Shown here: in pieces, positions 1 through 64,000 of the stretch
How the letters are laid out: every line of letters begins with the position of its first letter
Numbering within the stretch: position 1 is the stretch's first letter
Assembly: GCF_000026545.1 (NCBI RefSeq)
Contig: NC_011601.1
Source of the DNA: Escherichia coli O127:H6 str. E2348/69
GTDB lineage: Bacteria; Pseudomonadota; Gammaproteobacteria; Enterobacterales; Enterobacteriaceae
DNA length: 64,000 nucleotides
Direction: 5' to 3' (one strand)
Made by a program: the position numbers and the translations under genes
The notes under the pieces: model-generated
The model's database searches: none
The model's input: the letters and a program-made list of their open reading frames with translations, nothing else
What the model was told of the DNA's origin: nothing

Positions 1-631
1 AAGCCACACCAGAAACAACAGACCCCACCATGCCCCCCATCCAGGTTAACAGGCCATGAATGGTTACTTTCTCGGAAAAATCAGCCAGAGGGGCAACCAC
101 ATCAAGACCACCCGGAGCGACAATTTTAATTTTCCTGGTATCAGGATTAAGCTCAAAATAGGTGCTGCCATCGTCACTACGCAACTGTGTGGCACTGGTA
201 TTAATACCGCTAATCTTCCTCGCCTGCGACTGGGGGCCTACAATACAAAACGCATCCGATAAATCATGCATTCTGTCATCGACCGGTTCCTGTATTCCGC
301 CGCTCTGCCACCAGAAATCAATACAACGATCGGCAAAAACGACAAGACACTCATCCCCGGCTTTAATCGGAAACGTTAGCGTACATCCTCCGCCACGTGG
401 GAATACCACTGGAACATCCACCAGCAATGGGTAATTTTTGGTAATGCGGTTGCCGTCATTATCCTTTTCAACCGAACGGATAGCAGGCTGCACAACCGCC
501 GTCACCGCATCAGGATCGAATGACTGAATAATGCCAGGCAAGGCGACTCGGATCTGATTCTTTGTTGTTTCCCGTTCAGATTTGAATGTTTCGGCAAGGT
601 CGCCGCTGCGGGTCTGGTCAGATACTGCCAT
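1..631 (-). CDS. Baseplate spike/assembly protein (gpV / Mu gp45-like), C-terminus runs off window start
   Basis: Minus-strand frame open from ATG at 631-629 (GGAG RBS upstream) to position 1; hand translation MAVSDQTRSGDLAETF...VAPGGLDVVAPLADFSEKVTIHGLL resembles baseplate V-type proteins; not in ORF track because no stop in window. Confidence 0.45.
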   Translation of the reverse strand, partial: MAVSDQTRSGDLAETFKSERETTKNQIRVALPGIIQSFDPDAVTAVVQPAIRSVEKDNDGNRITKNYPLLVDVPVVFPRGGGCTLTFPIKAGDECLVVFADRCIDFWWQSGGIQEPVDDRMHDLSDAFCIVGPQSQARKISGINTSATQLRSDDGSTYFELNPDTRKIKIVAPGGLDVVAPLADFSEKVTIHGLLTWMGGMVGSVVSGVA

Positions 632-650
632 TTGGTAGGCTCCAGAAAGC

Positions 651-679
651 AAAAAACCCGCCGAATGGCGGGTTTTGTT
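651..679 (-). terminator. Rho-independent terminator (symmetric hairpin) closing the two-gene cargo operon
   Basis: GC hairpin cccgccgaatggcggg flanked by A-run on one side and T-run on the other; lies directly after stop of 696..1091. Confidence 0.65.
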
Positions 680-695
680 AATTCACTGAATGAGT

Positions 696-1091
696 TTAAA
701 CAGCTTCATCAGTCTTCATTTTTTCCCACTGAGAAAAAATAGTCTTAACCTCTAAGAGAGATTGCTGTGCCATTGCTTTATCTATTGCACAGCTAGTGAG
801 GTCATAATCTGCTTCATTTCGAGCCAGTCTCTGTTGCTCAAGTTTGTAAGCCATGGATTTTAGGCTTAATGGATCATATGGCTCCAGTTTGTTTTCACTC
901 TTATTTTTAAGATAAGAGATAAGACTGGAATGATGATCCTTCGTATAAGCAGGAAGACTGGTCAGATTCTCTTTTATTTCATGGTAAAGCGCATAATATG
1001 CCCGCGAAATAGTATTACGATAACCAACTTCAGAATCCTCCGCAAAGCAACGCTCCGCTGAAGATAAAAACTCAGAGCTAGTTATAGGCAT
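696..1091 (-). CDS. Hypothetical 131-aa protein with R-x6-H motif (possible HEPN-like fold); distal gene of cargo operon
   Basis: ORF track; start overlaps end of upstream gene (1078..1091); motif RAYYALYH at aa 30-37; region looks AT-rich by eye. Confidence 0.6.
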   Translation of the reverse strand: MPITSSEFLSSAERCFAEDSEVGYRNTISRAYYALYHEIKENLTSLPAYTKDHHSSLISYLKNKSENKLEPYDPLSLKSMAYKLEQQRLARNEADYDLTSCAIDKAMAQQSLLEVKTIFSQWEKMKTDEAV

Positions 1092-1848
1092 ATTTACACC
1101 CTTTCAAGCTATTTCTTTCAACGGAAAAACGTGCAATAAGATTGCAATCATCAAGTAAATCGATTGAACAAATTTCATCTGCAAGTCGCATATTCATTGC
1201 AACCACCTGTTCAGGGGATGCATTAACTACCTCAACCAGATAAGTCCCACCAGATGCACCGTTGATGTCAGCACGATATTCAGTTGGAGGGAATTCAGCC
1301 ATGACTCTATGAACAGCAAGAGCAACTTGCATGTATTGTTCTGAAGAGCATCCTGACTTTTTGTATGCTTCATCCATATCGTGAATTACCTCCTGCAAGA
1401 AGGCTTCTGCGTCATCCCTATGTTCTTCTTGGGATAACATTTTGCAATGACGTCCAAAATATTCTACGCATTTTGATAGTTTCCCTACCAAATACGCAAC
1501 GCCACCAGCCCTATAAGTAAACCACTTGGTTGGATACTTATCAGCTAAAGAATAGATGTAGTAGTCCGATTTTTCGAGTAGAGAAAAACGCTCAAGCAGC
1601 TTACAAAAAATCCGCGCAAAGTTAACATCAGCATGTGGGAGGATAGCTTCAAGCATTTCAATCCCGACACTCACATCACCTTTAGCAATATGAGCCAAAG
1701 CTACAAGCGTGTCAGCAGGCGGAGTACGCTTAGAGCCATACTCCGAGACCACCTGTCGAAAGGTCCAAATATCAAGAGGTTGACCGCTATTGATTATCTT
1801 AACCAACTGGTCAAAACGCTCTTCCGCTTTCAGTTTTGGTCTTGCCAC
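1078..1848 (-). CDS. Hypothetical 256-aa protein, proximal gene of cargo operon
   Basis: ORF track; no recognisable family; coupled to downstream 131-aa gene; flanked by terminator-like hairpins. Confidence 0.6.
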   Translation of the reverse strand: MARPKLKAEERFDQLVKIINSGQPLDIWTFRQVVSEYGSKRTPPADTLVALAHIAKGDVSVGIEMLEAILPHADVNFARIFCKLLERFSLLEKSDYYIYSLADKYPTKWFTYRAGGVAYLVGKLSKCVEYFGRHCKMLSQEEHRDDAEAFLQEVIHDMDEAYKKSGCSSEQYMQVALAVHRVMAEFPPTEYRADINGASGGTYLVEVVNASPEQVVAMNMRLADEICSIDLLDDCNLIARFSVERNSLKGCKYAYN

Positions 1849-1936
1849 AGTACGCTCGCTACTTATCTTTTGGTTGAATTTTATGTTCGCGTATACAGTT
1901 TAGTCAATCCGAAGCTCGTGCTGTTGAGCCGTTTCG

Positions 1937-1963
1937 CACAAAATCATCCTTGCAAAAAGGATG
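1937..1963 (-). terminator. Putative rho-independent terminator after the signal-peptide gene
   Basis: Inverted repeat catcctt/aaggatg followed on minus strand by ATTTTGTG. Confidence 0.4.
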
Positions 1964-1968
1964 GGACT

Positions 1969-2310
1969 TCAACCATCAACCTTTTTACACGGGAAAGAGC
2001 CGATGATTTTCGGTGCATCCATGCTGTTCTGCAGAAGCTGGACGTTCAGGAAACGCGTTTCGGTGCCAGGGCGACGAATGTATTCAAAGCCGTAGTTGTT
2101 ACCGTCTTTGGCAGGCATAAGCCCCATATCAATCTTAATGCCATCAGCACCAAGATTTGTAATTTTCTGAGATGTGACGCGTTCACCGTTAATCATGTCC
2201 ATTTCCCCCAACCTTGCAGTGATGGTGTAAGGTCCACAATAAGCGGTGTAACCGCTTGCAGATGCCCCAAATGACATAAAGGCAACAATTAAAATGGCTA
2301 AGGCTTTCAC
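1969..2310 (-). CDS. Secreted/periplasmic hypothetical protein (signal peptide), GTG start
   Basis: ORF track; N-terminus MKALAILIVAFMSFGASA is a typical Sec signal peptide; start codon is GTG 2 nt after stop of 2313..3374. Confidence 0.55.
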   Translation of the reverse strand: MKALAILIVAFMSFGASASGYTAYCGPYTITARLGEMDMINGERVTSQKITNLGADGIKIDMGLMPAKDGNNYGFEYIRRPGTETRFLNVQLLQNSMDAPKIIGSFPCKKVDG

Positions 2311-2312
2311 AT

Positions 2313-3374
2313 TTACCCCCGGTTAAGCGAGTCCTGAGTGCGGAGATCCGCCGCGCCACGCGCTTCGCACATCATATCCATGTACCACGCCAGGCCCCTT
2401 GTATCGCCAGTGTACATAATCCCGCGCACAATATAAACGCCATCCGTTGCGATGCTGGCAGGCTGCGATGTGGTGCCGCTTAGCGTGATATTTCCATCCG
2501 TGTTCTGGTCGGTGATCTGACCACCAGCCATCGCAATATCGTTGTTCGACAAGGCGGTACGATACACGGAAGCCTGATCCAGCTGAATGAGTCCGTTAAC
2601 CCGGATGTTCGGATTAATAAGCGCGCGGACGTTTACGCCGTTACCGATAGTCTGCTGCGGCATGCCAATAAGCCCGGTAGCGCTGTTGAGCACAATCGCT
2701 TCATGAACATATTCGTTATTCGCCACCATCTGGCGTTGACCGTCCACGAATTGCCATGTTGCGCCACATTGTCCGGCCACGTTATCCATAAGATGCCGTG
2801 TCATGCCGAACAGCACCCGCCCTCGAGGGAATACGGTAGCAGGCATTTCAGGCGTCAGGCCTTCGGTCGCGCCTTTGGCTTCGAAGTCTTTCATCAGCGC
2901 ACGGTTCACATCAGCGACCGTGTAACCGGCAGCCAGCGTCTGTGAGGTTATACTGGTGGCAAAAGCCAGATCAGTATCTGCTGCCTGAATCAGGACGTAG
3001 GTATCAACCGGACTGTCTTTTCCTGTGACCGAGTAGCGAATTTCACCGCTGAAAATCAGTCCGTAGTTGCGGCCATCTCTCTGGCCCACGTCCGCCGCGT
3101 CAACTTCCCGCACGGTCCCTACGTCGCTTGCTGACACCTCTGGCGCGACACCGTCGTAACCGGCAATCAGACGCACTTTCGAAAATTCCTGCCCGGTGAT
3201 TCGGTTCACAGTATCTGCCGAGAGGTTATAAATTTTGATAGTCCCTACCCGGGACGCGCTGCTGATGTTGAACCAGTCGATCGTAAAGGTGACTTTGAAA
3301 TCACTTAGCTCAATTCCCTGACCGTTCCCGTCCACAAGCTGCAGCTCGAAATGTCTCATCCAGTTCTGTGACAT
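2313..3374 (-). CDS. Tail/baseplate protein (putative baseplate hub)
   Basis: ORF track; position between tape-measure-proximal genes and gpV-like gene in a Mu/SfV-like tail cluster. Confidence 0.45.
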   Translation of the reverse strand: MSQNWMRHFELQLVDGNGQGIELSDFKVTFTIDWFNISSASRVGTIKIYNLSADTVNRITGQEFSKVRLIAGYDGVAPEVSASDVGTVREVDAADVGQRDGRNYGLIFSGEIRYSVTGKDSPVDTYVLIQAADTDLAFATSITSQTLAAGYTVADVNRALMKDFEAKGATEGLTPEMPATVFPRGRVLFGMTRHLMDNVAGQCGATWQFVDGQRQMVANNEYVHEAIVLNSATGLIGMPQQTIGNGVNVRALINPNIRVNGLIQLDQASVYRTALSNNDIAMAGGQITDQNTDGNITLSGTTSQPASIATDGVYIVRGIMYTGDTRGLAWYMDMMCEARGAADLRTQDSLNRG

Positions 3375-3376
3375 GC

Positions 3377-3679
3377 TTACTCCGTTGATACCAGTAAATG
3401 ACTGAGGCCGCCCAGATCAGTTTTCGTGGGATAATCCTGTGTGTTGTCATCGCAGACCACCACCAGCTTAAAACCAAGTCCCATACAGGCGTACTGCGCC
3501 AGCAGATCAGCGCCAGTGACGAGAGGAATACCGGAGATTACCGGCTCCCCTCTGTCGTTCTGCAGGTCCATAATCCAGTAAGGATCGCGCCATATGATGC
3601 TAATCCGCCAGGTGACACCACCCAGGACGATGCTGAACTGCTGGTTGTCCGCTGTCAGCGGAATTTCCTGAATTGTCAT
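3377..3679 (-). CDS. Tail protein (hypothetical)
   Basis: ORF track; tightly packed in tail cluster. Confidence 0.4.
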   Translation of the reverse strand: MTIQEIPLTADNQQFSIVLGGVTWRISIIWRDPYWIMDLQNDRGEPVISGIPLVTGADLLAQYACMGLGFKLVVVCDDNTQDYPTKTDLGGLSHLLVSTE

Positions 3680-4266
3680 TAGCCGCCTCCCAGTAATGAC
3701 GCCACGTTACCAGTGATGCTTTTCAGCAGTGAAGTATCTGGAGGCTTTGTGGTTTTGTTGCCGCTGTTCTGTACCGCCGACGTGCTGGCCCCTTCCTTCA
3801 TGTTGGTTTTATCCGCGACGGTAATCTGCTGTGTCCGGGAGATAAGGACCTCCCTCAGGGTGAGGACGGCGGACAGGACGTTTTCGGTTGTCTTGTCCGT
3901 CGTCACTTCCAGCGCCCGGATCAACATGTTGCTGTACAGTCGTTTACCGGTTACCACATCGAAGGGGATACGGCTTTCCTGCAGATCCAGTAGCTCCTGA
4001 TACGTCTGCTGAGGACTCAGGCCGAGCAGGCTGGTAGCCGTCAGATTACTGGCAAAATCCAGCAATGCGCCGCCACCGGCGAAACCAACCTCCATCACCA
4101 CTTCTGACGGTTTTTTATAGGCATGATCAGCGACAGCGGCCCCGACCTCTACCGGATGCTCTGTTATTTCAAGCATATCTGTATGCTTCTCTGAAATAAC
4201 AACACTGGGAACAATCATTCCTATTTTTCTGCTCTGCTGATGAAAAAGTGTAGAGAGAATATCCAC
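3679..4266 (-). CDS. Tail protein (hypothetical; immediately after tape measure)
   Basis: ORF track; start overlaps tape measure stop. Confidence 0.45.
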   Translation of the reverse strand: MDILSTLFHQQSRKIGMIVPSVVISEKHTDMLEITEHPVEVGAAVADHAYKKPSEVVMEVGFAGGGALLDFASNLTATSLLGLSPQQTYQELLDLQESRIPFDVVTGKRLYSNMLIRALEVTTDKTTENVLSAVLTLREVLISRTQQITVADKTNMKEGASTSAVQNSGNKTTKPPDTSLLKSITGNVASLLGGG

Positions 4267-6254
4267 TAACCCACCCTCACCTGATTACTTCGCATGACCT
4301 GAGCATTTGCAGACTGTTGCCGACGTGCAACCTCATTACCGACAGCGTGCGGATCTCCGCCACCGTAAATGTGGTAAGTATTTTGCTGGTTAACCTCTGT
4401 CATTTTGCCACTAATTCCCGTCACGGCAGCCTTATTAATCAGCTCTCGAGAATAGATATTTCTTCCATTTTCATGCTGGATAATGCTGCTCATCAATGCT
4501 GACATGGTTTGCGGATCGCTCATATTCAGGGCAGCCCGGGGATCCACTCCCAGTCGTTGCGATACAGCCCTGATATACGCAGTTGTGTTGTTATTATCAG
4601 ACGCAGGTGCCCAGGTAGAGATAATTTTCTCCACGCTGTTTATTCCACGTCCGGCGTACAACATTAACTGACGAGCAAGAGCCCGTAATCCATCAAAAGC
4701 AGTTTCAAATCTGGCAAATCGCCCGCCCGGGCGTTCAAGAGAAGCCCCTGCCTGACCAGCAAAATTAAGGTTTCCCGGATTGTTATTCCGTTCTCCTCGT
4801 TTCGTAGCCTGTGCATATTGTTCCGGCTCATCATCACCAAACCAGCCGCGTACCGTCCGGCCCACACTGCGGGGATCGAATCCCCAGTGCTCTTTAATCC
4901 AGTCGGCAGTACTGTTAGCGCTGTCTGTAACCATCGGCATCGCTGACGGATTTTCGCTGCCCTGATTAAGTATCTGTTTGCCGATGCTGACGGCATCAGC
5001 CCAGCGGCCATCTTTGATAGCGTTGAGCAGGTCGGCGATCATGTTCAGCATTTTGCTGAATTCGCCCATCTGGTCGATGAAGTTGCTGAAATCCCACTTC
5101 AGGGACCATGATTTGGGGTCAATATTGAGCAGTTTCGCCAGCGCTTTCACCAGTTCATTAACAGACCCTTTCAGGTCACGAACCATCTTCAGCGCGGCAT
5201 CGACCTCCGGCTTCCACTTGCCCCAGTCAATCAGGCTGTCGCCGCCTTCCTTCCAGGTCTGATAGTCCTCCCACAGAAGGGCAATCCCCGCCGCCAGCGC
5301 GGTAATGAGGCCAATCGGCGACATCCAGAACGTACTGTTCAGAATGCGCAGCGCAATCGTCAGCGCGCCAAACAGCGAGATGAGCTCCCGCGTTTGCTTA
5401 TCCAGCGATTGCCACCAGGTGATAAGGCTGGATGTTCCCTCAATTAGCCTGAAGAACAGCCGCCCGATGATGTCTCCGAGCGCCAGAATGCCTTTTATGG
5501 CTTTCGTCAGGGTCTGCTCGATGCGCGGGAAGTTATCGAGGATGTGGCGGCGCAGTGTGTCCAGCGAACCCGCCAGACCACCAGCAAGATTAGAGCCGAT
5601 TTTGTCACGGGCCATGCCTGCCATCGCGCCGAACTCGCGCAGGGAGGTCATGAATTTGTTGGAGCTTCTGGCCGCCTCGTCAGTATTGAAGCCGATAGCT
5701 TTCGCCATTGCGCTGTACTGCCCGGAGAAATCACCCACACCCCGGCGCATCGCCATGAGGGTATTTTCGTCAATACCCAGCATCTGCGCATACTGGTTAG
5801 CCCGGTAATACGGCATGCTGCTGAGCTTCTGTCCGACACCCGTAAAAATAGCGGCCATGTCGCGCATGTTGCCGCTGGCGTCACGGGTCTGTACGCCCAG
5901 GCGATTCAGAAAGCCTTCTGCACCGGGATTGTTACGAATAAACCGGGAGAGGCTTTCCAGAGAAGATCGCGCAGCGTCCACGCTGCCGCCAACCTGCGAA
6001 ACCGCATAGCCAATAGACTGAATCCCCTGAACCGTCGCGCCGGTGCGCTGTGACGCCCAGTAGAGATTATCCAGACCGGAGGCGATCTTGGCCGTGAAGG
6101 CCACCACGGACAGCGCAGCTCCTTCAACAGCCAGCCCCATTTTGATGACATTTGCAGTTGTACCGGCGAGGACAGAACCGAATTTTTTCGCGCCTGCATC
6201 ATCCACACTGAAGCCAAGCGAGACAAGGAAATCTTTAATAGTTTCAGCGTTCAT
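4266..6254 (-). CDS. Tail tape measure protein
   Basis: Largest gene in tail cluster, Gly/Ala-rich with predicted helices; ORF track gives 4266..6275 from TTG, ATG with GGAGAG RBS at 6254 preferred. Confidence 0.65.
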   Translation of the reverse strand: MNAETIKDFLVSLGFSVDDAGAKKFGSVLAGTTANVIKMGLAVEGAALSVVAFTAKIASGLDNLYWASQRTGATVQGIQSIGYAVSQVGGSVDAARSSLESLSRFIRNNPGAEGFLNRLGVQTRDASGNMRDMAAIFTGVGQKLSSMPYYRANQYAQMLGIDENTLMAMRRGVGDFSGQYSAMAKAIGFNTDEAARSSNKFMTSLREFGAMAGMARDKIGSNLAGGLAGSLDTLRRHILDNFPRIEQTLTKAIKGILALGDIIGRLFFRLIEGTSSLITWWQSLDKQTRELISLFGALTIALRILNSTFWMSPIGLITALAAGIALLWEDYQTWKEGGDSLIDWGKWKPEVDAALKMVRDLKGSVNELVKALAKLLNIDPKSWSLKWDFSNFIDQMGEFSKMLNMIADLLNAIKDGRWADAVSIGKQILNQGSENPSAMPMVTDSANSTADWIKEHWGFDPRSVGRTVRGWFGDDEPEQYAQATKRGERNNNPGNLNFAGQAGASLERPGGRFARFETAFDGLRALARQLMLYAGRGINSVEKIISTWAPASDNNNTTAYIRAVSQRLGVDPRAALNMSDPQTMSALMSSIIQHENGRNIYSRELINKAAVTGISGKMTEVNQQNTYHIYGGGDPHAVGNEVARRQQSANAQVMRSNQVRVG

Positions 6255-6431
6255 TATCCTCTCTCCATTTCTCAATGCGCCGCTGGTTATCCGCTTTTAC
6301 CGCCAGATGGTCATTCAAGAGAGCAATGTCATACAAATCGACAGAGCCATCTTTAAGTGCTGTATAAGGAATTAACCCGGCGTCAACCGGATTGAGAAGG
6401 TAGGACAGCCCGTCCGGCAGGCTGTTAAACG

Positions 6432-6884
6432 TCAGCCCTGTTGCAGGCTCTGCGTCGTGCTGGTAAGGGGTGTAGGCAAAAAATTTCCCAGCGAATCGGC
6501 GACCACCCGCGCCACCAGCTGCAGCATGGTTAGCAGGTCGATATCATCGAACATCAGCTGACCGCTGTTGAATACCGGCGTCCATCCGTCCATGTGCTTA
6601 CGTGACACTACGGCCAGGCAAGGATGAATAATCGCGTTGGTATCTTCTTCAGTCAGGGAAGACAGTTCCTCAGCGATACGCGGGAGCATGGCTTCAAACA
6701 CCGGTTTTAACTGCTCGAATTTCACGGTGTCGATTTTGCCGTCGGCAGGCAAACGGGAGCGAATGCTCCCGAAATCTGACATCATTCCTGCCAGCACCGG
6801 CAGAAGTTTGCGGGTCACTTTCAGCTGATCAAAAACGCTGAGTTTTGCCGCGCGATATTTCACGCCTTTGATTTCGAATTCCAT
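6432..6884 (-). CDS. Tail assembly chaperone (putative)
   Basis: Position between tube gene and tape measure. Confidence 0.4.
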   Translation of the reverse strand: MEFEIKGVKYRAAKLSVFDQLKVTRKLLPVLAGMMSDFGSIRSRLPADGKIDTVKFEQLKPVFEAMLPRIAEELSSLTEEDTNAIIHPCLAVVSRKHMDGWTPVFNSGQLMFDDIDLLTMLQLVARVVADSLGNFLPTPLTSTTQSLQQG

Positions 6885-6887
6885 GTA

Positions 6888-7328
6888 TTAAAACTCCCCG
6901 AGAACCTGGTCAATCTTGCCGCAGTCAAACACCCACGGCATCGTATTACCGGCCTTAGCGTTGGCGTTATCCGGCTGTTTCTGGAACGCCACGCTGCGCG
7001 CCGTGATGATGTCTCCGCTCACCTTGTTTCGGATCACAATGACGTTGTTCCCCCAGGTGCCTGAGGACTGACTCTGCGCGTTGTACGCCAGCGACAGCTT
7101 TTTGTTTGTCGGCGAGGTTTTCAGCAGGTTGACGGTTACCGTGCCGCTTTTGTCCGCGTGCAGGCTGTGCATCACTTCGCCGTCAGCACCGATGGTCATG
7201 GTGTTTTTGGGACCGCCCATTGCAACAGTGATCCCCTCCTCTGAACTGGCGGAACCGTAGCCAAGATCAATCTCGCCGGTCGGGCCGGAGAGGGACGCCG
7301 TAACGTCCATAAAAGAATAAGTAGCCAT
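6888..7328 (-). CDS. Tail tube protein (putative)
   Basis: ORF track; small protein directly after sheath-sized gene. Confidence 0.5.
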   Translation of the reverse strand: MATYSFMDVTASLSGPTGEIDLGYGSASSEEGITVAMGGPKNTMTIGADGEVMHSLHADKSGTVTVNLLKTSPTNKKLSLAYNAQSQSSGTWGNNVIVIRNKVSGDIITARSVAFQKQPDNANAKAGNTMPWVFDCGKIDQVLGEF

Positions 7329-7339
7329 TCATGTTCTCC

Positions 7340-8485
7340 TTAGCGAACGACGTTGATCTGCACATCGGCATAATGAACTGCGCCAGCCAGCTTACAGGCC
7401 ACCTGAATTAACGGTGCTTTGCGAGCTTCTCGGTCGGCCTGCGCCTGTTCGGACAGAGGTTGCGCATACACGTAATAACCTTTGGTCAGCGTATCGCCGG
7501 AATTCAGCTGTCCGATAGGGCCACCATTCCACACGCCAGCCGCTACCAGACCGTTCGTGACGGACTGATCCATGGACTGTTCAACGTTGGAAAGCAGACG
7601 GGTCACACCGGCATCAGTCTGCGGAATTTTGGTGGTGCTGGTGTAAAGCAGGTTATAGAGGTTGGTCTGCACATAATTCTGTAACCAGTCCAGGCCGTGG
7701 CGTTCATCAAAGAAATCGCCGTTAGCCATCACTCCCTGCTGGAGGATAGCCGTATCATTCTGGTAGTACACGAACACATTGCAGTTTTTTGCGTCAAGTG
7801 CCGATGCCTGGCTGACTGTCAGTGTTTCATACCCGACACCCGGCTCCTGCTTAAACTTGAGCGTAATCGCGGTATTACTGCCATTGAAATTAACCGTGAA
7901 TGCCCGGCCAAATGCAGATAACGCAGCGTATTTATTACCCGATGAATACTGAATAAAACTGCGTGAATATCCGGCGGTTTTCAGTTTTGATGCCAAATCA
8001 TCTCTGGATGCAGTCTGCAGGCATTTCTCATCGCTTGTCGTAATCGCCAGAATACGGCTTACAGAAGAGGATTCGATCGCCGCAGCCACTTTCAGCCAGT
8101 CTGCATCCGGAATATCTGCATCGTCTGCAATCCCCAGCCCATACCATGAAGTATAATCAAGCATGGCATTCACAGCCTGCTCCAGCGTCTCAGGCGTGGC
8201 CTGTTCGCTGTCTCCCTTCGTTTTCACCCAACGACCAACAAAAACCTCCTGAGGTTTCGGTGATTGAGAGAAAAACACCTGCGCAGCCTTATATTCTGGT
8301 GATTCCACGCCAAAATCTTTTCCAATATCTTCCGCGGCAGAATAACGGCGAATGCGCTCACTTACCGGAATGATTGTGGACGGGCCGAGAATGAGTAATG
8401 CACCAAAATTTCGCCCTGATGCTGCACGCGGCGACATGATCACATCAACATTAACAACGTTTGATACAGGCAAGCCCTGTGCCAT
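7340..8485 (-). CDS. Contractile tail sheath protein (putative)
   Basis: ORF track; size and position typical of sheath in Mu/SfV-like myovirus tail modules. Confidence 0.5.
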
Positions 8486-8488
8486 AGC

Positions 8489-9055
8489 TTAATCTCCGAA
8501 AAAGATGACTGGTGCTTCCACCAGCGATTTAATACCGTACTCGCGCACAACCTTCCGGCGCAGACGCACCGTCATATCGTAGCGGCGGACCCATTGCTGA
8601 TTAATAAGTTCAGGGAAGGGAGTCAGACCTGTGTAATCGCCAAGAGACAGCCCCAGCGCATTCAGTGCTGCATTGTTCTGCGGCACAGATATACCGTCAC
8701 GAAACCGGGACGCATACACCATCCCCGCCGGTCCATAAAACGAAGCCATACACTCAATCGTTTCATGCCGCCAGAGCTGAGAGCCATTATCGGTCTGTCT
8801 GGTGAATGCCGGACTGTCATCACCTGACCATCCGATAACCCCAAACGCACACCAGTTCGTTTCAACCGGTAGCAGTGGCGGCTGCTCTTTCTGCCAGCGC
8901 GGGCGAACCATCCCGGCAGACAGGCCGGAAACGTTACGCATCCACTGGCTTAACAGCCTGTCGAGCGCTTCGTCATAATCCGGATCGCCACTGGTTGGTA
9001 TTAACCATCCGCGCTCTGTACTGGTGTTATTGCTCAATCGGAGTTCCCCCATCAA
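8489..9055 (-). CDS. Virion neck/tail completion protein (putative)
   Basis: ORF track; between head genes and sheath. Confidence 0.4.
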   Translation of the reverse strand: MMGELRLSNNTSTERGWLIPTSGDPDYDEALDRLLSQWMRNVSGLSAGMVRPRWQKEQPPLLPVETNWCAFGVIGWSGDDSPAFTRQTDNGSQLWRHETIECMASFYGPAGMVYASRFRDGISVPQNNAALNALGLSLGDYTGLTPFPELINQQWVRRYDMTVRLRRKVVREYGIKSLVEAPVIFFGD

Positions 9056-9416
9056 ACGGCATCAACTCACAATGCGCCTGAACGAATCCGGCCCCATAAG
9101 CTGTATACGGGTCGACGAAGGTCACACGATAATCACGACCCTGATACGTCACGATATCGGCATCACGGCCAGTCTGTCCCTGCGTCAGTCGCTCAGTCGT
9201 CACAATCAGAATTGCACCGCTGATTACCTGCCCTGCCTGCATACGGCGGTTTTCCAGAGAGCGATCAACAGTTACGACTCCGGCAAACTGCTTTTTAACT
9301 TCACTGTCGCTGCCGATCCCGTCCTCATCAACCGTTTGCACTCGGCGTGTTACCCACAAATTGAAGTCGCAAAAATCGGGGTCAAAAAGCACATCTGTTA
9401 CATCAAGAGTCGGCAT
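9027..9416 (-). CDS. Head-tail joining protein (putative)
   Basis: ORF track; synteny. Confidence 0.4.
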   Translation of the reverse strand: MPTLDVTDVLFDPDFCDFNLWVTRRVQTVDEDGIGSDSEVKKQFAGVVTVDRSLENRRMQAGQVISGAILIVTTERLTQGQTGRDADIVTYQGRDYRVTFVDPYTAYGAGFVQAHCELMPFDGGTPIEQ

Positions 9417-9957
9417 CTTTATCCCTCACTACATGGGTAATCGCTCTGCGATATTGCCCGGTGTCAATTAATGGTTTCGCCAGTTCGGTTCCCGGGGATT
9501 CGCCAGCAGCACGCCGGGTAAGTTCCAGTGTTGCCCCCTTGCGCCCCCGACGAGCCCGGGCTTCAACAGTACTGTCAGCAAGCGGCGTAAAGCCGGTAAT
9601 GGTCATGTAACGCCTGACGCCATTAGCGGCCAGCGTTCCGGCACGGTTGAGCGCTCTTTCCGCACCCGCCGCATTACCATCAAGCGCAGCCTGCGCCGCT
9701 GCTTTGAGCTGCGGCACTGTCTGTTCTTCTACCGATTTAACGCCGGGGACCAGGTGAGGTCGTGGCGGGATGTTTTGCGCCGGTGAGCCGTATTCGTTGA
9801 GGTAACCGATGCCCGCATTACCAAACGGAACATCATCCCGCTCGCTGTCTTCCGAAGGGATGCCGACCAGCACATCTTTTTTGGTTAACGACCTGAGCGC
9901 ATCCAGAATGGCCTGAGCGTTATCCACCCTCGTTGTTACACCGCTTTTGAAACTCAT
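9403..9957 (-). CDS. Head-tail connector/adaptor protein (putative)
   Basis: ORF track; synteny. Confidence 0.4.
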
Positions 9958-20196: not shown

Positions 20197-20709
20197 TTAA
20201 ACGGTATGATATTTAATTCTGGCGGCCTCAAAAGCCGCAGCGGCAAGTTCGGCAGTGTCATGGTATCCAAGGTTAATACACTTTCCAGACGCATTAATTC
20301 TTGCTCTCCATTTCCCGTACTTAGCATCCCAAGACACGCCACGGTATCCAGATTTATTATTCTTCTGAATTTTCCTGTTCTGCATATTTTCGGAATGAGT
20401 GACAAGACGAAGATTTGATATCCGGTTATCTGTTCTTACCCTGTTGATGTGATCAATAAAACCATCGGGCATGGTGCCATAAACAATCAACCATGCCAGT
20501 CTGTGAGCAGGGTATGCTTTACCATTAATCATAATCATTAAATACCCATCAGAATTTATTGATGAGCATTTCTTGAAAGCAAAACGAGAGTTCCATGTCA
20601 AAGTGGTCCTCTCTCTCCCCTGCCTCCATCTCCAGTGAAAGTCGCCTGATGATGGATTGTAATCAACAACAGAAAGCACCATTTCTGGCGTTAATTTTAT
20701 TTCTTTCAT
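20197..20709 (-). CDS. HNH homing endonuclease with AP2-type DNA-binding domain
   Basis: HNH-type His/Asn motif (HINRVRTDNRISNLRLVTHSEN) and AP2-like SGYRGVSWDAKYGKWRARI. Confidence 0.75.
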   Translation of the reverse strand: MKEIKLTPEMVLSVVDYNPSSGDFHWRWRQGRERTTLTWNSRFAFKKCSSINSDGYLMIMINGKAYPAHRLAWLIVYGTMPDGFIDHINRVRTDNRISNLRLVTHSENMQNRKIQKNNKSGYRGVSWDAKYGKWRARINASGKCINLGYHDTAELAAAAFEAARIKYHTV

Positions 20710-20830
20710 CGCTTTACCTTAGGGATAGAGCCTGTTCGCGTAGATATGACAGCCAAGAGCGGAGCGATGTTTCCACCACCATATCTCAGGCCCATATCAC
20801 TAAGACTCTTGTTTTGATTGCACGCGAATG

Positions 20831-20855
20831 CAAAAAAGCCCACAGGAGGTGGGCT
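20831..20855 (-). terminator. Putative tR' (terminator of the pR'-initiated leader downstream of Q)
   Basis: Hairpin gcccac-ctcct-gtgggc followed by T6 on minus strand, ~50 nt after Q stop. Confidence 0.5.
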
Positions 20856-20903
20856 TGTGATGGTTGCTGAATGCAAAAGCAGCAGCATATGTGAATATTA
20901 TGG

Positions 20904-21422
20904 CTAAATGGCTAATTGCATGTCAAGGCTTTTAACAGCAATATGCTTAACTTTCTCAACACGTTTACGCATTTTGAAAGCATTTTTCATTGGTTGGTAC
21001 AAAACAAATAATGACGCTTTCAGGATGTCGTCAATTTCGTTTCTACAGGTTGCCAGTGAAGGTTTTCTCCATCCCTCGCCACCACGTCCACACATCTTGC
21101 GTGGCTTTGCAGTCGCGTGATAGTAGGATGCAATTGCTCGCTTAGATGAACCATGAGCGTAGTAGCTGAGGAGGATGCCAAAGGCTTTCTTGTCAATGTA
21201 CATGACGGAATCGACGACCTGAGAAATCAACATTCCATCATCATCATTGCACATTGGCCTTGTCATAACTCTTCCCGGCTCTACGCTCTCCATGAACTTC
21301 GCTATTACGCTGCTCATGCGCTTTTCCAGACGACCTGAATAAACCCATGCGCCCCACAGTTCAAGCCAGCCATTCAGCCACTCATGCTGTTCTTTGGTGA
21401 GGTTTAGTTCTCTTATGCTCAT
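20904..21422 (-). CDS. Q: Late antiterminator Q-like protein
   Basis: Position after nin genes and before tR'/lysis genes; translation resembles lambdoid Q-family antiterminators. Confidence 0.65.
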   Translation of the reverse strand: MSIRELNLTKEQHEWLNGWLELWGAWVYSGRLEKRMSSVIAKFMESVEPGRVMTRPMCNDDDGMLISQVVDSVMYIDKKAFGILLSYYAHGSSKRAIASYYHATAKPRKMCGRGGEGWRKPSLATCRNEIDDILKASLFVLYQPMKNAFKMRKRVEKVKHIAVKSLDMQLAI

Positions 21423-21607
21423 CGTCTTCCTCTCTTGCCCTGTTTGACCATCAGGACGCCGTTAACTATTACGTGACGCTCGCCTTTGCTGTCTCGGTTG
21501 TACTTGAGCACTGTTCCTCTTGCGCAGGAAAGCATCCTCGCCACTTCGGTCTGATTGCCTCGTGTCTGGATAAGAAGCTCTGGTATCGTTTGAATTGTGG
21601 CGTTCAT
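21419..21607 (-). CDS. ninH: NinH-like protein
   Basis: Shares GNQTEVARxLxCxRGTVxKY motif with lambda NinH. Confidence 0.7.
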   Translation of the reverse strand: MNATIQTIPELLIQTRGNQTEVARMLSCARGTVLKYNRDSKGERHVIVNGVLMVKQGKRGRR

Positions 21608-21966
21608 GCGTTCTCCAGTTCGGTGATTTTTATTCCAAGCCTTCCGCCTGGTACTTTCACGCCACGAATTACGCGAATGTCATCGAATTGCTCGTCGTCT
21701 TCCGCAAATCCGGCGTGGATAAGGGAGTCGAGTAAACCCTTCAGGATGTTATCGAGGTCGCGGCGGCGGGAGTCTGGAACGTCTGCGATGACTTTGATGC
21801 GGAGTCGTGATTTGGTGAAAATGTCTAACTTGAGTTGGCGGATGATTTGCTGAACGTCTTTTCGGTATTTCTGGCCTTTATCGCTGATGTAGTATTGGCT
21901 TCCCCGTCTTCGCCAGTAGGTGTTCACCGACGGCGGGTATGGAAGCACAAACTGATATTCGTTCAT
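21604..21966 (-). CDS. rusA: Holliday junction resolvase RusA-like
   Basis: Conserved RusA motifs (PPSxNxYxR, DxRRRDLDN). Confidence 0.8.
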   Translation of the reverse strand: MNEYQFVLPYPPSVNTYWRRRGSQYYISDKGQKYRKDVQQIIRQLKLDIFTKSRLRIKVIADVPDSRRRDLDNILKGLLDSLIHAGFAEDDEQFDDIRVIRGVKVPGGRLGIKITELENA

Positions 21967-22253
21967 GACTTAATCTTCCCCTCCTTCAGCAGTATCGCCT
22001 GCGTCCTGATCACGCCTTCGAGGTGGTAAAGTCTGGCGTCTTTGTTGTCGAGAATCCGGGTGCGTCGGTCGATCTCCGCGTGGCAGTCACTACAAGCCCA
22101 TGCGCCGATCAGGTCGTCAGGCTTCATTCCCGTTCCGCAAATTCCAGCCATCCGGTAATGTGCCAGAACTGTAGTTTCAGGATTACCATTGCATATTCCG
22201 TAAATACGTACCTGGCATTCTCTGCCGCGTGCTTCTTTGCGTAGGTTAGCCAT
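21963..22253 (-). CDS. YbcO/DUF1364-like nin-region protein
   Basis: Cys/His-rich; similar to DLP12 YbcO-type proteins as recalled. Confidence 0.5.
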   Translation of the reverse strand: MANLRKEARGRECQVRIYGICNGNPETTVLAHYRMAGICGTGMKPDDLIGAWACSDCHAEIDRRTRILDNKDARLYHLEGVIRTQAILLKEGKIKS

Positions 22254-22522
22254 TATGGTTCACTCCAGTAATTCTCAATTGCAGCAGCCATTCTCTGCAT
22301 CCACTCAGCCAGCTTTAACGCGGCTTCTCTTTCAGAACCACATTTAGGGAAATCCTTCATTTCCATGCTGGCCTTATATGTTCTGAATGCCAGGTCTCCG
22401 GTAATAACCAACTCCTGATCAAGCACCGAGCGTTTATTCCGGTGTTGAACGTAATAGACAGATTCAGTCCGCATTTCTTCTCTGTCTTTTTTGAAGGAAA
22501 TAAGCTCAGAGAAATCACTCAT
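22253..22522 (-). CDS. Hypothetical nin-region protein (89 aa)
   Basis: ORF track; synteny. Confidence 0.4.
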   Translation of the reverse strand: MSDFSELISFKKDREEMRTESVYYVQHRNKRSVLDQELVITGDLAFRTYKASMEMKDFPKCGSEREAALKLAEWMQRMAAAIENYWSEP

Positions 22523-22691
22523 CGTCTTCTTCCTCGTACATTGAGCTATTCGGATCGCTCATCAGTTCTGCGCAGCAGTACTCACACACGTGAACTTCCA
22601 GCACATGCAGCTTCTGACCGCAGTTAGCGCACGTTAAAGCTCGCTCGACGCTTTCTTTCTGGTATTGAAGGGATTGGGATGGGCTAAGCAT
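22515..22691 (-). CDS. ninF: NinF-like protein
   Basis: Hand translation [40 protein letters not shown]... matches lambda NinF; below ORF-track length cutoff. Confidence 0.7.
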   Translation of the reverse strand: MLSPSQSLQYQKESVERALTCANCGQKLHVLEVHVCEYCCAELMSDPNSSMYEEEDDE

Positions 22692-23056
22692 TATTGGATT
22701 CTCTGCATCATGAGAAAGACAATCATGGCGGCGCGGAGGGGATTTTCATGTATAGCTCGCTTAGATTTACAGTAGGCCACACCGCGTGCACCCCACTCGT
22801 CTTCATCGAGATTGATAATGCTAATCCTGTATTTTTCAATAATCGGCCATGCGGCTGCTGGGTTTGCGCATGGGTTAAAGGATCCGCGCTCAACTTCTAC
22901 TTCAACTGCGTCTCCGTTTACAATGTCTCCCTCAAATGAGACAAACACCATATCGCCATTCTCACCTTCTTTGTAATCCGGTGATCCGTTATGAATGGCT
23001 TCGAATACCGCCACGTTAATTTCAAAATCACTTAACTGTGAATAATCCATTGTCAT
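22691..23056 (-). CDS. Hypothetical nin-region protein
   Basis: ORF track 22691..23092 trimmed to ATG at 23056 with GAGGAA RBS. Confidence 0.45.
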
Positions 23057-23229
23057 TTCCTCGCACGATTTCTTAGCCACCGGATATCCCACAGGTGAGC
23101 CGTGTAGTTGAAGGTTTTTACGTCAGATTCTTTCGGGATTGGCTTGCGTTTATTTCTGGAGCGTTTCGTTGGAAGGTATTTGCAGTTTTCGCAGATTATG
23201 TCGGTGATACTTCGTCGCTGTCGTCTCAT
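23053..23229 (-). CDS. ninE: NinE-like protein
   Basis: Internal-start product [23 protein letters not shown]... matches lambda NinE. Confidence 0.75.
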
Positions 23230-23753
23230 TCTGCCATCCTGACGCCCTGCCCGATCGCCATCAATGCCGCTTTGGATACGGTAGTAAACATCCGTCGAGG
23301 ACTGATGAACGGTCGCCAAATCAGCAGCATGGAGCCTTTGCTGTTTCCCTTCTTCTCCAGCCCTGTCGATGGTTCGATAAAATTAATCCGTCCATCAGTG
23401 ATAATACGAACTTCGTCGACACTCTCCAGAGCCTTGCTGAACCATCCGACTGACATATCCTCTGGCACAAGCATAACTACCGTCTGTCGCTGTTGTATGC
23501 ACTGCTCAGCGGCTTTTTCCACCCACGGCCTGATATTGCTATACGGTGGGTTATTCCAGATTGCACCGTGGCTTATCCACTCAGAATTTAGCGCGTCGTC
23601 GGCCTCAGTTAGCCAGTGAGCACACAGAGCATTTTTGTCGCTCGCTGCCGAATCCAGCCAGAATCCAAACTCAATATCCAGTGCATCAAAAAGCCAAAGC
23701 GGCGTTTGCCAGCAGTCCTTGTCGTGTGCTGGCGTATTTGATTTGATAGTCAT
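23226..23753 (-). CDS. Phage DNA N6-adenine methyltransferase (Dam-like, NPPY motif)
   Basis: NPPY catalytic motif; start trimmed to MTIKSNT at 23753, overlapping ninB stop. Confidence 0.75.
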
Positions 23754-24190
23754 GCAGCCCGATCTCCCCATCGCGCTTTCCATTCGAGAGCTAGTCGCGC
23801 TTCGTCTGACCACTTAACGCCACGCTCTGTACCGAATGCCTGTATAAGCTCTAATAGCTCCGCAAATTCGCCTACACGCATCCTGCTGGTTGACTGGCCT
23901 ATTACCACAAAGCCATTCCCGGCAAGGTTAGGAACAACATCCTGCTGCTTTAATGCTGCGGTAAACACACACTTCCAGCTTTCTGCATCCAGCCAGCGAC
24001 CATGCCATTCAACCTGACGAGAGACGTCACCTAAGCATGCCCATAGCTTCCTGTTTTGGTCTAAGCTGCGGTTGCGTTCCTGAATGGTTACTACGATTGG
24101 TTTGGTTGGGTCTGGAAGGATTTGCTGTACTGCGTGAATAGCGTTCTGCTGATGTGCCGGAGATCGAATTTCAAAGGTTAGTTTTTTCAT
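23750..24190 (-). CDS. ninB: NinB (Orf-family recombination mediator)
   Basis: Translation from MKKLTFEIRSPAHQQ... essentially identical to lambda NinB. Confidence 0.85.
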   Translation of the reverse strand: MKKLTFEIRSPAHQQNAIHAVQQILPDPTKPIVVTIQERNRSLDQNRKLWACLGDVSRQVEWHGRWLDAESWKCVFTAALKQQDVVPNLAGNGFVVIGQSTSRMRVGEFAELLELIQAFGTERGVKWSDEARLALEWKARWGDRAA

Positions 24191-24263
24191 GACTTCCCTC
24201 TCCCCCAAATAAAAAGGCCTGCGATTACCAGCAGGCCTGTTATTAGCTCAGTGATGTAGATGG

Positions 24264-25640
24264 TCATACGTCCGCCCCTTGTGCATATCGTCTGCCACGC
24301 GCAGCAGGTGCATTTGATGCTGTGCAAATCTGTCTGGCTTCATCCTGGTCACATGCAACAAAGTGTCCGTTGCAGAACCGCTGGTAAACCGTACCAAGCG
24401 AGCCAAAACGGTTTTTCGTCACGATGATTTCAGCAAATGGCGCGGCGCTACTGTTCTCGTCATATACCGCTTCCCGATAGAGCATGATGATTGAGTCTGC
24501 ATCCTGTTCAATGCTTCCTGAATCACGCAAATCTGCGTTTGTCGGGCGTTTGTTTGGTCGCTTCTCAACATCGCGCGAAAGCTGACTCAGGGAGATAACA
24601 GGCGTTTTCAGGTCTTTCGCCATCGCCTTCAGGCTTCCGGAGATGTGAGCAATTGCAAGGTCGTTGCGGTCTGCTTTCGGCTTCTCAATCAGGCCAAGAT
24701 AATCCGCCATGATGAGTGACAGGTTTGGATTTTCCTGTTTGTGCCGTTCTGCGATTGAGCGTATTTCTTCGACCGATAACCGCGAGGCATCGACTACCCA
24801 TACATCCAAATCTGCAAGCTGATTCATGCCGTTAGCAACGCGCGCCCAGCCTTCGTCATCCATCGATGCAGGATTTCGCAGCACGCTAACCGACATCCTC
24901 CCGGCGTTGGCAATGCTTCGCTCTGCAATCTGCAATGCGCTCATTTCCATTGAGAAAATCAATACCCCGCGCCTGACGTCAGAACCAGGAAGAACGCGGC
25001 TTGCAACGCCTTCGGCAATCTTTAGCGCCAGTTCGGTTTTCCCCATACCAGGACGAGCGGCGATTATCACCAGGTCTTCCGCGTTCATCCCTCCGGTGAT
25101 GGCGTCAAGTTCTTCGATTCCGGTCTTCAGGGTATCTGATTCCTCTCCGTTCCTCAGACGCCTGTCAAGCGTGTCAGTGTAGTCAGTAATGATTTCCCCT
25201 AACCGTACAGGTTTTACCTCGTCACGGGGCTTTCTGATGGCTGAGAGACGCTTTACAAGTTCATCCATCGCCTGACTCGATGCGTCGATGGTTCCGCTCT
25301 GAATTGGTTCACGCATTTCATCCATGATTTCCAGCACCAGACGGCGGTGATAGTTATCCGCGACCATTCCGGCATATCCCTTCAGGTTTGCGGCGCTCGG
25401 GCAGTTTTTGCTGGTCATCAGGATTGAGGTGAAATGCTCCTCTCCGCACGCCTCGGCAACCATCAGCGCGTCGATTAGGTTTCTGTTTCTCGCCTGCTTG
25501 CGGATAACCTCGAAGGCTTTCCGGTAGAGCGGAATTGAAAACGCTTCCGGCTCCAGTGTTGCCAGAACGTCGCTGGCGGTTGGAGTTAATCCACCAATCA
25601 GCAGGCCACCGATAACACTCGCTTCGATATCCTGTCTCAT
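24264..25640 (-). CDS. Replicative DNA helicase, DnaB-like (replaces lambda P)
   Basis: Walker A GMGKTE and DnaB-type C-terminal domain. Confidence 0.85.
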
Positions 25641-26584
25641 GCAATCCCCCTGTCTGCAAACTTCCCTTCCCGTACTCCCGTTAACGAATCTTCCCTCAGC
25701 AGGTAATCAAAATCTGCCGTCCAGCCAGTGTCGTTGTCTCCGAAGTAAAACGGCTTGGCCTGATGCACAAACGCCCTGACATACGCTCTGAAACCGTCCA
25801 CGTTTGGCGTTTTCAGTTGCGGGATGATTTTCTTCAGGCGGCGTTTGCGTTTCTCGTTGACCGCAACAGCGTGTGGCAGTCTGTCACCGACTTCGGTGTT
25901 GTAGGCGTTCAGGAAGGATTCGTAGTCGATTCGTTCTGCCTTGCGACGTTCAGGTTTAACCTGCCCATCGCCTCCCCCATTGGGGGGTAGGGGGGTATTA
26001 TTTATATTCTTGTTAATACCTTCTTGTTCATCATGTGCGGTTGTTTGTGCGGCTTCATGTGCGCTTTCATGTGCGGCATGTGCGCTGAAAGCCGCGCCAT
26101 TACTGGCTTCGTCATGTGCGGCATCATGTGCGGTTGTTTGTGCGGCTTCATGTGCGGGTAAATTGTCCATTTTTTGAGCATATTCATGGTAATTTGTGAT
26201 GGTGATCACACGACCTTTTTGCTTCTCTCCATCAATGGAGATCATCCCCTCTTTCACAAAAACCTGAAGCATCCGCTCAACCTGATCACGGCTTGCTGGC
26301 TTGCCATGTCTGTCGCATAACTGAAGACCTAAATCAGCTGCTGTCACAACCAGTTGACCGGGTTGCAGATGCCATTCATGACCTTTGAAATTCGCTTTGT
26401 ATGGCTTTCTGGCGGCATTCAGGAGAAGGTTTTCCCACAGGGTGCGAAGATAAACATCTTTCGCCCATGACTGTTTCAGAATGCTCCGGTACAACGGAAT
26501 GTAACCAGTTTTCTGGTTCTCCATCCTGTTGCTCCTGCGCTCGTGTGCGGCGCTGAAATCGTAGATTTTTGCTGTATTGCTCAT
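25637..26584 (-). CDS. O: Replication initiator O-like protein (iterons within coding sequence)
   Basis: N-terminus [10 protein letters not shown] similar to lambda O; internal repeated [11 protein letters not shown] peptides correspond to DNA iterons. Confidence 0.7.
26029..26158. repeat. Origin-like iteron array (two clusters of ~12-bp repeats, core catgtgcgg) with adjacent AT-rich tract
   Basis: Direct repeats tcatgtgcgg / ttgtttgtgcgg / cttcatgtgcgg seen inside the O gene; AT-rich stretch at ~25997-26027. Confidence 0.6.
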
Positions 26585-26586
26585 AA

Positions 26587-26859
26587 CTACCTGCCTTGAC
26601 GAAAGACCTTAAGAACATTGTTAAACTGACTTACGGATATGTCTTCTTTGAGCAGCTTTTCCAGAAATGCGTTTGGAATGAACGTATATCCCTCCTCTTT
26701 TGGTAGAGACGGAAGCAACGCCCTCGCCTCAGCCTTCAGAAGCTCAGTTCTGGCAACTTTCACAAAAGAGATTTGAGTTCTTTCATCAATGGAACGAAGG
26801 AAGCGCAAACGCTTAGCTTCTTTGTGTGTATCAGGTGGATTAAAGCCTTTGTTTCGCAT
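26587..26859 (-). CDS. Hypothetical protein between cII and O
   Basis: ORF track 26587..27024 trimmed to ATG at 26859 (GAGGT RBS) to avoid overlap with cII. Confidence 0.4.
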   Translation of the reverse strand: MRNKGFNPPDTHKEAKRLRFLRSIDERTQISFVKVARTELLKAEARALLPSLPKEEGYTFIPNAFLEKLLKEDISVSQFNNVLKVFRQGR

Positions 26860-26881
26860 ATAATTACCTCGCTGGATATTG

Positions 26882-27178
26882 TTAAAATTCCATCTGGGTT
26901 TGTTCAGAACGCTCGGTTGCCGCCGGGCGTTTTTTATTGGTGAGTCCATCAAGCGCATACTTAAAAGCCCTACTAATCGGACTGATGTCTGATGCCATTC
27001 CGAAAGCACACAAGACCGAAGCAATAAATCTCCAGTCCGTTCTGCTTATCTTCGATTCATGACAGCCAATCATCTTTGCCAGACCGCGCTGGGTAAGCGT
27101 TGACAGGTTGATGAGTAAATCTGTTTCTGCGCGATCAATTTCTCGCTGTGTTGGCTTGCTGTAACTTGCTTGTGTCAT
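26882..27178 (-). CDS. cII: cII-like transcriptional activator (mosaic: lambda-like C-terminus, divergent N-terminus)
   Basis: C-terminal LTNKKRPAATERSEQxQMEF matches lambda CII; N-terminal ~75 aa diverge. Confidence 0.7.
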   Translation of the reverse strand: MTQASYSKPTQREIDRAETDLLINLSTLTQRGLAKMIGCHESKISRTDWRFIASVLCAFGMASDISPISRAFKYALDGLTNKKRPAATERSEQTQMEF

Positions 27179-27316
27179 TTCTTAATATTTCCAATAGTGA
27201 ATAGTTAGTTGAAAGATATGCGTGGAAACGCATATGGCCTTAGTTGGTCAGATATATTGGGACTCGCTTTGTCAGCGACGTAGGACGAATGTCCATTGTG
27301 AAAATAGCGGTGTTAC

Positions 27317-27526
<210 letters not shown>

Positions 27527-27543
27527 TTAGTACATGCAACCAT

Positions 27544-27607
27544 TATCACCGCCAGAGGTAAAATAGTCAACACGCACGGTGTTAGATATTTATCCCTTGC
27601 GGTGATA
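27544..27607. promoter_or_regulatory. oR1-oR2-oR3 operators with overlapping pR/pRM (lambda-type)
   Basis: tatcaccgccagaggta, caacacgcacggtgtta, tatcccttgcggtgata read directly; match lambda oR sites. Confidence 0.85.
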
Positions 27608-27614
27608 GATTTAA

Positions 27615-28331
<717 letters not shown>

Positions 28332-28338
28332 CACGTAA

Positions 28339-28776
28339 ATGATTAAAGAACGTATTTCTTATATCATTCCGATTGCGATGGATGAAGGCAACCCAGTAAC
28401 TCCAGTTCTTATCTATGAAATGGATAAAGACTCCCATGAAGTGGATCTATCATTTGGCGCTTTTTTTATCGGCCTTAAGGCTACAAAAAAATATTCCATA
28501 GGCATTGAGGTTTTCAATGCTCAAGAAATACCGATACCAATTGACACAAAACTGTACTCCAACCATAAGTTTTTTACGGTAGCAGAAGCCAACGATGGAG
28601 AAACCATCGTATCAACTTCTATGAGAATTAACTTCCCAAGGGTGAAAATTATCAAGCCTGGGATATTCGAAGTTAGAGCATCACTGGTTAATCCTGATAA
28701 AGGCGAAGTAATTGATGTAAAAAGTTCGTTTTTTGACGTGAAGATAACAGGATCAGTTCGCGATGAGTTTAGATAA
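28339..28776 (+). CDS. Hypothetical 145-aa protein occupying the rexA position
   Basis: ORF track; starts 8 nt after cI stop; no recognisable family. Confidence 0.6.
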   Translation: MIKERISYIIPIAMDEGNPVTPVLIYEMDKDSHEVDLSFGAFFIGLKATKKYSIGIEVFNAQEIPIPIDTKLYSNHKFFTVAEANDGETIVSTSMRINFPRVKIIKPGIFEVRASLVNPDKGEVIDVKSSFFDVKITGSVRDEFR

Positions 28777-29134
28777 CAAGGTTGCTCAGCTTCGTCCAAA
28801 TCAAAACATATCTCGCCCAATTGGACACTATTCCACTGATGATGCATACTCACGGCATGGTGGAGGAAACGGCGGAGGTAACATGCTTGAGGCTAGAGTT
28901 GCAAAGCTAGAGTCTGATGTTGAATACATCAAGCGCGATCTCGCTGAAGTAAAGTCAGATATAAAATCTGTAGATTCTCGTCTGTCAGGTATTGAGACAA
29001 GCATTAGCTCAGCAAAAATCACCATCAAGGCATCTGCGGTCGTTGTCAGTTTCGTGTTCGCATTTTGCGCCTACATTTTTGGAAGTTATGTTTCCAAAAT
29101 CCTTGATGCCTTAAACGGACTCGTTCTTAAGTAA
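28763..29134 (+). CDS. Hypothetical 123-aa membrane-anchored coiled-coil protein occupying the rexB position
   Basis: Gly-rich linker GGGNGGGN, predicted coiled coil, C-terminal hydrophobic helix AVVVSFVFAFCAYIFGSYV; start overlaps upstream stop. Confidence 0.6.
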   Translation: MSLDNKVAQLRPNQNISRPIGHYSTDDAYSRHGGGNGGGNMLEARVAKLESDVEYIKRDLAEVKSDIKSVDSRLSGIETSISSAKITIKASAVVVSFVFAFCAYIFGSYVSKILDALNGLVLK

Positions 29135-29140
29135 CACACA

Positions 29141-29168
29141 ACCCGGCCTCAGCGCCGGGTTTTCTTTA
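29141..29168 (+). terminator. Rho-independent terminator (timm-like) ending the cI operon
   Basis: Hairpin cccggcctcagcgccggg followed by TTTTCTTT. Confidence 0.6.
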
Positions 29169-29324
29169 CCTCACGATCCCCTTCACCCAATAACACATAA
29201 CCAATTGTATTTATTTGAAAATTAATAGATACAACTCACTAAACATCGCAATTCAGATCTCTCGATCACCTCCCAAGCCACACACCCCTGCAAAAAAATA
29301 AATCTATATAAAAAACATACAGAT

Positions 29325-29390
29325 AACCATCTGCGGTGATAAATTATCTCTGGCGGTGTTGGCATAAATACCACTGGCGGTGATACTAAA
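29325..29390. promoter_or_regulatory. oL3-oL2-oL1 operators and pL promoter (lambda-type), firing toward N
   Basis: aaccatctgcggtgata, tatctctggcggtgttg, taccactggcggtgata; -35 ttggca and -10 gatact. Confidence 0.8.
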
Positions 29391-29635
29391 CACATCAGCA
29401 GGACGCACTACTCACCAGGGCGGTGAATATACAACGATTCAAGCAAGAATCTACGGCGCTGACAAAGCGCAATAACCAAAGTGAACTTTGGGGTGTGGTG
29501 AAGGGTTCATGGACGGGAATATGTCGCACGTAAAGCGGCGAGGCCTGCGGGACTATTGCCGAATTGAAGTAGGCCGAAACAGGTCGAAATGGGTCTCCCA
29601 CCTACCACACCACCAAAGTTCACCAGGAGGTCTAT

Positions 29636-30019
29636 ATGACACGCAGAACTCAGTTCAAAGGCAATTCACGTTCTCGTCGTCGTGAGCGTTTAAAGGCAAA
29701 GGCATTAGCTAACGGCGTACTGGCCCGCGAAGAAGCAATAAGTTCAGAAGTATTACACCGCCCTACTCTAAGCAGAGCGCAGATTCAGGCTAAAGGTACT
29801 CACGAAACGCCTGAGCGCATAGAAGACGCTAAGCCAATTAAGTTCATGGCACAGGACGTGATCTGGCAACAGAAAGAATACAGACGCAATCTGGAGCGAG
29901 CGGCCATTGTGTACGCGAATGAGTTTGGACATAAGCAACCAGAAACTGGTGTATGTCTTCCAAACGTAGCCATTTACGCGGCAGGATACCGGAAATCAAA
30001 ACAACTGACAGCAAGATGA
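29636..30019 (+). CDS. N: Antiterminator N-like protein (P22 gp24-type, Arg-rich motif)
   Basis: Arg-rich N-terminus NSRSRRRERLKAKA and C-terminus AIYAAGYRKSKQLTAR resemble P22 gene 24 product; first gene after pL. Confidence 0.6.
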   Translation: MTRRTQFKGNSRSRRRERLKAKALANGVLAREEAISSEVLHRPTLSRAQIQAKGTHETPERIEDAKPIKFMAQDVIWQQKEYRRNLERAAIVYANEFGHKQPETGVCLPNVAIYAAGYRKSKQLTAR

Positions 30020-30077
30020 CTTGTGTTGGTCGCCAGAAAATGAAATTAGGCAGCAAACCACTTATTTGAGGTGAGAT

Positions 30078-30548
30078 ATGACAAAATCATGGAGCGTACC
30101 TTTTCCTGAATCAGAAACTGAACATGAGGGAATGCCTGTTTTCTGGAGATTCCAGGCGACAGTTGAAGAAGATGGAATCAAAATATTCGCACTTCAATAT
30201 ATAGCTTTTCATCAGACAGAGCATTATGCATGGTTGGTTCCTGCGCATTGGATTGTTAATTTTAAACCAGCACCAAATCAGTGGTTACAGGAATGGAAAC
30301 AAAAGAGAAATAGATATGCAATTAAGAAAGTAGCAAAAAATGCAGAAAGATCTTTTGCATTCCCAACGAAGAAACTTGCCATTGAAAGTTTATTGCGCCG
30401 AAAGAAATACCATTTAATGAGAATCAAACAAGATTTGGCTGTTGTATCAACTCTTGTTGATGGGATGAAGAATATTGATACATCAACACCAGATATTGAA
30501 TATAACTTTGGACACAACCAAGAAACAGAAAATTGGGTATTCTACTAG
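30078..30548 (+). CDS. Hypothetical 156-aa protein in the ral/sieB slot
   Basis: ORF track; AT-rich by eye; followed by hairpin terminator. Confidence 0.5.
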   Translation: MTKSWSVPFPESETEHEGMPVFWRFQATVEEDGIKIFALQYIAFHQTEHYAWLVPAHWIVNFKPAPNQWLQEWKQKRNRYAIKKVAKNAERSFAFPTKKLAIESLLRRKKYHLMRIKQDLAVVSTLVDGMKNIDTSTPDIEYNFGHNQETENWVFY

Positions 30549-30573
30549 GCCGCATAGTCGGCCTTTATTTTTG
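30548..30573 (+). terminator. Putative rho-independent terminator
   Basis: Hairpin aggccgcatagtcggcct plus T-run. Confidence 0.45.
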
Positions 30574-30594
30574 GCATAAACAACAGAGGCTAAC

Positions 30595-30891
30595 ATGGGA
30601 TTTAAAGGTACTGAAGGTAAGTGGGAAATAATGATGGATGGGGATGAGATTAAAATCATCCAGGCAGACTCTCTTGAAAATGGCACAGGCTGGCGTTCGT
30701 ATATTGCAATCTGTGAGGAAGTTCAATGTATTGAAGATGCCAATCTAATAGCGGCAGCACCTGACCTTCTCGAAGCACTTCAGTTATTACTTAATCAATC
30801 CAAAAATAGAACAACGACAACATATCCAGAATGGTATGGAGCTGTTAATAAAGGTCTTGCAGCAATCAGAAAAGCTCTTGGGGATAAGTAA
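30595..30891 (+). CDS. Hypothetical 98-aa protein
   Basis: ORF track; AT-rich by eye. Confidence 0.45.
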   Translation: MGFKGTEGKWEIMMDGDEIKIIQADSLENGTGWRSYIAICEEVQCIEDANLIAAAPDLLEALQLLLNQSKNRTTTTYPEWYGAVNKGLAAIRKALGDK

Positions 30892-31079
30892 TGAAAGTAA
30901 AAATAACTGCTTCTAACACCAGTTTTATTAGTGTTGGTGATATTACAGAAGTAATAACAAACCATGATGGAACCCAAGTTATGTGGTCTGATCTTTGTAA
31001 AAGATATGAGCGAGTTAGTTGGTGTAAACTCGTATGGGGCGTCGAATACGAAGAAATACCTGAAATGCATGACGAATAA
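30891..31079 (+). CDS. Hypothetical 62-aa protein (ATGA-coupled to upstream gene)
   Basis: ORF track. Confidence 0.4.
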   Translation: MKVKITASNTSFISVGDITEVITNHDGTQVMWSDLCKRYERVSWCKLVWGVEYEEIPEMHDE

Positions 31080-31213
31080 GCACTGTGTATTCATTCCAAC
31101 GAGTGAATACACGGAGCAATGTCGCTCGTAACTAAACAGGAGCCGACTTGTTCTGATTATTGGAAATCTTCTTTGCCCTCCAATGTGAGGGCGATTTTTT
31201 TAACGGAGGATAT

Positions 31214-32182
31214 ATGAGTGAAGTAACAGATTTAGTTGTTATTGAAAAAGCAAATGCAATGACTGTATTTCAGTCTGCCGACCAGATTGAAGAAATCCTT
31301 CAAAAGGTTGAACGTGAAGTTATGTCCTTTGTGCCTGATATCACAACGGCAAAGGGCAGAAAGGAGATCGCTTCTCTGGCGTATAAAGTTGCGCAGACGA
31401 AAACATATCTCGATGGCCTTGGCAAAGACCTTGTTGCTGAACTGAAGGAAATTCCAAAGCTAATTGATGCCAACCGCAAGACAGTGCGCGATCGCCTTGA
31501 TGAGCTGAAAGCCAAGGCGCGCCAGCCTCTTACTGATTATGAGGAAGAACAGGCGCGGATTAAAGCCGAAGAAGAAGCTAAGGCAGCAGCTGAAGCTCTC
31601 GCAAAGCAAATTGAGTCTGACCATGAAATAGCGATTTTGATGGATCGCGAATTTGACCGCCAAAGAGAAGAGGCAAGACTCAAAGCGGAGCAGGAAAAGC
31701 GAGAGCATGAAGAACGCTTAAAAAGAGAAGCTGAAGAGAAAGCCAGAGCAGAAGCCGAAGCAAAGGCAAAAGCCGAAATTGAAGCAGCAGCAAGGCGAGA
31801 AGCAGAAGCTAAGGCCGCAGCGGAACGTGCAGAGCGTGAACGCATTGAAGCCGAGCAACGAGCACAGCGCGAAGCAAAAGAGGCAGCAGAACGAGCTGAA
31901 AGAGAAAAGCAGGCGGCAATTGAAGCAGAACGCCGAAAAGCACAGGAGGAGGCTGAACGAATCCGGCGCGAGGCTGAAGCAAAAGAGCAAGCCAGAATAG
32001 CAGAAGAAAAAAGAATCAAGGACGAAGAAGAGCGTAGAGCAAAGGATAAAGCTCACCGGAAAGAAGTAAATAACAAAATACTTGCTGACCTTATCAAGGT
32101 TGGTGCATCAGAAGATGTTGCTAAAAATATCATAACAGCCATCGCAAAAGGCGAAGTATTCGCAACAAAAATAACCTACTAA
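31214..32182 (+). CDS. Coiled-coil protein with long low-complexity E/K/R/A-rich region
   Basis: ORF track 31160..32182 trimmed to ATG 31214 (GGAGGA RBS). Confidence 0.5.
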   Translation: MSEVTDLVVIEKANAMTVFQSADQIEEILQKVEREVMSFVPDITTAKGRKEIASLAYKVAQTKTYLDGLGKDLVAELKEIPKLIDANRKTVRDRLDELKAKARQPLTDYEEEQARIKAEEEAKAAAEALAKQIESDHEIAILMDREFDRQREEARLKAEQEKREHEERLKREAEEKARAEAEAKAKAEIEAAARREAEAKAAAERAERERIEAEQRAQREAKEAAERAEREKQAAIEAERRKAQEEAERIRREAEAKEQARIAEEKRIKDEEERRAKDKAHRKEVNNKILADLIKVGASEDVAKNIITAIAKGEVFATKITY

Positions 32183-32205
32183 TAAACCAACATAAGGAAC
32201 CACCC

Positions 32206-32337
32206 ATGATTTACGCAATCGCGGGAGGCGCTCGCATGGGTGCCTTCCAACTAAATGAATCTTTACTTGAACGAATCACCCGTAAATTACGTGACGGATG
32301 GAAAAGAGTTGAGGTCTTATTATGCGCAATGAAATAG
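32206..32337 (+). CDS. cIII: cIII-like protein
   Basis: Hand translation MIYAIAGGARMGAFQLNESLLERITRKLRDGWKR... shares ESLLERITRKLRDGWKR with lambda CIII. Confidence 0.6.
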   Translation: MIYAIAGGARMGAFQLNESLLERITRKLRDGWKRVEVLLCAMK

Positions 32338-32474
32338 CCATCAATCACCAGATGCTTCGTGCTGCACAGAACAAAGCAGTAATAGCCAGATTTATTGGTG
32401 ATTCAAAAATGTGGCTTGAAGCAAATAAAGCGATGAAATCAGCTATCAACCTTCCGTGGTATCGCAGGAAATGA
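32322..32474 (+). CDS. kil: Kil-like small protein
   Basis: Hand translation MRNEIAINHQMLRAAQNKAVIARFIGDSKMWLEANKAMKSAINLPWYRRK resembles lambda Kil (FIGDEKMF region). Confidence 0.45.
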   Translation: MRNEIAINHQMLRAAQNKAVIARFIGDSKMWLEANKAMKSAINLPWYRRK

Positions 32475-32728
32475 GTTTTACAGATAACTGGTCAGACGAA
32501 GAATTCATTCGTCAGATGAAAGAATTAATCGGTAACGAAGGAGATATTCATGTCACTTGCAACCACAGTGAAGGAGAGCAAGTTACAGAGACGCATGTAC
32601 ACGCAGAAAGCTCTCTGGTATCGCCATAATGGTGACCGCGAAGGAATGCGGGTATGCCTTAATTTGTCCCGAGTCGAAGTATTAAATCAGCGTTATTTCC
32701 TTGGGCCGTGTCCATTCTGAGGTGAATT

Positions 32729-33436
32729 ATGGATTTGAACAAATTCGATGAGCCATTCAGCCCTGAAGATATAGAATGGAGAATACAGCAAAGCGGTAAA
32801 ACACGCGATGGCAAGGTGTGGGCTATGGTGCTGGCTTATGTCACGAACAGGGCAATCATGAAACGCCTTGACGATGTTTGCGGCAAAGCAGGATGGCGCA
32901 ATGAATACCGAGATATTCCCAACAACGGAGGCGTTGAATGCGGCATATCAATCAGGATTGATTCCGAATGGGTAACCAAATGGGATGCTGCTGAAAACAC
33001 GCAGGTAGAAGCCGTAAAAGGTGGTCGTTCCGGTGCAATGAAGCGCGCTGCCGTTCAGTGGGGAATCGGTCGGTATCTGTATAACCTTGAGGAAGGTTTC
33101 GCACAAACATCTCTCGATAAAAAGCAGGGATGGCACAGGGCAAAACTCAAGGATGGAACAGGATTTTACTGGCTCCCTCCATCGCTGCCGGGATGGGCAA
33201 TCCCAGCATCAGATAACAAACCATCACCAGAAAATACCAACCAGACATCTCCATCGGTTGACTGCGAACAAATCCTGAAAGACTTCAGCGATTATGCATC
33301 AACAGAAACTGACAAGAAAAAACTCATCGAGCGTTATCAGCGTGACTGGCAATTAATGGCTGGCAACGAGGAGGCACAGGCTAAATGCGTTCAGGTAATG
33401 AACATCAGAGTTAACGAACTAAAACAGGCGGCATAA
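32729..33436 (+). CDS. Single-strand annealing protein, Rad52/Sak-like
   Basis: Rad52-type core recognised; occupies bet/erf position. Confidence 0.65.
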   Translation: MDLNKFDEPFSPEDIEWRIQQSGKTRDGKVWAMVLAYVTNRAIMKRLDDVCGKAGWRNEYRDIPNNGGVECGISIRIDSEWVTKWDAAENTQVEAVKGGRSGAMKRAAVQWGIGRYLYNLEEGFAQTSLDKKQGWHRAKLKDGTGFYWLPPSLPGWAIPASDNKPSPENTNQTSPSVDCEQILKDFSDYASTETDKKKLIERYQRDWQLMAGNEEAQAKCVQVMNIRVNELKQAA

Positions 33437-33904
33437 ATGTCTCACTTGGACGGAATTATTAAAAGATTCGAGTCCAGCTACAAAGTTAATGAAACAACAG
33501 GTTGCTGGGAGTCTACCTATTCAAAAAACAAAGGAGGATACACAAAATTTGTAGCCTTTGGCGTAACAATGCTTTCTCATCGGGTTGCTTTTGAGCTTTA
33601 TCACTCCCCCATTCCATCTGGGAAGATGGTTTGCCACAAATGCGATAACCAATGCTGCGTTAATCCTGAACATCTCTTTTTAGGTAGCGCGCAAGAAAAC
33701 ATGGACGACAAGATAGCAAAAGGAAGGCATCGTGGAGCCAAGAAAGGTCATGCTCATCATGGTGCAAAATTAACAGAGTGGCAGGTTATAGAAATTAGGA
33801 AAAGACTCTCTGAAAAAGAGAGTCAGTACAAGATAGCAAAAGACATGGGTGTATCTCAATCAATTATAAGCAACATAAAAACTGGCAAGAGGTGGAGCAA
33901 ATGA
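33437..33904 (+). CDS. HNH homing endonuclease (free-standing, between annealase and ssb)
   Basis: HNH motif [26 protein letters not shown]. Confidence 0.75.
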
Positions 33905-34407
33905 GTTCTCGCGGGATAAATAAGGTGATTATCCTTGGTCGGGTAGGACAAGACCCGGAAGTTCGATACTCACCATCAGGAACAGCGTTCGCTAACCTGA
34001 CAATAGCCACGTCAGAACAATGGCGAGATAAAAATACTGGCGAGCAAAAGGAATTGACTGAATGGCATCGTGTTGCTGTATCCGGGAAACTGGCTGAGGT
34101 CGTGGGGCAGTATGTGAAAAAAGGTGATCAGATTTATTTCGAGGGAATGCTGAGAACCAGAAAGTGGAAAGACCAGTCAGGGCAAGACCGTTACACAACC
34201 GAGGTTCATGTCGGAATTAATGGCGTGATGCAAATGCTTGGCGGCATTGGCGACAGCAAACAACAAGCAGCCAGCAGGCAATCACAGAAGCCACAGCAGC
34301 AATCATCACCAGCACAACACAACGAACCTCCGATGGATTTTGACGACGATATACCCTTTGCACCAGTAACTCTCCCCTTCCCTCGTCACGCTATTCACGC
34401 AATTTAA
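33892..34407 (+). CDS. ssb: Single-stranded DNA-binding protein
   Basis: OB-fold SSB N-terminus, Gln/Pro-rich linker and acidic DDDIPF tail. Confidence 0.85.
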
Positions 34408-34420
34408 TCAGGAGAAAATC

Positions 34421-34714
34421 ATGCCAGCGCCTCTGTATGGTGCGGATGACCCGCGCCGCTGTTCCGGCAATTCCGTATCGGAGGTGCTGGATAAATTCAG
34501 AAAAAACTACGATCGAATAATGTCTCTACCGCAGGAAACGAAAGAGGAAAAGGAATTTCGCCACTGTATATGGCTTGCAGAGAAAGAAGAACGCGAGCGA
34601 ATTTACCAGACATCAATCCGACCATTCCGCAAAGCCACATATACCCACTTCCCTGAAATTGACCCGCGCCTGCGTAATTACCGCTCACGTTATGGCGCTA
34701 TCAGTAATGACTGA
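34421..34714 (+). CDS. Hypothetical protein
   Basis: ORF track. Confidence 0.4.
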
Positions 34715-34724
34715 GGAATTTACC

Positions 34725-34892
34725 ATGAGAGGACTTGCATACAATCCCGGCATTCTTCCGGCAGAAATGATTATTCGCCAACGCGTAAAGCCAATGCCAT
34801 CGAGAGAGGAATTGCTTAAGAGAAATTCTTCTCCGTCAGTGAATCAAAACAAATATCTGAATGCGATGTGGCGCAAAGGAGGCAACCAGTGA
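34725..34892 (+). CDS. Small hypothetical protein
   Basis: ORF track 34575..34892 trimmed to ATG 34725 with GAGGA RBS. Confidence 0.3.
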
Positions 34893-35158
34893 GTGAGTCA
34901 AAATGCCAAATTAATGGCAACAAGATAGAACCGTGCGCGGCGTTGGCAAAATCTCTCGAATATGGAAATCCAACATTCAAGAGTAAAGGCATATTTATCC
35001 CGGAGCGTGTGAACATAAACACCGGCGAGTCATGCATAGATATTGCTCAAATTCACTCGGGGAAATATATCGGTCGTGGCGTTGCAATGTGCTTTTGCCC
35101 GTTCTGTGGTGAAAGTTTGAAAACGTGGGAAGCGGAGGCAGCCAGTGAGCAAAATTGA
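34868..35158 (+). CDS. Hypothetical Cys-rich protein
   Basis: ORF track; CxxC pair near C-terminus. Confidence 0.35.
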
Positions 35159-35783
35159 CCATCAGGCACTGCGTGAGGCGGCAGAGCAGGCAATGCATGA
35201 CGACTGGGGATTTGACGCGGACCTTTTCCATGAGCTGGTAACACCATCGATTGTGCTGGAACTGCTGGATGAACAGGAAAGAAACCAGCAATACATCAAA
35301 CGCCGCGACCAGGAGAACGAGGAGATTGCGCTTACGGTTGGGAAGCTGCGTGTTGAGCTTGAAGCAGCAGAGAACAACCTTATTGATAGTGAATGCCATG
35401 TTGCTGAACTGGAAGAAGCTCTACGCGATAAGCAGGCGTTACTTGAAGCCTCAGAAAAGCGCAACGCAAAATTACAAAGCGAGAATGCATACATCCGCAA
35501 CCGGTACAAAGAACTGGACCTATTAATCGGGAAAAACATTCTGGTCATGCAGGCTGCCATTATCGAATGGCAGGCAACTGGCGACGCTAAGAGCGGACTA
35601 GCATGGATTTATAACACACTGTTTGGCCCTGGCGAATTACCGGACGAATCTGAGAAAGATGCTCAGGCCTACTTTAATCGCAAATATGCACCGATTGACG
35701 AAAAGCTTATGGCGCTTCACAAGTGGTTTTGGGAACAAAGTGAAGCCGAGCGCGCCGCTGGCATTCGCATCAAAGGAGAGTGA
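35145..35783 (+). CDS. Ea22-like early protein (coiled coil)
   Basis: Resembles lambdoid Ea22-family proteins as recalled. Confidence 0.5.
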   Translation: MSKIDHQALREAAEQAMHDDWGFDADLFHELVTPSIVLELLDEQERNQQYIKRRDQENEEIALTVGKLRVELEAAENNLIDSECHVAELEEALRDKQALLEASEKRNAKLQSENAYIRNRYKELDLLIGKNILVMQAAIIEWQATGDAKSGLAWIYNTLFGPGELPDESEKDAQAYFNRKYAPIDEKLMALHKWFWEQSEAERAAGIRIKGE

Positions 35784-35784
35784 G

Positions 35785-35976
35785 ATGAACGGACAAATCT
35801 CAATTGTTCGACCGGGAGCATGTGACGATTGCGAGATACGAATGATTATTCGTCTGGCGAGGGGGAAAACAATAACTGCTCTCATTACTCCAGAAAATCT
35901 CGCATTAGCATTAACCGGAAAGTCAGACCTGCCAGTAGAGCTAAAGCTGCGAAATGTTGAGATTAAGGTGAAATAG
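35785..35976 (+). CDS. Small hypothetical protein
   Basis: ORF track 35623..35976 trimmed to ATG 35785. Confidence 0.35.
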   Translation: MNGQISIVRPGACDDCEIRMIIRLARGKTITALITPENLALALTGKSDLPVELKLRNVEIKVK

Positions 35977-35978
35977 CT

Positions 35979-36374
35979 ATGACCACTATTACCAAAGAGC
36001 GACTGCTGACAATCAAGCAGTGGCGCGAAACATACGGACCGGGTAGCAACGTTGTACTGCCAGCAGAAGAAGCGGAAGAACTGGCACGAATTGCTCTGGC
36101 ATCGCTGGAAGTCGAGCCGATAGGTTTCCGTTGCAGGCGCAATGATAACCTTGGTGATTGGAGTTACGTATATCATCGAGAGCCAGATGATTTTGAGCGC
36201 AAACATTTAGTGATAGAGGGCATTTACGCCGCCCCTCCAGCGCAAGTAGTACCGAAAGAAAAACCAATGCCTAATCCTCTTAGCATGTACGCGGTTGATG
36301 CTGTTGCCGCTATTGCAGAGGTGAGAGGCTGGAACGCCTGCCGTGCCGCTATGCTTCAGGGGAAAGGAGACTGA
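35979..36374 (+). CDS. Hypothetical protein; N-terminus paralogous to 36584..37216
   Basis: Shared MTTITxE...ELARIALASLE segment with downstream DUF551-type protein. Confidence 0.45.
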   Translation: MTTITKERLLTIKQWRETYGPGSNVVLPAEEAEELARIALASLEVEPIGFRCRRNDNLGDWSYVYHREPDDFERKHLVIEGIYAAPPAQVVPKEKPMPNPLSMYAVDAVAAIAEVRGWNACRAAMLQGKGD

Positions 36375-36375
36375 T

Positions 36376-36573
36376 ATGGATAAAAACACCACTGCTTACT
36401 GGAATCTGTCACTTGATACCGAATGCCCAAAATGCGGTCACAATTTCGATCTGCTTTGTGACGCTGATTTCTGGGAGTTTTCTGGAGCTAAACAGGCATG
36501 TGAAGAAATAAAAGGTTACGAAACATGCTGTCCAGAATGTAACCATGAATTTAAAACAGATTTCGTGTATTGA
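36376..36573 (+). CDS. Small zinc-ribbon protein (two CxxC pairs)
   Basis: ORF track 36343..36573 trimmed to ATG 36376; CPKCGH...CCPECNH. Confidence 0.4.
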   Translation: MDKNTTAYWNLSLDTECPKCGHNFDLLCDADFWEFSGAKQACEEIKGYETCCPECNHEFKTDFVY

Positions 36574-36583
36574 GGCATAACAA

Positions 36584-37216
36584 ATGACCACTATTACCAG
36601 AGAACAGGCACAGAAAATTATTGAAGCAGCCGATGAGGTTATTAGTGCGCTTGCCGGAACTAACGAGGATGTTCACCCTGGTAGCGATAACATGCTACGC
36701 CTGTGGGATGACCTGAATGACCGTTACGCGCCCCCTGAAGTTGTGCGTGAGCTGGCACGAATTGCACTGGCATCACTGGAAGCAGAGCCTGTAAGCCAAA
36801 CTTACAACTTGCCAGAATTAATCGAAGGGATGGAAGTTTCCATTGATGTAAGCACTTGTGATGCTGATTTAGGTAATCGCTATTTCGGTACCGTCACCGA
36901 GGCGTTAGAACTTGATACAGCCAAGAATGGTTACATCCTCCTAGTTCAGGACGCAGAGCCAAACTTCGATGTAAATGGCAACTCTCCGGTAATTCCGGGC
37001 GGTTGGATAAGCTGTAGTGAGCGAATGCCGGATAGCAAAACAGCCGTTCTTGTTGCCAGGGAGTTTGACAGGAAAGGTGACTGGCGAATGAAATGGGCGA
37101 CTTACATCCCGGGGCATCCTGACGCTAATGATGGGTGGGTAATACCTGGTGCGTCGTGGATACCATCACACTGGATGCCGCTACCAGAACCGCCGCAGGA
37201 GGTTAACCATGGCTAA
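36584..37216 (+). CDS. DUF551-type protein
   Basis: C-terminal W-rich DUF551-like region (WISCSERMPDS...WMPLPEPP). Confidence 0.5.
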   Translation: MTTITREQAQKIIEAADEVISALAGTNEDVHPGSDNMLRLWDDLNDRYAPPEVVRELARIALASLEAEPVSQTYNLPELIEGMEVSIDVSTCDADLGNRYFGTVTEALELDTAKNGYILLVQDAEPNFDVNGNSPVIPGGWISCSERMPDSKTAVLVAREFDRKGDWRMKWATYIPGHPDANDGWVIPGASWIPSHWMPLPEPPQEVNHG

Positions 37217-37316
37217 CCTGCAACTTGCCGTCAAAGGTGAATAACAATCCTCGCACTCGCGGGGATTTCTTTTATCTGAACTCGCTACGGCGAGTTTTGT
37301 TTTATGGAGATGATAA

Positions 37317-37484
37317 ATGCACTTCCGAGTCACAGGTGAATGGAATGGAGAACCATTCAACAGAGTTATCGAAGCGGAGAACATCAACGACTGCTATGAC
37401 CACTGGATGCTGTGGGCGCAGATAGCACATGCAGACGTAACCAATATTCGAATTGAAGAACTGAAAGAACACCAAGCCGCCTGA
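37317..37484 (+). CDS. Small hypothetical protein (55 aa)
   Basis: Hand translation MHFRVTGEWNGEPF...; followed by hairpin plus T-run terminator. Confidence 0.4.
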   Translation: MHFRVTGEWNGEPFNRVIEAENINDCYDHWMLWAQIAHADVTNIRIEELKEHQAA

Positions 37485-37498
37485 TGGCGGTTTTTTAT
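37476..37498 (+). terminator. Putative rho-independent terminator
   Basis: Hairpin ccgcc-tgat-ggcgg followed by TTTTTTATT. Confidence 0.5.
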
Positions 37499-37541
37499 TA
37501 CCTGATTTGCAGGTTCGATTCCCTATTCGGAGATAGCACTC

Positions 37542-37742
37542 ATGCAACACGAATTACAGCCTGATTCACTGGTTGATTTGAAATTCATCATGGCCGATAC
37601 TGGCTTCGGTAAAACCTTCATCTATGACCGGATTAAGTCCGGCGACCTGCCAAAAGCCAAAGTTATCCACGGGCGAGCAAGATGGTTATATCGTGACCAT
37701 TGTGAATTCAAAAATAAGCTCTTAAGCCGCGCCAATGGGTAA
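37542..37742 (+). CDS. torI: Excisionase / recombination directionality factor TorI
   Basis: 66-aa translation matches the KplE1 TorI sequence as recalled; located at prophage right end next to attR. Confidence 0.75.
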   Translation: MQHELQPDSLVDLKFIMADTGFGKTFIYDRIKSGDLPKAKVIHGRARWLYRDHCEFKNKLLSRANG

Positions 37743-37816
37743 AATAGCGGGTAAAATATTTCTCACATCTAAAAAACTCCATTCCAATCAATCCCCTGCC
37801 GCTTCAAGTAGATGTC

Positions 37817-37830
37817 TGCAGGGGACACCA
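37817..37830. other. attR core: duplicated 3' end of tRNA-Arg argW
   Basis: ctgcaggggacacca matches the 3' acceptor end of argW as recalled; phage-type genes stop here. Confidence 0.5.
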
Positions 37831-38269
37831 GATACCCTTCAAACGATATCTACCTTCACCCCGTAAAAGATAAGTTTGGCAGCACATTTGCCCTATCTAC
37901 TCATTTTTCCTGCAACAGGTTGAAATCTCAACACGGTCAGAAAACGCTGATGACTAAACAGCCCTGGGCCGGGCGATGTAACCATCACACACAATCCTGA
38001 TCGCGAAATATGGCGTGACTTGATACTTCACTCCACAATGCTTTCCTTGATGAATTCGCAGGCCCGTGATACACGGGACAGGTCGCTGAATTACGACAAT
38101 GCCCTGGAAATCAGCGAGCCGTGTATCCAGAGTACATTTGAGCGACTGTACCAGAACATGAATGAGGCGTTTGGATTAGGCGATTATTAGCAGGGCTAAG
38201 CATTTTGGTATTATTATTTTCCGGTTGAGGGATATAGAGCTATCGACAACAACCGGAAAAAGTTTACGT

Positions 38270-39517
38270 TTATATTGCTGAAGGTACTGGCGTTTCCATC
38301 ACTATTTGCTCACGTTTTTTACTCAGGAAGAAAATGCCAAATAGCAACATCAGGCAGACAATACCCGAAATTGCGAAAAAAACCGTCTGGTAGCCTGCGT
38401 GGTCAAAGAGTATCCCAGTCGGCGTTGAAAGCAGCACAATCCCCAACGAACTGGCAATTTGAAAACCAATCAGAAAGATCGTCGACGACAGGCGCTTATC
38501 AAAATTTGCCACGCTGTATTTGAAGACGGATATGACACAAAGTGGAACCTCAATGGCATGTAACAGCTTCACTAATGAAATAATCCAGGGGTTAACGAAT
38601 AGCGCGCAGGAAAGGATACGCAACGCCATAATCACAACACCGATAAGTAATGCATTTTTTGGCCCTACCCGATTCACAAAGAAAGGAATAATCGCCATGC
38701 ACAGCGCTTCGAGTACCACCTGGAATGAGTTGAGATAACCATACAGGCGCGTTCCTACATCGTGTGATTCGAATAAACCTGCATAAAAGACAGGAAAGAG
38801 TTGTTGATCAAAAATGTTATAGAAAGACCACGTCCCCACAATAAATATGACGAAAACCCAGAAGTTTCGATCCTTGAAAACTGCGATAAAATCCTCTTTT
38901 TTTACCCCTCCCGCATCCGCCGCTATGCACTGGTGATCCTTATCTTTAAAACGCATGTTGATCATCATAAATACAGCGCCAAATAGCGAGACCAACCAGA
39001 AGTTGATATGGGGACTGATACTAAAAAATATACCGGCAAAGAACGCGCCAATAGCATAGCCAAAAGATCCCCAGGCGCGCGCTGTTCCATATTCGAAATG
39101 AAAATTTCGCGCCATTTTTTCGGTGAAGCTGTCAAGCAAACCGCATCCCGCCAGATACCCCAGGCCAAAAAAGAGCGCCCCCAGAATTAGACCTGCAGAA
39201 AAATTGCTTTGCAGTAACGGTTCATAAACGTAAATCATAAACGGTCCGGTCAAGACCAGAATGAAACTCATACACCAGATGAGCGGTTTCTTCAGACCGA
39301 GTTTATCCTGAACGATGCCGTAGAACATCATAAATAGAATGCTGGTAAACTGGTTGACCGAATAAAGTGTACCTAATTCCGTCCCTGTTAATCCTAGATG
39401 TCCTTTCAGCCAAATAGCGTATAATGACCACCACAGCGACCAGGAAATAAAAAAGAGAAATGAGTAACTGGATGCAAAACGATAGTACGCATTTCTGAAT
39501 GGAATATTCAGTGCCAT
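38270..39517 (-). CDS. cscB: Sucrose:H+ symporter CscB
   Basis: 12-TM MFS permease translation recognised as CscB. Confidence 0.9.
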   Translation of the reverse strand: MALNIPFRNAYYRFASSYSFLFFISWSLWWSLYAIWLKGHLGLTGTELGTLYSVNQFTSILFMMFYGIVQDKLGLKKPLIWCMSFILVLTGPFMIYVYEPLLQSNFSAGLILGALFFGLGYLAGCGLLDSFTEKMARNFHFEYGTARAWGSFGYAIGAFFAGIFFSISPHINFWLVSLFGAVFMMINMRFKDKDHQCIAADAGGVKKEDFIAVFKDRNFWVFVIFIVGTWSFYNIFDQQLFPVFYAGLFESHDVGTRLYGYLNSFQVVLEALCMAIIPFFVNRVGPKNALLIGVVIMALRILSCALFVNPWIISLVKLLHAIEVPLCVISVFKYSVANFDKRLSSTIFLIGFQIASSLGIVLLSTPTGILFDHAGYQTVFFAISGIVCLMLLFGIFFLSKKREQIVMETPVPSAI

Positions 39518-39578
39518 AATTACCTGCCTGTCGTTAAAAAATTCATGTCCTATTTAGAGATAAGAGCGGCCTCGCCGT

Positions 39579-48786: not shown

Positions 48787-51700
48787 ATGAAGTTTTTACC
48801 CTATATTTTTCTTCTCTGTTGTGGTCTTTGGTCGACCATAAGTTTCGCAGACGGAGATTACATCGAATATCGTGGCATCAGTAGTAACAACCGTGTCACA
48901 CTTGATCCACTACGTCTGAGCAACAAGGAATTACGTTGGCTAGCGAGCAAAAAAAATCTTGTGATTGCAGTACACAAGTCCCAAACAGCTACGTTGTTGC
49001 ATACCGATTCGCAGCAACGGATTCGTGGTATTAATGCTGATTATTTAAATCTTTTAAAAAGAGCGTTAAATATCAAATTAACACTCCGGGAATACGCAGA
49101 TCATCAAAAAGCAATGGACGCGCTGGAAGACGGTGAAGTTGATATAGTGTTATCACATTTAGTTGCTTCGCCGCCTCTTAATGATGACATTGCTGCAACT
49201 AATCCTCTGATAATTACCTTTCCGGCGCTGGTCACTACCCTTCACGATTCAATGCGACCGCTTACCTCATCAAAACCAGTAAATATTGCTCGAGTAGCAA
49301 ATTATCCCCCAGACGAGGTAATTCATCAATCATTTCCAAAAGCAACAATTATCTCTTTTACAAATTTATATCAGGCATTAGCATCCGTCTCAGCCGGACA
49401 GAATGATTACTTTATTGGTAGTAACATCATTACCAGCAGTATGATTTCCCGTTATTTTACTCACTCCTTAAATGTAGTGAAGTATTATAACTCACCGCGT
49501 CAATATAACTTTTTATTAACCAGAAAAGATTCAATCGTTCTTAATGAAGTACTCAATCGATTTGTTGATGCTTTAACAAATGAAGTTCGCTATGAAGTAT
49601 CACAAAATTGGCTTGATACAGGAAACCTGGCCTTTCTGAACAAACCATTAGAACTCACTGAACATGAAAAACAGTGGATTAAGCAGCATCCCGATTTAAA
49701 GGTGCTGGAAAATCCTTACTCGCCACCCTATTCTATGACAGATGAAACTGGCTCAGTTCGGGGCGTGATGGGTGATATTCTTAATATTATTACCTTGCAA
49801 ACAGGTTTAAATTTTTCTCCGATCACCGTTTCACATAATATTCATGCTGGGACACAGCTTAACCCCGGTGGATGGGATATATTGCCCGCCGCTATTTATA
49901 GTGAAGATCGAGAAAATAATGTTTCATTTTCTGAAGTCTTCATAACAACGCCTTACGTTTTTGTCATGCAAAAAGCGCCTGACAGTGAACAAACATTAAA
50001 AAAAGGAATGAAAGTTGCCATTCCATATTATTATGAGCTTCATTCGCAATTAAAAGAGATGTATCCGGAGGTAGAGTGGATAAAAGTCGATAACGCCAGC
50101 GCTGCATTTCACAAGGTCAAGGAAGGTGAACTTGATGCTCTGGTCGCGACACAGTTAAATTCGCGTTACATGATCGACCATTACTATCCTAATGAACTTT
50201 ATCATTTTCTTATTCCCGGCGTTCAGAATGCATCACTTTCGTTCGCTTTTCCTCGCGGAGAACCGGAACTTAAGGATATTATTAATAAAGCACTGAATGC
50301 AATTCCCCCAAGCGAAGTTCTGCGCCTGACCGAAAAATGGATTAAAATGCCCAATGTGACCATTGACACATGGGACCTCTATAGCGAGCAGTTTTATATT
50401 GTTACGACATTATCCGTTTTATTAGTTGGCAGTAGCCTTTTATGGGGATTCTACCTGTTACGCTCAGTTCGTCGTCGTAAAGTCATTCAGGGTGATTTAG
50501 AAAACCAAATATCATTCCGGAAAGCACTCTCGGACTCCTTACCGAATCCAACTTATGTTGTAAACTGGCAAGGTAATGTCATTAGTCATAATAGTGCATT
50601 TGAACATTATTTCACTGATGATTACTACAAAAATGCAATGTTGCCATTAGAAAACAGTGAATCCCCCTTTAAAGATGTTTTTTCTAATACGCATGAAGTC
50701 ACAGCAGAAACGAAAGAAAACCGAACAATATACACACAGGTATTTGAAATTGATAATGGCATCGAGAAAAGATGCATTAATCACTGGCATACCTTATGTA
50801 ATCTGCCAGCAAGCGAACATGCTGTTTATATTTGTGGTTGGCAAGATATTACCGAGACGCGTGATTTAATTCATGCACTCGAAGTAGAGAGAAATAAAGC
50901 GATCAATGCAACTGTCGCAAAAAGCCAGTTTCTGGCAACAATGAGTCACGAAATAAGAACACCAATAAGCTCCATTATGGGCTTCCTGGAACTACTGTCG
51001 GGTTCTGGTCTTAGCAAGGAACAACGGGTGGAGGCGATTTCACTTGCCTACGCCACCGGACAATCACTCCTCGGCTTAATTGGTGAAATCCTTGATGTCG
51101 ACAAAATTGAATCGGGTAACTATCAACTTCAACCACAATGGGTCGATATCCCTACTTTAGTCCAGAACACTTGTCACTCTTTCGCTGCGATTGCTGCAAG
51201 CAAATCGATCGCATTAAGTTGCAGCAGTACGCTTCCTGAACGCTACCTGGTTAAGATCGACCCTCAGGCGTTTAAGCAGGTCTTATCTAATTTACTGAGT
51301 AATGCTCTCAAATTTACTACCGAGGGGGCAGTAAAAATTACGACCTCCCTGGGTCACATTAATGACAACCACGCTGTTATCAAAATGACGATTATGGATT
51401 CTGGAAGTGGATTATCGCAGGAAGAACAACAACAACTGTTTAAACGCTATAGCCAAACAAGTGCAGGTCGTCAGCAAACAGGTTCTGGTTTAGGCTTAAT
51501 GATCTGCAAAGAATTAATTAAAAACATGCAGGGCGATTTGTCATTAGAAAGTCATCCAGGCATAGGAACGATATTTACGATCACAATCCCGGTAGAAATT
51601 ACCCAACAAGTGGCGGCTGTCGAGGCAAAAGCAGAACAACCTATCACACTACCTGAAAAGTTGAGCATATTAATCGCGGATGATCATCCGACCAACAGGC

Positions 51701-52380
51701 TATTACTCAAACGCCAGCTAAATCTATTAGGATATGATGTTGATGAAGCCACTGATGGTGTGCAAGCGCTACACAAAGTCAGTATGCAACATTATGATCT
51801 GCTTATTACTGACGTTAATATGCCGAATATGGATGGTTTTGAGTTGACTCGCAAACTCCGTGAGCAAAATTCTTCCTTACCCATCTGGGGGCTTACAGCC
51901 AACGCACAGGCTAACGAACGTGAAAAAGGGTTAAATTGCGGCATGAACTTATGTTTGTTCAAACCGTTGACTCTGGATGTACTGAAAACACATTTAAGTC
52001 AGTTACACCAGGTTGCGCATATTGCACCTCAGTATCGCCACCTTGATATCGAGGCCCTGAAGAATAATACGGCGAATGATCTACAACTGATGCAGGAGAT
52101 TCTCATGACTTTCCAGCATGAAACGCATAAAGATCTACCCGCCGCGTTTCATGCACTAGAAGCTGGCGATAACAGAACTTTCCATCAGTGTATTCATCGC
52201 ATCCACGGTGCGGCTAACATCCTGAATTTGCAAAAGTTGATTAATATTAGCCACCAGTTAGAAATAACACCTGTTTCAGATGACAGTAAGCCTGAAATTC
52301 TTCAGTTGCTGAACTCTGTAAAAGAACACATTGCAGAGCTGGACCAGGAGATTACTGCTTTCTGTCAGCAAAATGACTAA
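48787..52380 (+). CDS. evgS: Hybrid sensor histidine kinase EvgS
   Basis: 1197-aa protein with periplasmic domains, HisKA/HATPase, receiver and HPt. Confidence 0.9.
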   Translation: MKFLPYIFLLCCGLWSTISFADGDYIEYRGISSNNRVTLDPLRLSNKELRWLASKKNLVIAVHKSQTATLLHTDSQQRIRGINADYLNLLKRALNIKLTLREYADHQKAMDALEDGEVDIVLSHLVASPPLNDDIAATNPLIITFPALVTTLHDSMRPLTSSKPVNIARVANYPPDEVIHQSFPKATIISFTNLYQALASVSAGQNDYFIGSNIITSSMISRYFTHSLNVVKYYNSPRQYNFLLTRKDSIVLNEVLNRFVDALTNEVRYEVSQNWLDTGNLAFLNKPLELTEHEKQWIKQHPDLKVLENPYSPPYSMTDETGSVRGVMGDILNIITLQTGLNFSPITVSHNIHAGTQLNPGGWDILPAAIYSEDRENNVSFSEVFITTPYVFVMQKAPDSEQTLKKGMKVAIPYYYELHSQLKEMYPEVEWIKVDNASAAFHKVKEGELDALVATQLNSRYMIDHYYPNELYHFLIPGVQNASLSFAFPRGEPELKDIINKALNAIPPSEVLRLTEKWIKMPNVTIDTWDLYSEQFYIVTTLSVLLVGSSLLWGFYLLRSVRRRKVIQGDLENQISFRKALSDSLPNPTYVVNWQGNVISHNSAFEHYFTDDYYKNAMLPLENSESPFKDVFSNTHEVTAETKENRTIYTQVFEIDNGIEKRCINHWHTLCNLPASEHAVYICGWQDITETRDLIHALEVERNKAINATVAKSQFLATMSHEIRTPISSIMGFLELLSGSGLSKEQRVEAISLAYATGQSLLGLIGEILDVDKIESGNYQLQPQWVDIPTLVQNTCHSFAAIAASKSIALSCSSTLPERYLVKIDPQAFKQVLSNLLSNALKFTTEGAVKITTSLGHINDNHAVIKMTIMDSGSGLSQEEQQQLFKRYSQTSAGRQQTGSGLGLMICKELIKNMQGDLSLESHPGIGTIFTITIPVEITQQVAAVEAKAEQPITLPEKLSILIADDHPTNRLLLKRQLNLLGYDVDEATDGVQALHKVSMQHYDLLITDVNMPNMDGFELTRKLREQNSSLPIWGLTANAQANEREKGLNCGMNLCLFKPLTLDVLKTHLSQLHQVAHIAPQYRHLDIEALKNNTANDLQLMQEILMTFQHETHKDLPAAFHALEAGDNRTFHQCIHRIHGAANILNLQKLINISHQLEITPVSDDSKPEILQLLNSVKEHIAELDQEITAFCQQND

Positions 52381-52435
52381 ATAGCGGCTCCCACAATGTT
52401 CAAATGTGGGAGCTATTTACCAGCACATCTTACAT

Positions 52436-53581
52436 TTATGATGAGAACTCCTGGCGAATTTGTTCCCCATGCTGGTCGAGCGTTGCCGCTCCCGGCATAA
52501 CATGCGGGTCCGCGCAGCCGCTGATTTTTATCGGATTACCCGGCATCATTATTCCCCCGGCTTCAATCAACATATTTCTCGCCTGAGTTTGTGGTAAATT
52601 AATGGCCTCAGCCACACTTAATAACGGCGCGACGGGCACACCAACTTCATGTATTCTGGCTAACCAAACTTCAGCTGCCTGCGTTTTTAACGTTCGCTCA
52701 ATATATTGTTTAAGAATAGCCTGGTTTTGTACGCGTAAAATATTGCTGCTAAATCGGGGATCATTAACCAGTTCTGTAAGCTCCAGTGCCTGGCATAACA
52801 CAGAAAAAAGCTTGTCATTACCACAACAAATCGTAATCGGCTTATCCTGAGTATCAAAAACATCAAAAGGTGCCATGTAGGGGTGACGATTTCCCAGACG
52901 TTGTGGTGACTTCCCAGTCGCGATATATGCCATCAGTCCGTGCTCCAGAAAACTCAGAGTGGCATCAAACATCGCTATATCGACATGCGCCCCTCGTTGG
53001 CTCTTTTCGCGGCCATAAAGTGCACTCACTATTCCACTGAATAAATAGACACCGCCACATAAATCCGCAAGAGAGGTACCCACGCGCACTGGCGGAGCAT
53101 CAGGGTATCCCGTTTCCATCATTATCCCGCTCATTGCCTGAATGATGGTATCGTAGGCAGGAGCATCTTTTAGCGGGCCGGTATGTCCGAAACCTGACGA
53201 TGAAGCATAGATGAGGCGCGGGTTGATTTCTTGTAGCGTTTCCCATGAAAACCCGAGTTTTTCCATTGTACCTAGGCGAAAATTCTCAGCTAATACATCC
53301 GCTTGTTTAAGCATATTTATAAATATGCTTTTATCGTGATCATTCTTTAAATCAAGAACCACACTCTCTTTGCCATGATTAATAAAACTGTAATAGAGTG
53401 ACTGTCCATCCACATAGGGACCAAATGTGCGGGTATCATCACCATGACCCGGCGGCTCAACTTTAATTACCCTTGCACCCATATTACAAAGAAGTTGAGT
53501 TCCGAAAGGCCCATTAAGGACATGCGTCATATCGATAACTAATAAGCCTTCAAACGGCCCTTTGCATTCATTATTTGTCAT
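52436..53581 (-). CDS. yfdE: Acetyl-CoA:oxalate CoA-transferase YfdE
   Basis: Family III CoA-transferase; start taken at MTNNECKG. Confidence 0.85.
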   Translation of the reverse strand: MTNNECKGPFEGLLVIDMTHVLNGPFGTQLLCNMGARVIKVEPPGHGDDTRTFGPYVDGQSLYYSFINHGKESVVLDLKNDHDKSIFINMLKQADVLAENFRLGTMEKLGFSWETLQEINPRLIYASSSGFGHTGPLKDAPAYDTIIQAMSGIMMETGYPDAPPVRVGTSLADLCGGVYLFSGIVSALYGREKSQRGAHVDIAMFDATLSFLEHGLMAYIATGKSPQRLGNRHPYMAPFDVFDTQDKPITICCGNDKLFSVLCQALELTELVNDPRFSSNILRVQNQAILKQYIERTLKTQAAEVWLARIHEVGVPVAPLLSVAEAINLPQTQARNMLIEAGGIMMPGNPIKISGCADPHVMPGAATLDQHGEQIRQEFSS

Positions 53582-53654
53582 TTGCTTATGCCTTGAAAAA
53601 AGCCGAAGGTGAAAAGACACTTCGGCATTTATGTAAAATAAATAACATGATTAA

Positions 53655-54599
53655 TTATGAAACCAGTCGACTGACATAAATCCACAAAGGAGCCGTGACG
53701 ACAAAACCCAGTACGCTCACAGCCAATGACGCTGTACCAGTGCGGGTGTAGACATTAAACCGACTGGCAATAATGATTCCGGAGAATGCCGGCGGTAATG
53801 CGCCTGCCAGTACCATCATCTGCAGATGTTCGCTGTTCAAATGACATGCCATACCGACGAGAAGCAGCGCCAGTGGCATCAGAATCAGCTTCAGGAAAGT
53901 GTTATAAGCAATTTCGGCACTGAACTCGAATTTATGTGCAGCCAGAGTCAACCCCGCAGCAAATACCGCTACCCCTGAGTTAGCCTTCGCAATCAGATTA
54001 AAGGTTGGGTCCCATGCTGCCGGAATTTTTACCCCAACCAATACCAGGATCGTTGCCAGAACAGGTGCCCATACTACTGGCTCCTTTGCCGCAGAAATTA
54101 ATGCGCTCAGATTACTATTCTTCTTACCATCCGCTCCTGAGGAAGGATTCAGCAAATACAGACCAATAGGAATAGTAATTGCGTTAACAATAATAGAAAT
54201 AATTGCTACCACTAAACCTGTTGATACGGAATCACCATAAATAGGATCGAGAACTGCAAATCCCAGGAATCCGATGGTAGGTGAACCTGCAATTAATGCA
54301 CATACTGCTGCTTCTGCATGGGTACGTTTAAAAAATTTGTAGCAACCAAACCAGGAGAAAAAGAAACATCCGACAATAACCACAAGTGATACAAGGGTCA
54401 GACGAGTGTCCGCAAAAATCATTTCCCTGTTTGCCCGGGTAATAGAAACAAATAGGGCCGCAGGAAGAGCGTAGTTTAATACCAGTTTATTAAATGCCCG
54501 GGCTTGATCTTCTGAAAAAGTTTCTCGTCTGCCGCTAAAATAACCCAACAGCATGATTACGATAATAGGCAATAAATCGCCAATAAAAAATGTTAGCAT
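53655..54599 (-). CDS. yfdV: Putative transporter YfdV (AEC family)
   Basis: Polytopic membrane protein; synteny. Confidence 0.85.
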
Positions 54600-54668
54600 A
54601 ATAGTATTTCCGATAAGGGTCCCCTCACCATCGCATAATGAGTTGGCAAGAGGAGACGATGTCAGTAT

Positions 54669-56363
54669 TTAATTACCAGCGACTTGTTTTGGGTTAAGTT
54701 TGGTAATATGGCCACTTTCAGTTCCTGCTGCAGGGTCGATGACCACATTAATAATGGTCGGTTTGCGCGACTGAATACCGGTGGTTAAAGCATGACGAAG
54801 TTCATCTGTCGTGGTGACGTTATAGCCAACGCCACGAAACGCATCCATTAATTTGTCATACCTTGCATGGTGCAGCAGATCCGTTGGTGATGGTGCACCA
54901 GCGCCACTGAGATCAACACCGTCTCCTCTGTAGATGCCGCCATTATTAAAAATAACGATCGTCACCGGCAGGTTATATCGACAAATCGTTTCAATCTCCA
55001 TCCCACTGAAACCAAAAGCACTATCACCTTCAATGGCGACAACCGGAGAACCAGAGGTCACGCTAGCACCGATGGCATAGCCCATACCGATGCCCATGAC
55101 ACCCCAGGTGCCACAATCCAGACGACGACGTGGTTTATACATATCAATAATATTTCGTGCATTATCCAGGGTATTTGCCCCTTCATTAACTAAATAAATA
55201 TCCTGGTTCTCGCGCAAAACATCGCGCACAGCACTCAATGCATTAAAGTAATTTAATGGTTGGGTATCTGTACTTAACTTTTCATGCATTTTTTGTGCAT
55301 TTTGCTGCTTGTGGATATTTAAAATATCGCGCCACACCAGTGGAGTCGTGAATGTGTTTTGTTTCAATTCTGCCAGCATACCTTGCATACTGGATGCAAT
55401 ATCGCCAACGACTGGAACAGCAATGGGGCGGTTGCTGTCAATTTCCTGCGGTTCAATATCCAGTTGAATAAACTGTGTATCTGCCGCCCATCCTTTTTTA
55501 CCGTGTGCCAGTAACCAATTCAGTCGTGCACCGACAAGCATGACAACGTCAGCATTTGCCAGGGCAAACGAACGCGCAGCTGCCGCAGAAAGTGGATGCG
55601 TATCTTCGAGGATCCCTTTCGCCATAGACATTGGCAGGAATGGAATCTGGGCACTTTCAATAAATTCACGAAGCTGTTCATCAGATTGTGAATACGCCGC
55701 GCCTTTGCCAAGGATAACTAATGGTCGTTCAGCTTTTGCTAAAAGCGAAATTGCGCTAGCGACTGACTTTGGGCATGGCAATAATGCTGGCGACGGATTT
55801 TCAACTTTAACAATCGTGGTTAACGCTTCGTCTTTTTCCATCGTCGCGGCCAGGACATTTGCTGGCAAATCAAGATAAACACCGCCAGGACGACCCGATA
55901 CTGAGACCCGGATAGCGCGTGCCAATGCAATGCCAAGATCCTGCGGCTGATTAACGCGAAATGCTGCTTTGGCATACGGTTTTGCCGCATTCATTTGGTC
56001 CAGCTCTTCATAATCACCTTGCTGGAGATCGACGATCGCGCGGTCGCTGGAGCCGCTAATCATGATCATCGGAAAACCATTTACCGTTGCATTGGCCAAT
56101 GCAGTCAAACCGTTGAGGAATCCTGGCGCAGACACTGTCAGGCAGATCCCTGGTTTTTGGGTAAGAAAACCGCTTGCTGCAGCGGCATAGCCTGCCGACT
56201 GCTCATGACGAAAACCAATATAACGAATGCCTTCCGCCTGGGCATGGCGCGCCATATCCGTCACAGGAATACCTACAACACCATAAATAGTGTCAATATT
56301 ATTCTGTTTTAATGCTTCAACGATGATATGCATACCATCTGTCATTTGAAGTTGATCTGACAT
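54669..56363 (-). CDS. oxc: Oxalyl-CoA decarboxylase
   Basis: ThDP-dependent enzyme translation; synteny with frc. Confidence 0.9.
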   Translation of the reverse strand: MSDQLQMTDGMHIIVEALKQNNIDTIYGVVGIPVTDMARHAQAEGIRYIGFRHEQSAGYAAAASGFLTQKPGICLTVSAPGFLNGLTALANATVNGFPMIMISGSSDRAIVDLQQGDYEELDQMNAAKPYAKAAFRVNQPQDLGIALARAIRVSVSGRPGGVYLDLPANVLAATMEKDEALTTIVKVENPSPALLPCPKSVASAISLLAKAERPLVILGKGAAYSQSDEQLREFIESAQIPFLPMSMAKGILEDTHPLSAAAARSFALANADVVMLVGARLNWLLAHGKKGWAADTQFIQLDIEPQEIDSNRPIAVPVVGDIASSMQGMLAELKQNTFTTPLVWRDILNIHKQQNAQKMHEKLSTDTQPLNYFNALSAVRDVLRENQDIYLVNEGANTLDNARNIIDMYKPRRRLDCGTWGVMGIGMGYAIGASVTSGSPVVAIEGDSAFGFSGMEIETICRYNLPVTIVIFNNGGIYRGDGVDLSGAGAPSPTDLLHHARYDKLMDAFRGVGYNVTTTDELRHALTTGIQSRKPTIINVVIDPAAGTESGHITKLNPKQVAGN

Positions 56364-56416
56364 GATTAATAACCTCGAAATTTTTATAAATTGGGAGCCA
56401 GAAGCCCCCGTTAATA

Positions 56417-57667
56417 TCAGATGGCGTGGTTTTGCTTCATTGCAGCAATTTCATCGTCGCTATAACCCAGCTCCTGCAATACAGCAGCGGTATGTTCACC
56501 TAATAGCGGAGCAGCTTTAATATCCGGCGTAAAGGCAGAGAACTTCATTGGACAACCAACTGTCAGATATTTTCCACGCAACGGTTGTTCCACTTCGACA
56601 ACACTGCCACTTTGGCGCAACGAGGGATCAAGTGAAATTTCTTTCATACTTAAAACCGGTGCACAAGGAATATCAAACTGAGTCAAATAGGCCACAGCTT
56701 CATGTTTATCAATAGTGACAGTGTATTTTTCGATTTCAGCAAAAATATCGAAAATATGTGGCTGTCGGGCATGGGCTGTACTGTATGCCGGATCGGTAAT
56801 CCATTCTGGTTTGCCGATGGCTTTACAGGTGTTTTCCCAGTTTTGCTCCTGAATAGTGAAATAAATATAGGCGTTAGGATCGGTTTCCCAGCCTTTACAT
56901 TTCAGGATCCAGCCAGGCTGACCGCCCCCACCTGCATTACCACCGCGGGGAACTGCATCACCAAATGTGCCATTCGGATACTGCGGGTATTCTTCCAGAT
57001 ACCCCAACTTATCGAGACGCTGCTGGTCGCGTAATTTCACGCGGCAAAGGTTCAACACGGCATCCTGCATTGACATGGTGACTCGTTGCCCACGCCCCGT
57101 TTTTTCGCGATGCAGCAAAGCAGCAAGTAAACCGATCAGCAAATGCATTCCGGTGTTGCTGTCACCCAACGCTGCAGCGCTTACCAGCGGCGGACCGTCC
57201 CAAAAACCTGTAGTAGATGCCGCGCCACCCGCTGCCTGAGCAACGTTTTCATAGGCTTTTACATTCACATAAGGCGAACACTCATCAAACCCTTTGATCG
57301 AACCAAAAATCAGACGTGGATTGATTTCTTGAATATGCTCCCAGGTGAAGCCCATATGATCAATGGCCCCTGGATGAAAGTTCTCGACTAAGATATCAGC
57401 TTCGCGGATCAGCTTTTCCATTACCTCTTTGCCTTCCGCTGTTTTGGTATTTAATTCAATAGAACGTTTGTTACTGTTAAGCATGGTGAAGTAAAGCGCA
57501 TCGATATCGGGAATATCTCGCAGCTGGTGACGCGTTACGTCACCAACGCCGGGACGTTCAATTTTAATGACGTCAGCGCCAAACCAGGCCAGCATCTGAG
57601 TACAAGATGGGCCAGATTGCACACCGGTGAAATCGAGAACTTTAATTCCTTGAAGTGGAGTTGACAT
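56417..57667 (-). CDS. frc: Formyl-CoA:oxalate CoA-transferase
   Basis: Family III CoA-transferase translation; synteny. Confidence 0.9.
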
Positions 57668-58178
57668 AGCAATACCTATTAGTTAATTAAATATGTGTTA
57701 ATTTAGCGTTTATTTAAGGCATAACGCCTCTATAAATAATCTGCAAAATATCGTCGTAGCTGCACTCGATATTTTTAAATTCCTGTATCAAGTGCTGAAA
57801 ATCATTTCATCGCCACTTCCAATTCCTTTCTGCATGGTAAGTAGTGAGGACGAAAAGAAGAATATAATAAATATTGGTTCGCGGTAATCAGAGAGAGCCG
57901 TGACATTTGTGATGTTATTCTTACAACTGTAAGAAGTGTCAGTGATTTACAAGTAAGGTTATGATTACACTATTTAAAGCGTACCATAAAATATAACATA
58001 ATAAATGATTTGTGATAACATGGGATTATTGCGGTTTACTTTGAGGAAGATAAAGTGCGAGTTTATAGAACCGCGAGCGCCAAATAATTTTATGACCACA
58101 ACCTGTCGTATTGTGGTCATAAAAAATTGTCGGCTGGAGGGAGTTAAATCCTTTACCTCAATATATTGCCTGTCAGGT

Positions 58179-58811
58179 TTAGTTCACAAACAGTGCTTCG
58201 CTATCGACGATGATTCCATCTTCCGCACCTTTAAGCGCCAGGTTTGCCTCGTAGTATTGCTTTTTATCAAGCAGTTTCTGTGCATCAGCAAGTGCATTAC
58301 GAGTCTGTTTAAGCGGCATCAAATATTGGTTTTCCATTACACCAACACCGGCCAGGCGAAGCTCTTCCATTGCACCCTTTTTATCCCCTTTCGCCATTTT
58401 TTCGTTGGCAATTTTTATCGCGGCTTCTTTTTCGGGGGTTGCTACATAACTCTCAGAAATTCCGACAGATGCATTAATGACAATATATTGGTCATCATTG
58501 ACGTTGGTCTTTTTACCTGGTTTAGCGAACTTTGCCCATTCGGTACTATCATCTGACAGCAAAGCGGAAGCTTCATTGGTCAGTTCTTTTGCCTTTTCCG
58601 GATCGCCATGAAACAGAGCCAGGCGCGCTACCTGCACGTCACGCATCGCATATAAACCTTGTTCAGAGATACGCTCTGCTGCTGCCGTTTTCTGGGTTTG
58701 CTTAACTTGCTGAGTTTGCTGTTGTGCCGCTACCGGTGCATTATCAGTAGCCCATACAGTTGAAGATGCCAGAATTGCTGTGACCATCGTAGCCATAATT
58801 AAACGTTTCAT
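58179..58811 (-). CDS. yfdX: Periplasmic protein YfdX
   Basis: Signal peptide then YfdX-type sequence; synteny. Confidence 0.85.
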
Positions 58812-59105
58812 ACTTACCTCATTCTTTAACAGTTTTAGAAAACGCCGCCATCATATTGGGTGAGCATGAAATGAGAAATCAGAGAGCAACGGTCATTTTG
58901 AAAGGGTTATCTTACAACTGTAGTTATTATCGCAAAGCCGCTTTTAGTCTTACAGTTGTAGGAATCTGCTTCCTGTCGCAGAGAACTATTCTTATATACC
59001 ACAAAGATATGTCATTTATTATATCGATGTAAATACTGATTAATTAAATATAAATACAGCCATAACATCGTAGGTTTTCAGTGAACCATTTTCAGGATAT
59101 TTTCT

Positions 59106-59381
59106 ATGAAAGTAAACTTAATGCTTTTTAGCTTATTTTTATTTGTCTCTATTATGGCATGCAATGTTTTTGCATTTTCTATTTCTGGTGGTGGTAGTGA
59201 GGCGAGCTATAAAGAGACAGAAAAAACGTCAGTGATGACGACAACGCATTCTACAAAACTTCAGCCATCACAGGCGATTTTGTTTAAGATGAGAGAAGAT
59301 GCACCACCATTAAACCTCACAGAAGACATCACGCCTACTTATCCGACAAAGGCGAATTATCTCATTCATCCTTTGCGATAG
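59106..59381 (+). CDS. ypdI: Lipoprotein YpdI
   Basis: Signal peptide with lipobox MAC; synteny. Confidence 0.8.
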   Translation: MKVNLMLFSLFLFVSIMACNVFAFSISGGGSEASYKETEKTSVMTTTHSTKLQPSQAILFKMREDAPPLNLTEDITPTYPTKANYLIHPLR

Positions 59382-59457
59382 CGTCTGTCACCTGGCAGGT
59401 GAACAATCATGTCTGATGCTGATGTGAACACCTGCCCAAATGAGCCATCCTGACCCA

Positions 59458-59700
59458 CTATCGCCTGCCATACCCCACCATAAAGCGAATCATCAAGCCA
59501 CAAGCCGGGGCAAGAAACATAAATATCCCCGTCACCAGTTCATTACCGCCAGTTAACCACATGGTGAAGTAATAAATGAGTGCAGCGAGGATCACCATGC
59601 CGAAGAAAGAAGAGATCGCCGATACCATGTTCAGTACCTGACCGATGTATCCGCTTACGCAGACAATACACAGGGCGAGAAACATCCATAAATAAATCAT
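59458..59700 (-). CDS. yfdY: Small membrane protein YfdY
   Basis: 80-aa two-TM protein; synteny. Confidence 0.8.
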   Translation of the reverse strand: MIYLWMFLALCIVCVSGYIGQVLNMVSAISSFFGMVILAALIYYFTMWLTGGNELVTGIFMFLAPACGLMIRFMVGYGRR

Positions 59701-60052
59701 AGCTCAACCTCCTGCCGCGCTAAAAAACCTGTAACTTCAGTCACTTTAATAGTAAGACAATCCTTAACCTCTGGCAATTTTTGCTAAGCATCAATGAAAA
59801 CAGCATGTTAAATGCAAGACTGTTGTGTACGGAAAAATATTTACTTTGCACGATTAATAATCAGTAGCTGAAAGCAGTCAGCGAGTGATAAAGTACAGAT
59901 ACCGCATTCATGCTCCTCGTGGTTATGTCCTGACTAGTCTTTACACTCTTTACAGGAACCATTGTCGTACATGATGGCCTAATCAATTGAGTGTACCGCT
60001 GTCGACATGGAATCTTCTGCGATACAACAATTCGTATCTACAGAAGGTAACT

Positions 60053-60973
60053 ATGTTTCCAAAATGCAAATTTTCCCGCGAGTTTCTGCATCCTCGCTAC
60101 TGGCTCACGTGGTTTGGGCTTGGTGTACTCTGGCTTTGGGTACAGCTTCCTTATCCTGTTCTCTGCTTTCTCGGCACGCGTATCGGCACAATGGCGCGAC
60201 CATTCCTGAAACGTCGTGAATCTATCGCCCGTAAAAACCTGGAACTTTGTTTCCCGCAGCATTCTGCGAAAGAGCGCGAGAAGATGATTGCCGAAAACTT
60301 TCGTTCACTCGGCATGGCGCTGGTAGAAACCGGCATGGCGTGGTTCTGGCCCGACAGTCGCGTACGTAAATGGTTTGATGTTGAAGGGCTGGATAACCTC
60401 AAACGCGCACAACTGCAAAATCGTGGCGTGATGGTTGTCGGCGTCCATTTTATGTCGCTGGAACTGGGCGGCCGCGTGATGGGACTGTGCCAACCAATGA
60501 TGGCTACCTATCGTCCACATAATAATCAGCTGATGGAATGGGTGCAGACCCGTGGGCGCATGCGCTCTAACAAAGCGATGATCGGCAGAAATAATCTGCG
60601 CGGCATTGTCGGTGCACTGAAGAAAGGTGAAGCGGTTTGGTTTGCTCCCGATCAGGATTATGGTCGTAAAGGCAGCTCCTTCGCGCCGTTCTTTGCGGTA
60701 GAAAATGTCGCCACAACCAATGGCACCTATGTCCTCTCCCGTCTCTCTGGCGCAGCCATGTTGACCGTAACGATGGTAAGAAAAGCGGATTACAGCGGAT
60801 ATCGTTTGTTCATCACCCCAGAAATGGAAGGCTACCCGGCAGATGAAAATCAAGCCGCTGCCTATATGAACAAGATTATCGAGAAAGAGATCATGCGCGC
60901 GCCGGAGCAGTACCTATGGATCCACCGTCGCTTTAAAACGCGCCCGGTGGGAGAATCGTCGCTATACATTTAA
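60053..60973 (+). CDS. lpxP: Lipid A palmitoleoyltransferase LpxP
   Basis: LpxL/LpxM-family acyltransferase; start at MFPKCKF (ORF-track upstream extension rejected). Confidence 0.9.
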   Translation: MFPKCKFSREFLHPRYWLTWFGLGVLWLWVQLPYPVLCFLGTRIGTMARPFLKRRESIARKNLELCFPQHSAKEREKMIAENFRSLGMALVETGMAWFWPDSRVRKWFDVEGLDNLKRAQLQNRGVMVVGVHFMSLELGGRVMGLCQPMMATYRPHNNQLMEWVQTRGRMRSNKAMIGRNNLRGIVGALKKGEAVWFAPDQDYGRKGSSFAPFFAVENVATTNGTYVLSRLSGAAMLTVTMVRKADYSGYRLFITPEMEGYPADENQAAAYMNKIIEKEIMRAPEQYLWIHRRFKTRPVGESSLYI

Positions 60974-61328
60974 CAAACTGCTCTTACTCTTTCCCTCCTC
61001 AAATCAGCCATAATAACCTCATGGTTTTTATGGCTTTTTTCTTAAGGTTTTTTCCTTCGCTGAATCTCTAATTATTACCGTCAGAAATTAAACTGTCGCC
61101 GATATGAGACACCTGTAAGTTACTAAAAGTAAATAAGAAAATGCCTCTTGTCTCGTTTCAGTTTTAGGCGTACATTAGCGCCGTCTCGAGCAGTTTAGCT
61201 CAGAATTCTGGGGTGATGCCCACGGTAAAATACAGGGCTTTTAAGGTCGTTTTGCCCGGTGTCAACTCACTGTATCAGGTGTAATGAAGTCATTCAGGCG
61301 TAACAGTAATTACGCGGAGAGATGTAAA

Positions 61329-64000: not shown

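Follow-up and report, generated by a model that had tools for sequence, protein, structure and literature searches.

Which functions are encoded between the antitermination gene N and cIII of a lambdoid prophage, where lambda and P22 carry restriction-alleviation and superinfection-exclusion genes? The question is raised by a lambdoid prophage that matches E. coli E2348/69 at 100% and from which a window of 64,000 nucleotides (the whole stretch of DNA analysed) was examined. The first-pass annotation of this window placed four uncharacterised genes, ORF1 to ORF4, in the interval after N and read their position as typical of anti-restriction or exclusion functions. Our analysis makes it probable that the interval is built of three cassettes, in which ORF1, ORF2 and ORF3 are accessory genes and ORF4 is a recombination-linked orthologue of agt/mog.

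Gene content and expression signals of the interval

The four genes called after N (156, 98, 62 and ~322 aa) were borne out by the ORF list and by the PGAP annotation of E. coli E2348/69, which contains the same four CDS at 100% identity (Table 1). Protein-level homologues were found across genera for each of ORF1, ORF2, ORF3 and ORF4, and this conservation as protein indicates that all four are real genes. Their description as AT-rich applies to ORF1, ORF2 and ORF3, with GC contents of 36%, 40% and 35%, but not to ORF4, with 46.5% against 47.8% for the window. The isoelectric points are 9.05 for ORF1, 4.62 for ORF2, 4.82 for ORF3 and 5.49 for ORF4.

Table 1. Features of the early-left region around ORF1 to ORF4 (positions in the window)
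Feature	Position	Strand	Source
pL-like promoter	29359..29387		scan
N antiterminator, H-19B/933W type, 127 aa	29636..30019	+	phrog_271, E 3e-39; PGAP 'transcriptional antitermination N peptide'
ORF1, 156 aa	30078..30548	+	ORF list, PGAP
Intrinsic-terminator-like hairpin, AGGCCG-catagt-CGGCCT then TTATTTTT	30547..30572	+	scan
ORF2, 98 aa	30595..30891	+	ORF list, PGAP
ORF3, 62 aa	30891..31079	+	phrog_10407; ORF list, PGAP
Inverted repeat, GTGTATTCA / TGAATACAC, 10-nt loop	31085..31112	+	read from sequence
Second intrinsic-terminator-like site, TTGCCCTC-caatgt-GAGGGCGA then T7	31173..31201	+	scan
ORF4, 322 aa from ATG behind GGAGG	31214..32182	+	phrog_1376; ORF list, PGAP
cIII (43 aa; cIII itself 32206..32337, next after ORF4) and overlapping kil (50 aa)	32206..32474	+	PGAP names
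Recombination module: Erf-type annealing protein, HNH endonuclease, SSB, Abc2-type anti-RecBCD protein	32729..34714	+	phrog_1097, PGAP names

Profile and structure searches were carried out on the four proteins. No match was found in Pfam-A and nothing significant in NCBIfam, and PADLOC-DB v2 returned only sub-threshold matches (Cas1_II, E 0.0096; LmuB, E 0.029), the latter obtained via the charged helix. No PDB or specific fold match was found for any of the four, and the best E values of the ORF4 N-domain, ORF1 and ORF2 against PDB sequence profiles were 0.2-0.7. Functional annotation is absent for all four genes, in agreement with their initial labelling as uncharacterised. A literature search found no paper that names the four RefSeq accessions or vb_24B_11c, and none of the one or two peptide fragments searched per protein occurred in the supplements of two screens of accessory genes, among them the table of 200 tested genes.

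Neither ral nor sieB is present among the four genes, as had been stated. We used a Ral sequence from a sister locus, belonging to a 66-aa family that we take to be lambda Ral, as the tblastn query against the whole window, which gave no match at E 1e-3. A SieB-like membrane segment was missing as well: the maximum 19-residue Kyte-Doolittle mean was 0.56-1.11 for ORF1 to ORF4, compared with 2.11 for the ORF in the rexB slot. Neither a family domain nor an extremely acidic surface of the kind expected for an Ocr/ArdA-type DNA mimic was detected in the four proteins by Pfam-A and pI. Acidity is only mild in ORF2 and ORF3, whose predicted models lack a mimic-like fold, and ORF1, being basic, is not a DNA mimic.

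We examined the expression signals by scanning the interval for promoters and terminators. A pL-like promoter was detected upstream of N, and the consensus scan detected no sigma-70-like site on the + strand between 29388 and 32500. Rfam returned nothing for 27000-33000. The statement that the first gene has its own terminator was confirmed by a hairpin and T-run right after ORF1 (30547-30564), and a second terminator-like site (31173-31194), absent from the first-pass annotation, sits 20 nt before the ORF4 start. Terminator-like sites were not more frequent than expected by chance (6 observed, 3.9 ± 2.0 expected); the case for the two sites lies in their position after stop codons. The second site is further backed by conservation: of 77 related loci, at least 37 carry GCCCTCC..GAGGGC and a T-run ahead of ORF4.

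These signals are consistent with the interval being the portion of the early-left (pL) operon that lies nearest to N. Because ORF1, ORF2 and ORF3 show no promoter of their own, with pL upstream and terminators downstream, their expression is predicted to depend on N, and they would be produced solely in the early phase of lytic growth or induction, after N has allowed read-through. Since the consensus scan found no promoter between N and ORF4, expression of these three genes in a cI-repressed lysogen is unlikely.

Three cassettes in a hypervariable slot

Homology breakpoints were mapped by megablast to ~30050, ~30547 and ~31080, all of which fall on gene or terminator boundaries. Because these breakpoints split the interval, the four genes do not form one block and appear to make up three independently assorting cassettes, namely ORF1 with its terminator, ORF2-ORF3, and ORF4 with its leader, which contains a hairpin and the second terminator. 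The hairpin after ORF1 marks the right edge of the first cassette and coincides with the breakpoint at query position 528. On its left side the ORF4 cassette is bordered by the inverted repeat after ORF3, close to the breakpoint at 31080, and the sequence of this repeat precedes ORF4 in further loci too.

Comparative genomics revealed a hypervariable slot. Among 58 related loci with N upstream, the N-to-ORF4 stretch displayed 50 architectures and 77 gene families, and the interval length ranged from 385 to 3914 bp. ORF1 occupied the slot in 14 of these loci, ORF2 in 14, Ral (family c42) in 8 and orf184 in 6. Such high gene turnover between two conserved anchors, N upstream and ORF4 downstream, is that of an accessory region. 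The ral-holding accessory region, orf184 included, has been described (Silas et al., bioRxiv 10.1101/2023.04.06.535777), and orf184 is reported to trigger the abortive system gop-beta-cII of P4. Apart from the linkage of ORF4, the interval represents this variable region in typical form.

ORF4 behaves differently from the genes in the slot. In most E. coli-type loci it is followed by cIII and kil as conserved partners, and the ORF4-cIII-kil block was matched in 2294 of 5426 (42%) complete E. coli genomes. ORF4 is the conserved flank of the slot and not a variable accessory gene, and the proposal of an accessory slot stands for ORF1, ORF2 and ORF3 and falls for ORF4.

ORF1 encodes a basic protein with seven Trp residues and no membrane segment, and corresponds to vb_24B_11c of Stx phage 24B. 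Of the complete E. coli genomes, 11% carry this single-gene cassette, which was also found in the Stx phages H-19B, 24B and BP-4795. In 24B the gene order is N - ORF1 homologue - ssb - cIII - kil - gam - bet - exo, and in 24B-type Stx phages ORF1 alone separates N from ea10. ORF1 also moves alone, adjoining xis/int in Pectobacterium and lying between N and cIII in Cronobacter. Its structural model is weak (pLDDT 63), and a search of 24 distant relatives against Pfam-A returned nothing. Many Shiga-toxin phages have ORF1 right behind N, which gives the gene its interest.

ORF2 is an acidic protein with the motifs FKGTxGxW, EDAxLIAAAPDLLEAL and AAIxKALG. Of the listed homologues of ORF2 (up to 97% identical), nearly all have a precomputed match to PF27050, and ORF2 itself gave none with local Pfam-A; PF27050 was mentioned in no paper found by literature search. 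Myoviruses of ~145 kb from Klebsiella and Cronobacter contain matches to the N-terminal half of ORF2. ORF3 shares 55-59% identity with the C-terminal end of RB49p076 in T4-like Krischvirus phages and with an ORF of a 9NA-like phage.

ORF4 and the neighbouring recombination genes

ORF4 consists of a conserved N-terminal domain (residues 1-115), a 170-aa helix rich in E, R, K and A, and a conserved C-terminal part of ~40 aa. This architecture of N-domain, charged helix and C-domain is shared in an alignment across five genera, and the length of the helix was estimated at ~25 nm from about 170 helical residues. ORF4 matched phrog_1376 at an E value of 2.7e-110 and was 51% identical over its full length to phi80 gp39 (E 4e-65), of which it is the orthologue (agt/mog). 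In NC_021190, gp39 is annotated as agt/Mog, 'anti-toxin for Gam' or 'modifier of Gam', and lies directly upstream of gamL, which is labelled 'toxic without Mog'. A literature search for 'modifier of Gam' and GamL yielded nothing further. An assignment of ORF4 to DUF1351 was considered and dropped: hmmscan gave no Pfam match for ORF4 or for five distant homologues, and Staphylococcus phage 80alpha and Listeria phage A118, examined under the same lead, had no such gene.

A recombination or Gam gene was found 0-6 small ORFs downstream of ORF4 in 78 of the 79 viral loci, and four types of annealing protein were represented beside ORF4 across the 79. Homologues of ORF4 lie immediately upstream of Erf plus an exonuclease in D3 and phiLM21, of ExoVIII in a Vibrio phage and of Bet in an Acinetobacter phage. 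Adjacency to the recombination gene was immediate in phi80, D3, phiLM21 and TCUAN1, and the gap was 87 bp in the Vibrio phage. ORF4 opens the recombination block in temperate phages of five genera, namely Escherichia, Pseudomonas, Vibrio, Sinorhizobium and Acinetobacter. The family was not found in a 2025 survey of lambdoid recombination modules.

The linkage and the phi80 annotation suggest that ORF4 most likely works with, or moderates, the recombination and anti-RecBCD functions of the phage. A Gam-specific role cannot hold in general, because Abc2 and not GamL is encoded here and no recognised anti-RecBCD gene was found in 25 of the 79 loci. HK75 contains an Erf module without ORF4, indicating that ORF4 is dispensable for such modules. 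HK75 Gp33, the P2 Old trigger, does not correspond to any of the four genes; its match is the small ORF situated between kil and erf.

A broader proposal, to which we give a low probability, is that the ORF4/Agt family is a near-universal fifth component of phage annealing modules and that ORF1 is a new-fold counter-defence or host-takeover protein. ORF4 would then be a so far unrecognised component of phage single-strand-annealing recombination, and its two end domains, kept apart by the charged helix, would bind or moderate anti-RecBCD proteins or annealing and exonuclease proteins. If this is true, ORF4 would stop recombination proteins from killing the host or from tripping abortive defences (Old, retrons). 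Once shown, the function of ORF4 could account for the tolerance of phages to the RecBCD inhibitors they encode and help to make better recombineering systems.

Alternative readings and comparison with known systems

ORF1, ORF2 and ORF3 are predicted to be soluble cytoplasmic proteins. Their position and the occurrence of homologous domains in virulent phages suggest that they most likely modify the host or counter host defences, rather than act in membrane-level exclusion. The anti-restriction or exclusion reading of the first-pass annotation is kept for ORF1, ORF2 and ORF3 as plausible only by position, and is wrong for the conserved, recombination-linked ORF4.

A stronger form, in which all four are early, pL-expressed anti-restriction or counter-defence genes that functionally replace Ral, is unlikely on balance, although it fares best among the alternatives. 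The slot is shared with Ral and with the abortive-system trigger orf184, ORF1, ORF2 and ORF3 are AT-rich and horizontally exchanged, and ORF2 and ORF3, both mildly acidic, have domains likewise present in virulent phages, which require counter-defence. However, none of the proteins resembles Ral, Ocr or ArdA or matches Pfam-A or NCBIfam, ORF1 is basic, and no fragment of the four turned up in the supplements of the published screens. Position is by itself a weak argument, with most families of the slot having no known function, and ORF4 is conserved, not variable, and tied to recombination genes.

It is improbable that ORF2 and ORF3 form a two-protein unit, either a complex or a toxin-antitoxin-like pair, instead of being independent genes. 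The stop codon of ORF2 and the start codon of ORF3 overlap at TAATG, and a small ORF nearly always follows ORF2 directly in the related loci examined. However, the partner is interchangeable among ORF3, a 53-aa protein and a 70-aa protein, and ORF3 is also found without full ORF2 and is fused to a different N-terminus in RB49-like phages. Neither protein matched a known toxin or antitoxin family.

Still a little less probable is a role of ORF1, ORF2 and ORF3 in defence or superinfection exclusion, by which the prophage would protect its lysogen in the manner of sieB. The membrane protein SieB is expressed in lysogens from its own promoter, and sieB lies in the pL neighbourhood in lambda and P22; moreover, ORF1 looks moron-like (AT-rich, with its own terminator) and common in E. 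coli prophages. However, without a sigma-70-like promoter between N and ORF4 the three genes should be silent under cI repression, and SieB-like exclusion is not supported because they encode no membrane segments. The PADLOC matches were not significant, and the lysogen-expressed slot beside cI is already filled by two ORFs at 28339-29134.

Finally, the identification of ORF4 as a TolA-like cell-envelope protein, after the name 'cell envelope biogenesis protein TolA' in database records, is almost certainly wrong and was rejected: ORF4 has no membrane anchor (maximum 19-residue hydropathy 0.91), no Pfam match even at E 10, TolA domain included, and only sub-threshold NCBIfam matches to unrelated families, none of them TolA; its current PGAP name is merely 'coiled-coil domain-containing protein', and the older name probably stems from the shared E/A/K-rich helix, judging from composition.

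The three-cassette model with a recombination-linked ORF4 is thus the reading that we prefer. The interval is ordinary overall, and the link between ORF4 and recombination is its useful part; it offers a lead where databases still say 'TolA' and the recent module survey omits the family.

Compared with known systems, ORF1, ORF2 and ORF3 sit in the variable stretch from N to the cIII block that is the ral accessory region of Silas et al., with Ral and orf184 as alternative occupants in sister phages, but their sequences are unrelated to both, and no fragment of the three turned up among the 200 genes listed as tested in that screen. With sieB of lambda and P22, ORF1 to ORF4 have only the pL-region neighbourhood in common and differ in lacking a membrane segment and a predicted promoter. 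Morons of lambdoid phages consist of a promoter, a gene and a terminator and are of odd base composition (the concept of Hendrix and Juhala). ORF1 is likewise a single low-GC gene with its own terminator, inserted between conserved genes at different places in different phages, but no promoter was seen in the consensus scan, and it is therefore probably not expressed from the repressed prophage.

For ORF4, lambda ea10 (annotated as ssb in lambda, 933W and 24B) holds the equivalent position directly upstream of cIII, but is 122 aa long compared with 322 aa, and no sequence relation was seen. The closest counterpart is phi80 gp39, which has the same length, the same three-part build and the same PHROG, and whose position in the pL operon, right ahead of the recombination genes, is also shared. 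The two loci differ in what follows: gamL comes next after gp39 in phi80, whereas cIII, kil and a small ORF intervene after ORF4 in the window, where the module is of the Erf-HNH-SSB-Abc2 type and lacks GamL.

Gene content of the early-left operon

The prophage of enteropathogenic E. coli E2348/69 (O127:H6) was 100% identical to the window region. On the + strand, the early-left operon ran from a pL-like promoter through N and the four genes after it, designated ORF1-ORF4, to cIII, kil and the recombination genes, and the genes 3' of kil encoded an Erf-type annealing protein, an HNH endonuclease, SSB and an Abc2-type anti-RecBCD protein. The first-pass annotation had described four uncharacterised genes after N, and this observation as a whole was largely correct. 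PGAP called the identical four CDS, of the same sizes, naming three of them "hypothetical" and one "coiled-coil domain-containing protein". Homologues of ORF1-ORF4 in other genera were conserved at the amino-acid level, indicating that these are genuine genes and not chance ORFs. The start of ORF4 was the ATG at 31214 behind GGAGG, not an upstream TTG. The terminator ascribed to ORF1 was present as a hairpin and T-run just 3' of the gene; a second terminator-like site, overlooked earlier, was found 20 nt 5' of ORF4. All four genes had been called AT-rich, which held for ORF1, ORF2 and ORF3 (GC 36%, 40% and 35%) but not for ORF4 (46.5%, versus 47.8% for the window). The cIII ORF, whose end overlaps the kil start, encoded 43 aa here and in most related viral loci; it is annotated as 48 aa (147 nt) in two phage records, Bas106 and APC_JM3.2.

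Features of the early-left region (window coordinates)
Feature	Position	Strand	Remark
cro	27317-27517	-	
cI	27618-28331		
Two ORFs in rexAB position	28339-29134	+	145 aa and 123 aa
Terminator, strong	29140-29161		end of the two ORFs in rexAB position
pL-like promoter	29359-29387		
N	29636-30019	+	
ORF1	30078-30548	+	156 aa
Terminator of ORF1	30547-30564		
ORF2	30595-30891	+	98 aa
ORF3	30891-31079	+	62 aa
Inverted repeat	31085-31112		9 bp
Terminator-like site	31173-31194		
ORF4	31214-32182	+	322 aa
ORF4 charged-helix region	31560-32070		
cIII	32206-32337		
HK75 Gp33 homologue	32471-32629	+	between kil and erf
Overlapping frame	32550-32720	+	
HNH endonuclease gene	33437-33904	+	between erf and ssb

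ORF4 is linked to recombination genes

The full length of ORF4 aligned with phi80 gp39 at 51% identity (E 4e-65). In the phi80 record gp39 is named agt ("anti-toxin for Gam"), and a note adds "Mog (modifier of Gam)"; agt lies directly 5' of gamL ("toxic without Mog" in the record), recT and exo. ORF4 was reassigned to the phi80 Agt/Mog family heading recombination modules, which is the most useful outcome of the analysis. Relatives of the same architecture, all in phrog_1376, were located directly 5' of recombination genes in several phages. In Pseudomonas phage D3 and Sinorhizobium phage phiLM21 these genes encode Erf and a YqaJ exonuclease; a Vibrio phage has ExoVIII at this place, and an Acinetobacter phage has Bet. 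Of 79 viral loci, 78 had a recombination or Gam-type gene separated from ORF4 by zero to six small ORFs on its 3' side, the sole exception being a truncated locus. An annealing protein (Erf, RecT, Bet or Sak4) lay at a median of 548 bp 3' of ORF4. Three genes (cIII, kil and a small ORF) separated the two in E. coli-type loci. The module here carries Abc2, not GamL; no anti-RecBCD gene was recognised in 25 of the 79 loci, and in HK75 an Erf module occurs without ORF4. The family goes unmentioned in a 2025 survey of lambdoid recombination modules. The linkage of ORF4 to recombination genes is the safe statement, and ORF4 probably works with the recombination and anti-RecBCD proteins. Anti-restriction or exclusion, the function the first-pass annotation considered typical of the position, was the wrong reading for ORF4, an Agt/Mog relative with this linkage.

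ORF4 had a conserved N-domain (residues 1-115) and a conserved C-terminal end of ~40 residues. Between them, the central 170 residues were 58% charged and 25% alanine, with only 10% hydrophobic residues, a composition that a single charged helix would fit better than a heptad coiled coil. In-frame indels altered the length of this part, so that the proteins ranged from 245 to 333 aa; in otherwise near-identical homologues, in-frame deletions fell within its repetitive E/A/K/R sequence. Since no membrane anchor, Pfam match or PDB relative was found for ORF4, its common name "TolA" is a misnomer, most likely stemming from the charged helix. The terminator motif just 5' of ORF4 was kept in at least 37 of 77 related loci. 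The conserved ORF4 cassette has the inverted repeat at its left edge, and this repeat and the terminator (31173-31201) both accompany ORF4 in many sister phages.

Two frames beyond kil were not annotated by PGAP. One encodes a homologue of HK75 Gp33, identical over the first 45 aa and different at the C-terminus; Gp33 of HK75 is reported as a trigger of P2 Old defence (2026 preprint). The overlapping frame matched phrog_1723 and orf168 of the Silas et al. screen (bioRxiv 10.1101/2023.04.06.535777). The HNH gene looks like a homing-endonuclease insertion, because ssb directly follows erf in related loci.

ORF1, ORF2 and ORF3

The ORF1-ORF4 interval consists of three cassettes, not one block. 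Alignments broke at ~30050, 30547 and 31080, each coinciding with the boundary of a gene or terminator. No phage record covering 80% of the interval was found, and the exact four-gene arrangement occurred only in three E2348/69 assemblies. Among 5426 complete E. coli genomes, the interval query matched 2294, mostly via the ORF4-cIII-kil block; ORF1 alone was present in 597 and the ORF2-ORF3 pair in 59.

ORF1 (pI 9.05, seven Trp) belongs to phrog_1636; no hydrophobic segment was found in it, and searches of Pfam-A, NCBIfam and PADLOC gave no match. It behaves as a single-gene cassette with varying neighbours, lying directly 3' of N in H-19B, BP-4795, 24B (vb_24B_11c) and many Stx1 and Stx2 phages, 3' of another small gene elsewhere, and immediately 5' of ORF4 in seven loci. 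A Cronobacter prophage carried it between N and cIII, and a Pectobacterium prophage beside xis/int. When 1.84 billion representatives were searched with a profile, 87 clusters were returned, including distant phage proteins of 140-150 aa that shared three motifs in the alignment and likewise had no Pfam family; one of these was encoded between Cro-like and pRha-like genes. A second ORF1 match was found outside the window in the E2348/69 chromosome NZ_CP059840.2 (two places in the record), and other strains carried up to four copies per genome.

ORF2 contained the conserved motifs FKGTxGxW, EDAxLIAAAPDLLEAL and AAIxKALG, and its close homologues had a precomputed match to Pfam PF27050. Its predicted structure (pLDDT 77) was a beta-hairpin plus a helical hairpin, which gave generic matches in the PDB and, in AFDB, uncharacterised relatives as distant as Alphaproteobacteria, one labelled Ead/Ea22-like. 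The N-terminal half was shared with ~145-kb Klebsiella, Cronobacter and Proteus myoviruses. The ORF2 stop and ORF3 start overlap at TAATG, and in sister loci a 53-aa or 70-aa protein replaced ORF3. No close ORF3 relative was found among lambdoid phage records; ORF3 shared 55-59% identity with the C-terminal end of RB49p076, which lies in an early-gene cluster of T4-like Krischvirus phages, and with an ORF standing alone in a 9NA-like phage. These domains, common to strictly virulent phages, argue for a probable role of ORF2 and ORF3 in lytic infection rather than lysogen protection.

Exclusion functions and the accessory slot

Consensus scans predicted two terminators in the path of pL transcription and no promoter between N and ORF4. 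ORF1-ORF4 would be expressed only under active N, in the early phase of infection or induction, and ORF1-ORF3 are probably soluble accessory proteins acting on host or defence targets; the anti-restriction or exclusion reading for these three is unproven. The two ORFs directly after cI, in the position of lambda rexAB, belong to PHROGs 5893 and 6136, neither with an assigned function, and had no PADLOC match. They are better placed than ORF1-ORF4 for lysogen-expressed exclusion or defence, and also for SieB-type exclusion at the membrane. The second carries a transmembrane segment at its C-terminus, and both lie in the lysogen-expressed part of the prophage.

The accessory-slot idea was borne out by comparison. 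On 80 viral contigs encoding an ORF4 relative, + strand ORFs were called and clustered, and the N-to-ORF4 interval was compared across the 58 loci where an upstream N could be recognised. This slot measured 385-3914 bp and held 77 gene families in 50 different gene orders, with ORF1 in 14 loci, ORF2 in 14 and ORF3 in five. A 66-aa protein in eight of the 58 is presumably lambda Ral. The 107-aa orf184, which occupied the slot in six, reportedly triggers the P4 gop-beta-cII abortive system and is placed "in the same accessory region with ral" (Silas et al., bioRxiv 10.1101/2023.04.06.535777). The remaining frequent occupants were PHROGs without assigned function. The slot is thus already described in the literature, and ORF1-ORF4 represent known families, all uncharacterised, within a variable region that is itself known.

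Follow-up and report, generated by a model that had tools for sequence, protein, structure and literature searches.

The gene considered here belongs to the pL operon of a lambdoid prophage, in which it is an intact delayed-early gene located behind a tL2-like terminator (Table 1; coordinates are those of the window, the whole 64,000-nucleotide stretch of Escherichia coli E2348/69 DNA that was analysed). The terminator, which has an 8-bp stem with five GC pairs followed by a T-run, is found at the position where Shigella phage Sf6 has an annotated 'terminator tL2A', and as it lies just upstream of the gene, expression presumably needs N antitermination; a homologue of N is present in the window. 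The sequence-only reading of this DNA had placed the gene upstream of recombination genes, and this is the case, with cIII, kil and a 57-aa ORF separating it from the gene for a Rad52-family annealase and with an SSB gene and an Abc2-like anti-RecBCD gene completing the recombination module. The HNH endonuclease gene inserted between the annealase and SSB genes is absent from that position in Sf6 and in all 23 other loci carrying this Rad52-like plus SSB module.

Table 1. Features of the gene, its product and its neighbours in the window.
Feature	Coordinates	Strand	Basis or remark
N homologue	29636-30019		
Intrinsic terminator, tL2-like; stem GCCCTC/GAGGGC then T7 run	31173..31204	+	Directly upstream of the gene
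Shine-Dalgarno sequence GGAGG	31205..31209	+	4 nt 5' of the ATG; read from sequence
CDS, 322 aa, ATG start	31214..32182	+	ORF list; PHROG 1376 profile match
Conserved N-terminal region, aa 1-116	31214..31561	+	Profile, alignment; AF2 pLDDT 85-93
Long-helix continuation, transition into charged segment, aa 117-148	31562..31657	+	Alignment, AF2
Putative ER/K-type charged helix, aa 149-285 (137 aa)	31658..32068	+	Composition, charge pattern; AF2 helix
Small conserved C-terminal domain, aa 286-322	32069..32179	+	Alignment; AF2 pLDDT 92-98
Stop-free ORF over biased stretch, 82 aa	31460-31708	-	ORF list; antisense
Stop-free ORF over biased stretch, 160 aa	31537-32019	-	ORF list; antisense
Stop-free ORF over biased stretch, 112 aa	31718-32056	-	ORF list; antisense
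Stop-free ORF over biased stretch	31779-32000	+	ORF list; sense +1
Stop-free ORF over biased stretch, 57 aa	31809-31982	-	ORF list; antisense
cIII homologue	32206..32337	+	Annotation of identical DNA; between the gene and the recombination genes
kil homologue	32322..32474	+	ORF list; annotation of identical DNA
Rad52/Rad22-family single-strand annealing protein	32729..33436	+	PF04098, E 7e-26; phrog_1097
HNH endonuclease, inserted between annealase and SSB genes	33437..33904	+	Profile matches
Phage SSB	33892..34407	+	PF00436, E 1.8e-36
Abc2-like anti-RecBCD protein, end of recombination module	34421..34714	+	RefSeq of matching prophage; Sf6 gene 25

The window protein is 100% identical to the product of the E. 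coli E2348/69 prophage gene and matches the phrog_1376 profile over its full length (E 2.7e-110; protein residues 1-322 against profile positions 1-362). Sf6 gp33 and Orf53 of Pseudomonas phage D3 are members of PHROG 1376 ('unknown function') and are its orthologues; Sf6 gene 33 is 98.6% identical to the window gene at the nucleotide level and likewise lies between tL2 and cIII. Nothing of substance sets the window copy, one allele of the gene, apart from these genes. The gene is already catalogued as a hypothetical ORF, so the window adds no new object. It was found in 529 of 5,426 complete E. coli genomes (about 10%), where copies are usually mislabelled 'TolA'; RefSeq names the product 'coiled-coil domain-containing'. 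The ORF is real, coding and under purifying selection: among 39 E. coli alleles pN/pS was 0.13 over the whole gene and 0.19 in its compositionally biased part, and 65 of the 115 segregating sites fall at codon position 3. A non-coding frame, the outcome on which the earlier reading would have fallen, is thus contradicted, and its remark on spurious antisense ORFs is borne out by several stop-free ORFs in alternative frames over the biased stretch. It had also spoken of repetitive DNA, for which Tandem Repeats Finder returned no more than a 6-bp period with a weak score of 43 and a single unit of 15 bp present twice; the DNA over the charged stretch is a case of compositional bias, not a repeat array.

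The product is an all-alpha protein with three parts. In the N-terminal helical region, which measures roughly 116-148 aa, the motif VPDxSTxKGRKEIAS is accompanied by invariant R49, K63, G70, R88 and P105, and a helix from residue 46 to about 125 has a 3-4-7 hydrophobic seam (conserved positions 52, 55, 59, 66, 69, 73, 77, 84, 91, 95, 98, 102, 106, 109, 116 and 123) that covers about residues 50-125. This region is probably a bundle or oligomerisation stalk. Conserved hydrophobic residues continue around aa 117-148 (I116, L129, I133, I139, L142 and M143) into the charged segment, and the family consensus of the C-terminal domain of about 40 aa (HRxxINxxAxxxLxxxGxxxxxAKxxVxxIAxGxIxxVxIxY) starts at H281, inside that segment. 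With the window protein as alignment reference, the N domain, charged core and I-x-Y C-terminus were found together in 98 of the 144 representatives first retrieved; the window protein itself has the three-part architecture of PHROG 1376, including the C-terminal end I-x-Y/F. The family profile is matched by 5,651 clusters (50% identity) at E<=1e-3 and by 1,206 at E<=1e-30. When the protein, 99 full-length homologues and 10 homologues of unusual length were scanned with Pfam, NCBIfam and PADLOC, no meaningful family emerged; the matches amounted to scattered noise of coiled-coil type, for example Baculo_PEP_C. Foldseek found no structural relative of the protein, and PDB sequence-profile searches gave no significant match to the N domain.

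According to the sequence-only reading the central part of the protein consists of about 200 residues of charged coiled-coil heptads, flanked by ordinary sequence and of an unusually extreme low complexity. A strongly biased stretch with ordinary sequence on both sides is indeed present (residues 161-295: E 27%, A 25%, R 17%, K 13%), but the core is 137 aa long (149-285) and the whole biased zone about 180 aa (107-285), and the feature is not unusual, being conserved in 98 divergent homologues of a gene carried by about one in ten E. coli genomes. The core has 42 K+R and 42 D+E residues, giving a net charge of 0, and 8 of its 137 residues (about 6%) are hydrophobic. Compared with shuffled sequences, opposite-charge pairs at i,i+4 are enriched in it (z +4.6 and +6.7) and same-charge pairs at this spacing are depleted (4 versus 24.5 expected, z -5.5), and the ER/K signature of opposite charges from i to i+4 is seen in 96% of the 98 homologues, in which the core has a median length of 134 aa and exceeds about 93 aa in 95%. 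No hydrophobic heptad pattern accompanies these charges: the hydrophobic fraction at a/d positions in the best register is 0.12-0.25 across residues 155-266, and in the family alignment position 169 is the only conserved hydrophobic column between 155 and 284. AF2 (monomer) predicts helix for the charged segment with and without an alignment. From its sequence the segment looks like an ER/K single alpha-helix (SAH), that is a stiff spacer of about 20 nm (the length of the 137-aa core as a straight alpha-helix), rather than a coiled coil.

Were the stretch instead a canonical coiled coil of two or three strands, one would expect a rod-shaped protein that serves as an oligomeric scaffold, in keeping with its long, uninterrupted predicted helix and its RefSeq name, with Ile189, 211, 236 and 250 lying roughly on a single helical face, with an a/d occupancy in the best register of up to 0.75 in 183-225 when Ala counts as core, and with the seam in the N-terminal helix. 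We consider this unlikely for the charged stretch, given the sparse a/d and overall hydrophobicity, the zero net charge and the strong i to i+4 salt-bridge pattern here and in the homologues, and because the features of the segment are those with which SAH domains produce false positives in coiled-coil predictors (PMC5812594). Residues 183-225 may nevertheless form an Ala-based coiled coil, and the charged segment may, as far as modelling goes, fold back as an antiparallel hairpin; in the AF2 model made with an alignment the long helix has a low-confidence break at 146-165. As the N-terminal helix at 50-125 has a 3-4-7 seam, the protein may well oligomerise somewhere. The description as a coiled coil is thus not supported for the low-complexity part; the hydrophobic seam lies in the ordinary-looking N-terminal helix.

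Likeness to known ER/K SAH domains (myosin VI/X, drebrin and designed AEEEXXX repeats), whose properties were taken from the literature (PMC5347031, PMC5812594, PMC4183817), extends to the E, K, R and A composition, the near lack of a hydrophobic seam, the net charge near zero, the enrichment of opposite and depletion of like charges at i/i+4, and the prediction by AF2 of a long helix that would act as a spacer between two conserved domains. The phage core differs in being richer in Ala (25%) than classic SAHs and in belonging to a phage protein; the resemblance is one of structural analogy and not of family relationship.

For the C-terminal domain there is a weak lead towards RuvA domain III or UBA domains. 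RuvA domain III, in three species, and a UBA domain can be aligned to the pattern 'A..aL...G(L)(T/S)EE.AK.vv.aI', and PDB searches with the C domain gave RuvA chains at E 0.15-1.3 and a UBA domain at E 0.32, all of them non-significant; a RuvA chain was also among the Foldseek matches (probability 0.21). RuvA_C (PF07499) was touched by only 2 of 48 family members, and the same motif in 5 of the 48 matched Glycos_trans_3N, an unrelated helix-Gly-helix domain.

The family's link to genes for single-strand-annealing recombinases, which extends to all their major families, is tighter than present accounts of phage Rec modules allow for. Of 241 viral loci, 219 (91%) have a gene for an Erf, Rad52-like or Redβ annealase at a distance of up to 3 kb, in the same orientation in all 219 and downstream of the gene in 199, and most of the remaining loci that were checked have AAA_24/Sak4-like, RecT, YqaJ or DUF3799 (or exonuclease) genes nearby. 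The D3 homologue, with about 54% identity in the N domain, stands directly before erf and exo and overlaps erf by 67 nt, and the median gap between gene and annealase is 8 bp in the D3-type and mixed (Vibrio-query) locus sets; such spacing suggests translational coupling rather than mere co-residence. The link holds in phages whose early regions differ greatly, those of Pseudomonas, Vibrio and enterobacteria as well as metagenomic ones. The association with recombination genes noted in the sequence-only reading thus stands, and it is far stronger than a single locus could show. The recombinase itself varies: E. coli alleles at least 97% identical to the window's in the N-terminal 116 aa adjoin Rad52-like, Erf or Sak4-like genes, and in the D3-type set (N-terminal region at least 84% identical to that of D3) the neighbour is Redβ in 40 loci and Erf or Rad52-like in 40.

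On these grounds we favour, with a probability of roughly 0.45, the reading that the protein acts as an accessory, a spacer or tether built on the ER/K helix plan, of the phage module for recombination or recombination-dependent replication. The ER/K segment would be a stiff spacer of about 20 nm between the N-terminal helical region and the C-terminal domain, and the protein would hold the binding target of the former at a set distance from that of the latter. As near-identical alleles lie beside different annealase families, the partner is more likely to be shared by all modules, for which ssDNA or DNA ends, SSB and a host machine would be candidates, than to be any single annealase. The Pfam, NCBIfam and PADLOC scans found no recognisable catalytic or binding domain in the protein, and while the gene link on which an accessory factor had originally been proposed stands, the accessory role is read from gene position. 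Among the observations that count against it, the gene and the annealase are separated by cIII and kil in the window and its E. coli relatives, the copy in CUS-3 is frameshifted, and lambda recombination and recombineering function without such a gene. Literature searches yielded nothing on the function of the gene or of PHROG 1376. Sak4 was stimulated by SSB alone, though HK620-type loci carry the gene (PMC5928155), and the gene is mentioned neither in that paper nor in a survey from 2025, which covered 325 lambdoid Rec modules and distinguished four functional classes, none resembling this family (PMC12315714). The lambdoid Rec module of that survey is a contiguous SSB, nuclease, annealase and anti-RecBCD cluster from which the window gene is set apart by three ORFs; in the D3-type and mixed sets the family comes within the short gap given above.

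In the window and its E. coli relatives the adjacency may stem from nothing more than a common location in the pL operon, and the gene might be an early-operon accessory unrelated to recombination (a host-takeover function, an anti-defence decoy or trigger, or an effector of division or the envelope), carried along with the recombination genes only through a shared early transcription unit. The intervening cIII and kil genes would be in keeping with this, as would the combination of one allele with many recombinase types, which is expected where there is no specific partnership, the omission of the family from the Rec-module functions of PMC12315714, and the occurrence of frameshifted copies not only in CUS-3 but also in L046. 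We judge such an independent function rather improbable, however, as the close spacing in diverse non-E. coli sets, the D3 overlap, the uniform orientation and the survival of the link across phages with such different early regions all speak against it.

A bolder form of the accessory reading, which must be regarded as speculative and unlikely, would make the family an unrecognised, near-universal fifth component of the Rec module, found alike beside Erf, Rad52-like, Redβ, RecT and Sak4 recombinases. Its members would have a coiled-coil or bundle base, a length-conserved single-helix arm of about 20 nm and a small RuvA-domain-III/UBA-like head. As a molecular ruler or tether the arm would connect a host machine, for example a branch-migration motor or the replisome, with a DNA end or with the annealase/SSB-ssDNA intermediate.

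This gene arrangement has a precedent in Firmicutes phages, where uncharacterised DUF1351, Gp157, DUF2483 or Mu-Gam-like genes stand upstream of erf-ssb or sak4 (PMC8093625). These families (Gp157 as Sipho_Gp157, PF05565) share with the PHROG 1376 family a position immediately before Erf, Sak4, RecT or Redβ genes and in their orientation, irrespective of the recombinase type, but show no detectable homology to it and are without a long ER/K segment. It is very improbable that the window protein is a remote homologue of DUF1351 (PF07083) in which the middle part has been replaced by the charged helix. The shared slot beside erf, sak4 or recT modules (PMC8093625; Oenococcus phi9805 gp48), a similar length (308 aa) and two short collinear hhalign matches (77-90 to 60-73, and 274-291 'AHRKEVN' to 241-258 'AHQKIVN') are consistent with it, but PF07083 was matched by 0 of 99 family members even at E<=1, and hhalign gave the profile a probability of 0.2-0.35% both with one DUF1351 sequence and with a 5-sequence alignment, the shallowness of which limits the power of this test. 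Demonstrable homology of the N-terminal 'T..AKGRKEIA' helix to DUF1351 was rejected, as the probability stayed below 1% whether phi9805 gp48 was used by itself or together with four homologues; Sfi21 orf157 (Gp157) gave 0.1-0.3% and no Pfam match, and TP901-1 ORF10 showed no similarity to the family.

Family records carry the misnomers TolA, antitoxin, tail fibre or integrase. The first of these is widespread because TolA domain II is also a long Ala/Lys/Glu-rich helix, and many records read 'cell envelope biogenesis protein TolA', 'TolA' or 'colicin import membrane protein'. A TolA-like envelope protein is scarcely credible, as there is no transmembrane anchor (maximum Kyte-Doolittle 19-residue mean 0.9), C-terminal domain III is absent (no Pfam match at E<=0.01, and none in 99 homologues), neither of the conserved terminal domains is related to TolA and the early-operon context in the phage is cytoplasmic, so that the identity is refuted at the sequence level and the name is a low-complexity artefact.

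The family is thus huge (more than 5,000 clusters at 50% identity) yet without a Pfam or NCBIfam model and routinely misnamed, and its charged core appears to be a conserved, length-constrained ER/K-type helix, a motif known mainly from eukaryotic motors. Should the linkage to annealase genes be functional, an accessory factor would be missing from the present picture of phage recombination, one that could matter for recombination-dependent phage replication and for the porting of recombineering between hosts.

The gene under study, at 31214-32182, is an already catalogued hypothetical gene and not a new object. Its DNA is 100% identical to the prophage gene in the E. coli E2348/69 chromosome and shares 98.6% identity with gene 33 of Shigella phage Sf6; near-identical copies are found in CUS-3, HK544, mEp043/213/234, IME10, Sf101 and Stx1a phages, and 529 of 5,426 complete E. 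coli genomes carry it. Records name it variously 'hypothetical', 'coiled-coil domain-containing', 'TolA', 'cell envelope biogenesis protein' or 'antitoxin', and distant homologues in phage records are labelled 'tail-fiber protein', 'integrase', 'antitoxin protein' or 'TolA' (e.g. EU876853.1, KT898134.1, MT833387.1). The tail-fibre, integrase, antitoxin and TolA labels are misannotations that the low-complexity segment gave rise to and that have since been propagated. Identity with TolA itself was rejected, as the protein has neither a membrane anchor nor TolA domain III.

The sequence-only reading had the coordinates and composition right: Glu makes up 27% of residues 161-295, Ala 25%, Arg 17% and Lys 13%, and hydrophobic residues account for about 5% of a 21-residue window. 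It had also noted spurious antisense ORFs, and four (57-160 aa) lie over this DNA together with one sense-strand ORF, because the dominant codons (GAA, GCA, GAG, AAA and AGA) leave the other frames free of stops. It had called the DNA repetitive, but Tandem Repeats Finder gave a weak 6-bp period, one 15-bp doublet and nothing else; the stretch is a compositional bias, not a repeat array. That the frame might be non-coding was checked with 39 distinct E. coli alleles, in which pN/pS is 0.13 over the whole gene (0.08, 0.19 and 0.27 in the N-terminal, charged and C-terminal parts) and 65 of 115 segregating sites are third codon positions; the frame is coding. In a pair of viral contigs (L029/L020) one allele lacks 22 aa, in frame, between direct repeats AAERAERE (equivalent to window ~31814-31879), which suggests that the biased DNA has undergone slippage or recombination; the other is shorter by 65 aa and has a different, mosaic C-terminal domain.

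The gene lies in the early-left operon (see the table) and encodes a conserved, selected and presumably N-dependent early protein. It is followed by cIII, kil, a Rad52-family annealase, an HNH endonuclease, SSB and an Abc2-type anti-RecBCD gene. The annealase and SSB genes are directly adjacent in Sf6 and in the other 23 loci with this Rad52-like plus SSB module, so that the HNH gene looks like a mobile homing-endonuclease insertion. The product of the 123-aa ORF is rich in Gly at its N-terminus and hydrophobic in its C-terminal tail, and it also contains a short coiled segment; it belongs with PHROG 6136 by sequence match, shows weak matches to XhlA/hemolysin and CorA-like models, and may be a small membrane protein of the immunity region. 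A 111-aa E. coli chimera (P0018) fuses the first ~80 residues of our gene product to the C-terminus of the Abc2-like/DUF2856 product, joining window ~31214-31453 to ~34620-34714, which implies a prophage deletion removing the whole cIII-kil-annealase-SSB block.

Features of the early-left region (window positions)
Feature	Position	Strand	Remarks
123-aa ORF	28763-29134	+	between repressor region and N
N homologue	29636-30019		upstream of the gene under study
Conserved ORFs (three)	30078-30548, 30595-30891, 30891-31079	+	between N and terminator; PHROGs 1636 and 1273; no match in Pfam and NCBIfam scans
Intrinsic terminator	31173-31204		counterpart of tL2A annotated in Sf6
Gene under study	31214-32182	+	322 codons, ATG start; GGAGG 4 bases upstream
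HNH endonuclease gene	33437-33904	+	PF13392 with HTH tail; exactly between annealase stop codon and SSB start

Association with annealase genes is the strongest functional clue. Among 241 viral loci from three queries, an Erf, Rad52-like or Redβ gene lies no more than 3 kb away in 219 (91%), always on the same strand (219/219) and in 199 cases downstream, with a median gap of 8 bp. At 18 of the 22 remaining loci the nearby downstream ORFs were scanned and included five AAA_24 (Sak4-type) proteins, one RecT, four YqaJ exonucleases and two DUF3799 nucleases. In D3 the gene and the start of erf overlap, and an exonuclease gene then follows; a Klebsiella phage has it directly next to gam-bet-exo; in a Vibrio phage it is preceded at ~1 kb by erf, a single small ORF separating the two. 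The linkage is tight and extends to all major families of annealase genes. In the window it is looser, as cIII, kil and a 57-aa ORF intervene. The main rival explanation, an unrelated early accessory that merely shares an operon with the recombination genes, we consider less likely than the composite reading given below. E. coli alleles at least 97% identical to the window over the N-terminal 116 aa have Rad52-like, Erf or Sak4-like neighbours, and the D3-type set, at least 84% identical to D3 in the N-terminal region, has Redβ or Erf/Rad52-like ones. That near-identical alleles occur beside different recombinase families speaks against any single annealase being the specific partner.

An uncharacterized gene upstream of the recombinase is also on record for Firmicutes phages, where DUF1351, Sipho_Gp157, DUF2483 and Mu-Gam-like genes occupy the slot before erf-ssb or sak4 (PMC8093625). 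DUF1351 is also similar in size, but no homology could be demonstrated (Pfam match in 0/99 members, hhalign probability <1%, just two short collinear local matches), and comparison with Gp157 and TP901-1 ORF10 gave no similarity. A survey published in 2025 and covering 325 lambdoid Rec modules recognizes SSB, nuclease, annealase and anti-RecBCD functions only, and the present family is absent from its text (PMC12315714).

Over its whole length the protein matches PHROG 1376 ('unknown function'); Pfam, NCBIfam and PADLOC gave no match. An exhaustive search of 1.84 billion representative proteins with a profile of the first 116 residues gave 5,651 clusters at E<=1e-3 and 1,206 at E<=1e-30; phage genome records with this domain include Pseudomonas (D3, JBD44), Vibrio, Klebsiella, Erwinia, Aeromonas, Sinorhizobium, Iodobacter and one Leptolyngbya phage. 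Of the 144 first-retrieved representatives 98 are full-length and follow a common plan: a conserved N region (motif VPDxSTxKGRKEIAS; invariant R49, K63, G70, R88 and P105), a charged low-complexity core and a C-terminal domain of ~40 residues (HRxxINxxAxxxLxxxGxxxxxAKxxVxxIAxGxIxxVxIxY). No relevant Pfam model matched any of 99 family members or 10 unusually long ones.

The core (residues 149-285) was wrongly described by the sequence-only reading as about 200 residues of charged heptads; it is 137 aa, with 42 basic, 42 acidic and 8 hydrophobic residues. Opposite charges are strongly enriched at i,i+4 compared with shuffles (acid→base 24 versus 12.6 expected, z +4.6; base→acid 30 versus 12.7, z +6.7) and like charges depleted (4 versus 24.5, z -5.5), a pattern that, as judged from sequence, is the signature of an ER/K single alpha-helix (SAH). 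The same signature is known from myosin and designed SAH domains, which coiled-coil predictors typically miscall as coiled coils (PMC5347031, PMC5812594, PMC4183817). Across the 98 homologues the core has a median length of 134 aa (IQR 121-156), net charge per residue of ~0 and median z of +4.5 and -3.8, with 96% passing |z|>2; what is conserved is this property rather than the sequence, and the length is constrained. A true coiled coil in the charged part is less likely still than an unrelated early accessory: a/d occupancy reaches 0.75 in 183-225 once Ala is counted as a core residue, but in the best register hydrophobic residues fill just 12-25% of a/d positions over the core. If there is any bundle or coiled coil, it would be in the ordinary-looking N-terminal helix (46 to ~125), where conserved hydrophobic positions have 3-4-7 spacing.

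AF2 without an alignment predicted helices at 22-39, 46-102, 108-295 (a single helix) and 300-311; with a 99-sequence alignment these became 12-20, 22-38, 46-147, 166-295 and 300-311, with a low-confidence break at 146-165 and a mean pLDDT of 85.8 (92-98 in the C-terminal domain), although pTM was only 0.39. As a straight helix the core would be ~20 nm long. Foldseek against the PDB gave no structural relative (nothing below E = 4.7) and a BFVD search returned family members only, among them one of 116 aa that has 100% identity with the N-terminal fragment of the window protein and superposes at 3.0 Å. The C-terminal profile weakly matches RuvA domain III of three species (E 0.15-1.3) and a UBA domain, Pfam RuvA_C is touched by 2/48 members and a RuvA chain is among the Foldseek matches; as the helix-Gly-helix motif also matches unrelated domains, this possible likeness is a lead, not a finding.

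We suggest that the seam-bearing N-terminal helix would form a bundle or oligomer, the charged helix a stiff spacer of ~20 nm and the C-terminal domain a small binding head, the whole serving recombination or recombination-dependent replication as a tether or ruler and contacting something common to all modules, perhaps DNA, SSB or a host machine. This composite of identity, architecture and role we put at about 0.45; identity and architecture are near certain, the functional part has roughly one chance in three. The CUS-3 copy (CP000711.1 35058-36027) is broken up into ORFs of 116 and 214 aa by an insertion of 1 nt near codon 113, and no lambda homologue was among the matches of the sequence searches, which argues that the gene is not essential. 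A second viral locus (L046) is likewise listed with a split gene, and PHROGs has separate families for the halves (phrog_17211 and phrog_21365). The split copies may mean that the gene is dispensable or that the records contain errors. The points to retain are the SAH reinterpretation, how large this un-modelled family is, its systematic misannotation and its near-universal linkage to annealases.

Follow-up and report, generated by a model that had tools for sequence, protein, structure and literature searches.

A probable free-standing homing endonuclease gene at the annealase-ssb junction of a lambdoid prophage in Escherichia coli E2348/69

The window, by which we mean the whole 64,000-nt stretch of Escherichia coli O127:H6 str. 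E2348/69 that was analysed (position x of the window is position 1589088 - x of the record), contains two HNH endonuclease genes, both held by the lambdoid prophage at intS/argW (tRNA-Arg). The gene considered here lies in the early-left (PL) operon of that prophage, where the order is N - ... - cIII - kil - annealase - HNH - ssb - abc2 - ... - torI. It is an intact ORF on the plus strand (33437-33904) that has an ATG start and encodes 155 aa, and its product is already named 'HNH endonuclease' in RefSeq (WP_000018648.1). On its upstream side is the gene for a Rad52/Rad22-family single-strand annealing protein (32729-33436, plus strand; Pfam Rad52_Rad22, E=7e-26; PHROG 1097 at 1e-129), and on its downstream side the phage ssb (33901-34407, plus strand, 168 aa; Pfam SSB, E=1.7e-36; annotated by PGAP); both flanking ORFs are complete. 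A frequent label for the Rad52-type annealase gene is 'Erf-like'.

According to the initial annotation, which was made from the letters of the window, the endonuclease gene abuts the annealase stop and its end overlaps the ssb start, and we find both junctions as described. The annealase TAA occupies 33434-33436, and the HNH ATG begins at the very next base, 33437; at the other end, the HNH TGA (33902-33904) shares the tetranucleotide ATGA with the ssb ATG at 33901. The start at 33901 is annotated by PGAP and agrees with the N-termini of homologues; an ORF listing places it at a GTG at 33892, which is the first possible start and lies upstream of the annotated one.

The G+C content of the HNH gene is 40.7%, as against 47.7% and 48.5% in the adjoining genes. 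An Rfam scan at the gene returned no intron and no other RNA family, and a promoter and terminator scan detected no promoter of its own above chance. As a gene with neither intron nor promoter of its own, it is presumably transcribed from PL with the genes for annealase, SSB and Abc2. The final ~20 nt of the segment that relatives without the gene are missing, AAGAGGTGGAGCAA, contain by our reading a Shine-Dalgarno-like sequence 6 nt before the ssb ATG, and the HNH gene and ssb are, to judge from the ATGA overlap, translationally coupled.

Domain searches uphold the identity that the product had been given without them. Pfam HNH_3 (PF13392) matches residues 48-89 with E=3.7e-13 (49.3 bits; cutoff 24.8), and PHROGs 59, 1872 and 6254 ('HNH endonuclease') match with E-values down to 3.5e-32. 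Weak matches were obtained with the PADLOC 'HEase' (homing endonuclease) model (6e-8) and with Pfam HTH_38; Pfam zf-His_Me_endon scored 22 bits, under its cutoff of 27, and in NCBIfam a specific model was not found, the sole match being to a sub-threshold invertase-HTH. Three parts can be told apart in the protein: an N-terminal beta region (residues ~1-46) that includes the invariant C23, an HNH_3 or His-Cys-box-like core (residues ~47-95) with H48-R49, C66-H67-K-C69-D70-N71, C74, N76-P77, H79 and N88, and a C-terminal three-helix HTH (residues ~111-150). Across 59 aligned homologues the positions C23, Y35, H67, C69, D70, C74, N76, P77, H79, L80, F81, G83, N88, D91, K95 and R97 are invariant, and H48, R49, C66, K68 and N71 are nearly so.

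Because sequence and profile searches of the PDB gave little for the nuclease part, we turned to a comparison of folds. A search with the single protein left the nuclease part unmatched and returned weak HTH matches only, and a profile search gave a weak match to I-PpoI (E about 0.03). The AlphaFold2 model built from the 59-homologue alignment has a mean pLDDT of 89.4 and places strands at 64-67 and 80-83, followed by a helix at 85-95, which is the arrangement of a beta-beta-alpha-metal fold, with a three-helix bundle at 114-149. When the model was compared to the PDB with Foldseek, I-HmuI ranked first (probability 0.99) and four I-PpoI entries came next (probability 0.99-1.00, 23-28% identity), with matches to HTH domains of the Hin/Tc3/resolvase type ranking beneath them. 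The HNH assignment therefore holds at the level of predicted structure as well.

In a profile alignment, the core C-H-K-C-D-N-x-x-C-V-N-P-E-H-L...N is placed on the I-PpoI segment that holds H98, C100, C105, H110 and N119. Since H67 and N88 are invariant and align to H98 and N119 of I-PpoI, they are likely to be the general base and a metal ligand, respectively. C69, C74 and H79 align to C100, C105 and H110 and are likely to be zinc ligands, to which we would add C23, which we take to be the equivalent of I-PpoI C41. By family, fold and residues, the protein is a His-Me-finger (HNH_3) nuclease, and cleavage is predicted.

The same residues bear on the idea that the gene has decayed or been domesticated, leaving an immobile and catalytically dead DNA-binding regulator. 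The HTH does match regulators weakly, and one record names a homologue 'homeodomain-like protein', but the catalytic and zinc-ligand positions are invariant in the 59 homologues and present in the 155-aa protein, and the pattern of presence and absence, together with the several flank backgrounds described below, favours recent mobility. We regard such a remnant as extremely unlikely.

Both structural relatives are encoded in settings that differ from that of the 33437 gene. The Cys/His zinc site, invariant in the family studied here, is presumably missing from I-HmuI. At 174 aa, I-HmuI is 16% identical to the 155-aa protein and, like I-HmuII, is an intron-encoded HNH nicking enzyme of the Bacillus phages SPO1 and SP82 (PDB 1U3E); it is encoded within a group I intron that interrupts a DNA polymerase gene, and the 33437 gene, by contrast, is free-standing and intronless, between two ORFs. 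I-PpoI of Physarum (PDB 1A73), a eukaryotic, intron-encoded His-Cys box homodimer, cuts both strands and is without an HTH; the product of the 33437 gene comes from a phage and has an HTH in addition. A C-terminal HTH is likewise found in modular homing endonucleases that have been characterised.

The initial annotation also viewed the gene as splitting the recombination module at the junction of annealase and ssb, and the uninterrupted version of that junction does exist, in the phages mEp235, mEpX2 and HK75 and in most E. coli prophages that carry this module. In the three phages, the annealase TAA directly abuts the ssb ATG within flanks that are 98.3-98.7% identical to the window, and the matched region measures 1215 nt as against 1679 nt in the window, a difference of exactly 464 bp; in mEp235, the annealase CDS ends one base ahead of the ssb CDS start. 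The segment that is missing (33437-33900, plus strand) corresponds to the HNH ORF minus the 4-nt ATGA overlap, and when the window is aligned to mEp235, Huey and Sf6, one clean gap opens at the HNH gene. We considered whether Sf6 and Huey have another endonuclease at this site, and rejected it because their 'endonuclease' lies after ssb; it also has no Pfam domain.

In a survey of 5426 complete E. coli genomes, the HNH gene was present in 40, always adjoining ssb and with 99.1-100% identity, and all full-length copies are annotated as intact. The junction flanks occur in about 397 of these genomes, and 419 gave a match to at least part of the module. The gene is thus present in roughly a tenth of the modules, and in some 350 E. 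coli prophages, as well as in phages, annealase and ssb are abutted, with the same 464 bp missing. In a DNA-level search of the cultured phage collection for the gene, the only match was a partial one of 68% in a Vibrio phage, and no sequenced cultured phage in that collection carries the allele. Conservation of the gene at this location in all relatives would have spoken for a resident function; instead, some 90% of the near-identical modules are without it, and for this reason it looks to be a mobile homing-endonuclease gene of the ordinary sort, if an unusually clean example of one.

Sporadic occurrence of this kind has to be weighed against a role in recombination itself. HNH genes were presented in a 2025 survey as a fourth nuclease type of lambdoid Rec modules, with caution advised on account of their mobility, and some of them, such as ES18 gp47, were seen as probably legitimate (PMC12315714). 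In that role the product would be a working nickase or nuclease that makes ends for the Rad52-type annealase and SSB, as Exo, RecE or DnaQ-like enzymes do. The gene is tightly packed and translationally coupled with annealase and ssb, its full-length E. coli copies are all annotated as intact, the module of the window is otherwise without a nuclease (annealase, HNH, SSB and Abc2 only), and the adjacency of HNH and ssb, which is kept across Gammaproteobacteria, could mean a functional two-gene unit. Set against this is the lack of the gene in most near-identical modules. Moreover, a DnaQ-like exonuclease gene is encoded downstream of ssb in 10 HNH-positive loci and is missing from 30, the loci not being independent, which argues that the gene does not fill an empty nuclease slot. 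Compensation for a missing DnaQ-like exonuclease was rejected on the same counts, as these partly redundant loci form no clean pattern. A regular component of the Rec module would be present where the other nuclease is missing, and the 33437 gene does not follow this rule. Its HTH is of the sequence-specific kind typical of homing enzymes, its G+C content is under that of its neighbours, and a recoded patch lies at the junction.

The HNH gene of ES18 is, besides, a different gene in a different slot. That slot, after ssb, is occupied by a DnaQ-like exonuclease in mEp235, by gp26 in Sf6 and by gp47 in ES18, and the module of the window has nothing in it. Gp47 of ES18 (a T7 gene 7.7-like HNH) and the 'endonuclease' gp26 of Sf6, to which no Pfam domain was matched, resemble the 33437 gene in being small, sporadic and nuclease-like and in belonging to the same annealase-ssb-abc2 module, but they are different proteins. 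Taking these points together, we think it unlikely that the 33437 gene serves as the nuclease of the Rec module.

Mobility is also indicated by the sequences to which the gene is joined. HNH copies with at least 98.9% identity are attached to three ssb backgrounds or more, which include an mEp235-type, an Sf6-type (loci L017, L167 and L168) and a chimeric form (L019 and L173), and the change to another ssb type occurs as near as 29 nt into ssb. The copies are also found in prophages with differing immunity and N regions. Presence and absence combined with several flank backgrounds would argue for recent mobility; the identity of 99.1-100% among the 40 copies may reflect recent spread, and equally selection for a function that is useful to the phage. 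An apparently different annealase at one locus (L160) proved to be the same gene, an indel having shifted the ungapped comparison. Two HNH-positive prophages reside in E2348/69 itself, and because they share an identical block of 4.8 kb, the occurrence of the gene in both need not mean homing; we do not count this pair as a case of homing between resident prophages, since ordinary recombination explains the block equally well.

The second free-standing HNH gene of the prophage (20197-20709, minus strand, 170 aa) has HNH_3 (E=2e-18) and AP2 (3e-8) domains, and its product is 24% identical to that of the 33437 gene. Its neighbours are the antiterminator Q gene on one side and the prophage genes for tRNA-Asn, tRNA-Thr and holin on the other. 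Relatives with a 98% identical Q-tRNA-holin region, such as strain GS04, are ~700 bp shorter there and have no HNH annotated, and at least 80% of the query is covered in only 36 of 1493 matching genomes. In ETEC-2264, which has the ssb-linked HNH gene, the Q-holin region about 12-13 kb off is again ~700 bp shorter, with no HNH annotated; the spacing between the two regions is the same as in the window, and it looks like the same prophage. The suggestion that the two genes are independent insertions is borne out, in that their sequences are unrelated beyond the domain, each is polymorphic for presence and absence, and ETEC-2264 has only one of them.

The sequence immediately beyond the insertion provides a further signature. 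Codons 2-6 of ssb (33904-33918, plus strand) form a recoded patch, recognised by sequence reading and alignments. The window ssb begins ATG AGT TCT CGC GGG ATA (S S R G I after Met), and every empty site inspected begins ATG GCA AGC AGA GGC GTA (A S R G V after Met). Ten of the 15 nt differ, with three of the codons synonymous and two carrying conservative replacements; the change of codon 2 from Ala to Ser is due to the ATGA overlap, in which that codon has to begin with A. Relative to mEp235, there are 18 differences in the other 1188 nt of flank, against the 10 in the 15-nt patch, and by a binomial estimate the probability of at least 10 differences in a given 15-nt stretch at the flank rate is about 1e-15.

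The patch travels with the gene. It was present in 14 of 14 HNH-positive loci examined, whatever the ssb allele, and in none of five empty loci; the positive loci include M9 (L017), whose ssb turns Sf6-type 29 nt in, and L019, with its chimeric ssb. In the Cronobacter and Citrobacter HNH clades, which are 73-74% identical, ssb again begins ATG AGT TCT CG(C/T) GG. In IMG/VR, an exact-pattern scan located the patch behind the HNH 3' end in 28 contigs and behind an empty junction in none; the canonical empty junction was present in at least 120 contigs. When a synthetic query representing the precise deletion was searched against the E. coli genomes, filled sites matched at 98.8-100% among the matches listed, with lower values in a divergent ssb background (e.g., 90.6% for M9); the best empty site among the matches listed reached 95.9%, a value equal to the ten patch mismatches.

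The patch has the appearance expected of a segment co-converted from a donor, or of a change that gives self-immunity to a homing site, and we propose that it is an immunity or co-conversion footprint at the target of the endonuclease. Because the patch directly touches the insert, its perfect linkage to the HNH gene is to be expected, and it could be ssb sequence left from the original donor, with no selection for immunity behind it.

Outside E. coli, the partner that stays constant is ssb, since adjacency to it holds as the upstream gene changes. The Cronobacter-type homologue (73% identity) has upstream either an ERF or a Rad52 annealase, which are unrelated families, the Citrobacter-type homologue (74%) a Rad52 annealase, the homologue in Vibrio phage 1.079.O (61%) an ERF, and the P0009 homologue (60%) an RdgC-like gene; each of these is directly 5' of ssb with a 4-nt overlap. 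The Shewanella homologue (59%), preceded by a 143-aa gene of no assigned kind, is directly 5' of ssb with an 8-nt overlap. All homologues examined at 59% identity or higher are thus directly 5' of ssb; the P0022 homologue, at 46%, lies in a different context in which ssb is not adjacent. The last ~20 nt of the annealase, GAACTAAAACAGGCGGCATAA, make up the left half of the insertion site and are kept even where an unrelated ERF annealase lies upstream. That the ssb start and this ~20-nt annealase end are kept in two enterobacterial clades suggests that the conserved 5' end of ssb is the centre of the target, which in enterobacterial phages would reach into the annealase stop region.

An enzyme with such a target might be mainly a weapon of competition or exclusion, acting at the ssb start of HNH-less phages and possibly at the host ssb, with the carrier gaining regardless of copying. 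The comparative signals would be the same as those for homing, and the weak match to the PADLOC homing endonuclease model noted above would speak for this reading. The first 30 nt of the K-12 chromosomal ssb differ from the empty phage site at 3 positions, and the carrier's own ssb has 10 differences in the same stretch. However, the sequence upstream of the K-12 gene is unrelated, so that the left junction half kept among enterobacterial copies is missing from the host, and nothing points to a recognition site wholly inside ssb. Exclusion is also hardly distinct from homing, as marker exclusion and homing by the Seg and Mob enzymes of T4 go together (PMC2988022). A gene that is chiefly a weapon is, in our view, very unlikely. 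For the ssb-linked HNH-HTH clade taken more broadly, there is a small chance that its members are either functional ssb/Rec partners or weapons that nick the 5' end of ssb in rivals and perhaps in the host, and if this were true, recombination-dependent replication or exclusion would begin at a defined site. Literature searches, incomplete in coverage, found no paper on the 33437 gene or on this clade.

We consider it quite likely that the 33437 gene is a free-standing homing endonuclease gene, of the type that moves by 'intronless homing', aimed at the 5' end of the phage ssb. The nuclease identity of the product, its HTH, the precise indel, the patch, the several ssb backgrounds, the linkage to ssb and the lower G+C content all lead to this reading, in which the term 'homing' is drawn from comparative anatomy. 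Such a model agrees with what has been published on how phage HNH and Seg endonucleases of the free-standing type behave (PMC2988022).

Under homing, the enzyme would be made on induction or infection, alongside the annealase, SSB and anti-RecBCD proteins of the phage, and, where a related phage with the HNH-less allele is co-resident or co-infecting, would nick or cut that allele at or beside the junction of annealase stop and ssb start (...AAACAGGCGGCATAA/ATGGCAAGCAGAGGCGTAAATAAGG..., with the slash at the junction). A nick is the likelier lesion, because the phage HNH homing enzymes I-HmuI, MobA and MobE are nickases (PMC2988022). The co-expressed recombination proteins (annealase, SSB and Abc2) could then mend the nick or break with a homologous template, and repair from an HNH-positive genome would copy in the 464-bp gene along with the adjoining ~15 nt of recoded ssb. 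The site in the carrier would itself be protected, since it is split by the insertion and codons 2-6 of its ssb are recoded. The cost to the phage may be low: the insert would inherit the translation-initiation context from which ssb is read in empty phages, the upstream sequence being the same, and its 3' end would give ssb a new Shine-Dalgarno-like sequence and the ATGA overlap.

Among known systems, the Mob (MobA-MobE) and Seg enzymes of T4 offer a parallel in genetic setting, their genes being, like the 33437 gene, free-standing between conserved genes, sporadic in occurrence and inherited by gene conversion with flanking markers; in the Mob proteins, as in the 33437 product, an HNH domain is joined to a separate DNA-binding region at the C-terminus (PMC2988022). 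The T4 enzymes cut hundreds to thousands of bp from their own genes, whereas the patch associated with the 33437 gene touches the insert. Because this adjoining 15-nt patch is the sole difference of the flank, the target is suggested to be at the insertion point, as it is for intron-encoded enzymes. The 33437 gene, furthermore, resides in a temperate lambdoid phage, inside its recombination module.

Free-standing HNH homing endonucleases of phages are well known, and the 33437 gene has already been named in RefSeq, so the general weight of the finding is small: the gene is an uncharacterised addition to a familiar type of element. Its particular value is that the empty site, the filled site and the 15-nt recoded patch are all defined to the single base, that a break made by the element would be repaired by products of the very recombination module in which it sits, that ssb receives a new ribosome-binding site from it, and that its association with the ssb 5' end is seen in several gammaproteobacterial genera. 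The case also bears on a question that concerns lambdoid phages as a group, namely whether the HNH genes of Rec modules are recombination nucleases or mobile passengers (PMC12315714), and for the 33437 gene the comparative evidence favours a passenger over a nuclease of the Rec module.

At its left edge, the insertion site of the HNH gene carries a conserved segment, as seen in sequence comparison of the last ~20 nt of the annealase gene, GAACTNAAACAGGCGGCATAA (33416-33436, coding for ...ELKQAA*), with the corresponding region of five related loci (L021-L025, around position 2480-2500 of each). This end is common to annealases of two unrelated Pfam families, being found both in an ERF gene (L021) and in Rad52_Rad22 genes (L022 and the window); and such sharing of a 3' end fits the C-terminal 'Erf domain swaps' that have been noted in P22-like phages (PMC2629481). 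Within the HNH coding region itself, before the HTH, the sequence GACTCTCT-GAAAA-AGAGAGTC (33804-33824) forms a perfect inverted repeat of 8 bp, which a scan scored as terminator-like on the minus strand, the number of such sites being within chance expectation.

The annealase-ssb-abc2 module has a second variable site, the slot from ssb to abc2, which is empty in the window (34408-34420, from the ssb stop to the abc2 start) and occupied in several related loci (L001, 2724-3272; L003, 2692-3171; L002, 2686-3153; and L184, 3718-4239, each in its own coordinates). Among related phages, mEp235 has a DnaQ/Rv2179c-like 3'-5' exonuclease there, ES18 has an HNH protein of the T7 gene 7.7-like type, and Sf6 (gp26) and Huey have an 'endonuclease' of 155-159 aa for which a Pfam search returned no match. 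Because 14 residues of this last protein are, according to its record note, identical to the tail of the E. coli SSB, its insertion would seem to have displaced the 3' end of ssb.

The other HNH gene of this prophage, which encodes HNH_3 and AP2 domains (20197-20709, minus strand), shares the interval from Q to the holin gene with two tRNA genes of the prophage, tRNA-Asn (20068-20142) and tRNA-Thr (19987-20062), which lie on its strand and immediately downstream of it. In relatives whose flanks are 98% identical, both tRNAs are present and the HNH_3-AP2 gene is absent.

At its torI end (37545-38193), the prophage closes with a 153-nt fragment of a DUF4942 gene, which is followed directly by the MFS transporter gene of the host; intS, which encodes the integrase, is at the opposite end, beyond the window. 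E2348/69 harbors a second lambdoid prophage, at ~3.436 Mb, whose N and immunity genes differ from those of the window prophage. The two share a 4776-bp block (32471-37246 in the window) at 99.9% identity, with two mismatches and one gap, that begins ahead of the annealase gene, takes in HNH, ssb and abc2, and reaches to the DUF551 gene. This block looks like the product of a recent exchange between resident prophages.

Follow-up and report, generated by a model that had tools for sequence, protein, structure and literature searches.

Why do two separate stretches of the tRNA-Arg gene argW flank torI at the right-hand end of a prophage in Escherichia coli O127:H6 str. E2348/69, and are both of them products of integration? 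The question arises from a 64,000-nucleotide stretch of contig NC_011601.1, referred to here as the window, with positions counted from its first letter. The initial annotation of this DNA had noted one argW-derived piece upstream of torI and another downstream. It had regarded only the downstream piece as attR and had proposed that the upstream piece was either the relic of a previous or tandem integration or a part of the recombination-site architecture. The two flanking matches are real: each is exact and each is present once in the window (Table 1). Fragments of tRNA 3' ends are found at attR of tRNA-integrating elements, and the downstream 15-mer is exactly of that kind. The upstream piece is unlike them: its place is on the phage side, the 3' end of the tRNA is missing from it, and free phages conserve it.

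The window matches the E2348/69 record NZ_CP059840.2 at 100%. The prophage in argW is complete and full-size, with a length of ~43 kb, and its left end (intS, attL and argW) lies ~5.5 kb outside window position 1. Its annotated early genes are lambdoid and include a cI/LexA-family repressor, cro, cII, N, cIII, kil and recombination genes; Q, lysis genes, two phage tRNAs, terminase and structural genes of the baseplate/contractile-tail type are annotated elsewhere in the prophage. By the same annotation torI forms the right end of the prophage, and the csc sucrose cluster comes next on the host side. The torI product, WP_001163428.1, is annotated in both E2348/69 and a K-12-type strain, and the translations of the torI ORF and of Sf6 gene 18 are identical. 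The recombination directionality factors (RDFs) of HK620 and Sf6 have likewise been reported as 100% identical to TorI (PMC3509656). The region is the right end, or attR side, of an integration module of the KplE1/HK620/Sf6 type, ordered torI - attP - intS, and the module itself is an already known system, textbook-level for this phage group. The E2348/69 prophage shares with KplE1 (CPS-53), HK620 and Sf6 an identical TorI, the same core (15 of the 16 nt given for K-12), the same order, with torI at the right end and intS by argW at the left, and an attL with the same five TorI pentamers and TAAA arm-type sites (PMC2951348). The carrier is different: a ~43-kb prophage with baseplate/contractile-tail-type genes here, as opposed to the 10-kb KplE1 remnant or a P22-like podovirus.

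The downstream piece is the crossover core, and it marks the ordinary attR of this known prophage type. As had been proposed, both pieces were aligned to argW, with the gene of prophage-free E. coli as reference (L001 1441-1515; gene end ...ctaaTTGCAGGTTCGATTCCTGCAGGGGACACCA), and both matched it exactly, over nt 46-61 and nt 61-75, respectively. The downstream piece, CTGCAGGGGACACCA, has a single exact copy in the window and reproduces the 3' T-stem, the 3' strand of the acceptor and ACCA. Some 4,000 E. coli genomes match the chromosomal side of attR, and where the prophage is absent the first matching base is 37816, within an annotated tRNA-Arg. Because homology to prophage-free strains begins exactly at this base, we assign the attR core to 37816-37830. 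The piece had initially been placed at 37817-37830; the match holds, but that start is one base late, and the 15-mer quoted for it begins at 37816.

The same 15 nt end the intact argW in attL, where they adjoin intS; this sequence lies outside the window, and the record annotation places intS and intact tRNA-Arg (argW) at NZ_CP059840.2 1593253-1594646. The initial expectations that attL and intS would be located beyond the window start, that only the downstream piece acts as attR and that no integrase is present at the torI end were thus borne out. intS is directly downstream of argW in the same orientation. Following argW, the phage arm of attL contains in succession GTTCG, GTCCG, GGTTCG, GGTTCG and GATCG, a TTGACA -35 box, GGGTAAAA-type repeats and the intS start, and the TorI pentamers and TAAA arm-type sites overlap the intS promoter. 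KplE1 attL has been described with the corresponding TorI sites, promoter and arm-type sites (PMC2951348). The direct repeat is 15 nt long in E2348/69, where the host flank is the csc sucrose cluster, and 16 nt in K-12; the K-12 repeat is one nucleotide longer because the K-12 host flank happens to start with T.

Table 1. Features at the torI end of the argW prophage, in window coordinates.
Feature	Position	Strand	Basis or remark
Prophage, right-hand ~37.8 kb	1..37830	.	Integrated in argW, E. coli E2348/69
55-aa ORF, last small ORF of the leftward early (pL) operon	37317..37484	+	3' end common to lambda, P22, 933W and HK022
Intrinsic terminator-like hairpin and T-run	37474..37497	+	Terminator scan
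16-nt argW copy TTGCAGGTTCGATTCC	37507..37522	+	Exact copy of argW nt 46-61
Conserved box core GTTCGATTCCC	37513..37523	+	Last C absent from argW
TorI-type pentamer GTTCG	37513-37517	+	Inside the box core
TTCGAT	37514-37519	+	Motif common to attP core arm and argW T-loop
Weaker second pentamer ATTCG	37525..37529	+	12 nt after the first pentamer
torI ribosome-binding region GGAGATA	37530..37536	+	Kept in all box-carrying lineages
torI, 66-aa excisionase (recombination directionality factor)	37542..37742	+	ORF; annotated torI
attR P arm and core	37719..37830	+	Limits from KplE1 in-vitro substrate; primer attR-IHF2 at 37719
43-aa ORF	37735..37866	+	Homologue of HK620 hkaB / Sf6 gene 17; crosses core into host DNA
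Arm-type-like GGGTAAAAT repeats, two	37737-37745, 37749-37757	+	TAAA arm-type motif (PMC2951348)
Degenerate T-loop-like core arm	37804-37816	+	Core-arm comparison
attR core CTGCAGGGGACACCA	37816-37830	+	argW nt 61-75; 15-nt direct repeat with attL

The phage side of the attR core carries a likeness to argW of its own. In 17 modules the 13 nt immediately left of the core are T-loop-like and read TTnGAT(GT) in the register of the argW T-loop, with a per-position match to argW of 0.71-0.94 except at the variable n; in a Klebsiella phage this core arm reads CAGGTTAGATGTA. Because these 13 nt are already a degenerate copy of the T-loop, the upstream piece is a second copy. The 43-aa ORF that spans the core is probably not a gene.

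The upstream piece, TTGCAGGTTCGATTCC, likewise occurs only once in the window and matches argW with 0 mismatches, covering the end of the variable loop, the 5' T-stem, the T-loop and the first two bases of the 3' T-stem. It stands 294 bp from the attR core, with the entire torI ORF between. Eleven of its 16 bases are generic tRNA T-loop consensus. We estimate by simple counting that a perfect 16-mer match to a gene of 75 nt would arise some 300 bp or less from that gene's att core with a probability of ~1e-5, and the match to argW is far beyond chance. Identity to argW ends at nt 61, where a C follows the 16-mer and argW has T (the sequence after the 16-mer reads CTATTCGG), and on the 5' side matches are only scattered.

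The upstream 16-mer is a phage-borne part of the module and lies between the terminator of the early operon and the torI ribosome-binding site. Positions 37440-37499 match lambda, P22, Stx phages (933W) and HK022, among many other phages, at 96-100%, and homology to lambda and P22 ends at 37496-37501; the site equivalent to the hairpin is annotated 'terminator' in the records of P22 and phage L. Because generic lambdoid homology stops at about 37500, the torI-attP-intS module starts there, and the 16-mer follows 7 nt after its left edge. In K-12-type genomes, homology to the window is confined to 37492-37830, and the 338-bp torI-attR segment is 98% identical to K-12. The identical 16-mer is found in the same place in K-12 KplE1, in the circular genomes of the free phages Sf6 and HK620 and, base for base, in 45 of the 52 readable IMG/VR copies.

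How strictly this element is kept was judged from relatives that had been gathered by excisionase protein similarity and not by motif. The first set consisted of 16 genome loci from a scan with TorI and of phages from blastn; the second comprised 80 viral contigs from a scan with the g341c excisionase (48% identity to TorI). Diversity came from the 16 genome loci, the motif-independent g341c scan and one motif search, whereas the scan of viral contigs with TorI returned 100%-identical copies only. An 11-nt core, GTTCGATT(C/T)CC, is kept though the excisionases are only 48-88% identical and the neighbouring DNA is unrelated. The consensus of the leaders, ...(N3)GTTCGATT(C/T)CC-N4-6-GGAGAT-N6-9-ATG, places this box 4-6 nt upstream of the ribosome-binding site, and leaders of this form were found in Escherichia, Citrobacter, Enterobacter, Pantoea, Edwardsiella, an Erwinia phage and many Salmonella-type phages. 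The box was present in 12 of 19 loci of the first set, and its core in 35 of 44 distinct g341c-type leaders, whose excisionases are about 48% identical to TorI. Mean pairwise identity across eight lineages was 90% for the 14-nt box, a value that is somewhat inflated by placing the box with a regular expression although MAFFT alignments without that step agree; the corresponding values were 84% for torI codon positions 1+2, 59% for position 3 and 33% for the 20 nt upstream. A pattern search that combined the box with the ribosome-binding site gave 23 matches, of which 19 were TorI-like genes and 4 true tRNA genes.

The conserved part of the box is not the whole of its match to argW. Left of GTTCG, the three positions that would correspond to the argW T-stem are variable (CAG, CAA, CCT, TCA); the final C of the invariant core has no counterpart in argW, and the TTG that extends the identity to 16 nt in E. 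coli is lineage-specific. The DNA upstream of the box also differs by lineage: some have a terminator, of the lambda type or another, and others an A-rich stretch or a truncated P22-type xis. Taken as an alignment result, the core GTTCGATT(C/T)CC shows the signature of purifying selection in most module lineages. Modules without the box are those of Klebsiella phage RCIP0114, Tatumella (where it is degenerate), Arsenophonus and three Enterobacter/Pantoea loci, and in a deletion variant without the box the terminator is joined straight to GGAGATA. In Pantoea stewartii, Edwardsiella and Enterobacter relatives, the second pentamer, 12 nt downstream of the first and just ahead of the ribosome-binding site, reads GTTCG or GTCCG. 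Box number differs as well, with a tandem pair at a 16-nt distance in the Erwinia phage and a single copy in g341c-type leaders. No comparable T-loop copy was found upstream of the excisionase in distant phages with integrases of the IntS/P4 family (Pseudomonas VW-6S, Yersinia YeP6, phiV10 and Acinetobacter AM106). The initial annotation had held that the upstream match would be chance similarity if alignment to argW did not extend the identity. The identity indeed goes no further, but chance alone does not explain the match, since the element is conserved.

We tentatively favor the reading, to which we give a little less than an even chance, that the box is a cis-element or operator in the torI leader, a binding site for TorI and/or IntS that controls torI. 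Its GTTCG is one of the TorI recognition pentamers (GTTCG/GATCG/GTCCG) that were defined experimentally by mutagenesis (PMC2951348). This pentamer overlaps TTCGAT, which is common to the IntS core-type arms and the argW T-loop and which, because it occurs in both the attB left arm and the attP core arm, is likely to be an IntS core-type determinant. TorI and/or IntS on the box would obstruct transcripts coming into torI from the early operon, and blocking these transcripts could provide feedback on the amount of excisionase, as happens with other excisionases that are also transcription regulators, such as P4 Vis and P2 Cox. Apl of phage 186 is described as both an excisionase and a transcription regulator (PMC7498355), and TorI represses the intS promoter, PintS (PMC2951348). 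These regulator excisionases are small winged-helix/HTH proteins that bind direct repeats and repress promoters of recombination genes (PMC7498355; PMC2951348); autoregulation of torI through the box is what we infer here. In the KplE1 work the torI promoter, PtorI, was called uncharacterised, and control of excision was proposed to act on the RDF gene (PMC2951348).

Comparison of the box with the TorI sites I1-I5 of attL speaks on both sides of the operator reading. The box shares GTTCG with these sites, GGTTCG is present in two attL sites of the E2348/69 prophage, and site I1, GTTCGCTCCCA, and the box, GTTCGATTCCC, agree at 9 of 11 positions. The CAGTTCG context of attL sites is contained in TCAGTTCGATTCCC, the sequence of some leaders, and TCAGTTCG, found in some leaders, is the usual attL context. 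Against an operator stands the next base: the box has A behind GTTCG, where each of the five attL sites read has a pyrimidine. In addition, TorI binds cooperative arrays and the box is single in most lineages, several apparently functional modules are without it, and near it there is no IntS arm-type (TAAA) site. The box also differs from I1-I5 in standing in the torI leader rather than in an att arm, and it is conserved far more strictly than the attL TorI sites, which suggests an additional or different constraint. The switching on of torI is an acknowledged open step in KplE1-type excision control (PMC2951348), and the 11-nt box is the obvious place to look. The point worth keeping is that a conserved T-loop-like 11-mer precedes torI as a candidate control site for excisionase expression.

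Several other readings of the box have to be weighed against an operator. That it is the relic of a previous or tandem integration at argW in the E2348/69 chromosome, as the initial annotation had suggested, could explain an exact 16-nt argW identity so near attR, yet the same 16-mer belongs to KplE1, to the free phages Sf6 and HK620 and to most readable IMG/VR copies, its core is conserved and not decaying, and it lies on the phage side of the attR core. Moreover, the match stops at tRNA nt 61 where an attR-type remnant would run to the 3' end, and prophage-free strains have no such fragment downstream of argW. We give this reading next to no chance, and the main result is a clean-up, in which one fragment turns out to be attR and the other no scar of integration. 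The second initial suggestion, recombination-site architecture, fares only slightly better. A required accessory role in the attR/attP complex, such as that of an additional IntS core-type or TorI site by which the intasome is shaped, would fit the presence of GTTCG, the TTCGAT common to the attP core arm and the attB left arm and the conservation of the box along with the module. However, excisive recombination of KplE1 proceeds in vitro with a 135-bp attR, whose left primer, CTCTTAAGCCGCGCCAATGG (PMC3509656, section 3.6), maps to 37719, about 200 bp downstream of the 16-mer, and the published TorI sites are all on attL and not on attR (PMC2951348). The box is dispensable for the recombination chemistry itself. 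With the 294 bp and the torI ORF that separate it from the core, and with modules that lack it, we regard a required accessory site as very improbable. Like an IntS core-type half-site, the box is identical over 13-16 nt to argW nt 46/49-61, the arm that adjoins the overlap in attB. An overlap region and an inverted partner arm are absent beside it, since CTATTCGGAGATA follows, without TGCAGGG and without the GACAC arm.

The GenBank records of two relatives label this DNA as a promoter. In HK620 a 'phage integration' promoter (1664-1702) with a cII protein_bind feature (1689-1701) covers the box, and so does a feature in the Sf6 record that reads 'pI; possible integrase expression promoter'; PtorI being uncharacterised (PMC2951348), a cII-activated module promoter analogous to pI, with TTGCCTGATTTGC as its cII site, has to be considered. 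The repeats are spaced by N5 (TTAC-N5-TTGC in E2348/69 and TTGC-N5-TTGC in HK620), as against the canonical N6, and the canonical TTGC-N6-TTGC of the E2348/69 prophage is at 27156-27169 in the 5' region of cII, the expected place of pRE. A scan of 37250-37900 gave no sigma-70-like promoter, and the TTGC repeats are absent from the Edwardsiella, Pantoea, Erwinia and g341c lineages, all of which keep the box. Such a promoter would also supply excisionase during lysogenisation, which would be counter-productive. These comparative data argue against the cII-promoter label in HK620 and Sf6, which would make it a mislabelling, and we consider a module promoter quite unlikely. An RNA element in the torI leader, acting either as a mimic of a T-loop or through weak pairing of AUUCC with the ribosome-binding GGAGAU that damps translation, has only a slight probability in our judgement. 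The pairing AUU.CC/GG.GAU is possible in 9 of 9 aligned leaders, but their consensus structure is worth only -1.5 kcal/mol and shows next to no covariation, folding of the single sequence gave z = -0.4, and the leader is without a complementary 3' T-stem and hence has no T-arm. More probable than these, though still unlikely, is an ancient footprint without present function, that is, an argW T-arm that was captured once during module assembly by aberrant or Int-promoted recombination and then carried along. Its 13-16 nt are identical to the bases just before the core in attB, the module targets that very tRNA, and the box sits at the extreme edge of the module, where joins to unrelated upstream DNA occur; its fusion to a truncated P22-type xis in lineages of the g341c and K-12 types shows that illegitimate joins have happened there, and some lineages have lost or degraded it. 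A neutral relic, however, should decay like the adjacent 20 nt or the third codon positions, and the box stays at about 90% and is kept where excisionases differ at up to half of their residues. In addition, the CAG before GTTCG that would mark argW ancestry is variable, and the invariant part ends in a non-argW C.

The operator that we favor might, in a more particular form, be a mimic. The torI leader could imitate the attB left half-site, i.e. the argW T-loop, and be bound by IntS and/or TorI, which would tie excisionase synthesis to whether the recombinase is free or engaged at att sites. On this reading the mimic would be frozen across Enterobacterales because the host tRNA is unable to change. 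We hold it to be distinctly unlikely. If true, it would constitute a feedback loop that is new for any integrase/excisionase pair, with the corollary that the T-loop of the target tRNA gene is the source of TorI-type pentamers (GTTCG) or is also read by them.

The torI end was also searched for tRNA-like objects. ARAGORN found none there, its only hits in the window being Thr and Asn at about 20 kb, and Rfam gave no tRNA match at E<=10. Rfam did match the sRNA STnc130 on the minus strand, but at 24.8 bits against a gathering score of 55 and mainly over the terminator hairpin, and this candidate was rejected. Rejected too was a T-stem formed between the upstream and downstream pieces, whose pairing is not kept in lineages with the core gtaTGCAGG and which gave no significant fold.

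Where the likeness of the box to argW comes from is a separate matter from what the box does. Derivation from argW is possible but unproven. Since illegitimate joins clearly took place at the junction where the box sits, the attB left arm could plausibly have been captured there in ancient times. Alternatively, the likeness may simply follow from TorI and IntS recognition sequences that are themselves T-loop-like. All TorI-like modules found have an argW-type core (TGCAGGG...), and the part of the box that would be diagnostic of argW, the T-stem bases, is the variable part. Together the upstream and downstream pieces cover argW nt 46-75 and overlap by one base, which might suggest a 30-nt tRNA fragment interrupted by torI. 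We rejected such a split tRNA: the core already has its own T-loop-like left arm, and it is GTTCGATT(C/T)CC alone that is conserved, not the T-stem bases.

In some lineages, the DNA immediately 5' of the box, the T-loop-like conserved element upstream of torI, holds the initial ~20 codons of a xis gene of P22 type (MESHSLTLDEACAFLKIS...). A stop terminates the remnant in K-12; in the record of phage g341c the remnant runs on in frame into the TorI-like gene, the two being annotated as a single 87-aa protein. These remnants show that a P22-type xis-int module was replaced by the torI-attP-intS module through an illegitimate join within xis.

On the other side of torI, the phage-side arm adjoining the att core retains TTnGATGT in the register of the argW T-loop (TTCGATTC), both in the window and in 16 other modules. 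The likeness between attP and attB therefore extends, in degenerate form, past the 15-16-nt "core" of the literature. Its retention suggests TTnGATGT as the core-type recognition element for the integrase IntS. A 43-aa ORF homologous to HK620 hkaB and Sf6 gene 17 spans the core; because it does so, its C-terminus is altered upon integration. This ORF is more likely an artefact of annotation than a true gene.

The box itself varies in number. Erwinia phage Midgardsormr38 carries two tandem copies (CAGGTTCGATTCCC), 16 nt apart, and an Enterobacter sp. prophage (L092) has a second, degenerate copy upstream of xis. A natural deletion variant of the leader has lost the box, the upstream terminator being joined straight to cctGGAGATAatgatATG; phages of this type would serve as ready-made controls for box function. 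At the start of torI, Rfam returned a sub-threshold match to the enterobacterial sRNA STnc130 (24.8 bits vs a gathering threshold of 55; E 0.08-0.2), most likely owed to the terminator hairpin.

Locations of features in the window and in related loci
Feature	Location	Strand	Remark
xis remnant	L002 1425-1475; L008 2473-2532; L091		K-12; phage g341c; upstream of torI (L091)
Phage-side core arm	window 37804-37816		equivalent positions in 16 other modules
43-aa ORF	window 37735-37866		hkaB / gene 17 homologue
Tandem box	L006 2484-2515		Erwinia phage Midgardsormr38
Box-deletion leader	L205, L208, L212, L200, L206		IMG/VR contigs
STnc130-like match	window 37465-37592	-	antisense to torI start; terminates at terminator hairpin
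cII-type repeat TTGCTGTAACTTGC	window 27156-27169	+
tRNA-Thr(TGT), tRNA-Asn(GTT)	window 19987-20142	-
csc cluster, dsdX and dsdA	window 38020-43400		record features

Elsewhere in the prophage, a canonical cII-type repeat lies within the 5'-terminal part of cII and is directed toward the repressor gene; it is the pRE-like site expected of the E2348/69 argW prophage. Two phage-borne tRNA genes have the Q antiterminator/HNH gene on one side and the lysis genes on the other. On the host side of attR, the record annotates a sucrose-utilisation cluster (cscB, cscK, cscA, cscR) and, beyond it, a truncated dsdX and a frameshifted dsdA. By contrast with K-12, in which dsdC immediately follows attR, the E2348/69 flank lacks dsdC.
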